From: an uncultured Candidatus Saccharibacteria bacterium
GTDB lineage: Bacteria; Patescibacteriota; Minisyncoccia; Phycocordibacterales; PALSA-1337
DNA: 64,000 bases
Assembly: GCA_964412585.1 (NCBI GenBank)
Contig: CAYPPJ010000004.1
Coordinates: forward strand, 9,825 to 73,824
Direction: 5' to 3'
Part shown: positions 1-64,000 of the stretch, piece after piece
Numbering within the stretch: position 1 is the stretch's first letter
Layout: every line of letters begins with the position of its first letter
Position numbers and translations under genes: made by a program
The notes under the pieces: model-generated
What the model was told of the DNA's origin: nothing
What the model saw: the letters and a program-made list of their open reading frames with translations, nothing else
The model's database searches: none

Positions 1-400
1 CAGGAACATTGATAGTCACGGAAATGCGAGCTTTGTGTCCGTGAGGAATATCGATGCTCGTCGTCGATATGCGGAGTGAATCGCGGAGTGAATACGGACC
101 GCGATCATTACCAAGCAACATGACTGGACGCTGCAAGTCGCGAGACCCTTTGAAGTCTTCTTCGACTAACGTGAATGTCTTGTCAAAGCCGAGACGGTTT
201 GAAACACTCAATTGAAACGTCCTCGATTCTCCTGGACTCATCTCAACGTCGATCTTTCCTGGACCAACAACGAAGTCTTTGTATGCCACGTTGTCAGGCA
301 ATGCCTCCATGGATACTTGCGCATGCGCAGGAATACTGACGGCACAGATCATCGCAATCGTGAACAGAGCTATCTGAATGTATCTTGAAGTTAGGGACAT
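1..400 (-). CDS. Secreted hypothetical protein, partial (C-terminus lies beyond the window start); N-terminal signal peptide MSLTSRYIQIALFTIAMICAVSIPAHA
   Basis: Minus-strand ATG at 398-400 followed by an open frame running to position 1. Signal-peptide-like N-terminus. Co-directional and only 1 nt from the upstream gene, so operon-like. Absent from the ORF track because there is no in-window stop. Confidence 0.5.
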   Translation of the reverse strand, partial: MSLTSRYIQIALFTIAMICAVSIPAHAQVSMEALPDNVAYKDFVVGPGKIDVEMSPGESRTFQLSVSNRLGFDKTFTLVEEDFKGSRDLQRPVMLLGNDRGPYSLRDSLRISTTSIDIPHGHKARISVTINVP

Positions 401-401
401 G

Positions 402-1088
402 TTAGTTAACTGTTGCCGTCAGTGTAGTCGTGGCGACATAAGTATCATCCGGAATCACAGGACTTGGGTTCGGCATAATCTTCACGCGGAACTTGAGCGT
501 GGTTGTCGCACCCGAGGCTGGAGTCTGGTAGTTACGGTTGATAATCGTAAGCGGAGTTGAGGTTGCACCAACCCAGCAGGCATTCGCGGTATCGTTTGAA
601 CCAGTACCACACGCACCCGCGTTGTTATCCTTGAAGAGAGCTGGCAGATCTGATGTAGTCGACGCCTCCACGGTATAGCCAAAGTACGCCCTATTTGTTG
701 GGACGTTGAAGTTATAGTCCGCCGCGAATGATGACGATGTCGCGTAGGCTGGAATGTAGTTCGTTGAACTCGCGTTTCCAATCATGCCGAGCGATGAGCT
801 CGCGGTCAGCGTCATGGTGTAGCCGAGGTGATCGTTCGTCTGAACAATGACCTGGGTGCCGCCATCAGATGTACCTCCAGTAATACCTCCCAACGATGGG
901 CTCAGTATCACGTTCGAGGCCGGTGTGCTGAATGAGACCTCTGAGGTAATCGTTTGAGAGATAGTGAACTGGCTTGTGGCCGTCGTAGCACTCAAACTGA
1001 TTGCCGGTTCAGCAAGCAAGAAAAGAACAGCTACAATGAGGAGCGCTGTGAATCCTTGGCGAACTGAACTGTTTATAAGCTTAATCAT
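402..1088 (-). CDS. Secreted Ser/Thr-rich surface protein (signal peptide, low-complexity T/S/G-rich body)
   Basis: ORF 402..1295 trimmed to the internal ATG at 1086-1088 (MIKLINSSVRQGFTALLIVAVLFLLAEPAISLSA looks like a signal peptide). The upstream extension would overlap the neighbouring gene. The composition is Thr/Ser-rich and lacks the Glu at +5 expected of a type IV pilin. Confidence 0.55.
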   Translation of the reverse strand: MIKLINSSVRQGFTALLIVAVLFLLAEPAISLSATTATSQFTISQTITSEVSFSTPASNVILSPSLGGITGGTSDGGTQVIVQTNDHLGYTMTLTASSSLGMIGNASSTNYIPAYATSSSFAADYNFNVPTNRAYFGYTVEASTTSDLPALFKDNNAGACGTGSNDTANACWVGATSTPLTIINRNYQTPASGATTTLKFRVKIMPNPSPVIPDDTYVATTTLTATVN

Positions 1089-1120
1089 ATATTTTTTATG
1101 TGTTAATAATTTTCGACCAA

Positions 1121-1140
1121 ACTGAAACTTTCGTTTCAGT
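1121..1140. promoter_or_regulatory. Perfect palindrome ACTGAAAC-TTTC-GTTTCAGT, about 50 nt upstream of the secreted-protein gene start; candidate operator or 5-prime-UTR hairpin
   Basis: 8-bp perfect inverted arms with a 4-nt spacer, read directly from the sequence. It is not followed by a T-run on the minus strand, so it is unlikely to be a terminator. Confidence 0.35.
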
Positions 1141-1182
1141 GGACTGAACCCTTCGAATAAGGTCCAACCCACCAGCACGAAA

Positions 1183-2235
1183 TCACGGCGAACTGCCGTT
1201 TGTTTTGTCGCCAGATTTGATTGGAACAAGAACGTACATGAAGTCTTTGCCGCTCGACTTGCGGAAGACTGGAGTAATAACACCTGCGGTTCCACTCTGA
1301 TCAGGATGGACCGCTACGTCATCAGAAAATGTATTGCGAAGCTGTTCTGTGCGCGCAGCATCCTGTGCCGCATCTCCTGTCGAAGGAGCAACAACCATGC
1401 CGTACTCTGTGCCGTGGACAGAAATAGGATCAACCGTACGAACAGTAAGATCGCGGCTCTTGATGATGCGCGCAACAACAGCCTCGTATTGCTGTTCAAA
1501 AAAAGCAACGATGGCTTGTGCTGTCGAATAGACACCGGCCACTGATGAGTTGTTGACCGCAACATTTCCCGCACCACCAATGTATGAGATCGTCATTGAT
1601 GCGACAAAAATGAAAACGACTATAAAAGCCAGCGTCAAAACTGAAGTTCGAATCGGGTGAGAAATTTTTTCACCCTGAGCAGCAGCGCGTAATGTCGAAC
1701 GCGAGACCGTCGGATATGGTGAGAGAACAGCTTTAGAAGATTTTGTACTTACTGGTGACTGGCGAGAAAGTTTTCGGAACTCAGCCTCACGCTGTTCCTG
1801 TTCAATCTTGCGCATATGAGCAAAGACCGACTGCTCAGTCACGAACCAAGTATGACCGATCATCTTTGCATCGAGTTTGCCTGAACGACAGAGCTGCCCT
1901 ATGTAGTCAGCGGAATATCCGGACATCTCTGCAGCACGTCGTGCTGAGATCCTACCAACTTCGTCAGATGAAGTATCCTCATCTACACCCGTTTTGCTCG
2001 AGGATAATTTCTTGAAGTTTAATGCCCTGTTTTTGAAGGATTCAGCAGAGGCTGAAATGGCCTGGTGAGCAACTAAAGACTCCTCAGTTATGAACCAGGT
2101 GTGACCAAACATTTTTCCGTCCAATTTTCCTGCTCGACAAAGCTGTCCGATGTAGTCAGAAGAATAATCCGAGACTTTGGAAGCTCGTTTAGACGAGATG
2201 TATTTTTTACCTTGAAAAATAACGGTATGTTTCAT
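1183..2235 (-). CDS. Membrane-anchored protein with two tandem N-terminal MerR/excisionase-type HTH domains, one transmembrane helix and an extracytoplasmic C-terminal domain (ToxR-like topology)
   Basis: An internal duplicated block of about 45 aa (SDYSSDYIGQLCRAGKLDGKMFGHTWFITEESL and SGYSADYIGQLCRSGKLDAKMIGHTWFVTEQSV) matches the HTH_17/MerR pattern. A hydrophobic segment VLTLAFIVVFIFVASMTISYIGG follows it. Confidence 0.6.
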   Translation of the reverse strand: MKHTVIFQGKKYISSKRASKVSDYSSDYIGQLCRAGKLDGKMFGHTWFITEESLVAHQAISASAESFKNRALNFKKLSSSKTGVDEDTSSDEVGRISARRAAEMSGYSADYIGQLCRSGKLDAKMIGHTWFVTEQSVFAHMRKIEQEQREAEFRKLSRQSPVSTKSSKAVLSPYPTVSRSTLRAAAQGEKISHPIRTSVLTLAFIVVFIFVASMTISYIGGAGNVAVNNSSVAGVYSTAQAIVAFFEQQYEAVVARIIKSRDLTVRTVDPISVHGTEYGMVVAPSTGDAAQDAARTEQLRNTFSDDVAVHPDQSGTAGVITPVFRKSSGKDFMYVLVPIKSGDKTNGSSP

Positions 2236-2590
2236 GTGTCTCGTTTATAATTATAACTGACTTTCGCTCAAAAAAATCCGCAGAAATTCTGTGGACAACT
2301 GATACATGGATCTCAAAAAAATGGTATTATATTTTCAGTTCGAAAGGAGCGAAAAATGACCTCAATTTCAGTTTAGAACGACCTAAGTACCATCTTTTTT
2401 GAGAAAAATGAATTTTTTTCTAAAAAATCACCAAAAAACGAAATCCATTTTGAGCCATTTTAAAACTTTTTATTTAGGCTTTAAATTAATTATTAAATAA
2501 CATTATAAACCTTATAAATATTGATATTTATTGCTATATAATACTATTTAATTTATAATGTATAGTAAGGTTTAATAATCTTTAAAATAT

Positions 2591-2839
2591 ATGGACATCA
2601 CCAACATAAAACTTATAACCATCCAGCAGGCAGCCAAGATTTTAGGTGTTACGCCACTGACTCTTCGCAACTGGGACAATAGTGGCAAGTTCGAGGCCTC
2701 AAGACACCCTATCAATAACTATCGGGTCTACAAGCTTGCTGACATAGAGAAGCTCCTTATGGAGATCGAGGCAAGCAAAGGTAAGCGTCCTAACAAGAAG
2801 CAGGTCCGTAAGCTGGTAGTACAGCACCTGGAGGCATAG
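2591..2839 (+). CDS. Small MerR/excisionase-family HTH DNA-binding protein
   Basis: 82 aa. The motif IQQAAKILGVTPLTLRNWDNSGKF...YRVYKLADIEKL is typical of a MerR-type HTH. It is preceded by a 190-nt stretch that is extremely AT-rich. Confidence 0.6.
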   Translation: MDITNIKLITIQQAAKILGVTPLTLRNWDNSGKFEASRHPINNYRVYKLADIEKLLMEIEASKGKRPNKKQVRKLVVQHLEA

Positions 2840-2936
2840 GTTACTAGAATATTTTTAGGCAATAAAAATAAGGGTTTGGTGAGATTGTCGAAGCGGAGAA
2901 ATACCTGTAAACTTGAGTAATTACTGAAGCACTAGT

Positions 2937-4406
2937 ATGGACCAAAAATATATTCCCACAATTGGTTTAGAAATTCATGCAGAGCTCAAGACAGCTTCCA
3001 AGATGTTTTGTGCCTGCAAGAATGATCCTGATGAGGAAAAGCCAAATGCAAATGTCTGTCCGATTTGTTTGGGCAACCCCGGCACACTCCCTGTTCTCAA
3101 CATGAAGACTATCGAGCACGTGCTCAAGGTTGGCGTCGCTGTAAACGGCAAGCTCGCTGATTTTACTGAGTGGGATCGTAAAAATTATTTTTATCCCGAT
3201 ATTCCAAAGGGCTACCAAATCAGTCAGTACAAGTACCCCCTCGTCTCCGACGGTGAGCTCGCTGGTGTCGCGCTCGAACGTATTCATTTGGAAGAAGACA
3301 CGGCACAGTCGACTCACGACACGCATCACAAAAGTTTGGTGAACTTCAATCGAGCAGGTGTACCGTTGATGGAGCTCGTGACGAAGCCCGTCATTCATGA
3401 TGCCGCAACTGCAGTTCGTTTTGCAAAAGAACTTCAGTTGCTCCTCCGTTACCTCGGTGCCGGTGAAGCCAACATGGAAAAGGGCGAGATGCGAGTTGAG
3501 GCAAACATTTCTGTCGCCTCCCCTGCTGATACTGCTGCAAGTAAGTTTGGTACAAAAACAGAAGTTAAAAATCTAAACTCATTCCGTGCTGTCGAACGTG
3601 CGATTGAGTTCGAGATCGAGCGTCAGACCGCAATGCTTGAGTCTGGTGAAAAGGTCGCGCAAGAGACGCGTGGTTGGGATGATGGTGCCAACGAGACGTA
3701 CTCACAGCGAAGCAAGGAGAGTTCACACGACTACCGCTACTTCCCCGATCCTGATATACCAAAACTCAAACTTTCTGAGGTTGCTGCATTTTCAGTTGAT
3801 ACGTTGAAAAAAGAGCTCCCAGAACTTCCATGGGCAAAACGTGAGAGATACAAGAATGATTATGCGATGACGGACAAGGAGGTTGCGGTGTTTGTGGAGA
3901 CACCTGAGCTCGCAATTTACTTTGAGTCGATCATTTCTGTGTTCAAGGGTGACTCAAAAGCTATAAAGTTGGCTACAAATTATCTTCTCACAGACTATCT
4001 GAAGCTCGTAAAGGATGTTGTTGATGCTTCTGCGGGCACCAAAACGGACTATTCATCTATCTTGAATACTGTTAGCCCCGCTCAATTTGCTGAACTTATC
4101 GGTATGATTGCAGCTGGAGATATCAATTCCCGTGGTGCAAAAGATATTTTGGGCATGATGTTCAAAGAAAAAGACGCCTCAGCTAAGCAACTCGCAGAGA
4201 AACATAACCTTATCCAGAAGAGTAACGCCGATGATCTTATTCCTATTATTGAGAAAATACTTGTGGATAATCAAAAGGCCGTTACCGAGTACAAGGCCGG
4301 CAAGCTCGCTTCCCTACAGTTCCTCACTGGTCAGGCCATGAAGGCCACAAAGGGTGCGGGCAATCCGGAGGTGGTGAAGAAAATACTGTTGGAAAGACTT
4401 GGGTAA
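2937..4406 (+). CDS. gatB: Aspartyl/glutamyl-tRNA(Asn/Gln) amidotransferase subunit B
   Basis: The N-terminus IPTIGLEIHAELKTASKMFCACKN, the CPICLG motif and the overall 489-aa length are a canonical GatB signature. Confidence 0.9.
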   Translation: MDQKYIPTIGLEIHAELKTASKMFCACKNDPDEEKPNANVCPICLGNPGTLPVLNMKTIEHVLKVGVAVNGKLADFTEWDRKNYFYPDIPKGYQISQYKYPLVSDGELAGVALERIHLEEDTAQSTHDTHHKSLVNFNRAGVPLMELVTKPVIHDAATAVRFAKELQLLLRYLGAGEANMEKGEMRVEANISVASPADTAASKFGTKTEVKNLNSFRAVERAIEFEIERQTAMLESGEKVAQETRGWDDGANETYSQRSKESSHDYRYFPDPDIPKLKLSEVAAFSVDTLKKELPELPWAKRERYKNDYAMTDKEVAVFVETPELAIYFESIISVFKGDSKAIKLATNYLLTDYLKLVKDVVDASAGTKTDYSSILNTVSPAQFAELIGMIAAGDINSRGAKDILGMMFKEKDASAKQLAEKHNLIQKSNADDLIPIIEKILVDNQKAVTEYKAGKLASLQFLTGQAMKATKGAGNPEVVKKILLERLG

Positions 4407-4417
4407 TCGACGCTTGT

Positions 4418-4858
4418 ATGCTTATTACAGAACAAAAACTTGTCGTACGATCTCGAGGCATCATTATACATGACGAAAAATTATTGACTGTAAAACACGC
4501 CCCCAATAGCGCATTCTACGCTTTACCAGGAGGACATATTGAACATGGTGAAGACCCGAGAGAATGCATGGCACGTGAGCTAGAGGAGGAACTGGGAATT
4601 CGGGGACAGGTTGGTAGACTACTTTATGTAAATACTTTTATGGATAGTGGTATCCACTCTGTAGAATTCTTCTTTGAAATTATCAATTCTGCTGCATATG
4701 CTGGTATGGAACGAGCCACAGGCCTTCTCGGCAAAGAGATCCACGAGGTACGATGGATTGGTCCAACGGAAAACGTACGTATTCTGCCTTCTAAAATTGA
4801 TACGGACCTACGAGATGCCACGCTACTTTCTGACTCGGTCAGGTTCATCAAGGGTTAG
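4418..4858 (+). CDS. NUDIX hydrolase
   Basis: Nudix box GGHIEHGEDPRECMARELEEELGI. Confidence 0.75.
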   Translation: MLITEQKLVVRSRGIIIHDEKLLTVKHAPNSAFYALPGGHIEHGEDPRECMARELEEELGIRGQVGRLLYVNTFMDSGIHSVEFFFEIINSAAYAGMERATGLLGKEIHEVRWIGPTENVRILPSKIDTDLRDATLLSDSVRFIKG

Positions 4859-5826
4859 CCCTTCAACCTCTTCACCAACTCCTCACCAAGCTTCTTGATC
4901 GAAGCATCATCGAGCACAGTCACTTCGAGCATATCCTCGCCGTACTTTTTAAGCGTCTTTCGTGCTGCCTTTATTTTCTTTTCATCTACCATATCAGTTT
5001 TCGTCAGAATAATAACTTCCTGTTTATCTGGGAGCCCTTCGCCATATTTTTCCAGTTCACGGCGCACTGTGAGATATGCCTCCTTCACGTCTTCATTTTC
5101 CAATGAAACAAGGTGCAGCAACACCTTCGTGCGCTTCACGTGACGCAGGAATTTGTGCCCGAGACCCTTCCCTTCGGAAGCGCCCTCAATAAGTCCTGGA
5201 ATGTCAGCGAGGATATAGCCTCCACGGAGAGCGCCGAGGTTTGGATCGAGTGTCGTAAAAGCGTAGCTGCCCACCTTTGCATGAGCAGACGTGAGTGCAT
5301 TCAACAGGCTAGATTTGCCAGCATTCGGCAGTCCTATAAGGCCCGCGTCAGCAATCAAGTTCAAGTCCACCTTAAAATCTGCCTCTTCACCTGCCATACC
5401 ATCGGTTGATTGCTCCGGCTTTACATTGGTAGAAGCTTTGAAATGTTCATTACCCAAACCCCCACGGCCACCATGAAGAATCTTGGAGACCTGACCATCC
5501 TCCACCAATTCAACAACTCGGCTTGATGAGAGATTCGTCACGATAGAGCCTATAGGCAGATCGACGTACTTATCTTCACCCGCCTTTCCCTGCATACTCC
5601 AATTTGCACCATCAACACCATCAGTCGCCTTAAACTGTTTGACCGATTTGTGGCGTGCGAGAATATTGATATCGCGGACGGCACGAACGTAGACATCCCC
5701 GCCTGGTCCGCCATTGCCTCCAGCAGCACCCGCAAATTCTTTGCCCTTTTCATGGCGCCATCGAACAACGCCGGTGCCACCGTCGCCAGCTTTCGCATGG
5801 AACTGTAATTCGTCTATAAATGCCAT
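4855..5826 (-). CDS. obg: GTPase Obg/CgtA (short form lacking a C-terminal extension)
   Basis: Obg fold N-terminus MAFIDELQFHAKAGDGGTGVVRWRHEKGKEF with its glycine-rich repeats, followed by the G-domain motifs GLPNAGKSSL and DIPGLIEGA. Confidence 0.9.
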   Translation of the reverse strand: MAFIDELQFHAKAGDGGTGVVRWRHEKGKEFAGAAGGNGGPGGDVYVRAVRDINILARHKSVKQFKATDGVDGANWSMQGKAGEDKYVDLPIGSIVTNLSSSRVVELVEDGQVSKILHGGRGGLGNEHFKASTNVKPEQSTDGMAGEEADFKVDLNLIADAGLIGLPNAGKSSLLNALTSAHAKVGSYAFTTLDPNLGALRGGYILADIPGLIEGASEGKGLGHKFLRHVKRTKVLLHLVSLENEDVKEAYLTVRRELEKYGEGLPDKQEVIILTKTDMVDEKKIKAARKTLKKYGEDMLEVTVLDDASIKKLGEELVKRLKG

Positions 5827-5827
5827 A

Positions 5828-6916
5828 TTAGTGAATTACCGAGTCGTTATTAGTTTTTTGCTCTGTTCGTATATCAGTAAATGATGTGCGGTAAAGCTCA
5901 AGCAAGGTAAACAATACGACGAGAATGACTGGGCCCAGGACAAGGCCTACGATGCCAAAGGTGATCAAACCTCCCAATACTGAAAGCAGAACGAGGAATG
6001 GGTGGATATGGATGCCGCGATTCATAAGTACCGGGCCGAGCATATGATCGATGAGGGTAACTGCGGCATAGCCCCAGATGAGCATGCCAACTGCATACAT
6101 TGGTGTACCAGATATATAGAGATACGCAGCTGCGGGTAGCACCACGAGACTGGTACCAAATCCAGGGATCAATGCTGTAATAGCCGCGAGCGTTCCCCAC
6201 AATGCGGGAGCCGGTATGCCAAATGTGTAAAACGCCAATCCAAGAACGACTCCCTCAAGCAAACTCACCACCATTGTGCCAGCAAACACTGAGCGGACCG
6301 CGCGTTTGAACACTCGAGTGATGTATTCGTCATTACTATCCAAAAGTGGACTCCAGGAAATAAACATCTTTTTGAGGATGGAGCCGTCACGCAAGAAGTA
6401 ATAGAAGGACAAAAGAAACACCAAGGCATATCCAGCTACTTTCGTCATGCTTGAAAAGATACTATCGAGGTTGTCGAAGACCCATTCCAAAGCGGTCTTG
6501 AGGTATTCAGTGATGTTGAATGAGTCAAAAGAATATGCAGGCAGAGCTCCGAAGACCGCTTGCGACATTGACTGTGAAAAGGCATTGAGACTCGTCACTA
6601 CATGCGAACGATTTGTCTCGTCGATAAGCATGCCGTAGAGCAACTGGACTTCAGCGTATACGCTCGCCACAAGGAAAAATAGAGGTACAAGAATGACGAT
6701 GGCGACAATGACTACTGTGGCTATTGCCGCTAGTGACGGTCCAAATCTGCCATGACCGAATACGCGGAGCATCAGACGGAATAGTGGGCGAAGCACGATT
6801 GCTCCAGCCAAAGCGAGAACCAGTGGTGTCAGGAATGGTAAAAAGATGAGCACCGTGGCGACCACTGCCCCCAAGAGAAGTATGAAGAAAAAGTAAGCGG
6901 ATATACGAGGATTCAT
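5828..6916 (-). CDS. AI-2E family (UPF0118/PerM-like) transporter
   Basis: 362-aa polytopic membrane protein whose N-terminal helices and overall pattern fit AI-2E family members. Confidence 0.7.
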   Translation of the reverse strand: MNPRISAYFFFILLLGAVVATVLIFLPFLTPLVLALAGAIVLRPLFRLMLRVFGHGRFGPSLAAIATVVIVAIVILVPLFFLVASVYAEVQLLYGMLIDETNRSHVVTSLNAFSQSMSQAVFGALPAYSFDSFNITEYLKTALEWVFDNLDSIFSSMTKVAGYALVFLLSFYYFLRDGSILKKMFISWSPLLDSNDEYITRVFKRAVRSVFAGTMVVSLLEGVVLGLAFYTFGIPAPALWGTLAAITALIPGFGTSLVVLPAAAYLYISGTPMYAVGMLIWGYAAVTLIDHMLGPVLMNRGIHIHPFLVLLSVLGGLITFGIVGLVLGPVILVVLFTLLELYRTSFTDIRTEQKTNNDSVIH

Positions 6917-6964
6917 TAATACTACATTACCACAACTTTAGAGATATGTGAACTTTCGAGAAGT

Positions 6965-7462
6965 TTATCCAAGCGTATTCACCTCGACAAGCTCTTGTTT
7001 CAGTATTTTTGCAGAATATTCAGCGGTAGAAGGCTTGTCAAAAAGAAAGGTCCCTTTAAATCGCTTACCTTGGAGAAAGAGTGGTATCCAATGAATATCA
7101 TCAGACCACATCTGTTCAAAAGGTATCTTATCTGTCGTGAACCACTGCGGACGCATTTCTTCGCTCTCAGTAGGTTTGCCGCTGAATTGAGTGACGCTAA
7201 AAATGTGTACTTCCAATATTTTTGGGTCATTCTCAAACTCAAAGTTGAGCACGCCACGTTCTTCTAGATCAAGCGGCGTGATACCAACCTCTTCTTTCAT
7301 CTCTCGTATAGCCGCCTGTTCAATAGTCTCTCCGTCGCCCAGTTTACCGCCAAATCCATTCCATCTTCCCTCTCCAAAGCCACGTTTCTTCATGCCAAGA
7401 AGAAGCTTATTATCTTGGTGAACCATGCACAGGGTCAAAGGTTTTATTTTCTTTGGTTCCAT
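6965..7462 (-). CDS. NUDIX hydrolase (MutT-like)
   Basis: Nudix box GGKLGDGETIEQAAIREMKEEVGI. Confidence 0.75.
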   Translation of the reverse strand: MEPKKIKPLTLCMVHQDNKLLLGMKKRGFGEGRWNGFGGKLGDGETIEQAAIREMKEEVGITPLDLEERGVLNFEFENDPKILEVHIFSVTQFSGKPTESEEMRPQWFTTDKIPFEQMWSDDIHWIPLFLQGKRFKGTFLFDKPSTAEYSAKILKQELVEVNTLG

Positions 7463-7473
7463 AGAAAGTGAGG

Positions 7474-8568
7474 CTATTTAGTAAATACACCTTTTGGTAG
7501 CTCTCCATTCAGTATAGGACCTATAATAACTTTGGCAGTCCGCAGTCCGACATCATTGAACGTAATCTCTCCACTGGCACCAGAAGTGTTTGTGTTCTGG
7601 ATATTCTCAAGCCATTTCTTTGCGTCTGAGTCGTACGCTTCCATGAGAGTATTAAATGAATCGTATCCGGTAGATGCTCCAATGCCAGGGTCACTTCCAT
7701 ATTTATTTTTATATGCAGTCACAAATTCGGAAGTATCCTTATCTCCCCCAGTAACCATAGCAATCGACCCATCAAGGACACCAAAGCTCCCAAGCACATC
7801 TTTTATCTCCTTCTCGCCTGTCTGTATATCTTGATCAAATACAAATACAAGAGGCGATTTTGACTGTTTCTGTGCTTCTTTGACTATAAGAGCAGCATGC
7901 TGTGGAACAGTATATAAAACAATAGCGTCAGGTTTATTGGCAAGAATTTTTAACACGTCTGTCCTGACATCCTTGCTCGCCGAGTCGACTGGGAAAGTCA
8001 CCACCTTTCCTTCATATCCCTTCATAAAAGAGTTGGCAAAATTGCTCCATGTCTCAATATTTTGAGCAATAATTACGGCTACATTTTTGTAACCTTTATC
8101 TTTCACATATGCACCAAGCTGGGCTTCTGTAGGGATGCCGCTTGGCCACAATTGAAAAATATTATCTTTTTCTGCAGCCTTGCTTTGCTCAAAGCCTTGA
8201 ATAAAAGGCTTTCCTGACTGGTGTATAAGATCGTACGCAACATCAACAGTGATAGTAGTCATACTAATGAAAGCGTCGACCTTGTCGACCGATGCAAGTT
8301 TCTGGTATGCAGAAAGGCCCCTTTTCGCGTTGAACTCATCATTCTCGACAATAAGATTTACTGAAGGGTTTGGATGTGCTACAACCCATTGTTCTTTGGC
8401 CAATTCAACCCCTTTATTGTAATTCTCACCAACGATCGCATAATCACCTGTCGTCCCTGAAATTACTCCGATTTCAATGATAGATACATTAGTTCTGTTT
8501 CGTACAAAATAGATTCCAACAATTATTATTACAACTCCAATAACTACTAATGCTATTTTTTTATTCAT
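7474..8568 (-). CDS. Membrane-anchored type-I periplasmic-binding-fold protein (branched-chain amino acid ABC substrate-binding-protein-like); no permease or ATPase partner is nearby
   Basis: N-terminal TM anchor MNKKIALVVIGVVIIIVGIYFV followed by a Leu/Ile/Val-binding-protein-like domain of about 340 aa. None of the adjacent genes is an ABC component. Confidence 0.6.
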   Translation of the reverse strand: MNKKIALVVIGVVIIIVGIYFVRNRTNVSIIEIGVISGTTGDYAIVGENYNKGVELAKEQWVVAHPNPSVNLIVENDEFNAKRGLSAYQKLASVDKVDAFISMTTITVDVAYDLIHQSGKPFIQGFEQSKAAEKDNIFQLWPSGIPTEAQLGAYVKDKGYKNVAVIIAQNIETWSNFANSFMKGYEGKVVTFPVDSASKDVRTDVLKILANKPDAIVLYTVPQHAALIVKEAQKQSKSPLVFVFDQDIQTGEKEIKDVLGSFGVLDGSIAMVTGGDKDTSEFVTAYKNKYGSDPGIGASTGYDSFNTLMEAYDSDAKKWLENIQNTNTSGASGEITFNDVGLRTAKVIIGPILNGELPKGVFTK

Positions 8569-8577
8569 AAGGAAAGT

Positions 8578-9018
8578 CTACCTCTTGCTCACATATTCCT
8601 CAACCCCCTTCAACCACCCGCCAGTGAAGTAATCAGCTGGCTTGAATGTCTTCAACTCAACCCATTCATGCTTCTCATGATTTTTCCCTAATGCAATAGC
8701 TCCACCCTTATATTGAGCAGAATATCCAATAGCAAAAATACGCCTCTTCTGTTTATCCCCTGTAGAAAGAATTTCGTCACGTTCATGCCTCATAAAAACT
8801 ACTGGTTTGCCTAGAGCATACTTCACATCTGGACCAAGCTCTTCTGCCATCTTACGCGCAACAACCTGTTCGAGAGGCACATCAAAATCATTCTCACGTA
8901 ATCGCCCGCCAGGGATATCCCAGTCGCCAAAACGATCCTTAGTTATGAGCAAATTGCCTTTATTATCTTCAAGGAATACTTTTACCGCTACGAAATAAAC
9001 GTCTTTTGATTGATTCAT
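8578..9018 (-). CDS. NUDIX hydrolase
   Basis: Nudix-like box GGRLRENDFDVPLEQVVARKMAEELG. Confidence 0.7.
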   Translation of the reverse strand: MNQSKDVYFVAVKVFLEDNKGNLLITKDRFGDWDIPGGRLRENDFDVPLEQVVARKMAEELGPDVKYALGKPVVFMRHERDEILSTGDKQKRRIFAIGYSAQYKGGAIALGKNHEKHEWVELKTFKPADYFTGGWLKGVEEYVSKR

Positions 9019-9031
9019 GCTAAGTACTTAA

Positions 9032-9190
9032 TTATGTAAACCTATTCCCCTTCCCACACCACGGACACCACCACTGTTTCTTTTTTGCTGGAGCATCACC
9101 TACTGACCACCACTTATCACAGTGGACACAGCGGAAATGACTGAGTTGTTCGATGGATCTCGTACCCTGTTTTTTACTTTTTTTCACCAT
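9032..9190 (-). CDS. Small zinc-ribbon protein (CxxC...CxxC)
   Basis: ORF 9032..9235 carries CVHCDK and CPWCGK motifs. The start was trimmed to an internal Met to reduce overlap with the upstream epimerase gene, but a 17-nt overlap remains. Confidence 0.35.
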   Translation of the reverse strand: MVKKSKKQGTRSIEQLSHFRCVHCDKWWSVGDAPAKKKQWWCPWCGKGNRFT

Positions 9191-10133
9191 GACAGATCTT
9201 GTATGCCACATCACTTCCACAGGGACATGGGCCATTCTTCAATTCTGCCATACCCTGCTCAATAGTGACCATCGGTTTCCAACCAAGTAGTTTCTTGGCT
9301 AGTGAATTATCAGCAAGCGTATCGCGAGGTTCAAGCCGCGCTGGAATATGAGCAACCGGACCACCGATAAGCTCAGCAATGCGTTTGATAGATTGGTTTT
9401 TACCTGCCCCGATATTTATTGCCTCTCCTGCACCGACCTTTGTGCTTTTCATAGCCAACATATTCGCACGGACAACATCATGGACACTGGTGAAATCGCG
9501 AGTCTGCTTACCATCACCGGTGATAGTCATCGGCTTGCCCTGTGAACGAAGCTTCATAAAACGGGCAATAACCAAGGCATACGCACCTTCACTGCTCTGT
9601 CGAGGGCCGTAGACGTTAAAGTAACGCAGAGAAACGGTCTCAATGCCATATATATCGCTCCAAACCTTGCAATAGAGTTCGCCGATATATTTCTGAAGAC
9701 CATAGGGACTCTTTGGATTGGCAGGGGCTGTTTCCTGAAGCGGCATGTGTTTTTGGTCACCATAAGCCGAACTGGATGCTGAATAGATCACACGCTTGAC
9801 CCCTGCCGCCTGAGCAGCAACCAAGACGTTGAGAATACCATTGACGTTTGCCGCATGGGCCTCGAGTGGATGCTCGATTGAAAACTGGACGCGAGGCAGT
9901 GCGGCCAGATGAAAGACAAAAGTTGCCCCACGAAAAATAGGCTTAATAGAAGGCAGGTTGGTAATATCCTTCACATGCAAAGTTGCACGAGGATGAACAT
10001 TGGACTTCTTGCCAGCCGAAAGATTGTCAATAACATGCACGTCAAAACCGTCCTCAATCAATCGACTAGTTAGATGTGAGCCGATGAATCCTGCACCCCC
10101 TGTAACTATGACTTTTATTTTCTTTCTCGACAT
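9174..10133 (-). CDS. NAD-dependent sugar epimerase/dehydratase (GalE-like SDR) carrying a C-terminal SEC-C zinc-binding motif
   Basis: Rossmann motif VTGGAGFIGSHL, catalytic YxxxK (YGLQKYIGELYCK) and a C-terminal GPCPCGSDVAYKICHGEKK tail. Confidence 0.8.
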   Translation of the reverse strand: MSRKKIKVIVTGGAGFIGSHLTSRLIEDGFDVHVIDNLSAGKKSNVHPRATLHVKDITNLPSIKPIFRGATFVFHLAALPRVQFSIEHPLEAHAANVNGILNVLVAAQAAGVKRVIYSASSSAYGDQKHMPLQETAPANPKSPYGLQKYIGELYCKVWSDIYGIETVSLRYFNVYGPRQSSEGAYALVIARFMKLRSQGKPMTITGDGKQTRDFTSVHDVVRANMLAMKSTKVGAGEAINIGAGKNQSIKRIAELIGGPVAHIPARLEPRDTLADNSLAKKLLGWKPMVTIEQGMAELKNGPCPCGSDVAYKICHGEKK

Positions 10134-10144
10134 TGTGTAAAAGA

Positions 10145-12778
10145 TTACTTACCAACACCATGACACTTCTTGTATTTTTTACCACTTCCGCATGGGCAGG
10201 GGTCATTTCTACCAACTTCAGGCTCTTTTGAGATACTTGACGAGGCCTTGGCGGAACCATCCCCCGCACCAATGATCTGAGCATTTTCTTTTACTTCTTT
10301 GAGATTTTTTGGCTGATTGTCTGTCGGTATGCCATTTACCATCGGTACAATGTGAGGCCAAACTTTCATGACCTGTGCCTGCATAGCTGTATTCATTTCT
10401 TTGAAAAGACGGAGACCCTCCTTTTTGTATTCAACCAATGGATCTCGTTGACCATAGGCACGCAGGTTGACGCTCGAACGCGTATAATCCATGACCTCGA
10501 GATGCTCGACCCAATACATATCGATAGCTTGCAAAAGTACAACACGAACAGCATTGAAAAAGTTATCGCGGCCAAATTTATCAACTTTTTCTTGTATAGG
10601 TGCGCTAAAATCAACAGGGGCAAATTCAATCGCCGGCCTCGCATGTGCCAATCTTACAGATTCGAATGCATCATTACGCTGTGAGGAAGGCGACCCACTT
10701 AATATAGCTTTAAGCTCATGTTCAACATCATCAATGTTCCCGAGCAACAGTTTCCTGCGACGTGCGTAGACACTCTTTCTCTGTGTATTGATAACATCGT
10801 CAAACTCCAGAACGTGTTTGCGTGAATCGAAGTTGAATCCCTCAATCTTTTCCTGCGCACTTTCGAGAGAGCGGGAAATGAGTTTGTGTTCGATCGGCTC
10901 GTCTTCAGCCACACCGAGTTTGCCCATCATAGACTTCATCATGTCCGAAGCGAAGACACGCATCAGAGTATCCTCCATAGATACGAAGAACTGCGTCTCA
11001 CCTGGATCTCCTTGGCGGCCAGAACGACCACGGAGCTGGTTGTCGATACGGCGTGCTTCGTGGCGTTCAGTTCCGAGGACGAATAAACCACCAACCGACT
11101 TTATTTCTTCGTAAAGTTCTGGGGTATTCGGGTTGCCACCGAGCTTGATATCGACACCGCGACCCGCCATGTTGGTAGCTATAGTGACAGCTCCCTTTTT
11201 TCCTGCTTGGGCGATAATCTCACCTTCACGCTCGTGGTTCTTGGCATTGAGCATCTGGTGAGGTACACCTTCTGCCTTCAAAAATTGTGAGAGTAACTCG
11301 TTTTTTTCAATCGAGACAGTGCCAATAAGAACAGGTTGCCCTTTTGCATGCAGCTCTTTTACTTTACGCGAGAGAGCCTTGAATTTACCCAACTCCGTTT
11401 GGAAAATTTGGTCATTACGGTCGAGACGGACTGGCTGTCGATTGGTAGGCACCACGCAGACTTCAAGACCATAGACTTTGAAAAACTCCTCTGCTGAAGT
11501 AGCAGCTGTACCTGTCATACCAGAAATCTTTGGGTACATACGGAAAAAGTTCTGGAACGTGATAGAGGCGTAGGTGCGAGACTCTTGCTGGACACTGACT
11601 CCTTCCTTTGCCTCAATAGCCTGGTGCAGACCATCGGACCAGCGGCGGCCTGGCTGCATACGACCGGTAAATTCATCGACAATAACAATCTGATTGTCCT
11701 TCACGACATATTCCTTGTCCCTCTGATAAATGGCCTGCGCCTTGATGGCAGTCTCCAAATGATGAACAGACTTGATGCCCTTGTCAGTATAAATATTATC
11801 AACACCAAGCATTTTTTCTGCCTTGGTGATACCGTCTGAGGTAAGTGAGATCGATTTGAACTTTTCATCGACGGTATAATCCTGGTCTTTAACAAAAGAA
11901 AGGACCATTGATGCAAACTGCTTGTAGGTCGTTTCAGCATCCCTCGTCGGAGCAGAAATAATAAGTGGTGTACGCGCCTCATCGATAAGAATAGAGTCTA
12001 TCTCGTCGACGATGGCATAGTTTGGCTCGCGTTGGCGCAAGCGATCTGGCGTGTATTCGAGGTTGTCGCGAAGATAATCGAAACCAAACTCATTGTTTGT
12101 GCCATAGGTAATATCTGCATTGTATGCTTCCTTGCGTGTTACAGGACGAAGAAACTCATGGACCACCTTGAAAGCGCCTGTCTCATCGCGTTCTTTATCA
12201 GTCGCATCTGCGGAAATACCTTCGGGAGCCTTTTCTTTGTGAGTTGAATCATACAAATAACTCGCCTCGTTATTGAGCACGCCAACAGTAAGTCCAAGAA
12301 ATGAATAAATCTGACCCATCCATGCCGCATCACGACGTGACAAGTAATCGTTGACTGTGACCACGTGCACACCTTTTCCAGTCAGTGCATTGAGATACGC
12401 AGGAAGGGTCGCCACGAGAGTCTTTCCTTCACCAGTCCTCATCTCGGCAATAGCACCAGAATTGAGCGCCATACCACCAAGAAGCTGTACGTCAAAGTGG
12501 CGCTGACCGAGAGTTCGACGAGATGCTTCGCGAACAACCGCGAATGCCTCAGGAAGAATCTCCTGTAACTTCTCATCCATTTTCTTTCGTGCATCTTCAC
12601 CAGGTCTCAAATCTCCAACCTCTAGTTTCTTTTTAAATTCATCAGTTTTTGCACGCAGTTCGACATCCGACAATGATTTGATTGCCGGCTCAAAAGCGTT
12701 TATCTTGGCCACGAAAGGCTCAAATTCTTTGACGCTTTTGGTGTTGGAGCGATTGAAAAGCTTGGATAAAAATGCCAT
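10145..12778 (-). CDS. secA: Preprotein translocase ATPase SecA
   Basis: 878 aa with SecA DEAD-motor motifs and a C-terminal [14 protein letters not shown] zinc finger. The start was trimmed to [11 protein letters not shown], the canonical SecA N-terminus. Confidence 0.92.
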
Positions 12779-12810
12779 ACGTAGAGGGCACTTTATCACA
12801 GTTTAGGACA

Positions 12811-12856
12811 ATAAAAAAGTGGCCGGACGCGGTGGTTGGTACTCACCGCGCCGGCC
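12811..12856 (-). terminator. Rho-independent terminator: GC-rich 13/14-bp stem (GGCCGGACGCGGTG / CACCGCGCCGGCC) followed by TTTTTT on the minus strand, 33 nt upstream of the secA start codon
   Basis: Inverted repeat and T-tract read directly from the sequence. Confidence 0.7.
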
Positions 12857-13022
12857 GACGCTAACACTACCGCACTTCAGTCGAACAACAATTCAATGAA
12901 GCGCAAAGCTCGAGTGAAGCTACATCCTCTAGGAAAGCCTTGAAGGAAACAAGGTGCGGGGTGCGAGATAAGCTATGGCTCACGCTTTGAGGAAAAACGT
13001 TTTGCCGCAATCAGCTTACGCC
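12857..13022 (-). ncRNA. Candidate structured leader or small RNA between murB and secA, about 210 nt counting the terminator, bounded by a sigma70-like promoter and the intrinsic terminator
   Basis: No credible ORF. Promoter-like TTGTCA-17-TAGTAT lies upstream and the terminator downstream. Family unassigned. Confidence 0.3.
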
Positions 13023-13029
13023 GTGGGAT

Positions 13030-13058
13030 ATACTAGCGCATCAAAGACAAACTGACAA
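13030..13058 (-). promoter_or_regulatory. Candidate sigma70-type promoter (-35 TTGTCA, 17-nt spacer, -10 TAGTAT) just downstream of the murB stop
   Basis: Sequence motif only. Confidence 0.35.
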
Positions 13059-13065
13059 TGCAGAA

Positions 13066-14094
13066 TTAATTCACCCATTCAACTTCACCTTCAATCACAA
13101 TCCCTGTTTTTTCTTTGACCAACCTCATGAGCTCATGTGCAAGTTCAACAACTTCTTCTGATGTTGAACCTGGTTTCGTCACAAGAACAAGTGCCTGCTT
13201 TTCATACACACAAGCATTACCTTTACACAGTCCTTTTACATTGCACACCTTATCCAGAATCCAGCCAAGTGAAACTTTGACGCGACCATCGGGTTCTGGA
13301 AAACCCGGTAATGCAGGATACGTATTCTTAAGTCTCATAAAGTCATCCGATGAAATGATCGGGTTTTTGAAAAATGAACCAGCAGTCCCCCACAACTTCC
13401 AATCTGGCAGTTTGCCCCAACGTATCGAAATCACAGCCTCTCGCACATCCCTGAGCGTTGGTTGGGCAATGTTCTTTTGCATAAAATAGTCAGCCACATC
13501 CTTGTATGACATGTTGAGCACGCCATGAGGGTCGAGAGCAAAAAATACGCGAGTGATGATATATCTGCCTTTTTCTTTTTTAAACACACTGTCTCGATAT
13601 GAAAATGCGCAATCAGCATTGACCAAATCAACAAACTGTTTTGTCTTAGTATCAAACGCTCGCACATTACTGACTACGGACCCCACCTCAGCGCCATATG
13701 CTCCGATATTCTGAACTGGCGCGGCACCGACAGTTCCAGGGATAGCCGACAGATTTTCTATACCATACAAACCACGCTCGACCGCATAGTCGACAAAATC
13801 ATCCCACTGTTCACCAGCACCTGCAGAAATAATGCGTTTGCCAACACTCCCTTCTTCAATTTTCTCCTCGATACCCATGAGTTCCATCTTGATGACAAGC
13901 CCACCAAATCCTTCGTCACCGATGAGAAGATTTGATCCTCCCCCGAGTATGAACAGTGGTAGGTCTTTGTCACGTGCAAAGTGTACCGCCTCTACGATAT
14001 CAGCCTCAGTTGTCGCACTACAAAAAAAGCGGGCCGGTCCGCCAATTTTGAATGTCGTGTAAGCAGCCAAGGAAATATTCTCTTGTATCGTCAT
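13066..14094 (-). CDS. murB: UDP-N-acetylenolpyruvoylglucosamine reductase
   Basis: FAD-binding N-terminus YTTFKIGGPARFF...ILGGGSNLLI and 342 aa, as expected for MurB. Confidence 0.88.
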   Translation of the reverse strand: MTIQENISLAAYTTFKIGGPARFFCSATTEADIVEAVHFARDKDLPLFILGGGSNLLIGDEGFGGLVIKMELMGIEEKIEEGSVGKRIISAGAGEQWDDFVDYAVERGLYGIENLSAIPGTVGAAPVQNIGAYGAEVGSVVSNVRAFDTKTKQFVDLVNADCAFSYRDSVFKKEKGRYIITRVFFALDPHGVLNMSYKDVADYFMQKNIAQPTLRDVREAVISIRWGKLPDWKLWGTAGSFFKNPIISSDDFMRLKNTYPALPGFPEPDGRVKVSLGWILDKVCNVKGLCKGNACVYEKQALVLVTKPGSTSEEVVELAHELMRLVKEKTGIVIEGEVEWVN

Positions 14095-14269
14095 GGGTGT
14101 GAATGAAAGTTCGGAAAAGTATATAGTTGTTTGCGCCGAATGATGGCGACGGGTGCGAGCTCCAAAATAAAATGTTTAAATTTAATGTGAGTACAGCCGT
14201 CGCCGTCATTTGGTACAATTCTGCCTTTTAGTATAACTTGACAAGAGCGTGCCATGCAAGTGGTGGTGA

Positions 14270-14378
14270 ACCCAAGAGCACGGCACAGGTGTGTCAAAGC
14301 GGAAATAGTAGCTACCACTCGAACCGCATACCACATCGTTTATTGTAGCGGCGACACACCTGTGCCGTGCTCTTGGGT
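14270..14378. repeat. Long hairpin element A: perfect 26-bp inverted arms (ACCCAAGAGCACGGCACAGGTGTGTC / GACACACCTGTGCCGTGCTCTTGGGT) around a 57-nt centre that contains the core ACTCG...GCATACCACATCGTTTA
   Basis: Read directly from the sequence. The centre shares a 16/17-nt core with element B at 56093-56204. Confidence 0.6.
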
Positions 14379-14430
14379 CAGATCTCGCGTCGGAAATTTC
14401 TACCGGCTTGCGCCGTCAGAAATCTTTCGA

Positions 14431-14478
14431 CGTGAATTTTGCAATACAAAATTCACGCAAAAGCCCGCCGAGGGCGGG
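14431..14478 (-). terminator. Two adjacent hairpins: the palindrome CGTGAATTTTG-CAATA-CAAAATTCACG, and a GC stem CCCGCC-GAG-GGCGGG followed by UUUUG on the minus strand (candidate intrinsic terminator)
   Basis: Read directly from the sequence within the 549-nt non-coding gap between the TPR membrane-protein gene and murB. Confidence 0.4.
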
Positions 14479-14577
14479 ACTTTGCGAAACATTTATTTTC
14501 TGGAGAGTGCCCACACGGGTACTCACGTCAGTATACTACCATATTTAGAGCATAGAATCAAGGCATCTCTGACCAAG

Positions 14578-14633
14578 TTATCCCCATAGAGGGGATTGCT
14601 CCGCTCGGCAGCCTCGCCGGGTTATCCCCATAG
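14578..14633. repeat. Direct repeat GTTATCCCCATAG at 14578-14590 and 14621-14633; the first copy is part of the palindrome ATCCCC-ATAGA-GGGGAT. TTATCCCCA resembles a DnaA box (TTATCCACA) with one mismatch
   Basis: Read directly from the sequence. Confidence 0.3.
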
Positions 14634-14643
14634 GGAAATAGTC

Positions 14644-17052
14644 TTATTGGGTAACTTTCACCTCCTGAATCTGCTTTATGACCGCATCTACCTGATCTTT
14701 GTATTCAGGATGATCTTTTGCAATCTTGCGGACCAATTCTATTGCTTCCCATTTCCTATTGGCAAGAGTATATACCTCAACAAGTTGCATGCTCAACGGA
14801 ACACTCGTCGGATCGCGCTCGAGAAGTATCTTAAACAGGGCGATTGATTTATCGTATTGCTTGATTACCGCATATGCGTGTGCAGTACGATCATTTTCGA
14901 AGAGATTCATAGTCGATGACGCGACCGCCCGTGCTTCTGTATCACGTTTTGCAACCACGAGACCGAGTATGTATGCCTGCTTTGCATCTTGGAATGTCGG
15001 ATCAGCTTCGTACGCCTCTTTGAGAAGTTTGAGAGCGTCATCAATACGATTTATGCCGAGATAGACATTGGCCAACTGAATAGCAACCGTCTGTTTGTTC
15101 GGCGTAAGCTCATGAGCTTTTTCGAGTATAGGGAGTGCTTCGGCTGCCTGATTGAGGTTGCTCAAGAATGAACCCGCCAGCACGTATCCGCGCGCATCGC
15201 GAGGGGCGTATTCCATCTGCGCCTTTATCTGTTGAAGTGCGAGATCATAAAATGCCTGCTTGGTAGGACCTGGGTACTGTCGCGCGACAATGCCACCTGC
15301 GCATGACAAAATCTGTTCTCTAACCTCTTGGTCAGCTGTTGCTGACAGCGATAACGATTTGGTAAATAATTCCGGATCAGGAAGTGAGTTGCGTGAGCCA
15401 CATGATATCAGGGCATCGATCAGACGTGTATTGGCCTGAATCATGCGGACATTGAGGAAATACATACCACCCACAAAGATGATAATGGCAACCGGTAAGA
15501 CAATGTATTCGACCGCTTCAAGACTGAACGATTTTGATGATGCGCTTTGATCTGCACGCTTCGACGAAGCAGAGCCAGCGAAACCAAGAAGTGCAAAGAA
15601 GAATATGTAGCTTGCCAAGTTATCGAAGACAAAGAAGTTGTGTATACCATATCCTATCACCAACCCCGTAAGTACACTCTTTTGTGATACTGATAATGAC
15701 GATCTCCATACTGCAAGAATGATGAGAACATACAATGCAAGATACACAATAAGACCGACAGCACCTGAGGCAACCAGCCAATCAAGATACACATTGTGTG
15801 CTCGATCGAACCATTGCTCCTGATTCCACATCTTTGGATTGTAATTTGCGTTAAAGATGTAGTTGAAGTTTTCCTGACCCCATCCGAGGATTGGTCGCTC
15901 AGTAAAACCTTTGAGAGCCATGGGCCAAATATAGGCGCGAGCCTGCGTCTTCGTATCGGTAAGAGAAATTGAGGCAATACGATCGAGTGATGGGCTGTTT
16001 TTGACAAACGAAGCATCCTTTACCAAGTAGAATACTCCGCCAAGAATAAAGAACAATGCAATAATGCCGATACTGATCCAGCGACCACTACGTGCTGCTG
16101 GATACGGAACACTGCCTCGATTTTTGATCACATATACAATAAGAGCTATGAAATATATGAGTGCGAGAAGCGCCAACCACCATACCGAAAGTGCAAACAA
16201 TCCGAGGGCTAGCACGAACAACGCATACAGGGCGACGAGGAAAGGAAAACTCAAGATAATCAAAACCTTTTTGTAGTTCACCCCATTTACAAACAAGGCA
16301 TATGACGCACATGTCGCCACCAATCCTATTGCGAGTCCGATCAGCGTACCGCGAGTCTGTGTGAGAAGAATAATAATCGCAAAAATAATAGACAGTATCG
16401 GATATGCCCACTGAAGGAAACTGGCATTGGCAATCCCTTTTGCGCGAGCAACAAAAAACAAATACATTGAAACACCGATATGCATGAGCAAATACACAGC
16501 CAGGTATGCCGCGTTACCGAGTGAAGCATCCAAACGGGTACTACCCTGATGAATCTCTGCCCAACCGAACTGTTGGCACAGAGCATAGATAGTCACAATC
16601 GAAGCAATAACCAACGAGGTATTGAACCAACGGTGCCACAAACGCTTGCCCTCTTCGCCTGCTCCAAAGATACCTGATGCTGACATGAAGAAAGCCCACA
16701 AGTGCGCGATGACCAACCAACCTTCCATACGCTCAAAGTTCGACATGAGACTGCGGACAATGTTCACACCGAGAAGATCAGCCACCAAAGCTACGACCGC
16801 AAACAAGGTGATCCCTATGGTGAGCGCATTGAAACGAGGACGATAACGCGCATCGAGAAACGCAAGAACAGCCCAACAGACCAAGGCTATTTCAACCAAG
16901 ATGCGGAAATAAAAGGCTTTGCCTGTAATAAAGGGGAAAAACATCCCGTCAGGAAAATTGAGCGGCCATACGGGTGTTGGAAATAAGGCAAATATCGGAA
17001 TGAGAAACAGTGCTGACAGGCCAATAGCTCGAAGTATTTTCTGGAGATTCAT
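14644..17052 (-). CDS. Large polytopic membrane protein with C-terminal TPR repeats (O-antigen ligase / Wzy_C-like; candidate glycan polymerase, ligase or O-oligosaccharyltransferase)
   Basis: 802 aa with more than 10 predicted TM helices in the first 500 aa or so, then TPR-like repeats (AYEADPTFQDAKQAYILG..., ALKLLKEAY...). The family assignment is inferred from architecture. Confidence 0.5.
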   Translation of the reverse strand: MNLQKILRAIGLSALFLIPIFALFPTPVWPLNFPDGMFFPFITGKAFYFRILVEIALVCWAVLAFLDARYRPRFNALTIGITLFAVVALVADLLGVNIVRSLMSNFERMEGWLVIAHLWAFFMSASGIFGAGEEGKRLWHRWFNTSLVIASIVTIYALCQQFGWAEIHQGSTRLDASLGNAAYLAVYLLMHIGVSMYLFFVARAKGIANASFLQWAYPILSIIFAIIILLTQTRGTLIGLAIGLVATCASYALFVNGVNYKKVLIILSFPFLVALYALFVLALGLFALSVWWLALLALIYFIALIVYVIKNRGSVPYPAARSGRWISIGIIALFFILGGVFYLVKDASFVKNSPSLDRIASISLTDTKTQARAYIWPMALKGFTERPILGWGQENFNYIFNANYNPKMWNQEQWFDRAHNVYLDWLVASGAVGLIVYLALYVLIILAVWRSSLSVSQKSVLTGLVIGYGIHNFFVFDNLASYIFFFALLGFAGSASSKRADQSASSKSFSLEAVEYIVLPVAIIIFVGGMYFLNVRMIQANTRLIDALISCGSRNSLPDPELFTKSLSLSATADQEVREQILSCAGGIVARQYPGPTKQAFYDLALQQIKAQMEYAPRDARGYVLAGSFLSNLNQAAEALPILEKAHELTPNKQTVAIQLANVYLGINRIDDALKLLKEAYEADPTFQDAKQAYILGLVVAKRDTEARAVASSTMNLFENDRTAHAYAVIKQYDKSIALFKILLERDPTSVPLSMQLVEVYTLANRKWEAIELVRKIAKDHPEYKDQVDAVIKQIQEVKVTQ

Positions 17053-17117
17053 GGTTGTTATAAATTAATACGAGTAGCTTACACTATATTCTACAGAATG
17101 GAAATGTGTGCTCCTAC

Positions 17118-17831
17118 CTACCAGGTGCAGCCCTTCTTACGTAATTCGTTAAGCATGTATTCCGCTTTGATCCAGTCAAATGGCGTATCAATGTCTATTG
17201 AGCGGTCTTCAGAAACGACATGACCGACGATAGTATCACCAAACAGCCGATTGTCTTTCATAATAAGGTCGCGTCTCATAGCATAGACGGCTGAACTACG
17301 GCGATATGCTGGGGCAAGCCCTTGTCTACCTACACCTTCGGGCTCAGGCATGCAATACGGAATCACTTTGTTTCCTTCCAATTTTTTCATCTTGATCGGA
17401 TGCTCATGCGAATCAGCTCTTACGAGACTCACTCCGCTATCGGCACCCGATTCAATGAGAACTTTGAGAGTTTCATCAATATCCTCAGTGAGTCGAAATG
17501 GTGAAGTTGGTTGGAAAATGACGGTGTAATCAAAAACAATTCCCAATTTCTTTTCCATAAAATCGATGGCATGCTGCATAACGGGTAAATGTGGCGTCGT
17601 ATCTCCAGCCAATTCCTTTGGGCGCATAAAGGGCACGTCTGCACCATATTTTTGCGCAACCGCTGCAATCTCAGGATCATCAGTAGAGAGGATTGTATGA
17701 GTTATCAACTTGCTTTTCGAAGCAGCAATAACGCTATAGGCGATGAGCGGCTTATCACCAAGCATTTTTATGTTCTTACCAGGGATACCTTTCGATCCTC
17801 CACGAGCCGTAATTACACATAATATATTCAT
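17118..17831 (-). CDS. CMP-nonulosonate (N-acylneuraminate / pseudaminate / legionaminate) cytidylyltransferase
   Basis: CTP_transf_3 signature ITARGGSKGIPGKNIKMLGDKPLIAYSV; about 237 aa. Confidence 0.8.
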   Translation of the reverse strand: MNILCVITARGGSKGIPGKNIKMLGDKPLIAYSVIAASKSKLITHTILSTDDPEIAAVAQKYGADVPFMRPKELAGDTTPHLPVMQHAIDFMEKKLGIVFDYTVIFQPTSPFRLTEDIDETLKVLIESGADSGVSLVRADSHEHPIKMKKLEGNKVIPYCMPEPEGVGRQGLAPAYRRSSAVYAMRRDLIMKDNRLFGDTIVGHVVSEDRSIDIDTPFDWIKAEYMLNELRKKGCTW

Positions 17832-17870
17832 GAGCTCATTATGTCTGATGTCTGTCCAAAAGCAAACATA

Positions 17871-17899
17871 TTGACAAATTAACTTATTTTAGTTACAAT
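17871..17899 (+). promoter_or_regulatory. Candidate sigma70 promoter (perfect -35 TTGACA, 17-nt spacer, -10 TACAAT) for the downstream plus-strand transporter gene
   Basis: Motif lies in the divergent intergenic region. Confidence 0.4.
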
Positions 17900-17925
17900 T
17901 TATTTAAACTTTGAAAGATACACAT

Positions 17926-18834
17926 ATGATAGGTCAAACATGGATGAAATGGGCAGTCCTTGAAGCGGGCACAAAAACCGCTTCCAAGATGCTCCAAAAA
18001 GTAGTCGGCACCGTCAGTTCGACGTGGTCAGACACATTTCTTGCCGCAGCCGTCATCGGCTTTGTGCAGACGATTTTTGGTGGATTGATGATATGGAGGA
18101 ATCATATTCCCCTGTTTTCTCACCCTACCCAGATAATCGGCTGCTGCCTGTTCGGTCTGCTTGCGGTTGGCTCGACAGCTCTATCGTTCGGTGTGTTTCT
18201 GAATGGCGGTGAGATCGGAGTTAACACCTTCATCATCACTCTGTCCATTGTTCCGGAAGCATTCATCGATGCGATATTCTTCAAACACAAACTTACCGTG
18301 CGCGAACTCGTCGGCATCAGTGTTGCAATCATAGGCGGATACGTGATCCTGGGATCACCATCTCTCGCCGAACTCGCGCATATGCCTCTGTGGGTCTGGA
18401 TATCGTTTGCCACGACATTAACGATAGCGATCGGTCAAGGAGTCACCCGGCAACTCAAAGACGTCAGCCCCTTTGTCAAAAACTTCTGGGGCGGATTGAC
18501 TGGGCTGGTACTCTGCGGGTGTATCGTGATGGTAACTGGCGGATTTGATATGCACGGCCAGCTCCCACTGAAACTGTTGGTAACCTCCGCTGTGATCGGT
18601 CTCATCGTCGTCGGTATGTGGTCATTCAGTTTGATGAGCTACAAGGGCGGCGCCAGCATTGCACTCAAGAAATTGGTGACAAATGGTGTCTACCTAACAG
18701 CGGCCACCTGTGCAGGCGCCCTGTTCTTTGGTGAAAAACTAACCACTGGCACATGGATTGGCATCATGCTGTACTTCGTCGCTTTTGCACTTGTTGATGG
18801 AAGCACGTGGAAGGCGCTCACGCGAAAAAAGTAA
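17926..18834 (+). CDS. Polytopic membrane protein (DMT/EamA-like transporter, tentative)
   Basis: About 300 aa with roughly 10 hydrophobic helices. The ORF track used a TTG start at 17911; the ATG at 17926 is preferred. Confidence 0.45.
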   Translation: MIGQTWMKWAVLEAGTKTASKMLQKVVGTVSSTWSDTFLAAAVIGFVQTIFGGLMIWRNHIPLFSHPTQIIGCCLFGLLAVGSTALSFGVFLNGGEIGVNTFIITLSIVPEAFIDAIFFKHKLTVRELVGISVAIIGGYVILGSPSLAELAHMPLWVWISFATTLTIAIGQGVTRQLKDVSPFVKNFWGGLTGLVLCGCIVMVTGGFDMHGQLPLKLLVTSAVIGLIVVGMWSFSLMSYKGGASIALKKLVTNGVYLTAATCAGALFFGEKLTTGTWIGIMLYFVAFALVDGSTWKALTRKK

Positions 18835-18848
18835 TGTCTCTCGACAGC

Positions 18849-18880
18849 ACGCACCCTTGGAAACGAGGGTGCGTTTTTAT
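18849..18880 (+). terminator. Intrinsic terminator ACGCACCC-loop-GGGTGCGT followed by TTTTTAT
   Basis: 8-bp perfect stem plus a T-run directly after the transporter stop. Confidence 0.6.
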
Positions 18881-18882
18881 TT

Positions 18883-20094
18883 CTATTGTGTATCACCACT
18901 CACTTTCTCGTGATATTTCTTTTGTACGTAGAGCGGAACCGTCGCCACCGTCTCGGCAATATTCTTGGCGGTATCCTTTGCAAAATAAATGTCCGATGAC
19001 TCAAATCGCCCCTGAGCTATCTGCACTGTGATTGCATCCTTTATGGCAGACGTATGATATTGAACATCAAGAACATTTGCGCCACGCAAACGATTTTTTT
19101 GGCGGGAACCGATATTGACGACAGGGACGCCGAGATACGAGCATTCCTTGATGCCCGCTGACGAATTGCCCACCAAGCACTTTGATTTATTGAGAAGTGA
19201 AAGAAACTTCTTTGGTGGCAAATAGCGCATAAAGCGGATCTTATGATCCTTTACTTCATTATTGAAAATACGGAGTTCGTGCGAAATCTCCTCAGCACCA
19301 ATATCAACATTCGGCCAAAACCAAATAGTTGGGACCCCTAGTTCGTAAATCGCCTTGAGGACTTTCTTCGTCTGCTCCGGAAGTTTGGCATATTCGGTCG
19401 TCACTGGATGATAGAGAACGACGATAAATTCTTTGTCCACGTCAAATGGAGCTCCACTGCCTGTGTCATTCAAATCTATCGAATCACCATTTTTACCTAT
19501 TTTGTGGACGACTTCGATATCTGGACTGCCGAAATTGAAAACGTATTTTTTATTTTCACCCATGGCAATAATCCTCTGCTTTGCAGGGTCATTGGTCGCA
19601 AAATGTATGTGTGAAAGCTTGGTGATCGCATGCCGGACGCTCTCATCAAGAGTTCCTGAGACATCGCCACCTTCAATATGCGCAACGCTAATATTCATGT
19701 ATGCGGCAGCGGCAGCGGCAGCAAGAACCTCAAAACGATCGCCACGCACAATGACCACGTCAGGTCGGATCTCACCAAAAAGATTGGCGAACTCGACAAT
19801 GCCAAGACCCGCAGTCTTGGCTTTGACAACAGCACTATCCCCTTCAAGATTAAAAAAAACTTCGTGTATATTCTTGATACCATCTGCCTGAAGTAGTGAC
19901 CGTACTTGAGCAAATTTTGACGCATATTTGGAGAGAAGCGCACTGCCGCCAACAACAACATGGAGCTCCACGTCCTTTCTTTTTTTGAGTTCAGCCAGAA
20001 TAAGCATATTTCTGCTGTAATGAATGAAATTCGTTATGACAAAACAAATTTTTCTTTTTGGTTTTGGAGTAATCTTCTTTTTCGTGGTTTTCAT
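18883..20094 (-). CDS. UDP-N-acetylglucosamine 2-epimerase family, NeuC-like (hydrolysing type)
   Basis: Epimerase_2 fold with HIEGGDVSG in place of the HVEAGLR motif of non-hydrolysing enzymes. The start was trimmed to MKTTKKK to remove overlap with the neighbouring gene. Confidence 0.75.
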   Translation of the reverse strand: MKTTKKKITPKPKRKICFVITNFIHYSRNMLILAELKKRKDVELHVVVGGSALLSKYASKFAQVRSLLQADGIKNIHEVFFNLEGDSAVVKAKTAGLGIVEFANLFGEIRPDVVIVRGDRFEVLAAAAAAAYMNISVAHIEGGDVSGTLDESVRHAITKLSHIHFATNDPAKQRIIAMGENKKYVFNFGSPDIEVVHKIGKNGDSIDLNDTGSGAPFDVDKEFIVVLYHPVTTEYAKLPEQTKKVLKAIYELGVPTIWFWPNVDIGAEEISHELRIFNNEVKDHKIRFMRYLPPKKFLSLLNKSKCLVGNSSAGIKECSYLGVPVVNIGSRQKNRLRGANVLDVQYHTSAIKDAITVQIAQGRFESSDIYFAKDTAKNIAETVATVPLYVQKKYHEKVSGDTQ

Positions 20095-20104
20095 ATATGT
20101 CTGA

Positions 20105-20950
20105 TTAGCTGTTTTTGCCAAGTCTACCAGTATATTTTGCACGCGTCAGCTTTTCTTCAGGCAACAAATCGAGACTGCCGGTACCCAGTGCCGTCACATA
20201 TCGATCTCTCCACTCCACCAACTCTTTGAATACATGAGGCTCATCGGCAATACTGTGTGTCGTGATCGGCTTGAGACCTTTGCCGACGGTGTGTCCGATC
20301 TGGGGCGTATCGCGATCAAGCGTAAAATGCTTCTCAATATACTTTACACCCATGCCAAGAGAGAGCATGGCCGCAGATGCGCCCAGCACATGGTCAGAAT
20401 ATCCCACATGAGGTGTCTGCTCTTTGAGCCATGCAAGTTTACCGAGATTCGCCTTTTCCAACGGACACGGGTACACGGACACGCAATGCATGATCGTAAA
20501 TTCGCCTTTTTTAAGTATGTTGAGCGCTTTCTTTATTTCATCCTCAGTCGTCATGCCGGTCGAAGCAATAACCTCATCAAAATTATCGCGAAGTTGTTTC
20601 AAAAATGTGAAATGTTTGAGATCTGTACTCGCGACCTTGATTGATGTGAGTCCAAGCTTCTTGAGAAATGGGATGCGCGCAGCATCATAACACGTGGTCA
20701 TGAATTTGACGCCAGCTTTTTCACATTCTTTTTTGAGAATTATATGAGCTTCGTCTGAAAGTTCGAGAGAAGCGTAACGCTTTTTATCAGGATCTGAATC
20801 ATCGACATTTTTGCTCTGCCATGACTGAAACTTCACAATATCAACACCTGCATCCTTTGCAGCCCAAATCATCTTTTTCGCCAGCTCAATATCACCGTTA
20901 TGTGACGAGGCGATTTCAGCGATGATTTTCGGGGTATATCGTGCACTCAT
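20105..20950 (-). CDS. NeuB-family nonulosonate (sialic-acid-like) synthase, short form without the C-terminal SAF domain
   Basis: IIAEIASSHNGDIELAKKMIWAAKDAGVDIVKFQ TIM-barrel signature; 281 aa. Confidence 0.7.
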   Translation of the reverse strand: MSARYTPKIIAEIASSHNGDIELAKKMIWAAKDAGVDIVKFQSWQSKNVDDSDPDKKRYASLELSDEAHIILKKECEKAGVKFMTTCYDAARIPFLKKLGLTSIKVASTDLKHFTFLKQLRDNFDEVIASTGMTTEDEIKKALNILKKGEFTIMHCVSVYPCPLEKANLGKLAWLKEQTPHVGYSDHVLGASAAMLSLGMGVKYIEKHFTLDRDTPQIGHTVGKGLKPITTHSIADEPHVFKELVEWRDRYVTALGTGSLDLLPEEKLTRAKYTGRLGKNS

Positions 20951-21001
20951 AAGAAAACCTACTCTACCACACTTATGTGGTAGTCGTAAAGACCTGCCTG
21001 A

Positions 21002-21877
21002 CTATTTCTTTCCCTTCCCTTCTGCGAACAAATACACTCCCTTATCAACGGGCCGGTCATCTACAGAATGGAATGTTACCTGCCCGAAGTAAGGTGTGAG
21101 CAACCACTCCAAACTTTCCTTGCTAAAATAATTCTTGTGGTCAGGAGCATTCCAACGAGAACGTTTTGCGTCAGTATAAAACTGATCAGGATATCGGTTT
21201 GGCACACTCATGAAAAAAGTACCCGCCGGCGAAAGGAGCCGGAGCATATTCTTCATGGCATTGTGAAAATCAGAAATCGTTAGGTGTTCGAGCACTTCAA
21301 AAGCACAGACGCTGTCGTAGTATCCATCAGTTGTTTTCAGGTCTTCGATAGCAGATACCTCAAAACGAACTTTAGCGGCATCGCTGGTAGAAATTTTTCC
21401 CTGAGTACGCAAGGTGTTTAGCAATCCATCTGCGGTAGCAATAGCATCTGGCCGGAGATCAATACCAGCGACTTCACTAACCTGTGGAAGTTTGGCAATC
21501 TCAATAGTGACAGTTCCTGAAGAACAGCCCGTTTCCAATACTTTCGCACCAAAAGGAAGTGCCAAGGTGGTCTTGAGGCGCGCCGTATCATCGAGCCTCC
21601 AGGTTGCCAGCATCGGGTGTGTTGAGTCATTTTCTGGAGAATAGATATACTCGATCCTGTCGCGGAATTGTTGTGCACGCTTGATTTGCTCTTCACGCGT
21701 CCATTCATATTCATCGACAACTACAGGAAATATGTTCGTGGCAGTGTCTCGAGTCACGCCATTTTTTGACGCAAGTACAGACACTTCATTACCAGTACGA
21801 TCAACACCGACAACGATATCGGTATTGGTTGTTTCAATAATCCCCTGATAGTCCATGTGTTTGATTTCCAATTTCAT
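21002..21877 (-). CDS. Class I SAM-dependent methyltransferase
   Basis: Motif I VLETGCSSG and the post-I/II motifs; 291 aa. Confidence 0.7.
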   Translation of the reverse strand: MKLEIKHMDYQGIIETTNTDIVVGVDRTGNEVSVLASKNGVTRDTATNIFPVVVDEYEWTREEQIKRAQQFRDRIEYIYSPENDSTHPMLATWRLDDTARLKTTLALPFGAKVLETGCSSGTVTIEIAKLPQVSEVAGIDLRPDAIATADGLLNTLRTQGKISTSDAAKVRFEVSAIEDLKTTDGYYDSVCAFEVLEHLTISDFHNAMKNMLRLLSPAGTFFMSVPNRYPDQFYTDAKRSRWNAPDHKNYFSKESLEWLLTPYFGQVTFHSVDDRPVDKGVYLFAEGKGKK

Positions 21878-22417
21878 ATGACTAATACTATACTATACCC
21901 CATGAAAGAGTGCACTAAAATCAATCTCGGAGGAGGTAGGAACAAACAAGCAGGGTTCACCACTATCGATATCATTGCCTATCCAGAGGTTGATATTGTC
22001 GCTGATGTGACTAAAGGCATTCCCCTGCCCGACAATTCCGTCGAAGAAGTCCTCGCTCTAAGCATTATTGAGCATCTTGATGATACAGTCTTCATTATGG
22101 AAGAAATATACCGAGTCTGCAAAAATGAAGCCAAAATCATCATCACTGTACCGTATGTAAAATCAACCGCCGCATTCAAAGATCCGACGCACAAAAAATT
22201 CTTTACCGAGCGCACCTTTGAGTATTTTGACAAAAGTCTTCTCAATGCGGGCCGCCTCCCTGACTACCATATGAAATGTGATTTCCAAGTGAAAAACATT
22301 TCCTATAAATATTACACACCATGGTTCCGCCACGTCCCAGGTATCAATCGTATTTTTGCCCGCTTCTTTTGGGATATTATAAAAACACTCACGTTTGAGC
22401 TTCGGGTACGCAAATAG
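21878..22417 (+). CDS. SAM-dependent methyltransferase (Methyltransf_11/23-like)
   Basis: INLGGG... and LSIIEHLDD motifs. The start was moved to the internal Met to avoid overlapping the divergent neighbour. Confidence 0.6.
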   Translation: MTNTILYPMKECTKINLGGGRNKQAGFTTIDIIAYPEVDIVADVTKGIPLPDNSVEEVLALSIIEHLDDTVFIMEEIYRVCKNEAKIIITVPYVKSTAAFKDPTHKKFFTERTFEYFDKSLLNAGRLPDYHMKCDFQVKNISYKYYTPWFRHVPGINRIFARFFWDIIKTLTFELRVRK

Positions 22418-22454
22418 ATGAGCTGAAATAACATCCAAGGCGTACTTATACGCT

Positions 22455-23810
22455 TTAGAGATGTGAGACAATAAACGTCGAAATCCTGTCCACTGACTTT
22501 CCATCAAGAAACTGACACTGTGCTACGGCCAACTTTTTGCGTCCTTCAGTGTCTAGAGTTGGATCTTTGAGATACTTATTGACCCACGTTACCAATTCAT
22601 CGGTATTTCGAGCCATTCGTACTCCTCCATAACTGAGCGCTTTTGCATAATGCGTCATGCCATAAAATACTGTCGGGGATTTCGACAATTTACCATTGTC
22701 CTTGATCTCGAAATCAATATTGATGACTGGCTTATTAACGACAGCCGCATCGACTGAAATACTCGAGGCATAACACAGGATAAGCGACATGTGGTGCAAG
22801 GTATTACGCAATTCTTCAAGTTCGCGACCATTCATGTCCCAATCAGTTGAGCGTACAGATGAAAAACGGGTTCCCGGGATCTGGTAGTGCAAATACGGAC
22901 GCTTCTTGAGATCAGCATCCTTAATAAAGTCATTGGGAGAAAAACGCACGAGAATCTCGACATCATTGCCGAATTTCCCTGCCATATGCAACTCATGCAA
23001 GTGATCCATAATATCCCAATCCGAATTACTAAACATGCCGCCGATTGGCGAATAGACCACTAATTTCTTTTGTGGATCAATACCGATACTCTTGAAGAAT
23101 TCGTCGCGAGTCACACTTGGCGGTGAAAAATAATCATCATATTGAGGAATACCTGAAACAAAGAAATCCGAACGTGGGATGTGACTGTGCGTGGCCATCT
23201 GATCAAGGAGTGTGTCATTAAAGACGATAGTTTTGTCCGGGATCACCCGCAAAATACAGCGAGCCGTGGCGCGATCCCAACTATTGGTAAGCCCAATAGA
23301 TTTGACGCCATGCCGCTTGGCTGATTTGAGAAAATCGACTTCAAAATCCTCAAACAGATTGGCGAGTAAAATGAGATCGGGTTTGTACGTGCGGAAATAC
23401 TGATCAAAGACCGGATTTCTCGACAATAGGCGATCTAATGCACGAAATAACGCCACAAAGGGTCGATGCGCCAACATGCGATGTATGACACGCGAATAAT
23501 ACCAATACCACGCGCCACGGTCTTCTGAAACCATCTTGGCGCGCAGATCAGTAGTGCCTGTTTGTAGAAAAAGAAACTTCCACGAGCTAAAGAGTTTATG
23601 AATACCTACCTGATCATATGGTGCAACAATTTCATATGTTATACGAGGATCCGAAAATTCACGAGCATAATAGTCGGCGCGCTCCTTATTTTTTACAAAA
23701 AGCACTACGCGAGTACCGGAACTTTTTTTGAGAAGAGCATCGACAATACCGGTACGCAAAATATTCTTTGCCTCCACTCCTTCAAATACAGTAATAAAAA
23801 TCGTTTTCAT
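22455..23810 (-). CDS. Hypothetical GT-B-fold-like protein (TagF / KpsC-type capsule-transferase-like; candidate CMP-sugar-dependent transferase)
   Basis: 451 aa with a two-domain alpha/beta pattern and a KKLVVYSPIGG segment reminiscent of glycerophosphotransferase or capsule-transferase families. No definitive motif. Confidence 0.35.
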   Translation of the reverse strand: MKTIFITVFEGVEAKNILRTGIVDALLKKSSGTRVVLFVKNKERADYYAREFSDPRITYEIVAPYDQVGIHKLFSSWKFLFLQTGTTDLRAKMVSEDRGAWYWYYSRVIHRMLAHRPFVALFRALDRLLSRNPVFDQYFRTYKPDLILLANLFEDFEVDFLKSAKRHGVKSIGLTNSWDRATARCILRVIPDKTIVFNDTLLDQMATHSHIPRSDFFVSGIPQYDDYFSPPSVTRDEFFKSIGIDPQKKLVVYSPIGGMFSNSDWDIMDHLHELHMAGKFGNDVEILVRFSPNDFIKDADLKKRPYLHYQIPGTRFSSVRSTDWDMNGRELEELRNTLHHMSLILCYASSISVDAAVVNKPVINIDFEIKDNGKLSKSPTVFYGMTHYAKALSYGGVRMARNTDELVTWVNKYLKDPTLDTEGRKKLAVAQCQFLDGKSVDRISTFIVSHL

Positions 23811-24838
23811 GGCATCCTATTCTCGCATACTTTGAAAATTTCTAGAAGTCCAGGGATTTCGGACGAATGATCAGTTGTTTTTCCATCACGACGTGCACCT
23901 TGGAGATGAAATCCGAACGGCCGCTCCTTCCACATAAACTCATCCCATCCCTTGGAAAAAACGTCAGTTATGCCAGAGTGACCAAATCCTTTATTCGTAA
24001 AATAATTTTTTCTTTTTGGAATATACGAGAGGCGTTCTGGCAGCAGTTTTTCGACAAGCCAATTGAACACGGAAACAAGGTATCGCGGATTGATATCACT
24101 CGTGCAATAGTCGAATACTGGCTGGACACATTCAACCTTGAATTCAGGGCGCGCACCAAACACTTCATACACACCATACCCCGTATCCCGTGATGAACCA
24201 ATGATTGCACCTCTTCGAAGCCACATTTTTAGAAAACGTCTGATGGCTGGTATTATGCGCGCTGATTTTTGCAATGCGTTTTTTTGCGCGGAAGCTGTAG
24301 CCACTTTTGCGCGACCTACAAGCAGTCGTTCCTGTTCGTATCGTGGCGAGAAATCGAGCTGATCCTTTCTTGTTTTTTCGAGGTCAATGAACATACAATG
24401 AATACAGGGAAAGTAGCGGTACTTCATGTATCTCCTTGGATTATACGGCACCCCGAAAAAGGTGAGGTCTTTTTTATTCATATGTTCAAGAACTTCTGCC
24501 GCCCACCCTTTTCGAATAATGTAAAAATCAGGATCAAGAATCAGGGCAAAGCGAGTCGAGACTTCTTTGATTGCCCTATTTAGTCCAGAAGCATGATGAT
24601 AACTTGCCGGAGCTACTCCAGTAAATTCATTTTTGATACCTTGAATAACTATGCCTTCTGCAAAATTTCCAATAGGAAAGCGGCCATTCATAGCCTCTGT
24701 ACCATTCTCTACAATAATCCAGCGAATGGTGGAAGTGGGATTAAATCTCTTGGTAAGAGCGATATTTGCCTCAACAATATCTCGCTGACCAAAAGATACG
24801 GTGCAGATAGTGAGTTCAGTTGTAGTCGTGGTTGTCAT
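23807..24838 (-). CDS. Glycosyltransferase, GT-A fold (family 2-like)
   Basis: The N-terminal TICTVSFG... and a DPD (DxD-like) motif; 343 aa. Confidence 0.55.
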   Translation of the reverse strand: MTTTTTTELTICTVSFGQRDIVEANIALTKRFNPTSTIRWIIVENGTEAMNGRFPIGNFAEGIVIQGIKNEFTGVAPASYHHASGLNRAIKEVSTRFALILDPDFYIIRKGWAAEVLEHMNKKDLTFFGVPYNPRRYMKYRYFPCIHCMFIDLEKTRKDQLDFSPRYEQERLLVGRAKVATASAQKNALQKSARIIPAIRRFLKMWLRRGAIIGSSRDTGYGVYEVFGARPEFKVECVQPVFDYCTSDINPRYLVSVFNWLVEKLLPERLSYIPKRKNYFTNKGFGHSGITDVFSKGWDEFMWKERPFGFHLQGARRDGKTTDHSSEIPGLLEIFKVCENRMP

Positions 24839-24845
24839 ATGTGTA

Positions 24846-26165
24846 TCATCCTACCCACGCCACCGTTTTACTCAATGAGTCCTTTGTGAAAATGCGCGTA
24901 TCTGGATTGTATTGAAGTTCAAGACGACCATCAGCATACGCCGCGACAAGCGCACGAAATTCATCCTTATTCCTAATATATTTCTTGATACCAAAGTACT
25001 CACGCGATGCCTCGATGAGCGGTAACTGTAGAAAATTAACAAAAAGAGCGTGTTTGTTCATTAGGACAGGAACAAAATTGACGGTCGTACTATCGGCAAC
25101 ATACAGATCGGAAAAATAGATAAGTTCGGCATTGTCCGTAAATTTGTCATATATCTTTATTCCCTGTTTTTTGAGGGGTTCGTACAGTGATATATTCTCG
25201 ATCGGATGAATCTTGAGTGAAATAGCGTATTGTTCCGCCGGGCATGACTCGCGAATCATCTCAACAATATTTTCATAAAATGAAAGCTGGCCAGCATCAT
25301 CAAGCACATGCACAACATTGGAATTGTAAGCCGAACTGAAAATAACAATATTCTTTTTTGTCTGGTCAATCCCCAATCGGCCTGCGACTTCGGCCCGCGC
25401 AGACTCATTAGTATCAAGCCGCTGTTTGAGCGCCGTAGCCGCATGGAAATCAAGATACCCCACAACGGTCATTTTTCCACGGGGCACTCCTTGGGATGCA
25501 AAATAATCAAAAGCCTGTTGGTTGATAACACCAAATTTATCTGACAAATTTGAACCGAGCACTGATTTTACATTGCTCGCACCGCGTCCCGCGACACATT
25601 TCAACAGGAGCGCTTTCGATGCATTCTCAATATTCTTTCTCACCGAATGTACCGCGAGACGCCACGCAGGCACAACTTTTTTCGCTGCACCATTGGCTTG
25701 TACATCATATGTTACCGCCCACTGGAGAACGTACGCATCTATGCCACGTTTTTTTGCCTCACTGAAGATCGTACCAAAATAAAATCCCGCATCATTGATG
25801 GCGATAAGCTTTCGTATGCGTGCATCAGAAAAGACACGGTTCACTTCGCGCGCATAGGTTCGCGCTGAGACAAGAAATTGTACGAAAGGAAATCTACTCA
25901 ATACGCGTGATGGTGCAGGCTGGCGAATAGTATAAAAATCGAGACCTTTTTGTGTGCAGTGAGAGACCATCTCATCAAAATTGTAATGAGAAGCAGTGTA
26001 TTGTTTACCACCAAGTCGTGGCAATTGAATCAAGAGAAAAGAAACATCGTAGTGGTCCTTGAGATACTCGCCAAGCCTCTCATAATACCTGAGGCTGCCA
26101 GTATAGTGAGGGACGAGCACTATCCTCGGTTTTCGCACGGGAGAGGTGACATTCATGAATGCCAT
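24846..26165 (-). CDS. Hypothetical protein, possible glycosyltransferase or capsule-biosynthesis-like enzyme
   Basis: ORF 24846..26258 trimmed to MAFMNVTSPVRKPRIVLVPHYTG. No recognisable catalytic motif. Confidence 0.4.
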   Translation of the reverse strand: MAFMNVTSPVRKPRIVLVPHYTGSLRYYERLGEYLKDHYDVSFLLIQLPRLGGKQYTASHYNFDEMVSHCTQKGLDFYTIRQPAPSRVLSRFPFVQFLVSARTYAREVNRVFSDARIRKLIAINDAGFYFGTIFSEAKKRGIDAYVLQWAVTYDVQANGAAKKVVPAWRLAVHSVRKNIENASKALLLKCVAGRGASNVKSVLGSNLSDKFGVINQQAFDYFASQGVPRGKMTVVGYLDFHAATALKQRLDTNESARAEVAGRLGIDQTKKNIVIFSSAYNSNVVHVLDDAGQLSFYENIVEMIRESCPAEQYAISLKIHPIENISLYEPLKKQGIKIYDKFTDNAELIYFSDLYVADSTTVNFVPVLMNKHALFVNFLQLPLIEASREYFGIKKYIRNKDEFRALVAAYADGRLELQYNPDTRIFTKDSLSKTVAWVG

Positions 26166-26184
26166 GATACAATAGCGCACACCT

Positions 26185-26886
26185 ATGCATACTGTCAAAA
26201 AATGGATTCGCTCACTACTTAATAGCTTTGTACCGACCGAAAACCTCGTAGATAGCAAAAAAAAGTGGAATACGCTGGCAGAAAAAAATGCCGCGTATTT
26301 TGTGATGACTGACTACGGCGAAGGTATTACCGAGGAACAATTTAGGACTTCAGGCATGAAGGACTACGATCAACTGATAGGTGGTGACACATTACTCAAG
26401 ACTCGACTTTCTCCATTCAATACAAAGGACGTTATGGAAATTGGATGTGGTATTGGGCGCATAACAGAGTTTCTCTCAAAAAATTTCAAAACCGTTTCAG
26501 CTGTTGATATTTCCGAAGAGATGGTACGCAAAGGCGGACAGAGACTTTCATCGGCAAAAAATATAACTTTCAGGGCAACTGATGGGACGAGCTTCCCTTT
26601 TGCCAACGCTTCATTTGACTTCGTCTTTTCGTTTATAGTATTTCAGCATATGCCAGACAAACAGACTATTGAAAAAAATATAGCTGAAGTATCGCGCGTA
26701 CTCCGACCAGGTGGTATTGCAAAAATACAGCTTCGCGGATTGCCGACAAGTAAGAAAAATTGGTTCTATGGTCCCTCATTTTCGGTAGCCGATGCGCGCA
26801 AGCTACTCACAGATCTTCCACTCGCCATGATCGCCTCTGAAGGTGAAGGCCAGCGCTATTTCTGGATCTGGCTGGAAAAAAAGTAA
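26185..26886 (+). CDS. Class I SAM-dependent methyltransferase
   Basis: VMEIGCGIGRITEFL (motif I) and FDFVFSFIVFQHMPD. Confidence 0.65.
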   Translation: MHTVKKWIRSLLNSFVPTENLVDSKKKWNTLAEKNAAYFVMTDYGEGITEEQFRTSGMKDYDQLIGGDTLLKTRLSPFNTKDVMEIGCGIGRITEFLSKNFKTVSAVDISEEMVRKGGQRLSSAKNITFRATDGTSFPFANASFDFVFSFIVFQHMPDKQTIEKNIAEVSRVLRPGGIAKIQLRGLPTSKKNWFYGPSFSVADARKLLTDLPLAMIASEGEGQRYFWIWLEKK

Positions 26887-26929
26887 AATAAGTATTTTGG
26901 TGTGTCAATAGTGTCATGGACTAGCACCC

Positions 26930-27988
26930 ATGCTAGCTTTAGGACAGACTCACTCCTTGAGTCACGATTTCACCCACAACCCAAGGAAACACATGAAGAT
27001 CATTAACATCGCCGGCCGAGCTGTCGGCCCTGGTTATCCCTGCTTCATCATTGCAGAGATTGGCATCAACCATAACGGCGACCTCAACGTTGCCAAAAAG
27101 CTCATTGACGCGGCCGCAGAGGCCGGCGCCGATGCAGTCAAGTTCCAGACTCGCACGGTTGAGGTTGTGTACACGCCAGAAGAACTGGCAAAGGCACGCG
27201 CAGTCCCTCGTAGCGTACTCGAAAATGGAATTCGCCGGGGGGTTCTCCCTCCAAGCGCAGTCGGGCGACTCACCGAGTCCAACTTCGAAGCCTCGACAAA
27301 CGGCGACCTCAAGCGGATTCTCGAGTTCACAGTTGACGAGTACCACGAGATCAGTCGCCACTGCAAACTGCGGGGGGTAATCTGGTTGACCTCGTGCTGG
27401 GACACCCAAGCACTCGAACGGATGCTCCCCTTCAACCTTCCCTGTCACAAGATCGCCTCGGCCTGTAACGAAGATGACGCACTGCTCATCGCTGCGCGTC
27501 AGACTGACAAGCCGGTCATCCTCTCGACAGGGATGACGGACCTCGACGGTGTAAGTGCGGCGGCTAATTTCCTCGACCTCGAGAAGCTCATCATCCTGCA
27601 CTGCACCAGTGTGTACCCCAAAGGTACGGAGCACGGGGACGAGTTGCTCTCGATGGTCAATCTCAATGGCATCGAGACCTTGGCCCGCATATTCGATGTG
27701 CCCATCGGCTTCTCCAGCCACTTCAGCGGCATCATGCCGGTGTATGCGGCGGTCGCCATGGGTGCATGCATGATCGAAGTCCACGTCACGCTCGAACGCG
27801 GGATGTACGGATCAGATCAGGCAAGCTCATTGGAACCGGCAGAGTTTGGCCGCCTCTTCAAGGCGACCAAAGAGCTTCACACCGCCAAGGGTAACGGTCG
27901 GATTGTCATCTACCCCGGCGAAGAAGAAGTCGCAAAGAAACTGCGGCGCGTGCGTCGGAAACAAAAGTCTGACGCTAGCCCGGCATAA
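26930..27988 (+). CDS. NeuB-family nonulosonate synthase, full length with a SAF-like C-terminal domain; markedly GC-rich compared with its surroundings
   Basis: PCFIIAEIGINHNGDLNVAKKLIDAAAEAGADAVKFQTR; 352 aa. Local GC is visibly near 60%. Confidence 0.75.
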   Translation: MLALGQTHSLSHDFTHNPRKHMKIINIAGRAVGPGYPCFIIAEIGINHNGDLNVAKKLIDAAAEAGADAVKFQTRTVEVVYTPEELAKARAVPRSVLENGIRRGVLPPSAVGRLTESNFEASTNGDLKRILEFTVDEYHEISRHCKLRGVIWLTSCWDTQALERMLPFNLPCHKIASACNEDDALLIAARQTDKPVILSTGMTDLDGVSAAANFLDLEKLIILHCTSVYPKGTEHGDELLSMVNLNGIETLARIFDVPIGFSSHFSGIMPVYAAVAMGACMIEVHVTLERGMYGSDQASSLEPAEFGRLFKATKELHTAKGNGRIVIYPGEEEVAKKLRRVRRKQKSDASPA

Positions 27989-28027
27989 GTCGGCACGTAG
28001 AAGAGCGTACTCGTGAGAAGAAAGTCA

Positions 28028-28060
28028 CCGGCAGGGTCCCAACCCCTGCCGGATTTTTTA
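28028..28060 (+). terminator. Intrinsic terminator CCGGCAGGG-TCCCAAC-CCCTGCCGG followed by ATTTTTTAT
   Basis: Perfect 9-bp stem plus a T-run. Confidence 0.7.
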
Positions 28061-28061
28061 T

Positions 28062-28095
28062 ACAAAAAAACCCGCGCGGTGTACCCGCGCGGGTT
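28062..28095 (-). terminator. Intrinsic terminator AACCCGCGCGG-TGTAC-CCGCGCGGGTT followed by TTTTTTT on the minus strand
   Basis: Perfect 11-bp stem. It sits back-to-back with the previous terminator between convergent genes. Confidence 0.7.
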
Positions 28096-28111
28096 GTGAA
28101 AAAAGATCGAA

Positions 28112-29155
28112 TCAGTGCGAAATAACCGGCTCAGTGAAATGCATGAGGGCCTTGTAGGCAACCTCCACATCATAGGGTTTTAACTTTGCCGTGTTCTCAG
28201 GCGTCGGAGGCGTGAGCCCTGAAAGGTCAACGGGCTCCGTGAGCGAGTGGCAGCACCCCAATTCGACAACAGGCACCTGGTCAAGCCCTGTCAGTTCCTT
28301 GAGCTCATCACGCGCCGAAGGCACCCAGAGCGACCCAGTGACCTTCCCTGCCTGGGCCGAAGTGGTAAGTAGAGTGCTCCAGCTCGAGAAGGTCGCATCA
28401 CTCGCGATAACAACCGGATCTGACTTGCCAACGGTGGGCAGGTACACGACACGAGAGCCGAGAGGTGCCAACATTTCCGTCCAAACTTCCCCATACGTGC
28501 GGCCACCTGCCTCAAGGGCACGTCCCTCCTCAAGACATGCACGTTTGGCATGTTTTGGATGGAAACGCGGGATGAGACACCAGTTGCCAGTAGTCAGCTT
28601 GAGGCAAGCGATTAAAAACTCGATCTCGTCCGCCGTCCATTCGCCGCCACCGACGTAGGTGTACACCTTCGTAAACTCCGTGCGAAGATCGGCGACCTCG
28701 GGAGCCGGGATGATTGACCCTGGTTGAGGAACACCGGGATTGCCGACGATGAGTTTCCCCGCCGCAGGATGCAGTTGGTGCGTAAGCATCGCGTCGTACT
28801 CATCCAACACCAGAACCCCATAAGGATTCGCGGTAGAACGGTTGACGCCACGCCAGAAGTCAATGCATTCGATGAGCTTGATGCCCAGCTCGTTTGCGAC
28901 AAGGCCGAACTGCTGTTCAAGATTGATCGGACTACCGAGCCCGGTCACGACAGCATCCGGTTTGATTTTCCGCAATACGGCATGAGCGTCAATAGTGAAC
29001 GGCTCATCAATGAAGTTCACCGTGCCTTTGAAGTACAAGGTGAAGCCGGCTTTTTCAAATATGCCGGCCGCCAAGCCTTCGGCAATCACGACAACTTCAT
29101 GACCCTTGTCGCGGCAGATTACCGCGAGCGAGCACGTGACGTTTGCTCCTCCCAT
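28112..29155 (-). CDS. Hypothetical GC-rich protein, possibly a MurG/PseG-like GT-B fold (candidate UDP-sugar hydrolase or glycosyltransferase)
   Basis: 347 aa. The N-terminus GGANVTCSLAVICRDKGHEVVVI loosely resembles the MurG/PseG G-loop. Assignment is weak. Confidence 0.3.
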   Translation of the reverse strand: MGGANVTCSLAVICRDKGHEVVVIAEGLAAGIFEKAGFTLYFKGTVNFIDEPFTIDAHAVLRKIKPDAVVTGLGSPINLEQQFGLVANELGIKLIECIDFWRGVNRSTANPYGVLVLDEYDAMLTHQLHPAAGKLIVGNPGVPQPGSIIPAPEVADLRTEFTKVYTYVGGGEWTADEIEFLIACLKLTTGNWCLIPRFHPKHAKRACLEEGRALEAGGRTYGEVWTEMLAPLGSRVVYLPTVGKSDPVVIASDATFSSWSTLLTTSAQAGKVTGSLWVPSARDELKELTGLDQVPVVELGCCHSLTEPVDLSGLTPPTPENTAKLKPYDVEVAYKALMHFTEPVISH

Positions 29156-29324
29156 GTCTTTTGCTACGAATAGAAGTTTCAGAACTACCTCCGATAGTTT
29201 ACTAGTTAATATGAAGAGGCACTACGCCCCGAATTTCAACGAAGACAGGACTATTCCTGCTTTCAATTCAAGTCAAACCCTAACATAATAATTGAATGAA
29301 GTCAACTATCCTTGATTTGTATAG

Positions 29325-29354
29325 AAAATAAAAAAGACCAACCACCACGGTTGG
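29325..29354 (-). terminator. Weak intrinsic terminator (CCAACC-ACCAC-GGTTGG, then a U-run on the minus strand)
   Basis: 6-bp stem preceded by an A-run on the plus strand. Confidence 0.4.
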
Positions 29355-29375
29355 CCCCGTCACACTTCGAACAGA

Positions 29376-29891
29376 TTAGGCTTTGACCTCCTCCATTCCA
29401 TCTTCCAATGGAAGTCCGAGCAATTGATTGACTCGCCGAATCCTCGCCGGCAGCCGCTGCCGCGCGTGCATTTTGGCTTGAGCATCTTGGAACACAGCTT
29501 CGTCGATTTCCATGAGCCCATCAACTCCACCGTAATAATGCAGTCCAGTGTTTGCCCACTGCCATTCTTGTTCCATCTGCTTTTTTTCTTGTCTGAAGAA
29601 ACCATGACCGATTTCAGTCAAAGAAAAAATACGGGCGGAGATCGTGAAGATTTTAACTTCAGTCCCATATTCCTCAGGGATATCAAAGCAAATAAATGTG
29701 GCGTTCCGCGCCGCCACCTGCTTCAGGCAGTCCTCACGCGCAGCTCCAATTAATTGTGCTGCGAGCGCAGAAGGGTGCGCTGCGGGACCTTCCTGAGCAA
29801 CCCCGGTAACTTTCCCAAGGTCAGACAGATATCGACCGAGAGATATTACCTCATATGCAGTAATTTCCAGGACAGTTGTTGTCACACTCAT
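29376..29891 (-). CDS. Hypothetical protein
   Basis: 171-aa ORF with no recognisable motif. A terminator follows it. Confidence 0.4.
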   Translation of the reverse strand: MSVTTTVLEITAYEVISLGRYLSDLGKVTGVAQEGPAAHPSALAAQLIGAAREDCLKQVAARNATFICFDIPEEYGTEVKIFTISARIFSLTEIGHGFFRQEKKQMEQEWQWANTGLHYYGGVDGLMEIDEAVFQDAQAKMHARQRLPARIRRVNQLLGLPLEDGMEEVKA

Positions 29892-30059
29892 ATTGATTAT
29901 ATGCCCCCTTTCTGTGGGCGCCGCTGTTTAAAAAAACTTCAAATTTATATTAACAGACAAAATAGTGAGTGTCAATACTACTTGATGCAAAACGCAACTA
30001 AAGCAAGGCCCTATCATGGACTTTGTAATTCCCTCCCACACCAGCTATAATCCCTCACT

Positions 30060-30824
30060 ATGAAAGCAAGGCGCCCAGTAAAGCATAAAGTTATCGCTCT
30101 CATCCCTGCTCGTGGCGGTTCAAAAGGGGTACCAAAAAAGAATATCCATCCATTGGCAGGCTATCCATTGCTGGCTTACTCCATTGCAGCCGCAAAGCTC
30201 GCAAAAGGTGTCGAACGTATCATTGTTAGTACTGACAATGAAGAGATTGCTGAGGTTGCAAAAAAATATGGAGCTGAAGTTCCCTTTCTCCGACCGGCCG
30301 AGTTTGCTACTGACAAATCAAAGGATATAGATGTCGTCAAGCATGTACTTGATTGGCTCAAGACACATGAGAATCACCACCCTGATTTTTTGATATACTT
30401 GCGCCCGACAACCCCTCTTCGAGATCCACGACATATCGAAGAAGCAATCAAGCTCATACGCGCATCAAAAACGTCCACATCATTGCGCTCAGGTCACGAG
30501 ATCCGCGAGTCGCCCTACAAACTATTTGGCATCAATGACGGACACTTCGCTGGACTATTTCCGGATGATCCTCGCCCTGAATATTACGACCTACCCCGAC
30601 AAACATTTCCTCCTGTCTATCAGCCAGATGGCTATGTCGACATTCTCGTCACCAGGCACATCACGAGCTCTTCGAGCCTCCACGGTCCACGTATTCGCGC
30701 CTACGCTAGCCCGAATACCGGCGAAATAGATTCAAAAGATGATTTTAGATTCACTGAATACACCCTCGAAAAAAATATCTGGGCGATCTACGAATATCTC
30801 AAGAAACATTTTCCTATCCAGTAA
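30060..30824 (+). CDS. CMP-nonulosonate cytidylyltransferase (second copy)
   Basis: IALIPARGGSKGVPKKNIHPLAGYPLLAYSI; 254 aa. Confidence 0.8.
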   Translation: MKARRPVKHKVIALIPARGGSKGVPKKNIHPLAGYPLLAYSIAAAKLAKGVERIIVSTDNEEIAEVAKKYGAEVPFLRPAEFATDKSKDIDVVKHVLDWLKTHENHHPDFLIYLRPTTPLRDPRHIEEAIKLIRASKTSTSLRSGHEIRESPYKLFGINDGHFAGLFPDDPRPEYYDLPRQTFPPVYQPDGYVDILVTRHITSSSSLHGPRIRAYASPNTGEIDSKDDFRFTEYTLEKNIWAIYEYLKKHFPIQ

Positions 30825-32070
30825 TACCGAGAGCGTCACGGATGACTCCTGACGCCTCGCGTATAGCTGCGGCAGTAATAGTAAGTGGCGGAGCAATCTT
30901 TATAGAATTTCTGTTGGTGCATACAGGTAATACCCCTTTCATGATGCACTCTTTGACGACACGCGTCGCATCTTCGGTCTTTTCAAAAATAAGGGCCGCG
31001 ATCATGCCTCTGACATTGACCTGACGAACCATCGGCGACTTCTCAAATGACTTCATTTCCTGTTCGAATACCTTCATGGCTTTTTTCTGAGCAGCAACTT
31101 GTTTTGCGCTTGAAAGGAATTCAAGGTTTGCGAGAGCGGAGGCACACGAAACAGCATTACCTGAGTGCGTGCCATGCAAATCAGCTTTTGGATCAATGTT
31201 CATAATCTTTTTGTTGCCCAGAAGCGCCGAGATCGGCAACGATGAAGAAATGCCTTTACCGACAGCGACCAAATCAGGCACGATATCTTTTCCGTAGGTC
31301 ATATAACCATATATCGGTCCGAGGCGATAAAAACCAGACTGTAGTTCATCAAAGCATACGAGTGCGCCATGTTTCTTGGCAAACTTCGAAAGATCATTGA
31401 GGAAACCGTCCGGAAAGAACCATGCACCCCATCCTTGAAATGTTTCTATGACGAACCCTGCAATCTCATTATGCGGAGGCAGAATGCTTGGATCAAACTT
31501 TGCCGTAGGATCATAGGGAAAATCCAAGAAACAGACCGCCTCATCAGTCATACCTGACCATGCAGCCTTCTGTTTGCTCCCGGCGATCAGATCATTACTC
31601 AAACCACGACCATGATATCCACCACCAAAAGTGACGATGTATTTTTTATGTGTCTTGGTGCCATGTAATTTGATCAACTTGTATGCGATATCCACGGCCT
31701 CTGACCCGGAATTGAGTAAGGTGGCACAATCAAAATGTCGCGATGCCGCCAAAAGCTTTTTGAGAAATTGATATTTAATCTTCGTCGGATAGTTGTACGC
31801 AAACAACACGTCAGCATCAACTTGGTCTTTGATGGCCTTTTTTATTTTCGGATTCGAATGTCCCGCGTTTGCCACGAATATACCGGAGGTGAGATCGATG
31901 AACTTATTGCCCTTGTCATCCCACACAGAAAAGTCTACAGCCTTTGCCCAGGTGAGAGGAATGGTGTTGGCAACCGAAACTGGCTCCATATCGGCAATTT
32001 GCTTGTAAAGCTCATTATTTTTCAGTGAAAAATCATCCCGAATCTGTCTGTAAGTAGTTTTTATTTTCAT
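30814..32070 (-). CDS. Class-III (PLP-dependent) aminotransferase
   Basis: Aminotran_3-like pattern: GSEAVDIAYKLIK, DELQSGFYRLG and the lysine region LVAVGKGISS. The start was trimmed to MKIKTTYRQI. Confidence 0.7.
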   Translation of the reverse strand: MKIKTTYRQIRDDFSLKNNELYKQIADMEPVSVANTIPLTWAKAVDFSVWDDKGNKFIDLTSGIFVANAGHSNPKIKKAIKDQVDADVLFAYNYPTKIKYQFLKKLLAASRHFDCATLLNSGSEAVDIAYKLIKLHGTKTHKKYIVTFGGGYHGRGLSNDLIAGSKQKAAWSGMTDEAVCFLDFPYDPTAKFDPSILPPHNEIAGFVIETFQGWGAWFFPDGFLNDLSKFAKKHGALVCFDELQSGFYRLGPIYGYMTYGKDIVPDLVAVGKGISSSLPISALLGNKKIMNIDPKADLHGTHSGNAVSCASALANLEFLSSAKQVAAQKKAMKVFEQEMKSFEKSPMVRQVNVRGMIAALIFEKTEDATRVVKECIMKGVLPVCTNRNSIKIAPPLTITAAAIREASGVIRDALGITG

Positions 32071-32150
32071 GCAAAAGTAAGCATACATGAGAACGAAACC
32101 CCTCGCAAGGATTCATTTACACCCCTCTCGATATACTATAGTATATCGAC

Positions 32151-33095
32151 ATGAATATGACCTACACCACGCTTGGCCGGACAGGACTCAAGGTTTCCCG
32201 CATCGGACTGGGGACCGCTGAAATAGGTTTCTCGTATGGTATTGGTGAGAGGCCACTTCCCTCTGAAGCTGAAGCGATCGATCTTCTCAAGAAATCGGTT
32301 GATCTCGGTATTACTTTTTTTGATACAGCAAGCTATTACGGTGTGGCAGAAGAACGCATCGGCAAGTCAGGAATCCTGAAAAATCCCGATATTATTGTCG
32401 AAACAAAATGCGCACAGTTCCTTGAAAAAGGCGAAAAATACGCACTGCCCGAGCTTACAGAAAAAATAACAGTGCAAGTAGATGAAAGCTTGAAAAAACT
32501 GCGAATTGATTCCCTACCTATCCTCATGTTGCACGGGCCAAGTGTTGAAGATATTAACCGTGGCGAACTTACGGGAATATTAAAAGACCTCAAACAAGCA
32601 GGTAAAATCCGCTTCACAGGAGTTTCAACTCGCGGTGAAGAGTCGCCGCTTGCAGCTATTAATTCAGGCTTCTTCGATGTTATACAAGTAGCCTACAATA
32701 TTCCTGACCAACGCATGGAACCAAAAGTATTTCCGACGGCACAAAAAGCTGGTGTTGGCATCATAAATAGATCAGTACTCCTCAAAGGGTCACTGACTGC
32801 ACTCAGAACAAAATTACCAGCCGGCCTCGAAGGCTTGCAACAGACTGTTGATGAAATTGAAGCGATTGCTCGTGAAATCGGCACCGACCTGCCTACACTA
32901 GCGATTCGTTTTGCGCTCAATAATCCATGTATTTCATCATCATTGATTGGCACCAATAAACTTGGTAATGTTGAAAAAGCGATTCGTGCCCTCGAAGCAG
33001 GCCCGTTACCACCAGAGATCGCTGCCAGACTACACAAAGTTGCCCTTAATACACCTAACCAAGTCGATCCTGCCCAATGGCCAAAACTACAATGA
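32151..33095 (+). CDS. Aldo/keto reductase
   Basis: The N-terminus LGRTGLKVSRIGLGTAEIG and the FFDTASYYG segment are AKR signatures. Confidence 0.8.
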   Translation: MNMTYTTLGRTGLKVSRIGLGTAEIGFSYGIGERPLPSEAEAIDLLKKSVDLGITFFDTASYYGVAEERIGKSGILKNPDIIVETKCAQFLEKGEKYALPELTEKITVQVDESLKKLRIDSLPILMLHGPSVEDINRGELTGILKDLKQAGKIRFTGVSTRGEESPLAAINSGFFDVIQVAYNIPDQRMEPKVFPTAQKAGVGIINRSVLLKGSLTALRTKLPAGLEGLQQTVDEIEAIAREIGTDLPTLAIRFALNNPCISSSLIGTNKLGNVEKAIRALEAGPLPPEIAARLHKVALNTPNQVDPAQWPKLQ

Positions 33096-34036
33096 ACTGC
33101 CCCATCTGCAACAAACCATCACCAAAAGTGATAGCTGACACTCTGCGAACTGGAGAAAAAAGAAAAGTCTTTTTGTGTACACGCTGTGATGTGGGCATTC
33201 TCGATGCCCACATCAGTGCCGCTGATCTCAAGAAATATTACGCCAGCGAGTACAGAAAAATCGGCAGGCCCAAGCTCGCGGCCACATCTGAGACTGATGA
33301 ACTTTTTTCAATTTATTCACGATTTCAGGATGACCGGCTTCGCCTACTCAAACCATACCTCACCAAGAACACAAAACTCCTTGAAGTCGGCTGCTCAGCT
33401 GGCATGTTTCTCTATCATGTAAAACCTCTGGTCAAAGAAATAGTCGGTATCGATTTTGACCTTGCTTCAGCAGCGTATGCGGCAAAAAAATGCCACTGCA
33501 AAGTCTATACCACCGACATCAAAGAAACTCCTCTTAAGAAGAAATATTTTGACGTGATTGTTGCCTTTCAGACACTGGAACATGTGAGTGATCCAAAAGC
33601 ATTTATCGCTGGTCTTGAAGAATATCTCGCTCCAGGAGGTGTCATCGCCATCGAAGTGCCAAACCTCAATGATGCCTTGGCACACGTGTACAACCTACCT
33701 CGTCATTATCAATTTTTCTATCACAAATCCCATCTCTGGTATTTTACCGAGAAGAGCCTTGAAAAAGTCATGGCTTCGTCCGGTTTCAAAGGAAAGACAT
33801 TTCATACGCAGGACTACAACATCATGAACCACATGAACTGGATTGTGAATGATGCGCCACAAGGCACGCCACTTGCCGGACTATCGGCACCTGTTCTGCC
33901 TATTCGAACAAATGCATCACCACAAATCACAAAGACGCTTGATACATTCATCAAGCGCATGGATATTGAATACAAAAAAACACTTGCCGATCTGAAGATT
34001 ACCTCAAATATTATCTTCATTGGAAAAAAGAAATAA
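33077..34036 (+). CDS. SAM-dependent methyltransferase with an N-terminal zinc ribbon
   Basis: CPICNK...CTRCDVG followed by the MTase motif I LLEVGCSAGMF. Confidence 0.65.
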   Translation: MAKTTMNCPICNKPSPKVIADTLRTGEKRKVFLCTRCDVGILDAHISAADLKKYYASEYRKIGRPKLAATSETDELFSIYSRFQDDRLRLLKPYLTKNTKLLEVGCSAGMFLYHVKPLVKEIVGIDFDLASAAYAAKKCHCKVYTTDIKETPLKKKYFDVIVAFQTLEHVSDPKAFIAGLEEYLAPGGVIAIEVPNLNDALAHVYNLPRHYQFFYHKSHLWYFTEKSLEKVMASSGFKGKTFHTQDYNIMNHMNWIVNDAPQGTPLAGLSAPVLPIRTNASPQITKTLDTFIKRMDIEYKKTLADLKITSNIIFIGKKK

Positions 34037-34112
34037 TTTGACACTTCCAAATTTTACTGTTAGATTGTGACCAGTTTTACAACGCAATAATTGCACAAAA
34101 ACCTAACTGAAT

Positions 34113-34655
34113 ATGAGCGCAACGTTACAACCGACGGTCATCATACCGATGCTCGAGCGGAGACTCAAGCTGATCAAACTCTTTGCCACAGACTTTGACG
34201 GGATCCACACAGATGGCACCGTCCTCGTTGATGAGCATGGAACCGAGAGCGTCCGCTGCAGCCGCAAGGATGGCCTCGGGTATGCCATGCTAGCCAAAGC
34301 AGGTATCCACGCCTGTGTCATCTCCAAGGAGAAAAATCAGGTGGTGTTGAGGCGCTGTGAAAAACTCGGTATTCCCTGCTTCAACATGGTCCATGACGGC
34401 CAGGGCAAGCGAGAAATCCTCAAGCGTGTCTCAGAAGATCTGGGGCTCCGGCCAGAACATGTCCTCTACATGGGCGATGACCTCAACGACCTCGAGGCTC
34501 TCAAATTTGCTGGGGTATCTGTCAGCGTACGTGATGGGCACCCGTCCATCTTGGAGACAGTGGATATTATCACGCACCGAGCAGGAGGTGACCATGCCGT
34601 TCGAGAGGTCTGCGAACTCCTCATGGTCGCACGGGGCCGGTCGCTCAAATTCTGA
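34113..34655 (+). CDS. KdsC-family HAD phosphatase (3-deoxy-ulosonate phosphate or N-acylneuraminate-9-phosphate phosphatase)
   Basis: FATDFDGIHTDG (DxD HAD motif I) and YMGDDLNDLEAL (motif IV); 180 aa, typical of the YrbI/KdsC family. Confidence 0.8.
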   Translation: MSATLQPTVIIPMLERRLKLIKLFATDFDGIHTDGTVLVDEHGTESVRCSRKDGLGYAMLAKAGIHACVISKEKNQVVLRRCEKLGIPCFNMVHDGQGKREILKRVSEDLGLRPEHVLYMGDDLNDLEALKFAGVSVSVRDGHPSILETVDIITHRAGGDHAVREVCELLMVARGRSLKF

Positions 34656-34670
34656 TTCGGCTTCTGCCGC

Positions 34671-34703
34671 CAAAACGCCAAGGCTGTCCTTGGCGTTTTT
34701 TAT
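34671..34703. terminator. Bidirectional intrinsic terminator AAAACGCCAAGG-CTGT-CCTTGGCGTTTTTT between convergent genes
   Basis: Perfect 9-bp stem flanked by an A-run and a T-run. Confidence 0.7.
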
Positions 34704-34711
34704 ATTTAGTA

Positions 34712-35539
34712 TTACCAGGCAGTCTTTCCTCCATCAACCACAAGATTGTGCCCTGTCATGAACCGTGAAGCGTCCGAGCTCAAAAAGATGATAGGACCGA
34801 TATAATCCTCCGGCGTTGCCATACGGCCAAACATGGTCATGTCGCCATAACGTTTTACAAAAGCTTTGTCCTGAGCGGGTGTTTGAACTCCTGTTGGAGA
34901 AAATGTATTAATGCGTACATTGTACATGCCGAGGCGGGCCGCCCACTGTCTCGTAAAGCCAAGCAGAGCGGATTTGGTTGTTGAATATGCTATTGATTTG
35001 AAACGTTTTCCTGCTGGGTCATTATACACACGATGGTCATGGGCAATAACAGATACGTCTGAGCCGATATTGATGACCGAACCCGATCGTTGTTTGATCA
35101 TGTGTTTGGCAACAGATTTCGTGCACAACATTGTTCCGGTAAGATTTACGCGTAGTTCCTTCTCCCACAAATCAATCGGATATTCTTCGTAGGGAGCAAA
35201 TTGAGAAGCTGAATCAGCACTGCCGACTGCCGGATTGAGAGCGGCGTTGTTGATAAGCACATCTATTTTTTTGTGTTTTTTGATGATAGCTCGCACAGCA
35301 TGCTGAACGCTTTTTTCATCAGTAATATCAACCTTCTCGACCTCAGCCTTGACGCCGTTCTTTTTTAATATGTTTCGAGCCTGCTCCATACCGTGCTCAT
35401 CTTTTGCATCCCATAGGACTGGATACGCTCCAGCTTTACCCAACGCAATAGCATACGTCAGCCCCAAAAAACCCGCGCCACCGGTAATGATGATGACCTT
35501 ACCTTGTACTGAAAAAACATCTTCGTTGGTCTTTTTCAT
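34712..35539 (-). CDS. Short-chain dehydrogenase/reductase (SDR)
   Basis: TGGAGFLG and YSTTKSAL (YxxxK). Start trimmed to MKKTNEDV, which makes an ATGA overlap with the upstream gene. Confidence 0.75.
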   Translation of the reverse strand: MKKTNEDVFSVQGKVIIITGGAGFLGLTYAIALGKAGAYPVLWDAKDEHGMEQARNILKKNGVKAEVEKVDITDEKSVQHAVRAIIKKHKKIDVLINNAALNPAVGSADSASQFAPYEEYPIDLWEKELRVNLTGTMLCTKSVAKHMIKQRSGSVINIGSDVSVIAHDHRVYNDPAGKRFKSIAYSTTKSALLGFTRQWAARLGMYNVRINTFSPTGVQTPAQDKAFVKRYGDMTMFGRMATPEDYIGPIIFLSSDASRFMTGHNLVVDGGKTAW

Positions 35540-36351
35540 AGTGATGAAAGGGTTGAAATAATAAACTGTAATTGATTCTGGGCATCTCGAAGATAGTCCT
35601 CCCCGCGCCATGCTTGAATAGTCAAGACACCTTTGTATCCTATAGCTTTCAATGCCGTAAAACAACCCTTGAAATCGGCATCGCCGGTACCAAGAAGCAT
35701 CGACTGAGTTTTGCCGATCTTGCGATCCTTCACGTGAACTTCAAAAATACGTGCACCAAGAGTCTTGATATCGTTGGGACAATCGAATCCGTACGATGTA
35801 CAGTTTCCGATATCATAAGAAACACCGATATTTTTTTCAGCACATGAATCAATGTATGCAGCGAGTTCACCTGCAGGCATCTCTGTCTCCAATGCAATTT
35901 TCAAACCATGCTCTTTGGCAACAGCGGCAATCGTTGAAATCGATTGGTGCGCCTCAGTTTTTTCATCTGAGGTCGCTGGCGCCTGGTCTTCCAGCAAAGG
36001 TACGGAGAGTGTCTTGGTCGATAGATGAGGTGTCACCAATGGTATAAATGTCTTGAAAGCCTGTATCGAAGCCACTGCCTCCAGACCAAACAATTTGTAC
36101 CTGCCACAATCAACTGAACTAACTGGTACTTGCTGAGAAGCTATCTCAATCCGTGACACCGCCTCAGGTCGACCCCACACATCTCTGATCGGATCAAATC
36201 CCTTGATGTCGCGGTCAAGAAACCATTCGATAGCATTGAATCCAAGTTTTTTGGCGAGGGCAAATTCAGCTTCCCACTGTTCAGGAAAAAACTGAAGCCG
36301 ACCACCTTGCGGCGCAGAAAGTCGCCCCTGCATTATCGCGATATGGTTCAT
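35536..36351 (-). CDS. Sugar-phosphate isomerase/epimerase, xylose-isomerase-like TIM barrel
   Basis: 271 aa. The pattern GFNAIEWFLD...EVHVKD fits the AP_endonuc_2 / TIM-barrel family. Confidence 0.6.
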   Translation of the reverse strand: MNHIAIMQGRLSAPQGGRLQFFPEQWEAEFALAKKLGFNAIEWFLDRDIKGFDPIRDVWGRPEAVSRIEIASQQVPVSSVDCGRYKLFGLEAVASIQAFKTFIPLVTPHLSTKTLSVPLLEDQAPATSDEKTEAHQSISTIAAVAKEHGLKIALETEMPAGELAAYIDSCAEKNIGVSYDIGNCTSYGFDCPNDIKTLGARIFEVHVKDRKIGKTQSMLLGTGDADFKGCFTALKAIGYKGVLTIQAWRGEDYLRDAQNQLQFIISTLSSL

Positions 36352-37763
36352 GGTGTATGAGTCGAACGCTTTGGCATAAATCTCCCGAGAGCCTTTCTCA
36401 CATCAGAAAAGAAATTCCTCAGAAACTCTTTATCCACATCATCATAACTGGTCAGGTACTTCCAGTTCAAGCTCACATCGAGCTTTGACCGCACCATGTA
36501 TATATAGATGATGGTAAATAAAATCAAAGACAGAAGGATAGCCTGTGCAACAAGTCCCCACAGTCCAAATACGGGAATAAGCAGTGCGTACAAGACTATG
36601 CCGATGAGGCCTTTCATCAGCTTTTGGAACAACAAAAATCCTTGTCGACGGTATACCACCAAGAACACTCCCGCGACAGCGGATGCGGCGGTGATTGGCA
36701 AGGTCAATAATAGAACGTCAAAATACGGGAGTGACGCGATATATTTCGGAAAGAATATGTGGACAAAAGGTTGTGCGGCAACAAGACCGATAATACCAAC
36801 AGCAATCGAAAACAATATCAGATACTTTGTGCCGACATTGTAAATTTTCTGTAATTTTTCTTTTTCGGCGATATGAAGCGGTATAAGTACTGACAATGTA
36901 TTGACTGGCATAAAGTTTGCCAGTGTTCCCAACATCGTCTGAGCTACCGAGAAGATTGCCACCGCCTCGGTACTGATCAAGAACTTCGTCATCCATACTT
37001 GGACAAAATCAACAATTTTTGCAGCCACCGGACGCAAGAGTTCCCACTTTCCGTATGAGGAAAGAAGTTTCCATATCATCAAGTCTCCCGAAACAGGATG
37101 CGCACGCCAGAGCTTGTAGTAACTCCTCATGACCGGAACAAGCATGAATACAATCGACACATATGACGAAACGACGAGCGAGAGAATAACTTCCTTGAGG
37201 CCGACTGTCGCAAAAAAGTAGAACCACGCTATGATGGCCAACTGAATAAAGCGACTTATTGAAGACCTACTTGCTATCAAACTAAACTTTTTCTCCGCCT
37301 CTAATGCCAAGCGCAATGACGGCAACAGAGCGTCATGAAGGAACAAAAATGAAATAATTTTGATGTAGGCGATAAACTCAGAGTTATATGCCGAAAAGAA
37401 GTAAGGGGCTCCAAAAAATATAGCCGCCCATAAGATAATACCGATACCTATACGCACAAGTGTTGATTCATAAAAAAGTCGCTTGGCATGAGGTATGTCC
37501 TGCTCGCCAACGTAGCGTAAGATATCGTTCCTCATCGTCTCCCCTCCAAGTCCCATAAAAACCGCAATACCTGAGAATGACGACAAGATCAGTTGAAACA
37601 CACCATACTGATACACGGTAAGTTTCGACAACACAATCAGAGTATTGAAGAAACCGACGCCACGAGAAATGATGTTCCAAAAGCCAAAAAAGAACTCTCC
37701 TTTGAGGTACGTCTTGTAAAACGGCTTGGGAGTTATAGGCTTTGCGGGCGTTGGTGTTTCCAT
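36348..37763 (-). CDS. Wzx-type oligosaccharide flippase (polysaccharide biosynthesis protein, MOP superfamily)
   Basis: 471 aa, about 12-14 TM helices, length and hydropathy typical of Wzx. Confidence 0.7.
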   Translation of the reverse strand: METPTPAKPITPKPFYKTYLKGEFFFGFWNIISRGVGFFNTLIVLSKLTVYQYGVFQLILSSFSGIAVFMGLGGETMRNDILRYVGEQDIPHAKRLFYESTLVRIGIGIILWAAIFFGAPYFFSAYNSEFIAYIKIISFLFLHDALLPSLRLALEAEKKFSLIASRSSISRFIQLAIIAWFYFFATVGLKEVILSLVVSSYVSIVFMLVPVMRSYYKLWRAHPVSGDLMIWKLLSSYGKWELLRPVAAKIVDFVQVWMTKFLISTEAVAIFSVAQTMLGTLANFMPVNTLSVLIPLHIAEKEKLQKIYNVGTKYLILFSIAVGIIGLVAAQPFVHIFFPKYIASLPYFDVLLLTLPITAASAVAGVFLVVYRRQGFLLFQKLMKGLIGIVLYALLIPVFGLWGLVAQAILLSLILFTIIYIYMVRSKLDVSLNWKYLTSYDDVDKEFLRNFFSDVRKALGRFMPKRSTHTP

Positions 37764-37868
37764 CGAGGTTACGGGGCCTGTAAGATATGACTGTACCTCA
37801 TTTTTAATGAAATTTCTAGTGCCCTATTTCATTGCAAAAAAGACCCAATGAACTAGAATAAGGACATT

Positions 37869-38750
37869 ATGGCAACCACATTAACCATCGTTACACCTGT
37901 ATATAACGGCGCAAAGTTCATGCGTCAGACCATTGAGAGTATCCTCTCGCAAAAAGGCAATTTTTATATTGATTACATCATTATCGACGATGGATCTACG
38001 GACAACAGTCTTGAAATTATGAAAGAATATGCGAACCTAGTCCAAACCAAACAATGGAAAACCGAGTGTCTCGGTATTGAGATGCGCTACGAAACAGGCC
38101 CAAATAGAGGCCAGAGTCGCGCGTACAACAGAGGCTTCAGTATAGCCAAGGGACAAGTGTGCGCATGGATGAACGCCGACGACTATTATATGCCTGACAT
38201 ATTCGAACAGGTCGCGCAGCTCTATGAAAAAGACCCCTCTATCGATTTCATCTACGGTGATTGTTTGAAAGTATATGAAGATGGCACCAAAAAATCTTCC
38301 ACTGAGCCAAGACCTCGGCCCGATGAGACTTTTGAGAGCCTCCGTACTCGTGGCAATTCATTTGATTTGTGCTTCTTTTCAAAACGAATATACGATATGG
38401 TCGGGCCCCTCGATGAAACACTGAAATACTGCATGGATCTTGATTTCTGGTTCAAGGTCATGGCCGCAGGAAAAGTCGCCTACCTGCCGCAAACCATCGC
38501 AGCATTTCGACTGTGGAGCGGATCAAATACTGTGACAAAACAAGCCGGCTTTGATCGAGAACGCAAGATTATCGCGCGACGCTACGGTGGCACTATTATA
38601 CCGGCAAAAAAGATCTATGCGCTCCGTGGAAATCTGAAGTTCCTAAACACAATAAAAAGACAGTTTCCCGCCCCATACGAAAAAACTAAGAAGTTGTTCT
38701 ACAAAATTGTCGGAAAATTTAGCTACGGCAAGTCGCGTCATACAAAATAA
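37869..38750 (+). CDS. Glycosyltransferase family 2
   Basis: LTIVTPVYNGAKFMRQTIESIL...IIIDDGSTD is a classic GT2 N-terminus. Confidence 0.8.
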   Translation: MATTLTIVTPVYNGAKFMRQTIESILSQKGNFYIDYIIIDDGSTDNSLEIMKEYANLVQTKQWKTECLGIEMRYETGPNRGQSRAYNRGFSIAKGQVCAWMNADDYYMPDIFEQVAQLYEKDPSIDFIYGDCLKVYEDGTKKSSTEPRPRPDETFESLRTRGNSFDLCFFSKRIYDMVGPLDETLKYCMDLDFWFKVMAAGKVAYLPQTIAAFRLWSGSNTVTKQAGFDRERKIIARRYGGTIIPAKKIYALRGNLKFLNTIKRQFPAPYEKTKKLFYKIVGKFSYGKSRHTK

Positions 38751-38777
38751 AACACGCCGCTCACGAGGGTGAGCGGC
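38741..38777 (-). terminator. Intrinsic terminator GCCGCTCAC-GAGG-GTGAGCGGC followed by a U-run on the minus strand
   Basis: Perfect 9-bp stem downstream of the minus-strand NUDIX gene. Confidence 0.6.
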
Positions 38778-38797
38778 GCCGTACCAGGTCCAGACCT

Positions 38798-39295
38798 TCA
38801 GCGATGATTGATTGCGAACAGGAGGACGAGCAGCCGTGTCGCATCGTCGTACCAGCGGGAATCGCTGATTCCTGTCACCGCCTCGGCGACAGGTAGCTTC
38901 ACCAGTTCGCATGTCCCTTGGTGAGTACTCTTCCACTTACCAGGGCCGCACAGATACAGCTTGATGGGCACCTTGACGACGTCACCATAGCCATAGGTCT
39001 TACTGACTTGGACGAACTCCGTCGCTGCCACACCAGCCTTTGCGGCCAAGTTCCGAGCAATGCATTGCTCATGAGTTTCATCTTCACGGAGGTAGCCTCC
39101 AATGCTTATCAAAAACTCCGACCCTCCCGTGTCCTCGCGCGACTGTCTGATGAGGTACACATTGTTACATTCATCATACAAGAGAACGCAAGCGGCGGGT
39201 GCAGTAGCCATTGTCAGGTACTCTGCAGCACCAACGGTTTTCTTGATCACGGTAGCCCATTTACTCTGGGCCAACGTCTCATTTCTTTCGCTCAT
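38798..39295 (-). CDS. NUDIX-like hydrolase, GC-rich
   Basis: Degenerate Nudix box GGYLREDETHEQCIARNLAAKAGV. Local GC is clearly higher than the flanks. Confidence 0.5.
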   Translation of the reverse strand: MSERNETLAQSKWATVIKKTVGAAEYLTMATAPAACVLLYDECNNVYLIRQSREDTGGSEFLISIGGYLREDETHEQCIARNLAAKAGVAATEFVQVSKTYGYGDVVKVPIKLYLCGPGKWKSTHQGTCELVKLPVAEAVTGISDSRWYDDATRLLVLLFAINHR

Positions 39296-39388
39296 AATTT
39301 GCTTTTCCTTGTCTATAATTTGGTTTTTCTACACACTAAATCAGACCATACTATAGCACCAAGTATGAATACTGTCAATACCAGTAAC

Positions 39389-40483
39389 CTAGATTAGATC
39401 AAGCTCTGCAAAAATACGTTCGCTCACCTTATCATTCCAGAGAGGAATATGGCGGTTTTTGAAATCTGTCCTTTCGAGGTGAAGGATGAGCTCCGCAATG
39501 TCCTCCGGATTGAGGCTATCAATAGGAAACAGTTTATTCGAGCCGAGCACCAATGTTATTGGGCGTTCAGTGTTATCGCGCAATGTTGCACACGGAATAC
39601 CAAGATGACTTGTCTCCTCCTGTATACCTCCCGAATCAGTCACGATGCCACTACTTTCGAGGATGAGCTTCATAAATTCAAAATACCCTAGTGGTTCGAC
39701 CACCCGAACAGAGTCGAGTAAATGGTCAAGACCAAATTCATGTATCTTTTTCTTTGTACCTGGATGTACAGGAAACACGATCGTCTGCTTCTTTGACAAT
39801 GAATGTAATACCGAGAGTAGCTTGCTCAGTATTTCAGGGTTATCAGTATTTTCGACCCGATGAATGGTCGAAACAATGTACGACTTTTCCTTCAGTCCCA
39901 GAGTTGAAAGAATATCTGATGTCTGAATATGATCAAAATACTTTTCAATACTTTCAATCATTATATTACCGACATATTTTATTTTTTCTTCCGCTATTCC
40001 CTCCTGCAGAAGATTGGCATTTGCCGCCGGCTCGGTCGTAAATAGAAAATCTGAAAGATGGTCGACAATCGCCCGATTGATCTCCTCAGGCATGCGACGA
40101 TCATGACTGCGAAGCCCCGACTCGACATGGATAAGCTTCGTGGTTTTTACCGCAGCAACCGCCCCTGCCAAAGTTGAGTTGATATCCCCGAAGACAATGA
40201 CTCCATCGTATTTCTTTTTTGAAAAAATATCTTTGAGCGCACTGAACATCTTCCCTATTTTTTCCGTATGGAACTGGCCGCGGATATCGAGCTGTATATC
40301 CGGGCGAGGTATCGACATGGCGTCAAAAAAAACTTTCGACATCGAATCATCAAAATGTTGCCCCGTATGAATCAAGGTAAATTCATATTCAGGATGCTTT
40401 TTTGCCTCCTTGAAAAAGGGTGCTGCCTTTACGAAATTTGGCCGAGCCCCAAGTACGACTGCGTATTTTTTCTTATTTGCCAT
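39389..40483 (-). CDS. wecB: UDP-N-acetylglucosamine 2-epimerase, non-hydrolysing (WecB/MnaA-like)
   Basis: HVESGLRSHDRRMPEEINR signature; 364 aa. Confidence 0.85.
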   Translation of the reverse strand: MANKKKYAVVLGARPNFVKAAPFFKEAKKHPEYEFTLIHTGQHFDDSMSKVFFDAMSIPRPDIQLDIRGQFHTEKIGKMFSALKDIFSKKKYDGVIVFGDINSTLAGAVAAVKTTKLIHVESGLRSHDRRMPEEINRAIVDHLSDFLFTTEPAANANLLQEGIAEEKIKYVGNIMIESIEKYFDHIQTSDILSTLGLKEKSYIVSTIHRVENTDNPEILSKLLSVLHSLSKKQTIVFPVHPGTKKKIHEFGLDHLLDSVRVVEPLGYFEFMKLILESSGIVTDSGGIQEETSHLGIPCATLRDNTERPITLVLGSNKLFPIDSLNPEDIAELILHLERTDFKNRHIPLWNDKVSERIFAELDLI

Positions 40484-41426
40484 AATACGACCTCATCCAG
40501 TCAATCGTTTTCTTGACTCCATCTTCGAGCGATACCGACATCGTATGCTTGAGATGGTCGACCGCTTTCGAAATATCAACCTTCTTTGATTTTGTGGTCA
40601 GCACTTCAGAATCTTTGTATTCGATGAGTTTCTTGTCGGCTCCGGTATAGTCCCAAATAATTTTGGCCAACGTCTCAATATCATGATATTCATTGCCACC
40701 GATATTGTAGACCTCACCTGGTTTGAAATTATCAACAATATTCGTAAGCGTTCGGCAGGTATCCTCGAGATAGGTAGAGGTGCGATAGTGCCCTTTGTAC
40801 ACCGTAATCGGTATACCATGAAGCGCGTGGTAGCAGAACTTGGCATTGACACTACGATATGGGTGATACCATTCGCCGGGACCATACGTATTGAAGAGGC
40901 GAACAATGACTGATTTGGTGCCATTCTTTATGGCAGAGTTCCTGATCTGCATCTCATTGACCCATTTTGACATGGCATAATCATTCATCTGCTTGATCTC
41001 AACCTTGTCCATCACCGACTCGATCATTACTCCTTCATAGTCACCATAGACCTCTGATGATGAAAAATGAATCAGGCCAAAGCCCAACTTCTCTTGAAGG
41101 CGAATAATGTGTTTGGTTCCAATCGCGTTTGAGCGCCAGACTTGTTCATAATAATCTTCGCCATTCCATCTACCAAACTCGGCTGCAGTGTGATACACAA
41201 AATCAAACGGTCCAGCTTCCTCAAAGACACGCTCAAGTTGGCGGAAGTCACCTACGTCACAACGAGAGTAATAAAAATCACTCTTTGACATCTGATGCTC
41301 CCAGCCAATCTCTCCAACTGCGTGAGTTAGGTCGATACCAAATACTGAATGACCTTTCTTGGTGAGCATTGGTACCAAGTATGAACCAACGACCCCCCTG
41401 CTTCCTGTGACTAGAATTCTCGCCAT
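40473..41426 (-). CDS. NAD-dependent epimerase/dehydratase
   Basis: VTGSRGVVGSYL Rossmann motif; 317 aa. Confidence 0.75.
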   Translation of the reverse strand: MARILVTGSRGVVGSYLVPMLTKKGHSVFGIDLTHAVGEIGWEHQMSKSDFYYSRCDVGDFRQLERVFEEAGPFDFVYHTAAEFGRWNGEDYYEQVWRSNAIGTKHIIRLQEKLGFGLIHFSSSEVYGDYEGVMIESVMDKVEIKQMNDYAMSKWVNEMQIRNSAIKNGTKSVIVRLFNTYGPGEWYHPYRSVNAKFCYHALHGIPITVYKGHYRTSTYLEDTCRTLTNIVDNFKPGEVYNIGGNEYHDIETLAKIIWDYTGADKKLIEYKDSEVLTTKSKKVDISKAVDHLKHTMSVSLEDGVKKTIDWMRSYYGK

Positions 41427-41427
41427 A

Positions 41428-42036
41428 TTATAAAAACTTTATAGCGTCTATTAATTGAATAGCTGGATCGACATCTATCTTGTCATGTCTCTTTGCATTG
41501 CTCATCATATAATCACGCACAACTACTTTGTACCCGAGTTTTTCCAACTCTTCAGGCTCCCAACCGCATCGATGAGTTTGGTATGTATGGCCACCGTGTC
41601 CCTGTATATCCAAATTTTGTGGAATATATCCTTTTGGCGTTTCCAAAATGACCCCCTTGCGAGCAATCTTTTCACACTGAGCGATCATGTCGAGCGACTC
41701 CTGTTTTTCCAGGTGCTCAATAATATCCAACGCAATGACGAGGTCGAAGCTCTTTGGTACAAATATCTCATTGAGCTTACGTACGTCATACTTGATAACT
41801 GCATAAGGGACCTCGGCTTCTATGTGATCAAAATATTTGTCATAAATGTCAACACCGACACGAATCTGTGCCGGAATAAATTTTGATTTGAGAGAAAGAC
41901 CACAGGCGACATCTAAAATCGAGATAATTTCACCATTTTTCCATGGCCACAGACCAGCTTTACCAAAAATAGTCGGTAATGTGTTTGCAATCCAATCTGC
42001 TTTAGGCATAGTGATATCAATGCTATCATAATCCAA
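41428..42036 (-). CDS. SAM-dependent methyltransferase
   Basis: ILDVACGLS motif I and LDIIEHLEK. Confidence 0.65.
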   Translation of the reverse strand: MDYDSIDITMPKADWIANTLPTIFGKAGLWPWKNGEIISILDVACGLSLKSKFIPAQIRVGVDIYDKYFDHIEAEVPYAVIKYDVRKLNEIFVPKSFDLVIALDIIEHLEKQESLDMIAQCEKIARKGVILETPKGYIPQNLDIQGHGGHTYQTHRCGWEPEELEKLGYKVVVRDYMMSNAKRHDKIDVDPAIQLIDAIKFL

Positions 42037-42078
42037 AATAATTGGAAATGGCTTTTAAGTATATACAGGAGCTACGAA

Positions 42079-43239
42079 TCATGCCTTAATCACTTGGCCA
42101 CGTAAACCACTAAATGCCCTGAACACGTCCTCCACACTCGTACTATCAAGAGCTTCCCGAGAAAGAGTGGCGGCCCCAGCTTTTTCAAAGGCAAATATTG
42201 TCGGGGCAACACTTCCCTTTGGCTTTACAATAATACTCATACCATCCCGTGGGGCCTGTTCATCTGGATGCACGGGGCCAATAATATCGATAAGTGGCAC
42301 ACCCAATGCATGTGCCATGTGCATAGGTCCAGTGTCCCCGCTTATAAAGAAACTAAAACGCTTGATGAGCGATGGAAGATCCTCTAAAGAAAAATCAGTC
42401 GCCTGAATACAGGATGGCCTGTAGCTTTCATTGAAACCTGCTATCAGGCGTGATATTCGAGCACTATCTCGCGACGATCCAATAAACACAATCTTCGCTT
42501 TATATTCATCAATAATCCGTGAAGCTAGCTCTGAAAATTTATCATCACCCCATTCTTTTATTGCATTTCCTGCGGTAACGCTGATGCCTACGATAGTGTC
42601 AGTGGAAGAAAGGGCCTGCGAGCTCATGAACATTTCCGCCTTTCGTTCGCCATCAGGACTGGTAAATACCTCTTTTGCTGTGTCGGATGAAGTGATGCCT
42701 GCATACTTCAACATATTCAAATACACCTGTGGTAGATATGAGTGGTCTTTATACACAAGCTGATTAGCGACCATCCAGTCGGTCAGCGACTCAGTCAGTG
42801 GTCGATCAGGGCGAGTGATTTTCACACGACGCGGTATCATTCCCCACACGGCAATCAATGTACTCAATGACGTCCCTGAAAAACTAACGCACCAATCAAA
42901 CCGTTCCGTGCGTATTTTCTTGGCCAATTGAAAAAAACTATAATCTTCAAACTGAATAATTTCATCCACGTACGGATTGTGCGCCATGAGTGATGACGTC
43001 ATAACTGAGACGAATACTGCGATGTGACTGTTCGGATAAGCCTTTTTTATCGCCCGAAATACAGGCGTCGTACAAATAACATCACCAATACGAGTCAGCT
43101 GAGGAATTAACAAAAAACGAGGCGCATCTCCTGCTCGACTCTTATTCAATATTCGCATCAAAAATAAAATGGGCACCGCCACATATGACAGCACTATCAT
43201 GGCGATTATAAAGAATCTCTTCTGTAGTTTCTTATTCAT
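42079..43239 (-). CDS. Glycosyltransferase family 9 (heptosyltransferase-like)
   Basis: RFLLIPQLTRIGDVICTTPVFRAIKKAYP and the C-terminal GDTGPMHMAHALGVPLIDIIGP. Confidence 0.7.
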   Translation of the reverse strand: MNKKLQKRFFIIAMIVLSYVAVPILFLMRILNKSRAGDAPRFLLIPQLTRIGDVICTTPVFRAIKKAYPNSHIAVFVSVMTSSLMAHNPYVDEIIQFEDYSFFQLAKKIRTERFDWCVSFSGTSLSTLIAVWGMIPRRVKITRPDRPLTESLTDWMVANQLVYKDHSYLPQVYLNMLKYAGITSSDTAKEVFTSPDGERKAEMFMSSQALSSTDTIVGISVTAGNAIKEWGDDKFSELASRIIDEYKAKIVFIGSSRDSARISRLIAGFNESYRPSCIQATDFSLEDLPSLIKRFSFFISGDTGPMHMAHALGVPLIDIIGPVHPDEQAPRDGMSIIVKPKGSVAPTIFAFEKAGAATLSREALDSTSVEDVFRAFSGLRGQVIKA

Positions 43240-44395
43240 TGAACAGTGTGATTATCTTGCGCGCACGCTCTCCCCACGTATACTGTTGAACATCCTTCCG
43301 CGCCTGTTCTGCCAACACATCACCATCAATACGCTTGTGCACAATATTCTCAATACCCACAGCCATATCTCGTGGGTCATCAGGTGTTACTAGAACCGAG
43401 TTTGTATCATTCAAAATCTCCTGTATCGATGGTATTCGTGATGCCACGATTGGTCTGCCTGCGGCCATGTATTCAAATAACTTCATAGGTGAGGTGTAAT
43501 AGAGAGAAACCTTCTGCTTTCCCGTGTTTGGCAATACGAGAACATCGGCAGCCTTGAGCCATGTGACCACTTCATCGTGGGGACGCGGACCAATAAATGT
43601 AATCCGTGAGTCGCCCGCTTGAGTAACCTCCGATTTCATTCGTTCCACATCATGAGTCGCTCCGCCAACAATATACAAAGACATATCCTCGCTCATATAC
43701 TCGACTGAGCGTACGAGTGTATCGACCCCTTTCCAGCCAAAAAGTTGACCCGTATAGACCACCATATGTCCCGGCAAGGTGAGACCAAGCGTGGCACGTG
43801 CTTGTGACTTTGAAATATCCTGACTGAATTTCTGTACATCCGTACCATTCGGCCAATATACGATTTTGTTAGAGCCAATACGGTACGTCTTTCCCAGCTC
43901 TGCAATCTTCCATTTTGTCTGTACCGCAAAACCAAAACATTTTTTCATCAGTCGCTGATACATAAAATTGTTTCCTGGGAAATGATGAACATCGTAAAAA
44001 ATGCGCGAGCCGACAAAACTGGAGGCATACAGGGGCATGTAGTCATGCGAAATAAATATTGCCGAGGCTCGCTCTGTCTTGGTATATGTTTTTAGTACAA
44101 AAAAGTATGATAGAAATGAAAATGAAAAAATCTGTATCAAGAAGGTCAATCGTTCAATCTGCGGAATAAAAAATAGGCCAAGGAAATCTATGCACGGCAC
44201 CGTCCGAACTGTAAAATTCTTCTTAATACCGTAGTAAGAAAATAAGTCTTTTCCAGGCCTCCTCCACAAACGTGGAATGACGAGATCAACTTGGTATCCC
44301 TCATCGGCAAAAGCTTCACACAGTTTTACCGTCGACAGACCGTGAGCCTTTTCGGTTGGAAAACGCGTATTGCAGATGTATATGATTTTTTTCAT
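43232..44395 (-). CDS. Glycosyltransferase family 4 (GT-B)
   Basis: C-terminal Glycos_transf_1 pattern; 387 aa. Confidence 0.7.
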   Translation of the reverse strand: MKKIIYICNTRFPTEKAHGLSTVKLCEAFADEGYQVDLVIPRLWRRPGKDLFSYYGIKKNFTVRTVPCIDFLGLFFIPQIERLTFLIQIFSFSFLSYFFVLKTYTKTERASAIFISHDYMPLYASSFVGSRIFYDVHHFPGNNFMYQRLMKKCFGFAVQTKWKIAELGKTYRIGSNKIVYWPNGTDVQKFSQDISKSQARATLGLTLPGHMVVYTGQLFGWKGVDTLVRSVEYMSEDMSLYIVGGATHDVERMKSEVTQAGDSRITFIGPRPHDEVVTWLKAADVLVLPNTGKQKVSLYYTSPMKLFEYMAAGRPIVASRIPSIQEILNDTNSVLVTPDDPRDMAVGIENIVHKRIDGDVLAEQARKDVQQYTWGERARKIITLFNE

Positions 44396-44396
44396 C

Positions 44397-44993
44397 CTAT
44401 TTCACCGCGTACAGATAATACCCTGAAGTTGTCACGCGAGCCTCGGTCTTGAGCACCTTATCCAAAAATCCAGCTACGGGGTCAATAATCCATCGGAGCT
44501 TGTGTTGGAATGGGAAAAAGAATAATAATGCCTTGAAGTAGCCTCCGCGCTTTACCAATTCGACATTATGCATACCTTTACACAAAAGGAGTAAGGTATC
44601 ATCGAAAAATCTCCAGTAATCAGGATATGAGCCTTTACGGGCATGATAGGGATAGATCGAAGGAACATAGATAAACAACTTCCCACCCGGCTTCAGAATC
44701 CTGCGAAGTTCAGCCATGGCTTTCCAGGGATTTTCAATATGTTCGAGTACTGAATGGCAAATGATGCCATCAATACTACTATCGGCAAGTGGTATTGCAT
44801 GAATGTCGCCGACAACATCAGCCCCCGTCGAAGCATCATAATCCATGGTCTTGTAGTTACACTGTGCGAACAAATGTTTGTACGGGGCCAGCCACTTCTG
44901 GAATCTTTCGCCACCGCCAATATCAAGCACCGTATGACAACGGCTGATATCCTTGACTTTGTCCTCGATGAATTTTTCGTATGATGCCGTCAT
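44397..44993 (-). CDS. SAM-dependent methyltransferase
   Basis: VLDIGGGE motif I and SVLEHIENP. Confidence 0.7.
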   Translation of the reverse strand: MTASYEKFIEDKVKDISRCHTVLDIGGGERFQKWLAPYKHLFAQCNYKTMDYDASTGADVVGDIHAIPLADSSIDGIICHSVLEHIENPWKAMAELRRILKPGGKLFIYVPSIYPYHARKGSYPDYWRFFDDTLLLLCKGMHNVELVKRGGYFKALLFFFPFQHKLRWIIDPVAGFLDKVLKTEARVTTSGYYLYAVK

Positions 44994-45015
44994 GATTGTA
45001 GATTATAGTACCATA

Positions 45016-46068
45016 TTATTTTCTAGTGACGACTGCTTCGCGTATGACGGTCATAAGTCGCGATACGAGCACAGTGAGACTATGATTGTTCATAACATAT
45101 GAACGGAGATACGTGCCGACTGACTTTTTTTCTTCAACACTCATATTCATCACTTTTTTTAATGCCTTTGCCAAGCTTGCACCGTCGGTAAATGTATATG
45201 CACCCTCTGACACATCATTCACCATACTCTTATTGCGGACAGCAACAAGAGTCCCGCATGCCATCGCCTCAAATATTGTCTTATCTGCACTACCCTCCGG
45301 CGTCGCATTTGCATATACTTCATGGGACTGATAATACGCAGGAACCTCGTCATGCCTGACGGCAGGCTCAAAACTGACACTCGAAGAAATGCCCGCGTCA
45401 TTAACCAAACGTTTGAGACGCTCATGATATCCGTAGGCATCGGGAGTCGGATCGCCCACGATCGTCACCTGAACTTCAGCATCTCCCTTTGAAAGGGCTG
45501 CGACACCCACAATGATATCCTCAATCTTTTTCACGGGAGAAATTCGTCCGAGGCACACTATGCTATTCTCTTGTTTCTTTAGAGATGGGTTTGGTGAGAA
45601 TAATTCCGTATCAATACCCACTGGCATGAGCGATGTCTTTGCAAACTTCGCCGTAAATGACTGCGGTGAGGTACAAAATACCCTGCGTGAAAGGGCTACA
45701 GCTATTCGGGTAAGCATATTTCCACGGGCATGATTGCGCCACATAAATACCGGTTTTCCGAGCAATTTCCAGAGGATCCCACCAAGTAACACATACTCCT
45801 GGTTCATGTGGACAAAGACTACATCATAGTTTTTTCGTTCGGACCAAATAGATGCATACAACCGAGTAATATACTGTGCTCGCGATATACGCTCTTCCTT
45901 ACCGAGTGAAATCACTTTTACATTGGCGGGCAGTTCGTAAGCACCTTTTTCAAGACACAGAGCTACGATAGACTCTGCATGTTTTGCGAATTCAACAATC
46001 CATCCATGAAAGAAGCCGAGAACTGGGTCGTTCTTGTCCACCTTCTGGGTGATGATGAGTAATCTCAT
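45016..46068 (-). CDS. Glycosyltransferase family 4 (GT-B)
   Basis: The EAMACG segment and the GT1 C-terminal domain. Confidence 0.7.
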   Translation of the reverse strand: MRLLIITQKVDKNDPVLGFFHGWIVEFAKHAESIVALCLEKGAYELPANVKVISLGKEERISRAQYITRLYASIWSERKNYDVVFVHMNQEYVLLGGILWKLLGKPVFMWRNHARGNMLTRIAVALSRRVFCTSPQSFTAKFAKTSLMPVGIDTELFSPNPSLKKQENSIVCLGRISPVKKIEDIIVGVAALSKGDAEVQVTIVGDPTPDAYGYHERLKRLVNDAGISSSVSFEPAVRHDEVPAYYQSHEVYANATPEGSADKTIFEAMACGTLVAVRNKSMVNDVSEGAYTFTDGASLAKALKKVMNMSVEEKKSVGTYLRSYVMNNHSLTVLVSRLMTVIREAVVTRK

Positions 46069-46070
46069 AC

Positions 46071-46931
46071 TTATTTTTTCCGTGCGGTCACTGCCGTGCC
46101 ATACACACCTTCCAAGAGATCAAGATCTTTACCTGATGCGAGGAGCAATTCAACATTCTTGTTTCGAATCGCTTCAAGAACTGCCAGGGCTGAAGGATCC
46201 GGGACAGATGCGCGGAACATTTCTATAAACGCCTCGAAATCTTTGATGAAACAATGACCTCCTGCCCCACGGCCTTTTTTGTCGACAGGTTTGAGATATC
46301 GATGCGACATATATGGATCAGCCTTGAATGCGTCACTCAAGACTTCCCACTTCATCTTGAAAGCAGCGGAAATATCGTACAGCATATTAGACTGAACGAC
46401 CTGAACATATCCATTGATATTATGCGCGTATTTTATCAACTCGGCTTCATCAGAAGAACACGTGAGATTATACGGTGCGGCCGGCAATACGCTCAAGATA
46501 CGTGTGGCAGCTTTTTTGTATACTGGAGTCATCTGCGGTAATCCAATAATATTTCTTGGCGGATTCGCCGCATCAAACGCGGCCGTCGCCTCACTCAAAA
46601 ACTCGGGAGAATGAACAATCAGGCGATCGGGAAAAGCCTTTTGCAATAAGCGTGTCCTCCCTACTGGCAATGTTGATTTGATGACCGCAATCTTTTTTTT
46701 ACCAACAAGCGGTAGAACCGCACGTAAAATACTGTCGTCATATCCTTGTGGAGTGGTTGGTGTCGGTACTGCAATAAAAACCAGGTCACACGCTGCAATA
46801 CGTGCCTTATTCTTATTGTATGGAGCCTCAAGGCCGTATCTGACCACCGCATGACCGCGATTTTCAAAATCATCGGCATAATGCTTGCCAATCCAACCCT
46901 GTCCAATAAATCCAATGAGTGGTTTCTTCAT
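46071..46931 (-). CDS. Nucleotide-sugar dehydrogenase family protein (UDP-glucose/GDP-mannose dehydrogenase-like), unusually short
   Basis: N-terminal GFIGQGWIG dinucleotide fold and a catalytic-Cys-like motif GAGGHCFIKD (compare GGSCFPKD). 286 aa is shorter than canonical members. Confidence 0.5.
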   Translation of the reverse strand: MKKPLIGFIGQGWIGKHYADDFENRGHAVVRYGLEAPYNKNKARIAACDLVFIAVPTPTTPQGYDDSILRAVLPLVGKKKIAVIKSTLPVGRTRLLQKAFPDRLIVHSPEFLSEATAAFDAANPPRNIIGLPQMTPVYKKAATRILSVLPAAPYNLTCSSDEAELIKYAHNINGYVQVVQSNMLYDISAAFKMKWEVLSDAFKADPYMSHRYLKPVDKKGRGAGGHCFIKDFEAFIEMFRASVPDPSALAVLEAIRNKNVELLLASGKDLDLLEGVYGTAVTARKK

Positions 46932-46962
46932 AGAGGGACATTATAGCGACAAGTGAGGAACT

Positions 46963-46980
46963 ATGAAAGCTTGCTTTCAT
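46963..46980. promoter_or_regulatory. Palindrome ATGAAAGC-TT-GCTTTCAT upstream of the dehydrogenase-like gene; candidate operator
   Basis: Perfect 8-bp arms. Confidence 0.25.
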
Positions 46981-47064
46981 AAGGTCCAAACGCAGTCGAT
47001 ATATGAGCAAAGCGATTATAGCCAATCTACGCCTTTTTTCAATGCGATTTTACCGAGAACAGAA

Positions 47065-48189
47065 CTAGTGAAATGCGTCAAATAACGAACCCCCTGAACT
47101 GACGAGGAACAGCAGGATATTCACGATGATAGGAATGGAGATCAAAGACGCACGAGCCACACGTTGGTAGGTACTCGATTTTGAGGAAATATGATCCCGA
47201 ATCTGTGTATATGCATATAACGCCAATGGTATAACCCATATAAACTGGATAAATTGGATGCGCGAAATAAATACAGGCCACAAAAGTACCGGCAGTGTCG
47301 CGATGAATGCGGCAATAACTGCATCAAGGTTTTTCATACCGCGACGCGATCGTATCATGCGAACAATTGCATACAGCACCCCGAGCCAATAGAGTCCGAA
47401 TGTTGAGCCTTCAACAATAAGTGATGTAAACAAAGAATGTGTCGGGGCTCCGCCATACTGTGCGTTGTTTGCGCTGAACCAATCAAGGAATGAGGGTGCA
47501 TGACCGGCGATAGTGGCAAGTAAAACACCATAGAGAACGAGTGCGGGTAGTCCGACAGAAAGTATGTTGGTAATCATCGCCTTGGTTCCCTTTTTTCGAG
47601 AACGCCATACAACAAGCAGACACAACGCGATCAACCCCAGTACGCCAGTCTCCTTGGCTGTAGCTCCAAGGAAACCGATGATAGAGGCCAGGCACAACAA
47701 AAAACGAGAATCTTTTCGAAAGGCAACAAGACCGACGAGGATAGTGACCGCCGACAGGCACCACCCTGAAATATCAGTACCCAGTGCCAAGCCATATTTT
47801 AGAAGCGGATATGCCGTCGCGATCCACGCCGCACCGACAACGGAGTCTGAACTCGAATATTCTAATTCCCTAAAGATACGATATACCGCACCAACAAGAA
47901 CAATGTAGAAAATAACGTTGAGCGCAAAAATCAATCCATAGGGATGAGACGTGTGCAGTATGGTGCCGCCGACAATCGCGTAAAACGGCTTGAACAGACG
48001 CTGCATGATGGTGACATCACCTACAAACGGAGCACCTTGAGTAAATGAGGTAATTTGTGCCGCATATATCGGTGCATCAATACGCGTGTCAAAAAATCCA
48101 TTGACTGAAAAGACCAGCGCCATTACACCAAGACATACCGCGCATAGTATGAACCAGTGTTTATTATTTTTTAAAAAACTGATGTCCAT
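47065..48189 (-). CDS. Polytopic membrane protein (candidate GT-C-type glycosyltransferase or glycan polymerase)
   Basis: 374 aa with about 10 TM helices. Function is inferred only from its context. Confidence 0.45.
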   Translation of the reverse strand: MDISFLKNNKHWFILCAVCLGVMALVFSVNGFFDTRIDAPIYAAQITSFTQGAPFVGDVTIMQRLFKPFYAIVGGTILHTSHPYGLIFALNVIFYIVLVGAVYRIFRELEYSSSDSVVGAAWIATAYPLLKYGLALGTDISGWCLSAVTILVGLVAFRKDSRFLLCLASIIGFLGATAKETGVLGLIALCLLVVWRSRKKGTKAMITNILSVGLPALVLYGVLLATIAGHAPSFLDWFSANNAQYGGAPTHSLFTSLIVEGSTFGLYWLGVLYAIVRMIRSRRGMKNLDAVIAAFIATLPVLLWPVFISRIQFIQFIWVIPLALYAYTQIRDHISSKSSTYQRVARASLISIPIIVNILLFLVSSGGSLFDAFH

Positions 48190-48198
48190 AGAGCATGA

Positions 48199-49677
48199 TT
48201 ATTTTTTGCTGGTATGCAATGTGCCTGACTCAAAATAGCTCTTCTCTGTGCCGATAGACTCAATGTCATACTGCTTCCCATCGATAATACTTCGGGCCGC
48301 CAATATGCCCATTTCGAGCGAATGGTCTTGGTTGTTGTATCGGAATCTTCCTGGACGTCCAATGTAGTAGAAATCTGTGAATGTATCGAGGTATTTTTTT
48401 ATGACCGCAAGATATTCTTGATAATGGGTATCATACACTGGATATACGTCTTCCTGCACAATGCGATAACACCTGCGAACTTCATCCTTTGAAATAAACT
48501 GATGGTCGGCCAAATACGCAATCGTTCGATCGAAAAGCTCTTGTTCCGACATGTTCCAGACCTCATCCCCTTTGGTACAAAAGAACTCAATAAAGAGAGA
48601 GGTTTTGCCCTCTGGAGACATCTGCGCGCTAAAGTTCCTCATTTCGCTCATACGGCCGATCGGATTGGTAAATTCAGGAAAATAAATCCACTGATCATCA
48701 GTCACCGTCTTTCTGTTGAGTGTCATGAAGACGTAGACTTGACTGCGATACGTGAGCAGTTTCTGCGCCTCGATAATCGCCTTCGGAGGACGTGGTTCAA
48801 GCAAGTTGATGAACGACTTGAGCGGAACTGACTCGACTAGATTGTTACATACAAACTCAATATCTCCTTCAGGACTACTGCACACTATCGAAGAGACTCG
48901 GCCATTGGTGTGAATAATCTTTTTTGGTTCAGTGGAACACATGATGCGATATCCTTGAGATTCCAGCTTGGCGCGAATAGTTTCGTAGATAAGCCCCGTG
49001 CCTGATTCTGGGTAATAAAATGTATCGACAAGCGTTTTCGGTTTCTTTGAATTTTTGATGCGCGTAAGTGATAGCAACATATCCTTGATGAGCGCCGTGA
49101 CATTGAGCCCCTTGATACGCTGGCCAGCCCAATCTACGTGTATATCCTTTGCTGAAATACCCCAGATTTTTTCGGTGTAGTTGATCATGTTGAACTGGCC
49201 AAGTGACTTGCCGAAATTGGCATAGACATAATCAGCAAAATTCTCTATCGGATGTTTGAAAAGACCGTAGCGAATCTTCGCCATAACATAATCAATTCCC
49301 ATACGGATAGCGCGAAAAAATCCGACGTTCTTGAGCGCCTGAAGCGCGTTGACTGGGTAGTCATAAAATTTTCCTTCAATGTATTGACGCGTCTGGCGCT
49401 TTACCTGGATCCATCGCTCCTGCAAAAGCTCCTGGATGAAATCATACAAATACTGATTTTTTGAGAAGAAACGATGAGGACCATTATCAGTTCGAAATAC
49501 CAATCCATCTTCGTGAAATTCATACGTCTTTGAAAGACCGCCAACCATCGCTTGTTTTTCAATAACAATAAACTCTTTCCCTTTCTTTGAGAGTTCCATG
49601 GCCGTGGCCAAGCCCGCTGGTCCTGCGCCAATAATCAATGTGTCTATGATGATTTTTTTCATAACGTAGAGTTTCAC
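48199..49677 (-). CDS. FAD/NAD(P)-binding oxidoreductase, UDP-galactopyranose-mutase-like
   Basis: The IGAGPAGLATAMEL dinucleotide motif and a GPHRFF...YDYPVN segment resembling Glf. At 492 aa it is longer than bacterial Glf. Confidence 0.5.
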   Translation of the reverse strand: MKLYVMKKIIIDTLIIGAGPAGLATAMELSKKGKEFIVIEKQAMVGGLSKTYEFHEDGLVFRTDNGPHRFFSKNQYLYDFIQELLQERWIQVKRQTRQYIEGKFYDYPVNALQALKNVGFFRAIRMGIDYVMAKIRYGLFKHPIENFADYVYANFGKSLGQFNMINYTEKIWGISAKDIHVDWAGQRIKGLNVTALIKDMLLSLTRIKNSKKPKTLVDTFYYPESGTGLIYETIRAKLESQGYRIMCSTEPKKIIHTNGRVSSIVCSSPEGDIEFVCNNLVESVPLKSFINLLEPRPPKAIIEAQKLLTYRSQVYVFMTLNRKTVTDDQWIYFPEFTNPIGRMSEMRNFSAQMSPEGKTSLFIEFFCTKGDEVWNMSEQELFDRTIAYLADHQFISKDEVRRCYRIVQEDVYPVYDTHYQEYLAVIKKYLDTFTDFYYIGRPGRFRYNNQDHSLEMGILAARSIIDGKQYDIESIGTEKSYFESGTLHTSKK

Positions 49678-49707
49678 CAGTATATCGCACTCATTCGGAT
49701 TAGGATA

Positions 49708-50139
49708 TCAGGAGGTTTTCCGGTTAAAAATCACCCGGTATACAAAATAGCTTTCAAGAGCAATAAGCAGGCTGGCGATTATCTGACCGATAATGTAATG
49801 CAATCCGAGTCCGTCCACACATACGTACATCAAGAGAGTGTTCAGACCGAGGTTGACCAGTGCCAAGAGCCCAAACCAACTTGCCTGCACATGAATACCC
49901 TCTCTTTCCTTATCCTGAAACGTCCAATATTTCTGCATGATAAAACTTACGCAGACAGCAATAACAAACGCGACAATTGATGAAAACAAATACCAGACAT
50001 GCGCCACATGAGTAAGAATGAACAACACTCCCACATTGACGGCGGCACCAGTTCCTCCAGAAATAAAAAAACGCACCCACTTCATCAGCTGAGGGTATCG
50101 TTGTTCAGTAGTTATATACCAATCGATGATGCGCTGTTT
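49708..50139 (-). CDS. GtrA-family membrane protein
   Basis: FISGGTGAAVNVGVLFIL... with 4 TM helices. Start trimmed to MKQRIIDW. Confidence 0.7.
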   Translation of the reverse strand, partial: KQRIIDWYITTEQRYPQLMKWVRFFISGGTGAAVNVGVLFILTHVAHVWYLFSSIVAFVIAVCVSFIMQKYWTFQDKEREGIHVQASWFGLLALVNLGLNTLLMYVCVDGLGLHYIIGQIIASLLIALESYFVYRVIFNRKTS

Positions 50140-50155
50140 CATAGGGTAGACGAGA

Positions 50156-51208
50156 TTATGATGCGAGTGCTTCAATAATTCCACGAGCAACTTCAGACGC
50201 TTCCCATCCGACAATCTGTGCACCAACTTCTCTGGCCACTCCAACATCCGTCGAAACAATCTTGCACCCTGCTGCACGCGCCTCGACAAGCGTCATGCCA
50301 TATCCTTCAAATAAAGAAGTGACGAGAAATGCGTCACAGGTTTTATAATAGGAGAACAGTGTTGTCTGATTGGCCCATTGCTCAAATATAACGTTCGTAG
50401 TCACACCAAACGCTCCGACCTGGTTTTTGAGCGAAGATTCTTGACCACCACTACCAACGATAATCAGGCCAGCTTTTGGCATGCCATTCATCACCTGTTT
50501 CCAAGCATCAATGGCAAGCCCAACATTTTTTTCCTTTTCCAGACGAGCGGCAACCAAGACAATCTTTTCAAACTGCGGATATTTCTTGTGCAGGTCTGCA
50601 CCTTCAATAATCGGTGCATTTTTGATGTGTGTCGTATCGACCGCAACCGGACGTACCTCAATCTTTTCCGCGTCAATCTGTACTGTGTTGACCAAATAAT
50701 CCTTTATCTTGTTGGACACCACGCGAATATGATCGGCCCGAGGCAAGTATGAGAGCGCAAGAGTCTTACGGATCTTCCTCATGAGACTCGTAACGTAATA
50801 GGCGCTGCCAATGTCTTCATGAACCTGAATTTCCAACGGAATAGTGAACTTCTTTTTCAGTGATATACCAGCCATGGCGGTGAGTGATGAATCTTGGCAA
50901 GTAATCTCGGTAATGCCTCTTTTTTCAATCAAAAAAGACCCCAACGAAATAGCGTCAAATGGGTACATGAACTTGGCTCGCGAATCTGTCGAGTATGCCC
51001 AACAGTTTGGTGCAATGACAGTTTCTAATTTGGCATTTGAAATTTGTGACTTGTTTGAATATTGAAGTTTGGAATTTGCTTTTTTGAATACTATGATATG
51101 CACTTCATCCCACTGTTTCGCATATTCAACCTGGCGCGCCCGGACCGCGCTCCCTTCTTCGAAGATCTTCCTATCTGTCCCAATCATCAATAACCTTCGT
51201 GGCTGCAT
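50156..51208 (-). CDS. Glycosyltransferase family 4
   Basis: C-terminal GT1 motif SLFEGYGMTLVEARAAG. Confidence 0.7.
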   Translation of the reverse strand: MQPRRLLMIGTDRKIFEEGSAVRARQVEYAKQWDEVHIIVFKKANSKLQYSNKSQISNAKLETVIAPNCWAYSTDSRAKFMYPFDAISLGSFLIEKRGITEITCQDSSLTAMAGISLKKKFTIPLEIQVHEDIGSAYYVTSLMRKIRKTLALSYLPRADHIRVVSNKIKDYLVNTVQIDAEKIEVRPVAVDTTHIKNAPIIEGADLHKKYPQFEKIVLVAARLEKEKNVGLAIDAWKQVMNGMPKAGLIIVGSGGQESSLKNQVGAFGVTTNVIFEQWANQTTLFSYYKTCDAFLVTSLFEGYGMTLVEARAAGCKIVSTDVGVAREVGAQIVGWEASEVARGIIEALAS

Positions 51209-51209
51209 G

Positions 51210-52229
51210 CTATTTTTCCAGGTGAATCTTCATAATCTCACCAGCGATTTGTTCCCACGAATGAGCGAACGAAAGTGCTTGAACTTTGCGGGCCTGCTCG
51301 GCACGATGGTTCGGATCTGCAAGCCATACAATCTTCTCGACAATGTCTTTTTTACTTTTCGGATCAACAAATACAGCAGCATCCTTGATGAGATGAGTAA
51401 TACCATTTTCTTTGGTGACAATAAATGGGGTGCCAACTCGAACGGCATCGAGAATCATGTTCGGACTGATGTCTCCCAACGATGCCAAAATAACCGCATA
51501 CGATCGGTGTATCTTCTCAACAAAGCTGTCATACACCGCCTTACCACAGTCAAGCTCAATATCGGGCAACCCCAGTCGTTTGACCTCCATTCGCGCTTCC
51601 TCAAAAGCTTCTTTGACCAACTCTGTGTTTTTCCATTTGAGCGGACGCGCTCCAGCAACAAATGTGCGATTTTCAGGTTCAATAAATGCTTCACGCTTTC
51701 CGCAATAGTTTTCCACCAGACGACTTTTTTTCGTATCAAGTTTGTATGCGGGCTCAAAGATGCCCTTCTGCCAGTTAGTACTAAAAATAAGTCGGTGTGC
51801 ATTTCGCAGAGACGCTCCACCAAGTTTGAAAACTAACTTTTCTTTGCGGGATAATTTGTCCATCGATACGGCGTAAAAGTCCTTGAGGAACACCAAGTCC
51901 CCCGTACGTTCGACATATGACTCCCACAAAAAATCACCACCAGTCCTTAATGAGTATTTTTTGTGCATCAGCTTGCAGGCATACATGGCTGGCACAGCGG
52001 CTGACCAAGTATCGAGTACCAAGATAAGATCGGCATTCCAGCCTTTGCGTATAATCTTAAGAAAATAAAAAATGTGGCGGACCAATGGAGGAAAGGCGCG
52101 TTCCCAGCGGTAGGCAGCAACTTTGACGTCATGACCTTGCTTTTTCCAGGTCTCGTAGAGATTGCGGGCGTATTGGGCGGGACCACCGATATCGGGCGGA
52201 TATATACCTGAAGCAATGAGGATTTTCAT
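51210..52229 (-). CDS. Glycosyltransferase family 4
   Basis: GT-B pattern. Start trimmed to MKILIASGIYPPDIGG. Confidence 0.7.
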   Translation of the reverse strand: MKILIASGIYPPDIGGPAQYARNLYETWKKQGHDVKVAAYRWERAFPPLVRHIFYFLKIIRKGWNADLILVLDTWSAAVPAMYACKLMHKKYSLRTGGDFLWESYVERTGDLVFLKDFYAVSMDKLSRKEKLVFKLGGASLRNAHRLIFSTNWQKGIFEPAYKLDTKKSRLVENYCGKREAFIEPENRTFVAGARPLKWKNTELVKEAFEEARMEVKRLGLPDIELDCGKAVYDSFVEKIHRSYAVILASLGDISPNMILDAVRVGTPFIVTKENGITHLIKDAAVFVDPKSKKDIVEKIVWLADPNHRAEQARKVQALSFAHSWEQIAGEIMKIHLEK

Positions 52230-52254
52230 AGGATTAAGTCTAGCACATCCCGCT

Positions 52255-53454
52255 TTAGACCACGTCCTTGAAAAGAGCCAGCATCTGGGATGAAATATTT
52301 TTCCAATCATAACGCGCCACAACCATTTCCTGTGCATTTTTGACGATATAATCGCGTGACTCCTTATCCTTGATTAATTTTTCAACCTTTTGCGCGACCG
52401 ATTGTGGGTTGTTCACTTCACAAAAAAGTCCCGTTTGGCCATCTACAAGAAAATCAGGAATACCACCAACGGGTGTGGCTATTACTGGAATACCTGCTGC
52501 CATTGCTTCCAGAAATGAATTGCCCAACCCTTCGGATAATGAAGGACGCACAAAGATGTCAGCAACATGAAGATATGGAGGCAATTCTTTTTGAGGTATA
52601 TAGCCGATGAATGTCACGCGATCTTCAATCTTCAATTGTGCGACCAGCGCCTTGAGCTCGTTCTCCAGGTGGCCACTTCCGATACTGACAAACTTCACGT
52701 TCTTTGGAAGAAGGGTCAAAGACTTCAGGATATCAGCCACGGCATTTTTCAGTACCAGTCGGCCGGTGGTTATCAACAAAATATCTCCCTCTTGTTTATT
52801 GAGTGAACGTTTCAACTCAGATGCCTCTGCGACTGAAATTTCTTCGGCAAAAAATCGAACATCAACACCATTTGGCGTGACCACAATCGGACACGTTGCA
52901 CCCAAGCTTTTGGCCCAATCAGCAAGATACGTCGAAATAGTTTGAATATAGTCAGAAACCTTAAACAATTTTTTGAAAAATGGATAAGTAATCCCAACAC
53001 GCTTCCGAATATGAGCGAACGGATCCCCTTCCTGCAGTGTCAAAATAAGTTTCACCTCGCGATGCATGAGTTTGAAAAATAACGCCGGGCCACTCGCATA
53101 ATTTGCCATGATACACCACGTCGCATGATACTTTCTTGTGGCATGAAGCTGCAATGCTTTGAGTAAAGCAAGCGGCATAAAAAGATATTTGAGTGCATAC
53201 AACAGTGGCGAACGCGTACTGCCCTTCCAACGCGGACCAACTCGATATACGTTGATATTGCCAACGCGCTCGAATTTCAAGGCCTCGGTACGCATCGTAA
53301 TCATGTCAAAATCCACTTCTTCAGGAGAAATGCGCCTGGTGATTTCTTCAACCGCAACCTCGGCACCACCGACAAAACGGTGGTAATACATGAGTGAAAA
53401 GATGAGGATGCGACGCGGCTTTTCCGGAGTGGTCATACCTTCATACTTCCACAT
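52255..53454 (-). CDS. Glycosyltransferase family 4
   Basis: SLSEGLGNSFLEAMAAGIPVIAT GT1 signature. Confidence 0.75.
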   Translation of the reverse strand: MWKYEGMTTPEKPRRILIFSLMYYHRFVGGAEVAVEEITRRISPEEVDFDMITMRTEALKFERVGNINVYRVGPRWKGSTRSPLLYALKYLFMPLALLKALQLHATRKYHATWCIMANYASGPALFFKLMHREVKLILTLQEGDPFAHIRKRVGITYPFFKKLFKVSDYIQTISTYLADWAKSLGATCPIVVTPNGVDVRFFAEEISVAEASELKRSLNKQEGDILLITTGRLVLKNAVADILKSLTLLPKNVKFVSIGSGHLENELKALVAQLKIEDRVTFIGYIPQKELPPYLHVADIFVRPSLSEGLGNSFLEAMAAGIPVIATPVGGIPDFLVDGQTGLFCEVNNPQSVAQKVEKLIKDKESRDYIVKNAQEMVVARYDWKNISSQMLALFKDVV

Positions 53455-53456
53455 AT

Positions 53457-55430
53457 TTACTCGACTTTCAACACCTGTTTGAGGACGTCCTCAGGAACTT
53501 CTGCAGGCTTTTGTTGTGATGGTTGATTTGGTTGTTGAGCCGGCTGAGAAGCTGGTACGTGTGGTTTTGGTTGAAGTGGAGGTGGCGCCGTCGGCTTAAC
53601 CTGAACTGGATCTACTTTCGCAATCGGTTTTAAATTCTTAAGCGAAGAAAGGGACTGGAAACCATCATCTGGCGGCAAATTCGCAGCCGCAGGAGCTACA
53701 GGCGTTTTCGCTGGCGTAGAAGGTGTAGAAGTTGCCTTTGGTGCCACGGCACTCGCCTGGGCTTTAGATTTACCCAGCGCAGCGGCCAGAGCATTCTTGA
53801 GATCATTTACATTCTGCGGCGAGGGAATCTTCGGATCTTGCTTTGTTGCCAGTGGCTTTGGGGCCAAGGTCGAAAGTGAAACAGGTTTTACCGGTTGTGG
53901 AGCAGGAGCAGATGCAGGAAGAATAGGCGCAGAAACAACTGGTGCAGGTTTCGCAATCAAGGCGGGCGCAGGTCTTGGATTTGCGGGAGCTGGCTGTGGT
54001 GTCGAACTGGATACAGGAGGTACAGCTGGCGCGGGTTTTGCCGAGCTCGCTGCCACCATATCAGATGCCGAAAGACGTGGCGGCGTTGCGGGTGCAGGGG
54101 GCGCCACGGCCGTCTTCTTTGCAGGCACGGACGGTTCATGGAATTTGACGATCTCAATCTCGACCTGTTCACGCGGTCGCGCAAACTGGGCTCGCGAAGA
54201 GTCGATAATCTCTTTGACATACGATGTATCTGGATGCGGAATCGGGCCAAGCGTACGCGCAGAAAATGGCGCCGATCCGAGTCCATCAATCATGAGTTTG
54301 AGGTAAATCTGCGCAAACCCGAGATTGACCAGATCTTCCATGGTGAATGTTGGCGCAAACTCTTTTTCCAACAACTCCGCATCAGTAGCTCCCACGCGGA
54401 ACGTGATCATTGTGCCAACGTTACCGAAAACAGCCGGACGCACCACTTCGTCCATTTGCTCTACATATTGGTGTGCAATCGTAAGGTTCAATTTGTATTT
54501 ACGAGCCTCCGAGAGAATATCGGCAAACGATGCATTAGCAAAGTTTTGGAATTCATCCACAAAGAGATAAAAGTTCGGCAACATCTGCATGACGCGATCA
54601 GAGACATCAGCACGAGACATGGCAGCTAGATACATCTTAGTCACCAAGAGACCGCCAAGCAATTTCATATTCTCATCACCAATCCTTCCCTTTGAAAGGT
54701 TTATGATGATAATTTTTCGGCTATCCATAGCTTCACGGAAATCAAAAGATGATACCGGCTGACCAATCATGTTGCGGATCAGTGGATTTGCAGTAAATTG
54801 ACCAACCTTGTTTTGAATAGACGGCACAGCTTCAGCCGCCATACGCTCAGTATAGTTCGCAAATTCTTTTACCCAAAATGATTTGACCGACGGATCGGTG
54901 ATATGCGAAACAATCTCTTTACGATACTCCTTGTCTGACAACATGCGATTCACCCCCAGCAGTGTAGTATTCGGAGCTTCGAGCAATGCCAACAGTGTGT
55001 TGGTCAAAATATATTCCATGCGCGCTGACCAGGCATCCACCCATATCTTTTTGAAGGTGCTCATCAATCCAGAGACGACAAGGTGGCGCTTGGTCGGATC
55101 AACACTTTCAAGGACGTTAAATGAAATAGGAAAATCCACATCGAATGGCGCAATGTGAATAACGTCTTTGATGCGTTCTTGTGGAACGTATTCGAGCAGA
55201 AGATCGGCCGTTTTGCCGTGAGGATCGATGAAGGCCATACCTTCACCATTTTGAATATCTTGCACAGCCATATTCTCAAGCAGAGTCGACTTTCCCATAC
55301 CCGTCTTTCCGATAACGTAGACGTGTTTGGTGCGGTCCTTGGCCTTGATGCCGAACTTCATCCGCTTGTTGCGGGCATCAGTTTCGGCAAAATATGTTAT
55401 GCGATTCTCATCGTTGGGAACGGGGATCAT
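53457..55430 (-). CDS. TraD/VirD4/DUF87-type (FtsK-HerA superfamily) P-loop ATPase, apparently cytoplasmic, with a long Pro/Ala-rich low-complexity C-terminal tail
   Basis: Walker A VIGKTGMGKST, Walker B LFVDEFQNFA and a TraG-D_C-like segment (EARKYKLNLTIAHQY...MITFRVGATDAE). No N-terminal TM helix. The C-terminal roughly 250 aa are P/A/S/T-rich. Confidence 0.65.
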   Translation of the reverse strand: MIPVPNDENRITYFAETDARNKRMKFGIKAKDRTKHVYVIGKTGMGKSTLLENMAVQDIQNGEGMAFIDPHGKTADLLLEYVPQERIKDVIHIAPFDVDFPISFNVLESVDPTKRHLVVSGLMSTFKKIWVDAWSARMEYILTNTLLALLEAPNTTLLGVNRMLSDKEYRKEIVSHITDPSVKSFWVKEFANYTERMAAEAVPSIQNKVGQFTANPLIRNMIGQPVSSFDFREAMDSRKIIIINLSKGRIGDENMKLLGGLLVTKMYLAAMSRADVSDRVMQMLPNFYLFVDEFQNFANASFADILSEARKYKLNLTIAHQYVEQMDEVVRPAVFGNVGTMITFRVGATDAELLEKEFAPTFTMEDLVNLGFAQIYLKLMIDGLGSAPFSARTLGPIPHPDTSYVKEIIDSSRAQFARPREQVEIEIVKFHEPSVPAKKTAVAPPAPATPPRLSASDMVAASSAKPAPAVPPVSSSTPQPAPANPRPAPALIAKPAPVVSAPILPASAPAPQPVKPVSLSTLAPKPLATKQDPKIPSPQNVNDLKNALAAALGKSKAQASAVAPKATSTPSTPAKTPVAPAAANLPPDDGFQSLSSLKNLKPIAKVDPVQVKPTAPPPLQPKPHVPASQPAQQPNQPSQQKPAEVPEDVLKQVLKVE

Positions 55431-55438
55431 ACCCCACG

Positions 55439-55470
55439 ATTATATCATGCCTACAGATGATTTTAATAGA
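55439..55470 (-). promoter_or_regulatory. Extended -10 promoter (TGATATAAT) 8 nt upstream of the ATPase start codon, giving a leaderless or near-leaderless transcript; a TTAAAA -35-like hexamer lies 16 nt upstream
   Basis: Motif read directly from the sequence. Confidence 0.3.
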
Positions 55471-55505
55471 TAAAAAGAACACCTCCTGCCTTGCGGCCGG
55501 AGGTG
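55469..55505 (-). terminator. Candidate intrinsic terminator CACCTCC-(12-nt loop)-GGAGGTG followed by a U-rich tract on the minus strand
   Basis: 7-bp stem; follows the stop of the 55536..55988 gene. Confidence 0.4.
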
Positions 55506-55535
55506 GTGGGAGCCCAAAGAATGGGCCCAGACTGA

Positions 55536-55988
55536 TTATTTCGTGTGCGGCTTGGTCCGTTCTGGGTCGAGCCGAAGGTTCATCGCGGCATCGTGATCGG
55601 CGCCGAACGAATGGGTCAAGGTCCGAGTGGCGTTCGTGCGCTGTTCACCCAGACTTTCACGGAGCTTCTTCTCATCATCCGTCAGGAAGTTCAAGGGAAC
55701 TGCCATCAGTTCGTCCGGATGAGCCTTGAAGAGCTTGAACCGACGCTCGAGGGTGGCGTCATCCAAGCCCGTCCACCGACGGTTGAACAGTTCGTGACGT
55801 TTTTCTTGTTCAACTTGCCACGCCGGCTTTCCATTTTTCATTCCGAGGATGGCCGCCAGATTTGACGCACCATGAACTCGTCCCGCTGCCTGTGCTTGTA
55901 CCATTTTTCTTGTGTGTGTTGACCGAGTTTGCAACACGACCTCGAAAACTTTTTTATTTGAGGTATCGTGCTGGGACACTGCACTCAA
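55536..55988 (-). CDS. Hypothetical protein, GC-rich (compositionally foreign)
   Basis: 150-aa ORF with no recognisable motif. GC is clearly above the flanking DNA. Confidence 0.45.
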   Translation of the reverse strand: MSAVSQHDTSNKKVFEVVLQTRSTHTRKMVQAQAAGRVHGASNLAAILGMKNGKPAWQVEQEKRHELFNRRWTGLDDATLERRFKLFKAHPDELMAVPLNFLTDDEKKLRESLGEQRTNATRTLTHSFGADHDAAMNLRLDPERTKPHTK

Positions 55989-56092
55989 GGAGGAAAATCA
56001 GCAACACGAGTCGCTGACGAGAGCTATGTCCGGTATAAAATACTACCACTTATACCAAAAAGCGCAAGTAGTATCAATAACTGTAAACAGCT

Positions 56093-56204
56093 AGCACACA
56101 GGGGCGCACACCTCCTCTTTCTTGAAGTGTAGAATGGTTTCACGTACTCGGCACACCACATCGTTTACACGCAAAGAAAGAAGAGGTGTGCGCCCCTGTG
56201 TGCT
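56093..56204. repeat. Long hairpin element B: 31-bp inverted arms with one mismatch (AGCACACAGGGGCGCACACCTCCTCTTTCTT / AAGAAAGAAGAGGTGTGCGCCCCTGTGTGCT) around a 51-nt centre containing ACTCG-GCACACCACATCGTTTA
   Basis: Read directly from the sequence; begins 6 nt after the stop of the glycoside-hydrolase-like gene. Confidence 0.6.
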
Positions 56205-56209
56205 TTGTT

Positions 56210-57499
56210 TTATTTCTTCAACAATGCATTCTTGTCATACACACTCGCTGCATTCCACAGCATCCAGCTCGTTAGTCCAACATCATATGTTGCCTGAATC
56301 TGTTTGCGGACCATTTCTGGCGTATATATCGCGCCCAGGTCAAACGCCTGCAACCATGGTCTCAACTTATTTTTGTCATACGTCTTTTTTGTATACAGCT
56401 GAGGACTTGTTGACGCGATCGGTTCTTCTGCGAGCAACAAAGATTTTGTCGTTGTTGAAAGTGCTTTTTTAACCGCACTCGACATCGACGAATAAATAAT
56501 CTCGTACGGATGCTGGGCAGGTTTTGCATAGCCATCAAAGCCTGGACCAAAATGAGATGGATAGACCATTGGTGCCACATAATCAAATGAATCAAGTGCG
56601 TACTCGAGTATCTGTCCGATACCCAAGTCGCCTTCCGCACTAGTCGTCAGGCCGAATAGGTCAGCTGATATTGGGATGCCAGAGCCAACAAACTCATGGT
56701 GCATAAATGCGTAAAAATCTTTGATGATCTCCGTTCGTTGACGCCCTTCGGCCCAGCTGTATGAAATGTCCTCCAAATTTCCATCTGATGGAAAACGAAT
56801 GTAATCGAAGTTAAGCTCATCAAATCCGGCAGCATACGCTTCACGACCAATACGCGCAGCATATTCCCACACCGGCTTGGCTCCCGCATCAAGCCATTTG
56901 ACTCCTTTGAAATCTTTCCAAACCCCCCCTTCTTTTGTTTTGACTGCCCACTCAGGATGCACATTCATCATGTATGAATCTTGAAATACTGAGATACGCC
57001 CGATAACATAGACGTTCTTTTTGTGGAGCTTATCAATAAACTCTTTGATATCCGGAATACGATTTTCTGATGCTCCAATCTTCGCTAGTTCTGGATCCTC
57101 AACGTTGAAACTGATGCGTCCTGTGTAATCTTTGACATCTATCACCACAGCATTTACCTCGGTAGTATCGACAAGATCAAACAAGTGAGGACGAAACTTT
57201 GAACTTCCCGCCGCCCAGCTCGACATGTAGATACCTTTGAGCGGTTCAGGCGTATTGACATGAGTAACCACAAACGCTGGCGGCGTTGTCGAAGCAGTCG
57301 CCAAAGTCGAAGAGGCGTTGAGGACAGTTGCCGTTGTTGATGTGGCAGCCAACGACCCATTGAGTCCGATTGAGGAGTATGAAATAGAGCCCATTGGCAA
57401 AAACCATGCAACAAAGAAGCCTGCAACTACTATGACAAAAGCGGCGAAAATAATCGTCGTCGCCCGAGTCGCGCCGATCTCACGCCACAACTCTCTCAT
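56210..57499 (-). CDS. Signal-anchored putative glycoside hydrolase (DUF4015 / GH-like TIM barrel)
   Basis: N-terminal TM anchor followed by GIYMSSWAAGSSKFRPHLFDLVDTTEVNAVVIDVKDYTGRISFNV, which resembles the putative-glycosyl-hydrolase DUF4015 family. Confidence 0.5.
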   Translation of the reverse strand: MRELWREIGATRATTIIFAAFVIVVAGFFVAWFLPMGSISYSSIGLNGSLAATSTTATVLNASSTLATASTTPPAFVVTHVNTPEPLKGIYMSSWAAGSSKFRPHLFDLVDTTEVNAVVIDVKDYTGRISFNVEDPELAKIGASENRIPDIKEFIDKLHKKNVYVIGRISVFQDSYMMNVHPEWAVKTKEGGVWKDFKGVKWLDAGAKPVWEYAARIGREAYAAGFDELNFDYIRFPSDGNLEDISYSWAEGRQRTEIIKDFYAFMHHEFVGSGIPISADLFGLTTSAEGDLGIGQILEYALDSFDYVAPMVYPSHFGPGFDGYAKPAQHPYEIIYSSMSSAVKKALSTTTKSLLLAEEPIASTSPQLYTKKTYDKNKLRPWLQAFDLGAIYTPEMVRKQIQATYDVGLTSWMLWNAASVYDKNALLKK

Positions 57500-57810
57500 G
57501 AGGACATTGAATCAGAGCTGCTAATCGTGCTTGTCGTTCCTGATGACGTCAAAGCTGGAGCAGTATCGGCGGTATTCATCGATTCGGACGTTGAAACCTT
57601 CTGTCCCGAAGGTTTTGGTGATTTGTGTTCAGTGTACGTCACCCGTTCCGATGCAACCGGTTTTGCTGGTGGTTTAAATTTGAATGCAATGATAATAATC
57701 AGCACACCAACGACCAACCCAAAAATTTTATCCCACTCTGGCGGAAATCCAAGAAACAAAAATACCATAACCCAGACACCCAGTATGATAAGAAATTGGC
57801 GTTTTGACAT
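57496..57810 (-). CDS. Small membrane protein with a Ser/Thr-rich C-terminal tail
   Basis: ORF 57496..58044 trimmed to MSKRQFLIILGVWVMVFLFLGF. It makes an ATGA overlap with the downstream hydrolase gene. Confidence 0.45.
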   Translation of the reverse strand: MSKRQFLIILGVWVMVFLFLGFPPEWDKIFGLVVGVLIIIIAFKFKPPAKPVASERVTYTEHKSPKPSGQKVSTSESMNTADTAPALTSSGTTSTISSSDSMSS

Positions 57811-58302
57811 GTGGCTAGTATAGCGCAAAGTGCTATGATTGTGCCAGAAGTCACATCTGCCATGAAAACATCGAGCTCCCTTCTCATTGAGCCTGATGTC
57901 ATCCCCTTCTATAGAACGGAGGCGGTAGTCAGGCTGTACAAACGGCAAATCTGGTACGCTGGATTTTGCTGGAAAATACGCTTTGGCGAAAAATCGATTC
58001 GACTCTGGATCGACCCGTACATCAAATTCGGACTCGGCCATCAAGCTATTCCAGGCTATCCGGACACCTGTCTATTCAGTGAAAAAGATTGGGTCCTTCC
58101 AGATAGTCTGAGAACCAACGAGCGTCCTTTTGAACTAGCACACTGCGTTCCTGTTCACACGGAGCATCAGGACCCCAGAGTGCTCATCTGCTCATTCACC
58201 GACGGAACACTGATCATATCCCAGCGATACGATGATATGCGTATGGCTCGTGATCAATTCCACATTCACCCGATCGACGTCTTTGATCGTCACACACGTT
58301 AG
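57811..58302 (+). CDS. Hypothetical protein (start uncertain; internal Mets at 57835 and 57862)
   Basis: 163-aa ORF convergent with rsmI. The ATG abuts the divergent gene's start, so a later Met is more likely. Confidence 0.3.
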   Translation: MASIAQSAMIVPEVTSAMKTSSSLLIEPDVIPFYRTEAVVRLYKRQIWYAGFCWKIRFGEKSIRLWIDPYIKFGLGHQAIPGYPDTCLFSEKDWVLPDSLRTNERPFELAHCVPVHTEHQDPRVLICSFTDGTLIISQRYDDMRMARDQFHIHPIDVFDRHTR

Positions 58303-58351
58303 CCGCGGCATCGTCTGGCGAGCGCGGCCATTTTATATAGCTCTCAACAAT

Positions 58352-59065
58352 CTATTTCGATACCATAACAACAAACTCTCCTTTTATTTTTTCGGGATGT
58401 TCTTCAAAATAATCAGCAACTTCCTTTGCAGTTCCCTGCACAACCTCTTCAAATATTTTGGTCAGTTCGCGACAAATAGTAACTTGCTTTGGCGCCGAGT
58501 TATCCGAATTGCCACTCAGATGTTCCTGGAGACTGACCAGTGTTTTCATAATACGGTGTGGCGATTCGTAAAATACCATTGTCCGTTCTGCAGCAGCAAT
58601 CTCTTTGAATAATGTCTCGCGTCCCTTTTTATGTGGTAAAAAACCAAGAAACGTAAAGTCGGCACAGGATACGCCCGCGATCGAAAGTGCCGAAGTAAGC
58701 GCTGATGGACCAGGAATAGCTTCAATCTTAATTTCTTTATTCCTAATCTCATTTGCCAATTCATGACGGACCCTCTTCACGAGCTCCGAACCAGGATCGG
58801 AAATTCCGGGTGTGCCAGCATCGGAAACCAGTGCTAGATTTTTTCCTTCTTTCAAAGAGACAATAATTTCATCGACACGCGACAGTGTGCTGTGTGCATG
58901 ATATGAAATGGTCTTTTTGTTGAGTGAATGATGATCCAAAAGTTTTTTTGTGACGCGTGTATCCTCACAGAGAATGATGTCAGCAGCAGCAAGTACGTTC
59001 AATGCGCGCAGTGTGATATCTTCGAGGTTACCTATAGGCGTCGCAATAATGGAGAGAGTAGACAT
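58352..59065 (-). CDS. rsmI: 16S rRNA (cytidine1402-2-prime-O)-methyltransferase RsmI
   Basis: LSIIATPIGNLEDITLRALNVLAAADIILCEDTR tetrapyrrole-methylase-fold signature. Start trimmed to MSTLSII. Confidence 0.85.
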   Translation of the reverse strand: MSTLSIIATPIGNLEDITLRALNVLAAADIILCEDTRVTKKLLDHHSLNKKTISYHAHSTLSRVDEIIVSLKEGKNLALVSDAGTPGISDPGSELVKRVRHELANEIRNKEIKIEAIPGPSALTSALSIAGVSCADFTFLGFLPHKKGRETLFKEIAAAERTMVFYESPHRIMKTLVSLQEHLSGNSDNSAPKQVTICRELTKIFEEVVQGTAKEVADYFEEHPEKIKGEFVVMVSK

Positions 59066-59190
59066 GACTGCAGTGTATACGGAGATGAGAAAAATGCAAG
59101 AATCTACTCCGCATGACGTCCACAATTTCGTAATATCTCAAGCGTTCGGTCAATTAGAATAATCTTGTTTTATCTGCTACATTAAACCTC

Positions 59191-60408
59191 ATGAAACTCC
59201 CTAAACCCATTACCTATATTACGAGAGACCTTGAGCGAGCTATTGGTATGGATCCGTCAGCAGATTACACCATCGTCGCCAACAAGACTCCCTACGCCGA
59301 AAAGTATGCCTCACGATTCCCTGAAGGTAGTGTAATCCTCGTAAACGGCACCACTGAAGATGGCGTCCTCGGGACTCGCGAACTGATGGACCATCCTCTT
59401 GTCAAAGACAAGCTCGCCGCACGGCCAAACGATATTTTGGTGTTCAAAAATACCGCACGTGTTGAAGAGGCTGCCACAAAAAACGGTCTGCGTCTCCTGA
59501 ATCCAAAGGCTCTCCTTTCAGAAACCGTCGAAAACAAAATGTCTCAGATTGAATGGCTCGGTGAGCTCGGCAAAAAGTATTTGCCTCACCACATTATTAT
59601 GCCTGCAAAAAATCTCGCATGGATGGGCGAACCATTTATCGTACAGTGGGCGCATGGTCACACCGGTGGCGGTACCCTTCTTATCAATTCCGAAGCCCAG
59701 CTCAAAGAGATTCAGCAAAAGTTTCCGTACCGTGTCACCCGTCGTACCACCTATATCCACGGTCCTTCATTTACCGTCAATGCGATCGTTGCGGCAGACA
59801 AGATTCTTGTAGGAAATATTAGTTATCAAATCACCGGCATCGCACCATTCACCGACAATCAGTTCAGCACGGTGGGCAACGACTGGGGGGCAACTCATAG
59901 TCTTCTCAACGCAGTTGAAGTTGAGTTTATCGAAACAATGGCGAGCGACATCGGCAAGAAGCTCAACATTGCCGGCTGGCGCGGCCTCTATGGTGTCGAT
60001 ATTATTCGTGATGATACAACAGGCACTATTCATCTGATCGAGATAAATGCCCGCCAACCCGCATCAACTAGTTTCGAATCATATTTGCAAAATGAAAATA
60101 GATTGGCCGGTGTCAAAGGCATCACCACTTTTGAAGCGCACCTCAAAGCTCTTCTTGGCGAAAAGATAGACGAGCCACTCATACCAATAAATGACGGTGC
60201 ACAGATTGTTCAGCGTGTTACCAAGAATGTAAAAGCCGTTTCGACAGAAAAAATTACCGCACTCGAATCACTCGGCTACAATATTGCCATCTATCCAAAT
60301 ACTGACATGAATGAGGATTTGGTCCGCATTCAAGGTGCACGCGGTATCATCGAGACTCATGGGGTTTTCAATGCTCGAGGCAAAGAGATCGTTGAGAAGA
60401 TTTCGTAA
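59191..60408 (+). CDS. ATP-grasp domain protein
   Basis: GWRGLYGVDIIRDDTTGTIHLIEINARQPAST matches the ATP-grasp C-terminal subdomain; 405 aa. Confidence 0.65.
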   Translation: MKLPKPITYITRDLERAIGMDPSADYTIVANKTPYAEKYASRFPEGSVILVNGTTEDGVLGTRELMDHPLVKDKLAARPNDILVFKNTARVEEAATKNGLRLLNPKALLSETVENKMSQIEWLGELGKKYLPHHIIMPAKNLAWMGEPFIVQWAHGHTGGGTLLINSEAQLKEIQQKFPYRVTRRTTYIHGPSFTVNAIVAADKILVGNISYQITGIAPFTDNQFSTVGNDWGATHSLLNAVEVEFIETMASDIGKKLNIAGWRGLYGVDIIRDDTTGTIHLIEINARQPASTSFESYLQNENRLAGVKGITTFEAHLKALLGEKIDEPLIPINDGAQIVQRVTKNVKAVSTEKITALESLGYNIAIYPNTDMNEDLVRIQGARGIIETHGVFNARGKEIVEKIS

Positions 60409-60436
60409 ATTACTCACTGCACGCTAAAATAGGCTC

Positions 60437-61213
60437 ATGAATACCAAAATCCTCTCCAACCGAGCCCTTTCTGTTATCGATCAGTACCTCAATTTCAAGG
60501 TAGGACCTGCAGTGTGCTCGGTTCCTTATTTCAACAATAAAACTGCCAAACTTCGTGGCGCACTCGCGGTACATGCAGGCAAAGGAAGTCCGAAAGAAAT
60601 ATGTGAGGAAGTCCAATCCATTTTGCTCAAAGCACATACGACAGAAGACTCTCTTACTTCTGAATCACTCAAAAAAATTCTTGCTGATAATACTATTGGC
60701 ATCGATTGTTCTGGCTTTGCCTACTATGTTCTCAACGCGGAAAGTGAGGAGGCTGGAAAAGGACCGCTCGACAAGCACATCTCTTTTGTTCAAGCGACCG
60801 GATTATTTAGAAAATTGATTGCCTCATGGCGTCCTGTCGGAAATGTTGGAGTATCGACACTGGCTCACAACAACAATAGCCACATCATCAATCTTAAGGA
60901 CATCCAGCCTGGATCTCTCATCACGATGATCAACGACGCCGAAGAAAGCGAGCGTGACCACATTCTCGTCATCCATCAAGTTGAATACCAAAACTTCATT
61001 CCCTACAAACTCCACTATTCACATGCTGTCGCCTATCCCGAAGATGGCATTTACGGCACCGGCATCAAGCAAGGAACTATTGAGATAACCGATATAAACA
61101 AACCAGTCACCGAACAAGTCTGGACCGAAAATGGTCGACAAGGCGAGGCCAATCGTATTTTTCAAAGGGCCCTCAAATCAAAAACCGAGATTCGCAAACT
61201 CAACTGGTGGTAA
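60437..61213 (+). CDS. Hypothetical protein
   Basis: 258 aa with no recognisable motif. Confidence 0.45.
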   Translation: MNTKILSNRALSVIDQYLNFKVGPAVCSVPYFNNKTAKLRGALAVHAGKGSPKEICEEVQSILLKAHTTEDSLTSESLKKILADNTIGIDCSGFAYYVLNAESEEAGKGPLDKHISFVQATGLFRKLIASWRPVGNVGVSTLAHNNNSHIINLKDIQPGSLITMINDAEESERDHILVIHQVEYQNFIPYKLHYSHAVAYPEDGIYGTGIKQGTIEITDINKPVTEQVWTENGRQGEANRIFQRALKSKTEIRKLNWW

Positions 61214-61305
61214 GCGCGTAACAACACCTATTTTAATTGCCGAGGACTGTCTGAGCGAAGCGAGTTCCGCAGGCAGATTAAAATAGGTGTTGTGGAGCGC
61301 GTAAC
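61214..61305. mobile_element. MITE-like element C: 17-21-bp inverted arms (ACAACACCTATTTTAAT / ATTAAAATAGGTGTTGT) around a 39-nt centre, flanked by 9-bp direct repeats GCGCGTAAC (61214-61222 and 61297-61305)
   Basis: Read directly from the sequence. The direct repeats look like a target-site duplication. The element sits between a stop codon and the mraY start. Confidence 0.45.
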
Positions 61306-61353
61306 CTCCAATTACATTAGGCGAATTGCTGTTTTTGTGGTACTTTATATCGC

Positions 61354-62484
61354 ATGATAAGCATCCTAGAGGGCACAGCCGACCTCTCATACATCATCAG
61401 TTTTGCCCTTGCCGGCGCTGTAGTAGCCTACCTTTTAGCGCCTTTACTGACGCGTATTTTGTTTCGTTTCCATATTATCAAAGGCACCAAGACCGAGCTC
61501 GCCCATCTCGGCTCCCACGCGTACAAAGCGACCACCCCTGTTATGGGCGGCCTGCTTGTTGTCGTGACCGTAGCTCTCATTACCTATTTCTTCAACTGGA
61601 ATCGTTCCTTCACCTACGTTCCTATAGGTGTCATGATCATTTCTGCAGCTCTCGGTGCGATCGACGACCTTCTCAATATCTACGGTTCAGAACGTCGTTC
61701 ACGCAAGCTCGGTCACATCATCAATCTTATTCGAGTCCATAGCGACTGGAAGATGCGCGTCTGGTACGTTATTACTTTTCCCTGGAGTGCGTTCAAACGT
61801 CTCTCTGTGTGGTTTGGATCACGTACAAGCAAAGGCGTTTTTGTCCATGAAAAACTGATCCTGCAATTCATCGCAGGAGCTATTGCAGCCTGGTGGATTT
61901 ATTCCAAGCTCGGCCCGGCGTGGCACTATATTTACATACCATTTATTCCGACCGGATTTGATTTGGGCTGGATTGTCATCCCCGTCATCATCTTCGTGGT
62001 CATGTTCACGGCAAATGCGGTCAATATTGCAGACGGTATGGATGGATTGGCTGGCGGCATGCTCATCACCACATTCATGGCACTCTGTATTCTTTCATGG
62101 ATTAACGGTTTTGGTGAAATCGCAATCCTGAATGCAACTGTAGCAGGAGCACTTGTCGCCTATACGTATTTTAATATCAAACCCGCGCGATTCATGATGG
62201 GTGACGTAGGCAGTCTCGGCCTTGGTGCACTTCTTGCGGTAAATGCCTTGGCAATTGGTGAACTTATTCCTCTTTTGTTTATTGGTTCAATGTTCTATAT
62301 CGAGGCACTCTCCGTGGTCATTCAGGTAATCTCCCGATATACACTCGGCCGCAAGGTTTTCAAAATGGCACCAATACATCACCACTTCGAACTCCTTGGC
62401 TGGACCGAAGAAAAAACAGTCATGCGCTTCTGGGTAGTACATTTTATCTTCGTCGTATTCGGATTCTGGCTTGCGCTTCACTAA
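61354..62484 (+). CDS. mraY: Phospho-N-acetylmuramoyl-pentapeptide transferase
   Basis: KATTPVMGGLLVV (the KxxTPTMGG motif) and NAVNIADGMDGLAGG; 376 aa and polytopic. Confidence 0.85.
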   Translation: MISILEGTADLSYIISFALAGAVVAYLLAPLLTRILFRFHIIKGTKTELAHLGSHAYKATTPVMGGLLVVVTVALITYFFNWNRSFTYVPIGVMIISAALGAIDDLLNIYGSERRSRKLGHIINLIRVHSDWKMRVWYVITFPWSAFKRLSVWFGSRTSKGVFVHEKLILQFIAGAIAAWWIYSKLGPAWHYIYIPFIPTGFDLGWIVIPVIIFVVMFTANAVNIADGMDGLAGGMLITTFMALCILSWINGFGEIAILNATVAGALVAYTYFNIKPARFMMGDVGSLGLGALLAVNALAIGELIPLLFIGSMFYIEALSVVIQVISRYTLGRKVFKMAPIHHHFELLGWTEEKTVMRFWVVHFIFVVFGFWLALH

Positions 62485-63146
62485 TGAACTACCTCCACTG
62501 GCAAGAAAAAACCATCACCGATTTTTCCGACAAGAATGTCTCGGCGCTCTATGATAGTGGCTACGTCTTTACCCGTATAGGCAAAGGCGTTATGCACCAA
62601 ACCAGAAGCGTCCGTATTGATTTGTCAAAATTCAAGCTCTCAAGTGAAAATAGGCGCATTCTTAGGAAGACTGGCAGCGCAGAATTGATTCCTGCACAAT
62701 TACCTGTTAAACGTTACTTTCCTTCATTGGGAAAGCTTGCCAAAGATTTCTATGACACCAAATTCGGTCCCGGTATCATGAGCGCACAAAAAATCAAAGA
62801 AATGCTGACCGATCCGCTTAAAAGCAATTTCAATCTCAATCTCATATATCCTTTTAATAGTGTCCCTTGTGGTTATACAATCTGTTATGCGAACCAGGAG
62901 ATGATCCATTACTCGTACCCATTCTATGATCTCGGTACGGCGCCCAAAGATATGGGTCTCGGCATGATGATTCGCGCCATCGAGTACGCCAAGAATGCCA
63001 GCATGAAATATATTTACCTCGGATCACTCCAGCGCCCTGGTGATACCTACAAACTCCAGTTCACCGGTCTCCAATGGTTTGACGGAACAGAGTGGTCTAC
63101 TGATGAGAAGAAGGTACGCGAATTACTTGCCGAGAATCGAAGCTAA
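62484..63146 (+). CDS. Aminoacyl-tRNA--protein transferase family protein (Bpt/ATE1-like GNAT fold), tentative
   Basis: Pattern SGYVFTRIG...QTRSVRIDLSKFKLSSENRRILRK and C-terminal KYIYLGSL...YKLQF resemble the ATE_N/ATE_C motifs of bacterial Bpt. The usual N-terminal Cys cluster is absent. Confidence 0.4.
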   Translation: MNYLHWQEKTITDFSDKNVSALYDSGYVFTRIGKGVMHQTRSVRIDLSKFKLSSENRRILRKTGSAELIPAQLPVKRYFPSLGKLAKDFYDTKFGPGIMSAQKIKEMLTDPLKSNFNLNLIYPFNSVPCGYTICYANQEMIHYSYPFYDLGTAPKDMGLGMMIRAIEYAKNASMKYIYLGSLQRPGDTYKLQFTGLQWFDGTEWSTDEKKVRELLAENRS

Positions 63147-63623
63147 TACATCTTGCCAGCTGTTGACTACAGTCACTTGTGGTAAGAATTCCTTGAACTC
63201 TTCAACCTCTTTATGATCCGGCTGAAATAAAAATAGATGCGGTGTTGATGTGATCATATGACTCAACACCTCGAGTCGATCATCGATGAAATGTGTAATG
63301 TGCAACTTTCGACAGACTGCATCTTTTTCATGCCGCTCTCGTACAAAGAATACGTTACCTGGGTTAATCCCTGTTTGTTCATAGAAATGGTTGTCGGTAA
63401 GCCATGAGAGAATTTTCTGTTGGGCCCATTCTGTACATTTTGAAATAAGATATACCTGCCCATCAAAATGGCCAGTGAGTTTTTTGAGGGCCTCAAACGC
63501 ACCTTCAGTTGCAGGTATGGTTGAATACCGTTCTTCGTGAAGTGTAGTATCTTTTGGATCAGATAGACGGTGGTTAATTATGACGTTACCTATATCAACA
63601 CCAAGTGCCTGAGGGGATTTCAT
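63123..63623 (-). CDS. HAD-superfamily 5-prime(3-prime)-deoxyribonucleotidase-like (NT5C-type) protein
   Basis: N-terminal LGVDIGNVII (a DxD-like motif I) and IDDRLEVL; 166 aa. Confidence 0.55.
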   Translation of the reverse strand: MKSPQALGVDIGNVIINHRLSDPKDTTLHEERYSTIPATEGAFEALKKLTGHFDGQVYLISKCTEWAQQKILSWLTDNHFYEQTGINPGNVFFVRERHEKDAVCRKLHITHFIDDRLEVLSHMITSTPHLFLFQPDHKEVEEFKEFLPQVTVVNSWQDVLASILGK

Positions 63624-63640
63624 CGCGCAATAGTATCATG

Positions 63641-63676
63641 ATTTATTTGATAAAAAAATGCCCGGCACGACTCTTC
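63641..63676 (-). terminator. Intrinsic terminator GCCCGGCACGA-loop-TCGTGCGCGGGC followed by a U-run on the minus strand
   Basis: GC-rich stem preceded by an A-run on the plus strand. Confidence 0.55.
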
Positions 63677-63685
63677 GTGCGCGGG

Positions 63686-64000
63686 CTAACAAATACAACT
63701 ACTTTCAATTTCTTCCCAAGTCTGTACCGTGCGGACGTATGCAAGCGCGCCAGTATATTTGAATTGCTCAACCTCACGCAACTGAGGACGAAACAAAAAC
63801 AAATACGGGACGACGCCGACAAAATGACTCAATACCTCAAGACGATCATCCACGACCACTGTGGTGCCATAGCGCAGTGTTGTACGCTGCTCGATGTGCG
63901 GAGTCTTATCGCGACCATTCAAGGTGCGACACACTCTATTCTCTGGGATTCCGGTGTGTTCGGAAAACCGTGTATGGCGAAGCCAACCAGTTATTTTTTC
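63686..64000 (-). CDS. NT5C-like HAD protein, tandem paralog of 63123..63623, partial (N-terminus beyond the window end)
   Basis: VVDDRLEVLSHFVGVVPYLFLFRPQLREVEQFK aligns with IDDRLEVLSHMITSTPHLFLFQPDHKEVEEFK of the neighbouring gene. The frame stays open to the window end. Confidence 0.5.
   Translation of the reverse strand, partial: EKITGWLRHTRFSEHTGIPENRVCRTLNGRDKTPHIEQRTTLRYGTTVVVDDRLEVLSHFVGVVPYLFLFRPQLREVEQFKYTGALAYVRTVQTWEEIESSCIC

Follow-up and report, generated by a model that had tools for sequence, protein, structure and literature searches.

The 350-residue product of gene A is a member of a large and as yet undescribed family of Patescibacteria proteins, in which a DNA-binding head of excisionase type is joined to one TM helix and a part outside the cell. 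We tentatively propose, with a probability of about 0.4, that gene A encodes a membrane-integrated DNA-binding anchor of a surface system that, like ToxR, works on its own promoter. The gene heads an operon of surface proteins that includes two paralogous secreted proteins (B and D), a WxLIP homologue (C), and giant proteins. Features are listed in Table 1 with positions in the window, the 64,000-nt stretch of DNA that was analyzed.

Table 1. Features of gene A and its surroundings, in window positions
Feature	Position	Strand	Description
Gene C	1..400	-	First 133 aa, runs off the window; WxLIP/DUF916 homologue, signal peptide
Gene B	402..1088	-	228 aa, Ser/Thr-rich, secreted or anchored, beta-rich; paralogue of D
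GGUCGA box	1113..1118	-	After the hairpins (0-3 nt in close relatives); AUUAUUAA-type A/U repeats follow to the gene B ATG
Perfect 8-4-8 palindrome	1121..1140	-	ACTGAAAC-TTTC-GTTTCAGT; mRNA ACUGAAAC-GAAA-GUUUCAGU
Long RNA stem-loop	1129..1182	-	5' UUUCGUGCUGGUGGGUUGGACCUU-AUUCGA-AGGGUUCAGUCCACUGAAACGAAA; begins right after the gene A stop
Gene A	1183..2235	-	350-aa bitopic membrane protein (predicted); stop codon 1183-1185; from ORF list and alignment
C-terminal extracytoplasmic domain	1210..1407	-	Residues ~277-342; conserved, location predicted
TM helix, single	1579..1647	-	Residues ~197-219; Kyte-Doolittle maximum 2.57
HTH repeat 2	1813..1962	-	Residues ~92-141; Pfam HTH_17 match, repeat alignment, AF2
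HTH repeat 1	2062..2211	-	Residues ~9-58; predicted Xis/BldC-type winged HTH
-10-like hexamer TATAAT	2250..2255	-	14 nt upstream of the gene A ATG; read from sequence
Imperfect 17-bp palindrome	2278..2294	.	Symmetric at 14/17; only the box-overlapping part conserved
DnaA-box-like 9-mer TTGTCCACA	2290..2298	-	63 nt upstream of ATG, 43 nt upstream of -10
MerR/HTH_17 protein	2591..2839	+	82 aa; divergent; heads gatB operon; Pfam MerR E = 1.3e-9

The open reading frame of gene A is present as originally predicted and runs through two HTH repeats, a linker, the TM helix, and a C-terminal domain, in that order. A word-indexed search returned 457 homologues, all unnamed. The internal repeats (residues 12-78 and 95-157; BLOSUM62 local score 187) share the core S.YS.DYIGQLCR.GKLD.KM.GHTWF.TE.S. 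The recognition helix, S-D-Y-I-G-Q-L-C-R, is nearly invariant, the family signature is YISSKRAS...DYIGQLCR, and the alignment places R17, A18, S19, Y24, D27, Y28, G30, Q31, L32, R34, G44, and W47 among the invariant residues of repeat 1. A short linker motif, D-E-R-P-L-L-P-x-L, is also kept in the family. Pfam HTH_17 (PF12728) matches repeat 2 over residues 101-143 at E = 6.5e-6, with 26.8 bits against a cut-off of 27, and matches 17 of 17 aligned relatives at E ≤ 0.01 (best E = 1.7e-9). AF2 models both repeats with a pLDDT of ~90 and gives repeat 1 the topology b-b-a-a-b-b-a; the predicted fold, in which a pair of helices and a wing formed by a beta-hairpin are completed by a helix at the C-terminus, superposes on Xis and BldC. 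Foldseek matches include Pukovnik Xis (4j2n; 30% identity, rmsd 1.6 Å over 47 columns, target TM-score 0.72), BldC (6ama; TM-score 0.67-0.72), RacA (5i44; probability 0.96), and TraN (4p0z). The interpretable neighbors are DNA-binding proteins throughout, and a non-DNA-binding fold, the outcome that had been named as contradicting the original prediction, was not seen. Comparison of gene A with the PDB by sequence matched nothing, and Pfam gave no match to MerR, MerR_1, or MerR-DNA-bind. The C-terminal coiled-coil dimerization helix and effector domain of MerR-type proteins were likewise not found after the HTHs, which are followed by a helix/linker and then the TM segment. Taken together, the repeat alignment, HTH_17 match, AF2 model, and Foldseek neighbors bear out the two consecutive HTH_17/MerR-like repeats first described, and the modeled structure supports a DNA-binding-type, excisionase/MerR-like winged-HTH fold.

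Hydropathy analysis found one hydrophobic segment, confirming the single TM helix proposed earlier, and the segment agrees with helix 195-220 of the predicted structure. There are three K/R residues on its N-terminal flank versus none on the C-terminal flank, and the N-terminal part carries a net charge of +11. From these values an N-in topology is predicted, with the HTH repeats in the cytoplasm, not outside the cell, and the C-terminal domain extracytoplasmic. The existence of this outer part had been correctly anticipated, although its length is ~131 aa and not ~170 aa. Its conserved domain has the motif G.aV.PS.G...D...K..I..(S/T)FSD.V.V.PD.SGtaGVItPVF....GkdF.YV.VP, in which F303, S304, D305, G315, G318, P322, F324, Y334, V335, V337, and P338 are invariant across 115 sequences. 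Modeled from 17 sequences the domain had a pLDDT of <60, and a set of 115 sequences gave 54.7; because its fold is poorly predicted even with the larger set, the docking role considered below is a guess.

Gene A, which is carried by a Candidatus Taylorbacteria-like genome, sits in a conserved chromosomal slot, in which obg, gatB, and a small MerR gene are followed by a long AT-rich spacer and then gene A. The MerR gene is divergent from gene A in 59 loci, and the spacer between them varies from 183 to 1,171 nt, with no conservation of sequence outside the box described below. Synteny of gene A with surface-protein genes is kept in dozens of genomes, which upholds the linkage that had been suggested, and genes A, B, C, and D follow in that order in at least 20 loci. 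The two co-directional secreted-type proteins reported downstream correspond to B and C, both of which have N-terminal hydrophobic segments. The operon is not the small one envisaged, as it extends into proteins of 2,500 to >5,000 aa. Genes B and D are 40% identical (E = 8e-37). The gene B family, with at least 1,745 unnamed homologues, has two invariant Cys residues and the C-terminal motif Y.ATTT[IL]T; none of the 120 homologues listed of the 1,745 has a Pfam domain, and searches of B and D against Pfam (to E ≤ 5), the PDB, and the W-x-L motif gave no match. The gene C profile matches EfmWxLIP1 (9i25_C, 9i1y_A) at E = 3e-7 over 123 positions, its orthologues in three loci match PF06030 at E ~1e-3, and full-length orthologues end in a C-terminal TM helix (hydrophobic tail). 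The DUF3324 half of WxLIP was not detected by sequence in gene C, which we regard as a WxLIP homologue on the strength of these matches. The abstract of PMC10599100 gives the composition of the WxL/Csc clusters of Firmicutes as small WxL, large WxL, and WxLIP proteins, the last being DUF916-DUF3324-TM, and does not include an HTH-TM protein. WxLIP proteins combine the peptidoglycan-binding DUF916 domain with a second, Ig-like domain and a TM helix at the C-terminus. The present operon resembles these clusters in combining a WxLIP homologue that has a C-terminal TM helix with small secreted beta-rich and very large surface proteins; it differs in that B and D lack a WxL domain (PF13731, with its dual W-x-L motif) or W-x-L motif detectable by sequence search and in that the organism is a Patescibacterium.

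The HTH module itself matches at least 4,700 protein clusters (4,719 at E ≤ 1e-3), all of them unnamed. A tandem HTH is not the general design, since 83 of the 119 relatives that share the C-terminal domain have a single HTH, and the arrangement in gene A is a clade-specific duplication. Two HTH-TM copies are present in L045, L054, L061, and L086, and paralogues carry unrelated outside domains while the HTH surface is extremely conserved among them. The HTH-TM unit is found on proteins of 600-2,064 aa in ~28 loci, and in L029, L070, L073, and L086 the obg-gatB-MerR-spacer slot holds an HTH-TM unit fused to proteins of 1,585-1,779 aa. A surface fiber of 1,700 aa would be an odd classical sensor. 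The fusion of HTH-TM to giant surface proteins of 1,600-2,000 aa in the same slot of other lineages makes a pure ligand sensor less likely than an anchor or adaptor.

A -10-like element, (G)TTATAAT or GATATAAT, occurs at the same place in nearly all loci compared. Upstream of it lies an asymmetric box, TT[AGT]TCC[AC]CA. Of 84 distinct upstream regions from the family, 73 have the core of this box at a distance of 40-75 nt before the ATG, and it is spaced 39-41 nt from the -10 in most family promoters. The box core, TCC.CA, is nearly invariant; position 5 never varies, and position 7 is A or C (54 to 19). The window contains five matches to the box versus 2.4 expected, which is no overall enrichment, and only the one at gene A is intergenic; promoters of the window do not carry it in general. 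It also precedes paralogues that have no MerR neighbor, as well as the second copy in L045, and follows the gene family and not the locus. A second box is common in the spacers, ~70 nt away from where MerR starts, and three tandem boxes are present where the giant protein is fused. In the ~310-aa subfamily with a QLAR recognition helix the box is often absent. We note that some of the conservation could be inheritance, as the sequences are all related, although the unconserved remainder of the spacer argues against this. The original prediction had instead pointed to the palindrome at 2278-2294. Its right arm (CTGCGG, gene strand) is missing in L001, L087, L005, L009, and others and is conserved in no relative, so that its symmetry does not exceed what chance would give, and the conserved element here is the asymmetric 9-mer. 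Nor does the element resemble the palindromic operator of MerR-type regulators, located in a 19-20-bp -35/-10 spacer, as it is asymmetric and lies ~40 nt upstream of the -10.

The other palindrome, at 1121-1140, is indeed present, starting 42 nt past the gene A stop and not 47 nt as first described, and a role as an operator is contradicted by the way it varies. The window has ~18 perfect 8-bp-arm hairpins versus ~7 in Markov shuffles, so this one is not exceptional by itself; conservation and covariation in relatives indicate that it is real. L008, L087, and L011 retain the hairpin, as do L001 with a compensatory change (CUGGAAC/GUUCCAG), L013 with two G.U pairs (CUGGGAC/GUUUCAG), and L089 with one U.G pair. 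In five matched loci its start falls 42-44 nt past the stop codon, and it is absent from orthologues in which the A-B gap is only 2-60 nt. Its 5' arm doubles as the 3' base of a long stem-loop, which gives two alternative folds of equal energy (-26.8 and -26.6 kcal/mol). RNAalifold shows compensatory changes in 11 of 12 pairs of the long stem, and in the covariance-model alignment 17 of 24 pairs change on both sides. Paired cells amount to 81.6%, compared with 35-46% in slid controls, and none of 500 shuffles reached the observed covariation score. In 886 kb scanned, the covariance model finds the element only directly 3' of gene A stop codons, with far higher scores on the sense than on the antisense strand. 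All 10 of the 10 aligned spacers carry the downstream GGUCGA unchanged, even where protein identity falls to ~31%. A consensus scan of the gene strand found no intrinsic terminator in the A-B spacer, where the stems are followed by UUUGGUCGAAAA and not by a U-tract, and Rfam covariance models at gathering score gave no match in the whole window. As the palindrome is one pairing inside a conserved, covarying RNA stem-loop whose strand-specific compensatory and G.U changes keep RNA pairing, we conclude that it is not a DNA operator.

Like ToxR, CadC, TcpP, and VtrA, gene A combines an N-terminal DNA-binding domain in the cytoplasm with a flexible linker, a single TM helix, and a domain on the outside, and like them it lies next to its would-be targets. 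The predicted architecture therefore fits the ToxR/CadC-like topology built from another HTH class that had been proposed, while the operator part of that proposal does not hold. Pfam gives HTH_17 only and no OmpR/PhoB winged HTH (Trans_reg_C) in gene A, from which it follows that there is no homology to the ToxR-type regulators. The outside part in the gene A family may also be a giant fiber, and ligand sensing by it would be hypothetical. ToxR is documented to tether DNA to the membrane (PMC10629549). Both VtrA and ToxR depend on a partner component whose gene follows directly (PMC9214523), an arrangement that the succession of genes A and B resembles. The same fold is seen in Xis, BldC, and TraN (pIP501), and TraN, like the window protein, has two units in one chain. 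These proteins are small and soluble, whereas the gene A family is membrane-integrated, with extracellular domains and its own signature. BldC and Xis bind asymmetric sites as head-to-tail monomers, which fits an asymmetric 9-mer.

We propose that gene A would serve as a type-II (N-in) anchor/adaptor subunit of a conserved Paceibacteria cell-surface system. Its C-terminal domain may dock on the downstream products, namely, the B/D paralogues, the WxLIP homologue C, and the giant proteins, and in other lineages docking would be replaced by fusing HTH-TM directly to the giant protein. The HTH would bind TT[AGT]TCC[AC]CA, a box whose center lies ~48 nt before the inferred transcription start of gene A and of most examined paralogues. 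Once bound, the protein would keep the locus at the membrane and would autoregulate the operon, like ToxR/CadC with another HTH class. At the mRNA level, the terminating ribosome may open the lower part of the long stem, so that ACUGAAAC becomes available for the alternative hairpin, and such an RNA switch could set the ratio of gene A to structural-gene products via termination, processing, or mRNA stability. Points in favor of the anchor are the HTH identity, N-in topology, conserved slot and operon, WxLIP link, and fusions, together with a family-linked box at a fixed spacing from the -10 the near-invariance of both the recognition helix and the box core, and the documented tethering of DNA by ToxR. 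Against it stand the DnaA-consensus box, the two HTHs facing the one box found upstream of gene A, the oddness of a surface fiber as a classical sensor, the poorly predicted fold of the C-terminal domain, the box-poor QLAR subfamily, and the common ancestry of the sequences.

The ToxR/CadC-like ligand sensor of the original prediction, with tandem HTHs on the 1121-1140 (and 2278-2294) palindromes controlling a small operon, has the described architecture and neighborhood on its side. Its operator part is already contradicted by the pairing-preserving, strand-specific changes at 1121-1140, the absence of this element where the A-B gap is short, and the unconserved symmetry at 2278-2294, and most relatives have a single HTH; we consider it hardly tenable. 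A structural tether is a possibility that we take seriously while judging it somewhat unlikely: the HTH would bind chromosomal DNA nonspecifically or at scattered sites and couple the nucleoid or loci to the envelope and fibers, while some other factor would use the promoter box. The fold is shared by RacA, which anchors the chromosome in B. subtilis, and many different surface proteins, including those of 1,600-2,000 aa, have the module as a generic handle at the N-terminus, which suits an anchor over a sensor; the family is very large, with two copies at some loci. RacA and Noc of Firmicutes share with gene A the concept of a DNA-membrane tether, and RacA is also a MerR-like winged HTH. RacA reaches the membrane via DivIVA and Noc via an amphipathic helix, whereas gene A has a TM helix and surface domains in one chain. 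However, the near-invariant residues Y28, Q31, and R34, of base-contacting type, argue for a specific target, and tethering of this kind leaves a family-specific box at a fixed promoter position unexplained.

DnaA is an obvious alternative binder of that box because the commonest letters spell TTATCCACA(G), of which TTATCCACA is identical to the DnaA-box consensus; the operon and the HTH-TM genes would then be under DnaA (cell-cycle) control, and the HTH target would lie elsewhere. The second boxes near MerR and the three-box tandems of the fused loci show the clustering typical of DnaA. The box at gene A, TTGTCCACA, has one mismatch to TTATNCACA, which describes the classical DnaA-box tolerance, and variants with G and T at position 3, the usual DnaA boxes of actinobacteria and cyanobacteria, also count in favor of DnaA. 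The A/C variation at position 7 with a fixed position 5 is, however, the opposite of the classical tolerance, and DnaA regulons are not usually restricted to a single protein family with the box at a set place in the promoter, as is the case for this single box. Neither dnaA nor oriC was found in the window or in the loci examined. The spacer does not qualify as an origin, given that the window offers one intergenic box, lacks dnaA, and shows no switch of gene orientation. Control by DnaA is, on this evidence, unlikely. Alternatively, the HTH may be a protein-protein module that ties surface proteins to a conserved cytoplasmic partner such as the cytoskeleton, secretion machinery, or divisome. 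RodZ offers a precedent with its N-terminal cytoplasmic HTH, linker, single TM helix, and extracytoplasmic domain. Its HTH is Xre-type and binds MreB, not DNA, and RodZ has no link to surface-protein operons; the excisionase-like TorI similarly binds TorR. The conservation of the HTH surface over paralogues with unrelated outside domains is in keeping with such a role, and the linker motif suggests further cytoplasmic partners. Yet the interpretable structural neighbors all bind DNA, the domain is basic, and the cis box is left unexplained, and we find a purely protein-binding role very doubtful.

A further elaboration of the anchor, which we rate as quite unlikely, is self-tethering: the HTH, first out of the ribosome, would bind in cis to its own promoter box before insertion of the TM helix, and this would pin the gene or operon for giant surface proteins to the membrane/translocon for co-transcriptional and co-translational export. 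In a stronger form, the family would bind DnaA boxes generally and link origin-proximal or DnaA-box DNA to the envelope structures of these ultra-small cells, a physical version of the membrane attachment idea of Jacob, Brenner, and Cuzin.

Patescibacteria make up a large, mostly uncultured share of bacterial diversity and have tiny genomes, few recognizable regulators, and a poorly understood surface biology, on which their epibiotic lifestyle rests. These findings define a very large unnamed family that joins a conserved DNA-binding head to surface proteins, including giant fibers, and the conserved cis-element at the family promoters makes a testable protein-DNA pair. They also provide a new covarying intercistronic RNA element and, at the sequence level, a first connection of a surface operon in Patescibacteria with the WxLIP of Gram-positive WxL clusters. 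If the HTH binds the box, the family would represent a new class, either of transcription factors integrated in the membrane or of DNA tethers, and would offer a handle on the control or positioning of the host-contact apparatus.

Gene A (1183..2235, minus strand) encodes a 350-residue protein in which residues 12-78 can be aligned with residues 95-157 (local score 187) through the common core S.YS.DYIGQLCR.GKLD.KM.GHTWF.TE.S, followed by a single hydrophobic segment at residues ~197-219. These features bear out the architecture put forward in the original prediction, that of two consecutive helix-turn-helix (HTH) repeats and one transmembrane (TM) helix. The Pfam family HTH_17 matches repeat 2 with E=6.5e-6 and 26.8 bits, slightly below the gathering score of 27 bits, and it matches 17/17 aligned relatives (best E=1.7e-9). 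In an AlphaFold2 model built from 17 sequences, both repeats reach a pLDDT of ~90 and adopt a b-b-a-a-b-b-a topology. The interpretable Foldseek matches of this model in the PDB are DNA-binding proteins: Xis of mycobacteriophage Pukovnik (4j2n; 30% identity, rmsd 1.6 A, 47 columns), the BldC-DNA complexes 6ama and 6amk, RacA-DNA (5i44), and TraN of pIP501 (4p0z), whose single chain contains two such units. The query was the whole 350-residue model, hence weak E-values, with probabilities of 0.9-1.0 and target TM-scores of ~0.7. A PDB sequence search with the HTH region gave no meaningful match. The hydrophobic segment is flanked by three K/R residues on its N-terminal side and none on its C-terminal side, and the N-terminal part has a net charge of +11; this bias predicts that the HTHs lie inside the cell with ~131 residues outside, fewer than the ~170 proposed. 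Given the predicted N-in topology and the Xis/BldC/RacA/TraN matches, neither an external location of the repeats nor a fold foreign to DNA binding is indicated.

The part outside the TM helix is modeled with low confidence (pLDDT <60 with 17 sequences, 54.7 with 115), as one helix and two to four short strands. This behavior of the lone C-terminal domain would fit folding against a partner, for which published precedents are ToxR/VtrA with their co-components (PMC9214523) and DUF916 with WxL (PMC10599100).

A word-indexed search returned 457 relatives of gene A, all unnamed and from Patescibacteria/Paceibacterota, the closest genome being a Candidatus Taylorbacteria MAG at 83% identity; no description of the family was found in the literature. 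A full phmmer scan of 1.84 billion cluster representatives with the first repeat alone (HTH1, 62 residues) gave 4,719 clusters at E<=1e-3, of which 1,112 reach E<=1e-10. All family sequences are metagenome-derived, and the conservation statistics ignore kinship. Members begin with one or two copies of the module GKKYISSKRASxISDYSSDYIGQLCRxGKLDxxMxGxxWFVTEESL, followed by a low-complexity linker of highly variable length that often contains D-E-R-P-L-L-P-x-L, one TM helix, a weakly conserved helix, and a strongly conserved C-terminal stretch of ~65 residues (G.aV.PS.G...D...K..I..(S/T)FSD.V.V.PD.SGtaGVItPVF....GkdF.YV.VP). Because 83/119 relatives with the same C-terminal domain carry one HTH and 36/119 carry two, the tandem arrangement is a clade-specific duplication and no defining feature of the family. 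In the single-HTH relatives P0033, P0045, P0060, P0062, and P0068, the cytoplasmic linker conserves Y-x-x-D-[DE]-R-P-L-L-P-x-L-x-K within low-complexity surroundings; this motif looks like a docking peptide for some partner and is not evident in the gene A protein of the window.

In every long contig examined, secA, a Nudix gene, an AI-2E transporter gene, obg, gatB, a small MerR-like gene, and a long AT-rich spacer precede gene A, with gatB and the MerR-like gene on the opposite strand. Downstream of gene A, these contigs encode proteins of ~225, ~315, and ~260 residues and then others of 2,500 to >5,300 residues. In L029, L070, L073, and L086, the obg-gatB-MerR-spacer slot is occupied by one single fused gene, in which HTH(s), linker, and TM helix continue into 1,400-1,600 residues of Ser/Thr-rich, fibre-like sequence. 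By Rosetta-stone logic, these fusions in the same slot place gene A and the giant proteins in a single system. The HTH-TM module sits on proteins of 600-2,064 residues in ~28 loci, and the representative library holds members of 1,692, 1,699, and 1,995 residues. Proteins of ~640-660 residues (L045, L054) retain the module as well as the C-terminal domain, the two being separated by a long insert, and a further large subfamily of ~310 residues has tandem HTHs, a TM helix, and a tail of only ~50 residues. Since the module is fused to so many long surface proteins, it probably serves as a general cytoplasmic head for them. In some loci, a signal peptidase I-like gene directly follows the fused giant gene, and extra, more divergent HTH-module genes lie nearby, so that one genome can have several paralogues.

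The two co-directional genes proposed downstream of gene A for secreted proteins were confirmed as genes B and C, whose products both begin with a hydrophobic segment. At least 20 loci contain a triad of B, C, and D after gene A, where D is a paralogue of B (40% identity, E=8e-37). The B/D family, with at least 1,745 homologues, all unnamed and lacking annotation, has two invariant Cys residues and a C-terminal Y.ATTT[IL]T motif; Pfam and PDB sequence searches with B and a B/D profile gave no meaningful match. Right behind its N-terminal hydrophobic segment, B carries a conserved E-P-[AS]-[IL] motif, possibly a signal for processing or sorting. PF06030 matches three divergent gene C orthologues with E ~1e-3, a profile of eight orthologues matches Enterococcus faecium WxLIP1 (9i25_C, 9i1y_A) with E=3e-7, and full-length orthologues end in a TM helix; gene C thus encodes a WxL-interacting protein homologue. 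This homologue is one defining component of the Gram-positive WxL/Csc surface clusters as described in PMC10599100, whereas the WxL proteins themselves were not detected in the gene A cluster, which is therefore only partly a WxL cluster. RwpL, which regulates WxL genes in L. plantarum, belongs to the MarR type and is unrelated. Among the ORFs scanned elsewhere in the window are secA and several envelope/glycan genes (O-antigen-ligase-like with TPR repeats, glycosyltransferases, glycerophosphotransferase-like, and a DUF4015 glycosyl hydrolase).

An 8-4-8 palindrome had been proposed as an operator 47 nt past the gene A stop codon. The palindrome lies at 1121-1140 as claimed, starting 42 nt past the stop codon, and belongs to a larger element. 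In relatives, whose A-B spacers were taken from contigs encoding gene A relatives, a long stem-loop begins 0-5 nt past the stop codon (9 nt in L015). After it come a short hairpin, a GGUCGA box that is invariant, and repeats rich in A/U that reach the start of gene B. The palindrome is the short hairpin, and its 5' arm ACUGAAAC doubles as the 3' base of the long stem, so that the window sequence has two alternative folds of equal energy (-26.8 and -26.6 kcal/mol; z = -2.9 versus shuffles). RNAalifold found compensatory changes at 11/12 pairs across ten A-B spacers. A covariance model of the spacer RNA, R1, was run over 886 kb and placed the element nowhere but immediately behind gene A stop codons, with sense versus antisense bits of 90.6 versus 22.7, 78.4 versus 45, and 67.7 versus 30. 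In the R1-based alignment, both sides change at 17/24 pairs, 81.6% of cells are paired as against 35-46% with slid partners, and the observed covariation score was reached by 0/500 shuffles. The short hairpin is preserved by a double change in L001 (CUGGAAC/GUUCCAG) and by G.U pairs in L013 and L089; G.U pairs keep RNA pairing and break DNA symmetry. The element is absent from orthologues with an A-B gap of 2-60 nt. By covariation, strand asymmetry, G.U pairs, and this absence, the element is an mRNA structure and no operator.

Rfam scanning found no match for the element or anywhere in the window, a tRNA scan of the window found nothing, and metagenome scans for the hairpin as a DNA pattern and with protein queries gave no match. 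The A-B spacer has no U-tract after the stems, and a consensus terminator and promoter scan of the gene A strand returned nothing useful. A terminating ribosome covers ~12 nt past the stop codon; with this footprint, it would unpair the long stem at its base and thereby favor the short hairpin. Such a translation-coupled switch would set gene A expression relative to the downstream genes, with termination, RNase III-type processing, or stabilisation as candidate outputs. UCGA also usually occurs in the apical loop of the long stem, so loop-tail pairing with the GGUCGA box, or a protein site shared by both, is possible. L089 has several tandem copies of the AUUAUUAA(A)-type repeat at 1640-1710. 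Across the window, perfect hairpins with 8-bp arms occur at ~18 places versus ~7 expected; several have GC-rich stems (for example 18850-18873, 28029-28051, 34674-34697, 38755-38778) and may be terminator-like.

The MerR gene and gene A form a divergent pair in 59 loci, separated by 183-1,171 nt. Word enrichment over 56 distinct spacers picked out TTGTCCACAG or TTATCCACA, and TAAACATT. In most loci, the former stand 50-63 nt ahead of the ATG on the gene A strand, and at a fixed distance they are followed by (G)TTATAAT and, 13-15 nt later, the ATG. They mark a DnaA-box-like 9-mer (the box), whose core TCC[AC][CT]A is in place in 73/84 distinct upstream regions, counted over every HTH-family gene in the loci with kinship ignored. 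The commonest letters are T-T-A-T-C-C-A-C-A-(G), then a T-run. Three letters (A, G, T) occur at position 3 and two at position 7 (A 54, C 19), and positions 4-6 and 8-9 do not vary. The distance from the start of the box to the -10 is mostly 39-41 nt. The box also precedes paralogues that have no MerR neighbor and the second HTH gene of L045. A second box occurs in many spacers, ~70 nt away from the MerR start, and fused-giant loci have three in tandem. In the window, the pattern has 5 matches versus 2.4 by chance, and the gene A copy TTGTCCACA is the sole intergenic one. A 17-bp palindrome previously proposed at 2278-2294 overlaps this box; its right arm is not conserved in relatives, so the conserved element is an asymmetric site centered at about -48. 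The operator model is thereby contradicted for both palindromes.

Other roles for this region were rejected. The box is not a -35 or general promoter element, being not enriched in the window and separated from the -10 by a 31-nt gap that no sigma factor would span. A CCACAG..CTGCGG hairpin with a T7 run upstream of gene A is not a terminator: the conserved -10 is downstream of it, its stem on that strand contains an A.C mismatch, and it lacks conservation. The spacer 2236-2590 is not a replication origin, with one box, no gene-orientation switch, no dnaA in the window, and only a few kb of skew data, which are uninformative. Over the window as a whole, the first 4 kb show a slightly positive GC skew, and from there to 64 kb the skew is negative. 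The spacer has 24% GC; its 355 nt, and the 1,171 nt reached in other loci, are an unusual length for a reduced genome. The divergent gene (2591-2839, plus strand), first of the gatB operon, encodes an 82-residue MerR/HTH_17-only protein that may in fact regulate one or both promoters. In 32/56 spacers, TAAACATT or its complement AATGTTTA is present, mostly within ~30 nt of the MerR start (at the MerR-proximal end in L005, L018, L020, L089, L090, L070, L071, and L077); because it is often an inverted pair, 17-85 nt apart, it is a candidate operator of the small MerR protein. The exact 8-mer is not present in the window. A second short motif, CCGAGAT (ACGAGAC in the window), is placed either 4-6 nt ahead of the -10 or immediately in front of the start codon. 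Gene A shows no Shine-Dalgarno sequence, and just 14 nt separate its -10 from the ATG; its mRNA may therefore have almost no leader.

Coordinates of features in the window and in contig loci of relatives (L numbers)
Feature	Position	Strand	Remark
Gene B	402-1088	-	co-directional with gene A; N-terminal hydrophobic segment
Gene C	400 to window edge	-	co-directional with gene A; N-terminal hydrophobic segment
GGUCGA box and following repeats	1113-1118 and 1089-1112	-	invariant box after hairpins; AUUAUUAA(A)-type repeats to gene B ATG
-10 of gene A	2250-2255	-	
Box TTGTCCACA	2290-2298	-	upstream of gene A
secA and envelope/glycan ORFs	10148-17052, 22458-23810, 37869-38750, 56213-57499		
B and D in L008 (full-length C, 5642-6625)	4954-5640 and 6629-7402		
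Signal peptidase I-like and extra HTH-module loci	L086 5671-6198, 6449-7477; L045 9763-12486; L054 5539-6054		
CCGAGAT upstream of gene A	L022, L024, L028, L044, L046, L047, L053		
CCGAGAT (ACGAGAC in the window) just before ATG	window 2236-2249, L012, L013, L020, L090		

The data show a membrane-integrated protein with a predicted cytoplasmic DNA-binding head of the Xis/BldC type. The most economical reading, to which we give a probability of about 0.4, is that the nearly invariant recognition helix of the family binds the nearly invariant box, so that the HTH would exert ToxR-style autoregulation while in the membrane. A comparison by eye of the box variant (CCACA versus CCCCA) with HTH residues, confounded by phylogeny, gave no clean pattern. 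The HTH might instead purely tether DNA to the envelope; this would explain the HTH-TM fusions well and leave the box unexplained, and we regard it as rather unlikely. The box consensus is also the DnaA box consensus, an identity that binding by DnaA would account for, whereas the family-specific fixed position and the variation pattern would not follow from it; DnaA binding, compatible with both autoregulation and tethering, is unlikely in our estimate. That the HTH binds protein, like RodZ or TorI, seems quite improbable.

Membrane-integrated DNA-binding regulators are already known as a kind. Gene A is not a ToxR family member, as the defining wHTH is absent, nor a MerR regulator, as it has neither an effector domain nor a palindromic spacer operator. 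It differs from the known membrane-integrated regulators in its HTH class, its capacity for fusion to giant surface proteins, and its very large Patescibacteria-specific family, for which binding, topology, and regulation are predictions throughout. The data show gene A to be tied, both in evolution and physically, to a surface-protein system, and under the autoregulation reading its outside domain, or the fused fibre, would report or organise assembly of the surface complex.

Follow-up and report, generated by a model that had tools for sequence, protein, structure and literature searches.

The spacer between murB and secA in the analysed DNA (the window, 64,000 nucleotides in all) probably encodes a lineage-specific small RNA, self-transcribed and/or part of the murB 3′ UTR, and not a leader of secA. 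In the mechanism that we propose, a unit of ~212 nt would be transcribed from a TTGTCA-17-TAGTAT promoter, by read-through from murB as a 3′ UTR, or by both routes, and would end at a strong intrinsic terminator, the one with which murB transcripts end throughout the family. The body of the unit is an insertion that nucleotide-level selection has kept almost unchanged, and its most likely function would be that of a small regulatory RNA acting in trans via base pairing or protein binding. Expression of secA would not be regulated from the unit, since the gene appears to have its own extended -10 element 11 nt before the ATG.

Anatomy of the spacer and its terminator

An earlier note had described, on the minus strand, a promoter-like site, a non-coding stretch, a hairpin followed by U6 and the ATG of secA, and all of these features are present. 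In the order of transcription they are as follows.

13066..14094, minus strand: murB (UDP-N-acetylenolpyruvoylglucosamine reductase), the upstream gene, assigned from the Pfam domains FAD_binding_4 and MurB_C and from homologues
13030..13058, minus strand: sigma-70-like promoter candidate TTGTCA-17-TAGTAT, a 9/12 match with hexamers invariant across variants
12857..13024, minus strand: predicted non-coding RNA body of 168 nt, conserved relative to L082, single-copy and clade-specific
12813..12856, minus strand: intrinsic terminator, hairpin plus U6, with a pairing probability of ~1 and covariation across six spacers
12790..12798, minus strand: putative extended -10 promoter of secA, TGATAAAGT, invariant in seven spacers and 11 nt before the ATG
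10145..12778, minus strand: secA, with its ATG at 12778, Pfam SecA domains and an N-terminus that aligns with those of relatives

The murB stop codon (TAA, 13068-13066, minus strand) is followed after 7 nt by TTGTCA (13058-13053), a 17-nt spacer and TAGTAT (13035-13030), from which a transcript start at ~13024 (minus strand) and an RNA of ~212 nt are predicted. The SecA protein begins with MAFLSKLF at 12778; a GTG at 12799, taken from the ORF listing, was rejected as its start, being merely an in-frame upstream codon. Synteny of murB and secA is common in Patescibacteria/CPR, and the SecA and MurB sequences place the window within this group, among Paceibacteria-like lineages. Where the earlier note had delineated a promoter-to-terminator unit of ~210 nt, its anatomy, non-coding body and terminator stand, and its promoter match taken alone is at the level of chance. 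As murB is not followed by a terminator before the element begins, its transcripts must traverse the element, which is in any case also murB 3′ UTR.

The terminator consists of a hairpin of -29 kcal/mol (GGCCGGCGCGGUG/CCACCGCGUCCGGCC, 12856-12821) and a U6 tract (12818-12813). Its stem is GC-rich, with 13 bp, an 8-nt loop and one bulge, which is probably why a simple terminator scan missed the hairpin, and in the full RNA its predicted pair probabilities are 0.91-1.00 (about 1). Homologous terminators occur in the window and in the relatives L082, L083, L001, L093 and L095. Across these six spacers 94.8% of the cells of the helix are paired and four pairs are changed on both sides; the covariation score was reached by one of 500 shuffles, and a control in which the 3′ partner was shifted by 1-3 columns gave pairing of only 32-45%. 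The changes in L082 include a double change from G-C to A-U as well as a change from G-C to G-U. The terminator is thus ancestral in the murB-secA spacer of this family and older than the body that precedes it.

Transcription start of secA

Downstream of the terminator, an extended -10 element of the form TGnTAnAGT ends 11 nt before the secA ATG. Conservation across all spacers is highest in the ~35 nt past the terminator, with TG.TA.AGTG and TAC...ATG invariant in seven homologous spacers. The element is kept in relatives that have a different body, that lack the body or that lack the terminator, the last being the case in L097 and L002. Its position and conservation indicate that secA probably has a promoter of its own and yields a leaderless or near-leaderless mRNA. 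We also considered whether SecA might extend further at its N-terminus, from an upstream in-frame GTG or ATG, and rejected this. A 2-nt indel in L097 leaves the upstream ATG in a different frame from SecA; third codon positions would be the conserved ones, and the variable sites, the n positions of the promoter, would fall at first codon positions.

Of the 57 ORFs in the window, just 8 are preceded by an SD-like motif, and TGnTAnnnT is found 6-11 nt before the ATG of 10 of them, as against one at each of two control offsets. These counts imply that leaderless or near-leaderless mRNAs are likely to be widespread in this genome. Strong terminators (hairpin plus T-run) also stand 28-41 nt before the ATG of the genes starting at 55430 and 63623. 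Like the secA junction, these two have a GC-rich hairpin and T-run followed by TGnTAnnnT 6-11 nt before the ATG; unlike it, they lack an additional conserved body of ~170 nt, which the secA junction alone possesses.

This layout bears directly on the earlier proposal that the spacer is an attenuator or riboswitch leader of secA, in which a signal would decide whether upstream transcription stops at the hairpin or continues past it, thereby setting secA expression. The order of promoter, structured RNA, terminator and ORF does resemble an attenuator, and promoter-like sites past the murB stop are also found in L083, L001 and L093. However, the conserved extended -10 of secA lies between the terminator and the ATG and persists where the terminator is missing (L097 and L002), and the genome-wide layout is of the leaderless kind. 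We found no conserved antiterminator: the terminator forms with a probability of ~1, and when the RNA is folded in truncated form, its 5′ arm has other alternative partners in the window than in L082. Relatives with the same terminator and secA start lack the body or have something else in its place; it is missing from L083, L001, L093, L095 and L097, all of which keep secA and most of which keep the terminator. Nor did the Rfam scan that the earlier note had envisaged support a riboswitch or leader, since the whole 64 kb gave no gathering-level match to Rfam 15 (SRP, 6S, tmRNA, riboswitches and leaders). At E up to 10, the best match in the spacer was a eukaryotic 17-nt element (E = 0.12). 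A 6S-like rod and SRP domain IV were excluded by Rfam together with inspection of the predicted fold. We consider a leader or attenuator of secA very unlikely.

The spacer had also been suggested to exert control through a small peptide, and an encoded peptide such as a SecM-like arrest peptide is extremely improbable. The body holds no ATG ORF and no signal-peptide-like sequence; its sole ORF, of 47 codons, starts with TTG (13010-12867). In L082, which differs by a 1-nt deletion and a 1-nt insertion, the deletion shifts the frame and truncates this ORF, and all three substitutions within it fall at second codon positions and are non-synonymous. Comparison of the window with its relatives revealed no conserved ORF in the spacer.

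On the other side of secA, just downstream, an NAD-dependent epimerase gene (9174-10133, minus strand) ends in a SEC-C zinc-binding motif (PF02810, 24 bits), which is also present in relatives.

Conservation, putative transcription and distribution of the body

Set against that of L082, the body in the window shows 9 differences in 169 nt (~94-95% identity), and the spacer next to murB ~19 in 287 nt. In the same comparison the four-fold sites of murB are 64.7% identical (153 sites), and third-position identity is 0.46-0.57 over the final 43 murB codons, with 0.61 for the Wzy/TPR gene upstream. Conservation of the spacer and of the body exceeds that of the murB four-fold sites with a Fisher p of about 1e-12 to 5e-12, and the jump in rate coincides with the end of the gene, which speaks for selection rather than a recombination patch. 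To judge from these comparisons, the body is under purifying selection at the nucleotide level, and it is functional and non-coding.

The predicted fold of the body contains three or four local hairpins. Changes in L082 keep the pairing of hairpin 1 (A-U to G-U and U-G to U-A), and in hairpin 4 a G-C pair becomes G-U and a bulge is converted to a pair; one or two pairs of hairpin 3 are broken. These comparisons draw on four sequence variants of the body, of which one, L082, is usefully diverged. The body alone is predicted to fold no more stably than shuffled sequence (z = -1.05), and the value for the whole unit (z = -4.1) is owed to the terminator. Three copies of TTTCCT in the body are not significant, as 173 of 2000 shuffles hold some 6-mer three times.

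The 9/12 match of the upstream promoter candidate is not above chance, with 10 sites per 5 kb where 7 +/- 3 are expected, and the candidate is missing the TGn extension typical of this genome. Its conservation tells more: both hexamers are invariant in four sequence variants, 6 of the 24 non-hexamer positions between the murB stop and the -10 vary, and conservation sets in ~3 nt beyond the -10. At the aligned place L083 has TTGCCT-17-TAGGAT, and L001 and L093 carry the promoter-like TGTGATATAT and TGTGCTATCT after the murB stop. In L081 and L086 a 67-nt insertion directly upstream of the -35 leaves the unit intact. Taken together, the invariant hexamers, the aligned L083 site and the 67-nt insertion make a suggestive case for an own promoter, if not a proof.

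The same evidence weighs on the reading in which the element is murB 3′ UTR only and would, with no independent promoter, act in cis on the murB mRNA (through stability, processing or localisation) or yield a processed fragment. Such a role is consistent with the uninterrupted path from the murB stop into the element, with the chance-level promoter match and with the one or two hairpins that relatives also have between the murB stop and the same terminator. Hexamers that stay invariant amid varying neighbours, the aligned site in L083 and the tolerance in L081/L086 of an insertion between the murB stop and the -35 argue against it, leaving it a real but minor possibility. The independent small RNA, which the earlier note had offered as a fallback, is the best surviving explanation, its body being conserved far above the neutral level within a narrow clade. 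A second unit of similar style in the next intergenic region lends this explanation further support. We also searched for duplexes between the element and the 57 gene starts; the best was not an outlier, 6 of 40 shuffles being as good.

The element is shared by L082 (MurB 93% identical), by L081 (97%), where the contig ends inside it, and by the JGI contigs L086-L089 and L091/L092. It is absent from L083 (MurB 82%), which has a spacer of 165 nt, from L001 and L093 (76%; about 125-130 nt), from L097 (72%; ~50 nt) and from L095 (76%), which has a 263-aa ORF instead. The 168-nt body thus seems to be restricted to the nearest relatives, those with MurB at least 93% identical. With an ancestral terminator and a body found in this clade only, the body is a later insertion that separates the murB stop from a terminator already in place, and its absence at 82%, 76% and 72% MurB identity implies that any function is young and dispensable. 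The conservation or covariation of homologous spacers that the earlier note had looked to holds for the terminator, which covaries, and for the body in the nearest clade, but the body does not extend to further relatives.

No second copy of the element was present among the repeats of the window, and the covariance model R1 of the body, run on the window with filters off, found no other copy. Among 36 relatives' loci, R1 recovered only its source sequences and the partial copy in L081, and a blastn search of the spacer against 80 secA loci gave no match. A metagenome scan with the 18-mer CCTAGAGGATGTAGCTTC returned four chance matches with no flanking similarity, from a collection that also missed the element-bearing JGI contigs. 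In a protein search for further close relatives with the SecA N-terminus, the best match was 72%.

These searches also speak to a role at the DNA level, or to a young insertion such as a mobile-element remnant or a set of protein-binding sites, conserved for reasons unrelated to RNA. The cargo of the spacer does differ by lineage (the 263-aa ORF in L095, Lys-rich ORFs or hpf in distant relatives, the 67-nt insertion in L081/L086), and the body folds no better than shuffled sequence. On the other hand, the body is single-copy in the window and in the 36 relatives' loci, its 18-mer has chance matches only in the metagenomes, it has no terminal repeats, its stem substitutions preserve pairing, and nothing in it resembles the genes that relatives carry as cargo (ORF263, hpf and the Lys-rich ORF). 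A cause of this kind is quite unlikely.

The varied cargo merits description. The 67-nt insertion (L081 3111-3177; L086 4030-4096) begins right after the murB stop, is flanked by an 11-nt direct repeat, TGGGTGAATTA, and is polymorphic among near-identical strains. It contains GGATGTAAGTTCAC, resembling an internal motif of the element; GGATGTAGCTTCAC, loosely common to the element and the L081 insertion, has one copy in the window, which is the chance level. The ORF of L095 (4164-4955), of 263 aa, has no Pfam match and lies between murB and the conserved terminator. A small ORF rich in lysine (16-76 aa, KKAAKK-type), which has its own terminator, occupies the spacers of the distant relatives L003, L004, L005, L007, L008 and L011, and a perfect TTATCCACA (DnaA-box-like) is found just past murB in L003, L007 and L008. 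The spacers of L009, L011 and L026 hold an hpf/raiA-like gene.

Other non-coding features occur around murB and elsewhere in the window. The second promoter-to-terminator unit (14561-14457, minus strand) has TTGATT-17-TAGTAT with a TGg extension, followed by ~70 nt that end in a hairpin at 14478-14464, and has no Rfam match; from 14526 on it is 100% identical in L082, and four of the six nucleotides just before differ. At 14270-14378 there is a perfect 26-bp hairpin with a 57-nt loop, which L082 keeps with one compensatory change from A-U to G-C. A different long hairpin stands at this site in L081, L086 and L091, so that the hairpin behaves as a swappable cassette. The ~150 nt before the murB ATG (14255-14100, minus strand) are 100% identical to L082, with synonymous sites ~35% diverged; this segment may be a structured murB leader, and its matches in Rfam are weak and sub-threshold. 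Long inverted repeats are found at 56093-56204 (39-nt arms, 90% complementarity) and 61211-61303 (27-nt arms, 85%).

A bolder reading, which we regard as rather unlikely, holds that the body is a structured RNA, so far undescribed, of one Paceibacteria-like lineage, which would bind a specific protein or ligand in connection with cell-envelope genes. On this reading murB would be flanked by three or more ultra-conserved non-coding blocks, the others being the ~150 nt that precede its ATG and the ~70-nt promoter-to-terminator unit at 14526-14457. Together they would make up a small RNA-based control layer in a genome whose translation is not led by Shine-Dalgarno motifs.

Relation to known systems

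DapZ and MicL of enterobacteria are intergenic or 3′ UTR-type small RNAs whose own promoter lies close to, or inside, the end of the preceding gene and whose Rho-independent terminator also serves that gene. The candidate small RNA resembles this type in having a putative promoter where the preceding gene ends, a non-coding body within the 100-250 nt range, a shared intrinsic terminator and conservation in a narrow clade. It differs in its patescibacterial host. To our knowledge, Hfq-type chaperones have generally not been reported in Patescibacteria.

The resemblance to the translational arrest system secM-secA of E. coli is one of position upstream of secA only. The spacer analysed here has neither an ORF nor a co-transcription signal, no structure covers the secA start, and the promoter of secA appears to be of the leaderless type. 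Leaders that work by terminator and antiterminator (riboswitches, T-boxes and ribosomal-protein leaders) have in common with this spacer a structured RNA and a strong terminator close to an ORF. The spacer departs from them in having no conserved antiterminator and no Rfam match, in the placement of the putative ORF promoter after the terminator, and in the absence of the body from relatives that keep both terminator and ORF.

To the best of our knowledge, the regulatory RNAs of Patescibacteria/CPR bacteria are almost unexplored, and in the literature on sRNAs or leaderless translation in this group we found nothing beyond passing mention. As a candidate confined to a narrow clade, the element opens no long-standing question. 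In a compact genome of leaderless type, an ORF with a terminator directly ahead of it is not thereby marked as attenuated, which calls for caution in scans based on sequence alone. The murB-secA locus offers a clean and testable candidate, a non-coding unit of ~212 nt under strong purifying selection.

Follow-up and report, generated by a model that had tools for sequence, protein, structure and literature searches.

The window, by which we mean the whole 64,000-nt stretch of DNA that was analysed, comes from a Patescibacteria (CPR) chromosome of Candidatus Taylorbacteria-like type. It contains genes for SecA, MurB and a Wzy_C/TPR protein, together with a large cluster for glycan synthesis. 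It carries two long palindromic elements to which no strand is assigned, A (14270–14378) and B (56093–56204). Their neighbours are murB and the genes for the Wzy_C/TPR protein, a DUF4015 protein and a TrwB-like ATPase. No tRNA or tmRNA gene was predicted in the window, and an origin of the elements from either was therefore dropped. Near-identical contigs were found in several JGI and Logan metagenome assemblies, and because the elements were recovered by independent assemblies from JGI, Logan, NCBI and ENA, an assembly artefact can be dismissed. Hairpins of this kind break metagenome assemblies: two contigs, L082 and L094, end within them.

The arms of A are 26 bp long (14270–14295 and 14353–14378) and, as originally predicted, pair perfectly around a 57-nt centre (14296–14352). 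Read on the + strand, the centre contains two blocks, AGCGGAAATAGTAGCTACCAC and CGTTTATTGTAGCGG, with a 17-nt core between them (GCATACCACATCGTTTA; 14326–14342). The core and the ACTCG that precedes it (14317–14321) together span 14317–14342 on the + strand and are common to B. The centre also includes an 8-bp palindrome, GTAGCTAC, and three GTAG motifs, and TACCAC occurs twice in the loop. A is situated between the murB leader promoter, with the −35 only 10 nt away, and a conserved small transcription unit that has its own terminator. This promoter-plus-terminator unit separates A from the stop codon of the Wzy_C/TPR gene, which is 266 nt distant. Two small hairpins, H2 (approximately 14384–14424) and H1 (14431–14457), lie between A and the upstream terminator (14384–14457; no strand assigned) and were found in the window allele only. 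For the two conserved RNAs on either side of A, a calculated RNA duplex had a z of only about −2. A 111-aa open reading frame on the + strand that spans A was dismissed as coding sequence: it is not preserved, given that the frame differs between A and B and that the orthologue in contig L077 has its loop in the opposite orientation.

In B, the arms are 31 nt (56093–56123 and 56174–56204) with a single mismatch, again as predicted, and the centre (56124–56173, + strand) measures 50 nt rather than the 51 nt first reported. It contains an inner stem, GTGTA/TACAC (56127–56131/56166–56170), ACTCG (56146–56150) and the core, here GCACACCACATCGTTTA (56151–56167). The sole arm mismatch is C·A on the + strand and G·U on the − strand, which is the gene-sense strand. 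Past a 3 × 3 internal loop, pairing resumes inward (39 nt at 90%). B starts 5 nt past the TAA of the minus-strand DUF4015 gene (56210–57499), and at its other end 25 nt separate it from the −35 of the minus-strand promoter that follows. As it begins so close to the stop codon, with no intervening terminator, B must be transcribed as part of the DUF4015 transcript. The earlier statement that both elements lie directly downstream of a stop codon thus holds for B but not for A. On the + strand, a promoter-like site is found before B and TTTGTTTTATTT after it.

The window contains exactly two instances of the core (GCAYACCACATCGTTTA), at the two positions given above and on the + strand both times, so that the predicted 16/17 match in a shared orientation is borne out. 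ACTCG is 4 nt from the core in A and 0 nt from it in B, and the core is 10 and 6 nt from the right arm, respectively. When the two centres were compared after shuffling, a 16/17 match was reached in 0/5000 shuffles, which agrees with the claim that it exceeds chance, and a match of at least 14/17 in 11/5000. On either strand, A and B fold with −63 to −73 kcal/mol and z of −8.8 to −12.7 relative to shuffles. From the two core copies, the shuffles and the fold scores, we conclude that the hairpins and their shared core are real and non-random. The idea that TAAACGATG, which lies within the core, mimics 16S rRNA through a presumed 10-nt match was dropped.

A third hairpin, C (61211–61303; no strand assigned), has 17-bp perfect arms (61221–61237 and 61277–61293) and a 39-nt centre. 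Its architecture is like that of A and B, and it is found after a stop codon and just upstream of the next promoter. It does not contain the core and was not detected by the covariance model described below. C is flanked on both sides by AGCGCGTAAC, which could be a target-site duplication but overlaps a GCGC palindrome, and it represents a lineage-specific insertion, as contigs L072 and L074 have a 38-nt spacer at this position. Between the end of each of A, B and C and the −35 of the co-directional promoter that follows, there are 10–25 nt. All three were rejected as intrinsic terminators, as no T run follows any of them in the gene direction; B has one on the + strand only.

Distribution and insertion history

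A covariance model, R1, was built from five copies of the element. A scan with R1 of the window plus related DNA, 217 kb in all, returned the known copies at the two loci and nothing else. The 17-nt core had 13 matches in IMG/VR, a number at chance level, and none was in a hairpin. It had 49 in a JGI metagenome collection, evidently one without samples holding this organism, where the best flanking inverted repeat was 8 nt and all matches were due to chance. When ACTCG and the core together were used to query GTDB species genomes, there was one true match, in contig L020, and one chance match in a Bacteroides coding region. Patterns describing the arm pair and the centre had 0 matches in IMG/VR, and blastn searches against phages and plasmids found nothing. 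The loop has no match in the window on either strand with up to three mismatches. Homologues with covarying stems, on which the original prediction had been staked, do exist, but they are orthologues at the same two loci and not further copies. We therefore infer the repetitiveness and mobility of the family from two paralogous insertions only. Among the 29 window open reading frames scanned with Pfam, there is no transposase or RAYT (Y1_Tnp), and no partner gene, including invertase, integrase, tas and IS110 genes, was found near A or B. No shared direct repeat that could be a target-site duplication is evident on either side of A or B.

The true match to the core is in the closest named genome, the metagenome-assembled genome (MAG) GCA_023269245 of a Candidatus Taylorbacteria, to which L020, L077 and L078 all belong. 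L020 includes a syntenic orthologue of B (L020:2430–2541), just downstream of the DUF4015 gene. The centre and inner stem of this orthologue are identical to those of B at 65/67 positions, and the 3 × 3 internal loop is retained in both species. The outer arms differ from those of B at approximately 8/32 positions, yet they are perfectly self-complementary, and in this form (ACCCAGGGGCACGGCACAGGT) they match the arm of A (ACCCAAGAGCACGGCACAGGT) at 19/21 positions. The arms of A and B had been described as unrelated, which this comparison contradicts. As the L020 element combines the B centre with A-like outer arms, A and B belong to a single family from which both have diverged, and their arms are homologous too. 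Judged from these sequences, the family is small and clade-restricted, and its members are palindromes of approximately 110 bp.

Orthologous loci in other relatives were located via the flanking proteins. B is absent from the position after the DUF4015 gene in L071, L072, L074 and L084 (protein identity 80–85%), and alignment of these B-less loci identifies B as an insertion 5–8 nt past the stop codon. At the empty sites, CCACAGG..CCTTGTGC resembles the ends of the B arms, but the alignment places these bases with the spacer downstream of B. After this alignment, we dropped the ideas that the arms were copied from flanking host sequence and that the empty sites are remnants of a B deletion. 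A is present in the window, in L076 (L076:1414–1522; MurB identity 93%) and in L077/L078 (L077:4714–4828; 82%), and is absent from L080 (76%). This pattern of presence and absence dates both insertions to the ancestor of the window species and MAG GCA_023269245. Among the loci compared, each element is an insertion confined to the window species and its nearest relatives, which carry it at corresponding positions.

The A site contains a strong hairpin in every lineage examined. In L080, it is a 17-bp stem with a cUUCGg loop. In L075 and the same-species contigs L087–L092, it is a three-way-junction hairpin of approximately 130 nt, here called family 2, which is unrelated to A and has a T-shaped junction with two perfect 10-bp sub-hairpins. 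Family 2 was also found at another locus in L072, where the centre is shared, the sub-hairpins are compensated and the outer arms are unrelated. Compared across its two loci, family 2 repeats the pattern of a conserved tip on a free stem seen in A and B. Identity between the window and L087 is 99.77% on one side of the A site and 97.56% on the other, and this inequality indicates that homologous recombination swapped the alleles, with its breakpoint where the hairpin lies. On the evidence of these flanks, the replacement of A by family 2 is a product of homologous recombination and not of fresh transposition. Diversity-generating retroelements (DGRs) are near in L074 and L083, but the hairpin concerned (L074:3447–3484) has a 17-bp stem and a 4-nt loop and is of a different type, and a link to DGRs was dropped.

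Conservation and paired changes

The third codon positions of the flanking genes were used as a near-neutral yardstick. At these positions, the window is 46–51% identical to the MAG, 71% identical to L076 and 91% identical to L075. By comparison, A in the window and in L076 is identical at 107/109 positions (98%), with both differences belonging to a single compensated base pair, and the B centre shares 65/67 positions (97%) with L020 where third codon positions are 51% identical. The outer arms are approximately 75% identical, and the surrounding spacer cannot be aligned. Because identity is far above the third-codon level while the spacer is unalignable, constraint must act on the elements, most of all on the apical parts. 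For the apical part, we infer that this is a constraint on sequence at the level of the host. Conservation follows a gradient, highest at the tip and falling outward. In the left arm of A, the inner 12 bp are invariant across orthologues, and the outer half varies, with changes matched on both arms. The internal loop and inner stems covary between A and B, with GCTAC/GTAGC in A and GTGTA/TACAC in B.

Of 29 stem pairs compared in five sequences, 14 show double-sided changes and none a one-sided change, and 94.4% of stem cells are paired (143 paired cells); 0/500 shuffles reach these values. To this extent, the predicted picture of a conserved interior between divergent but still paired stems is correct, as is the statement that it reverses the classical MITE pattern, given that the outermost termini are the most variable part. 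The further step, that this reflects compensatory evolution, fared less well as far as an RNA is concerned. Many of the double changes are transversions, and there are no G–U intermediates. In stems under RNA-level selection, such intermediates are normal. That none occurs among 143 cells suggests a DNA-level process by which the two arms stay identical.

The orthologue in L077 also bears on this question. The flanks of the L077 element (GCGTGATGG... and ...TCACCAC) are homologous to those in the window, and it is therefore at the same site as A. Relative to the flanking genes, however, its centre is inverted, matching at 44/57 positions in one orientation (window + strand) and 20/57 in the other (− strand), while the L076 loop has the same orientation as the window. 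Blocks AGCGGAAATAGTAGCTACCAC and CGTTTATTGTAGCGG are intact in L077, but the approximately 18 nt between them, including the core, have been replaced by CCTCTCCGCAGCTCTTCA. Wherever the window and L077 copies of A disagree, the window copy is the one that agrees with B. Either the L077 copy may have been overwritten or A in the window may have been converted from B. Together, the wobble-free double changes, the flipped loop and the replaced core suggest DNA-level maintenance of the inverted repeats rather than classical RNA covariation.

Possible functions

The explanation that we favour, tentatively and with slightly less than even confidence, is that A and B are REPIN- or MITE-like foldback elements of intergenic DNA in a Candidatus Taylorbacteria (Patescibacteria/CPR) lineage, consisting of exact inverted repeats with a constrained apical part. 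Each copy is an insertion into the short stretch that separates a transcription unit from the −35 of the promoter after it. Its arms would be kept complementary by hairpin-templated correction or by template switching between arms, and not by stepwise compensation in RNA. Where the element is transcribed, it would form a duplex of 26–39 bp (31–39 bp for B in the DUF4015 transcript). This duplex could mark the boundary of the transcription unit as a barrier to 3′ exonucleases, as an RNase III site or as an insulator against read-through before the next promoter. A boundary role of this sort has been reported for REP, ERIC and Correia elements. By analogy with REP and Correia elements, the element probably acts as a hairpin at transcript boundaries, and we consider a boundary role to be the most economical function. 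The shared 17-nt core would then reflect common descent, possibly refreshed by conversion between copies, and would not be an autonomous motif.

A purely structural boundary role does not account for the apical conservation or for the 3 × 3 loop retained in B. Since the apical constraint is left unaccounted for, a structured RNA and a protein-recognised hairpin stay live as rivals. The former would be a dedicated non-coding RNA, either a cis-acting 3′UTR or intergenic element or a small RNA cut out of a long stem by RNase III-type processing. Its apical loop (ACUCG...GCAYACCACAUCGUUUA or the complement) would bind a protein or an RNA, and the closing stem would need only to pair. We regard this as unlikely, although several observations fit it. 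Apical conservation far above the synonymous level, on a covarying stem, and the gradient from the tip outward count in its favour, as does the covariation of internal loop and inner stems between A and B. B is inside the DUF4015 transcript, and its one mismatch becomes G·U on the gene-sense strand. The promoter-like site before B on the + strand, and TTTGTTTTATTT after it, also favour an RNA. The unrelated family 2 likewise combines a conserved centre with compensated sub-hairpins. However, the window had 0 Rfam matches at gathering thresholds. Known RNAs and ribozymes were dropped on this basis: the best sub-threshold score was to c4-2 (23.5 bits against a gathering score of 41), among generic hairpin models. 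The lack of any one-sided (wobble) change in 143 paired cells also speaks against an RNA. In L077, the same promoter would yield the complementary loop and the core has been replaced. A is also downstream of an intrinsic terminator. Finally, a perfect 26–31 bp duplex is unusual among stable bacterial RNAs.

The hairpin or cruciform may instead be recognised as DNA by a protein encoded in trans, for example an HUH/RAYT-like nuclease, a recombinase or a factor for replication or segregation. For such a protein, the apical sequence would be the recognition or cleavage site, which the arms extrude in single-stranded DNA. Nick-and-copy would re-copy the arm and flip the loop, in a 'flip-flop' like that of parvovirus terminal repeats. 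We think this distinctly unlikely. It would explain why either loop orientation is tolerated, as the L077 flip indicates, and why the arms are strictly Watson–Crick on both strands while the apical sequence is conserved. The GTAGCTAC palindrome and three GTAG motifs in the centre of A, and the T-shaped three-way junction of family 2 with its two perfect 10-bp sub-hairpins, would also suit such a site. Yet GTAG counts are not above chance for such lengths, and no candidate protein gene was found beside either copy or among the 29 open reading frames scanned. The one flip seen is between species, and there is no sign of nicking or excision.

It is improbable, in our view, that the elements are functionless leftovers with arms made perfect by replication template switching (quasipalindrome correction) and a core that is residual similarity or a conversion patch. 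Palindrome dynamics at the DNA level do produce double changes that lack intermediates and inverted loops, and the agreement of the window A with B where it differs from L077 is compatible with a conversion patch. B has been lost from, or was never gained by, close relatives without visible consequence, and A has been swapped for a different hairpin in strains of the same species. Self-correction of arms, however, cannot keep orthologues alike, and yet A has 98% identity against 71% at synonymous positions. The non-palindromic centre of B is likewise conserved at 97% against 51% at synonymous positions, and non-functional spacer on either side cannot be aligned.

That A and B are solitary guide-RNA units akin to TIGR stem-loop arrays or IS110 bridge RNAs, with box C/D-flanked guide segments in the loop, is scarcely credible: the repeated TACCAC and the one CCA-N10-UG segment that fits box C–spacer–box D in A, together with the variable 18-nt block between conserved blocks in A orthologues, are outweighed by the failure of CCA-N(8–12)-UG in the first A half-site and both B half-sites, by stems that are 26–31 bp rather than short and by a loop that has no counterpart in the window.

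Beyond the favoured reading of A and B as constrained foldback elements, these elements and family 2 could together define an undescribed class of CPR hairpins. In this class, a constrained apical module would sit on a free but always perfect stem and be regenerated and inverted by nick-and-copy or by a hairpin-binding protein or RNA partner. This broader proposal we think unlikely, but if it is correct, the class is a functional hairpin system and not a decaying MITE. The genomes of Patescibacteria are tiny and leave little space for junk, and to our knowledge almost nothing is known of their non-coding elements. Here, a family of perfect hairpins is conserved above synonymous sites in a pattern opposite to that of MITEs and REPINs, with alleles swapped between co-occurring strains. 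Should the apical module have a partner, CPR gene organisation would gain a new cis or trans element. If there is none, the family would provide a clean natural case of palindrome maintenance at the DNA level, with double changes that lack intermediates and a flipped loop.

Comparison with known systems

TIGR arrays have been described in parasitic (CPR-like) bacteria and in phages (Faure et al. 2025, PMC12045711). They are tandem arrays of units beside a tas (Nop-domain) gene, and each unit has two 8–12-nt spacers flanked by box C/D (PMC12045711). A and B resemble them in having hairpins with variable yet palindromic stems, and loops that combine short conserved motifs with variable segments, a likeness that counts in favour of guide RNAs. 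A and B differ in being solitary, with no tas or IS110 neighbour, and in a box pattern that fits only 1/4 half-sites, and a TIGR-like guide unit is essentially excluded.

Like an inverton, A is an inverted-repeat-flanked segment just upstream of a gene that is found in both orientations (window and L076 versus L077). However, it has only 57 bp between 26-bp repeats, no nearby invertase and no convincing internal promoter, and the flip is between species, not within one population. On these grounds, an inverton was tentatively dropped. The attC sites of integrons have R″ and R′ boxes with the consensus RYYYAAC/GTTRRRY, extrahelical bases and an integron integrase nearby. The ends of A, ACCCAAG/CTTGGGT, match these boxes at 6/7 positions, but the ends of B and of the L020 and L077 elements do not, the perfect stems have no extrahelical bases, and no integrase was found. 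Thus, attC sites were also rejected.

Correia (CREE/nemis) elements in Neisseria and ERIC/IRU elements in enterobacteria are imperfect palindromes of 100–160 bp with inverted ends of approximately 26 bp, and are intergenic. They insert near promoters and are co-transcribed with their neighbours, and the resulting RNA hairpin is an RNase III substrate that alters mRNA stability. Correia and ERIC elements have conserved terminal repeats and hundreds of copies, with TA target duplications in the case of Correia. In contrast, A and B have variable termini, a low copy number, no evident duplication and no known sequence similarity to either. With MITEs, they share presence/absence polymorphism at syntenic sites, which was found for B, A and C. 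They do not share conserved terminal repeats, as the L020 copy of B is the only one with the outer arm of A.

REPINs are doublets of REP sequences that form hairpins and are mobilised by RAYT transposases (Bertels & Rainey 2011, PMC3116915). A and B are like them in being intergenic, approximately 100 nt long and made up of inverted arms around a spacer, with one long hairpin predicted in single-stranded DNA or RNA. The compensatory changes reported on both sides of REPIN hairpins (PMC3116915) are also seen in A and B, and both kinds of element occupy extragenic space near gene ends and are present or absent among related strains. What is conserved differs: in REPINs, the ends (REP, GT[A/G]G and invariant 16-mers) are conserved more than the spacer (PMC3116915), while A and B have variable ends and a conserved centre. 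In addition, no arm of A or B is a palindromic REP in its own right. REPINs are present in tens to hundreds of copies, including RAYT-flanking ones, as opposed to two copies in 64 kb and no RAYT seen here. The least-conserved termini, the low copy number across the 217 kb scanned and the lack of a visible target-site duplication, RAYT or transposase place A and B in no named family. Nonetheless, their shared ancestry, ancestral insertions, intergenic positions, presence and absence among relatives and hairpin architecture make them closest to repeats of the REPIN, Correia and ERIC type.

Hairpins at the site of element A

The palindromic hairpin near murB (element A; 14270–14378) occupies the spacer between the Wzy_C/TPR side and the murB leader promoter. 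When the region around window positions 14085–14655 was compared with L087, a contig from the same species, the Wzy side was 99.77% identical across 9.4 kb and the murB/secA side 97.56% identical across 3.2 kb. Judging from these identities, co-occurring strains have recombined with a breakpoint at the hairpin site. In L080, a more distant relative that lacks element A, the same site carries a hairpin (L080:9786–9829, gene-sense strand) with a 17 bp perfect stem and a cUUCGg tetraloop. This tetraloop is a signature of RNA stability, and its presence here suggests that the A site requires an RNA hairpin.

A second hairpin family, found at the A site in L075 (L075:1774–1900) and L087 (L087:9385–9530) and at another locus in L072 (L072:16018–16150), consists of three-way junctions with two perfect 10 bp sub-hairpins. 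The conserved centre reads CTCGGTAC ... GTCCTC ... AATTTTGTGCTCAAAATT ... TGYGGATGTACCTCGAA, and the outer arms are unrelated between the two loci at which the family is found. All four arm mismatches (4/4) are C.A on the gene-sense strand and thus G.U on the antisense strand. Two additional small hairpins, H1 (CGTGAATTTTGTATTGCAAAATTCACG) and H2, are present at 14384–14457 in the window allele only. The H1 stem-loop is similar to sub-hairpin 2 of the second family, with AATTTTGT..CAAAATT common to both.

Hairpin C, retroelements and contig ends

Hairpin C (61211–61303), which does not include the core shared by element A and the related hairpin element B (56093–56204), is an insertion of approximately 100 nt between a gene for a 258 aa protein and a Glycos_transf_4 gene; its counterpart in L072 and L074 is a 38 nt spacer. 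As AGCGCGTAAC flanks hairpin C on either side, this pair is a possible target duplication.

Diversity-generating retroelements (bAvd and reverse transcriptase) were seen in two relatives (L074:3864–5305 and L083:486–1932), inserted within the syntenic neighbourhood. Behind the putative target gene in L074 is a hairpin (3447–3484) with a 17 bp stem and a 4 nt loop.

Two metagenome contigs terminate within hairpins, L082 15 nt inside an arm of element B and L094 7 nt inside an element of the second family. These palindromes thus break assemblies, and they are expected to be under-represented in MAGs.

Conserved leaders and a small non-coding unit

Downstream of element B, a conserved minus-strand promoter (TTGCGC-N16-TGGTAGTAT) precedes what looks, from its sequence, like a structured 5′ leader (promoter and leader, 55905–56068) of the small gene at 55536–55904. 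Between an opening CCGGACA and a closing UGUCC, the leader contains the motif AUUCCUCC as well as a variable hairpin. The arrangement is kept, with apparent covariation, in L020 (from the Ca. Taylorbacteria MAG GCA_023269245, with a B ortholog) and in L071, L072, L074 and L084, which lack B.

Two non-coding minus-strand blocks flanking element A are near-invariant in five genomes, as far as 76% MurB identity, and returned no match in an Rfam search. One is a small unit (14458–14561) equipped with both a TTGATT-N17-TAGTAT promoter and an intrinsic terminator, and the other is the murB leader (14119–14226), in which a 13 bp stem encloses a 45 nt loop. The two are complementary to each other in two segments, GUGAGUAC/GUACUCAC and CUCCAGAAAAUAAAUGUUU/AAACAUUUUAUUUUGGAG, and a duplex energy test gave a z of only approximately −2. 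Together, they look like an sRNA with an adjoining target.
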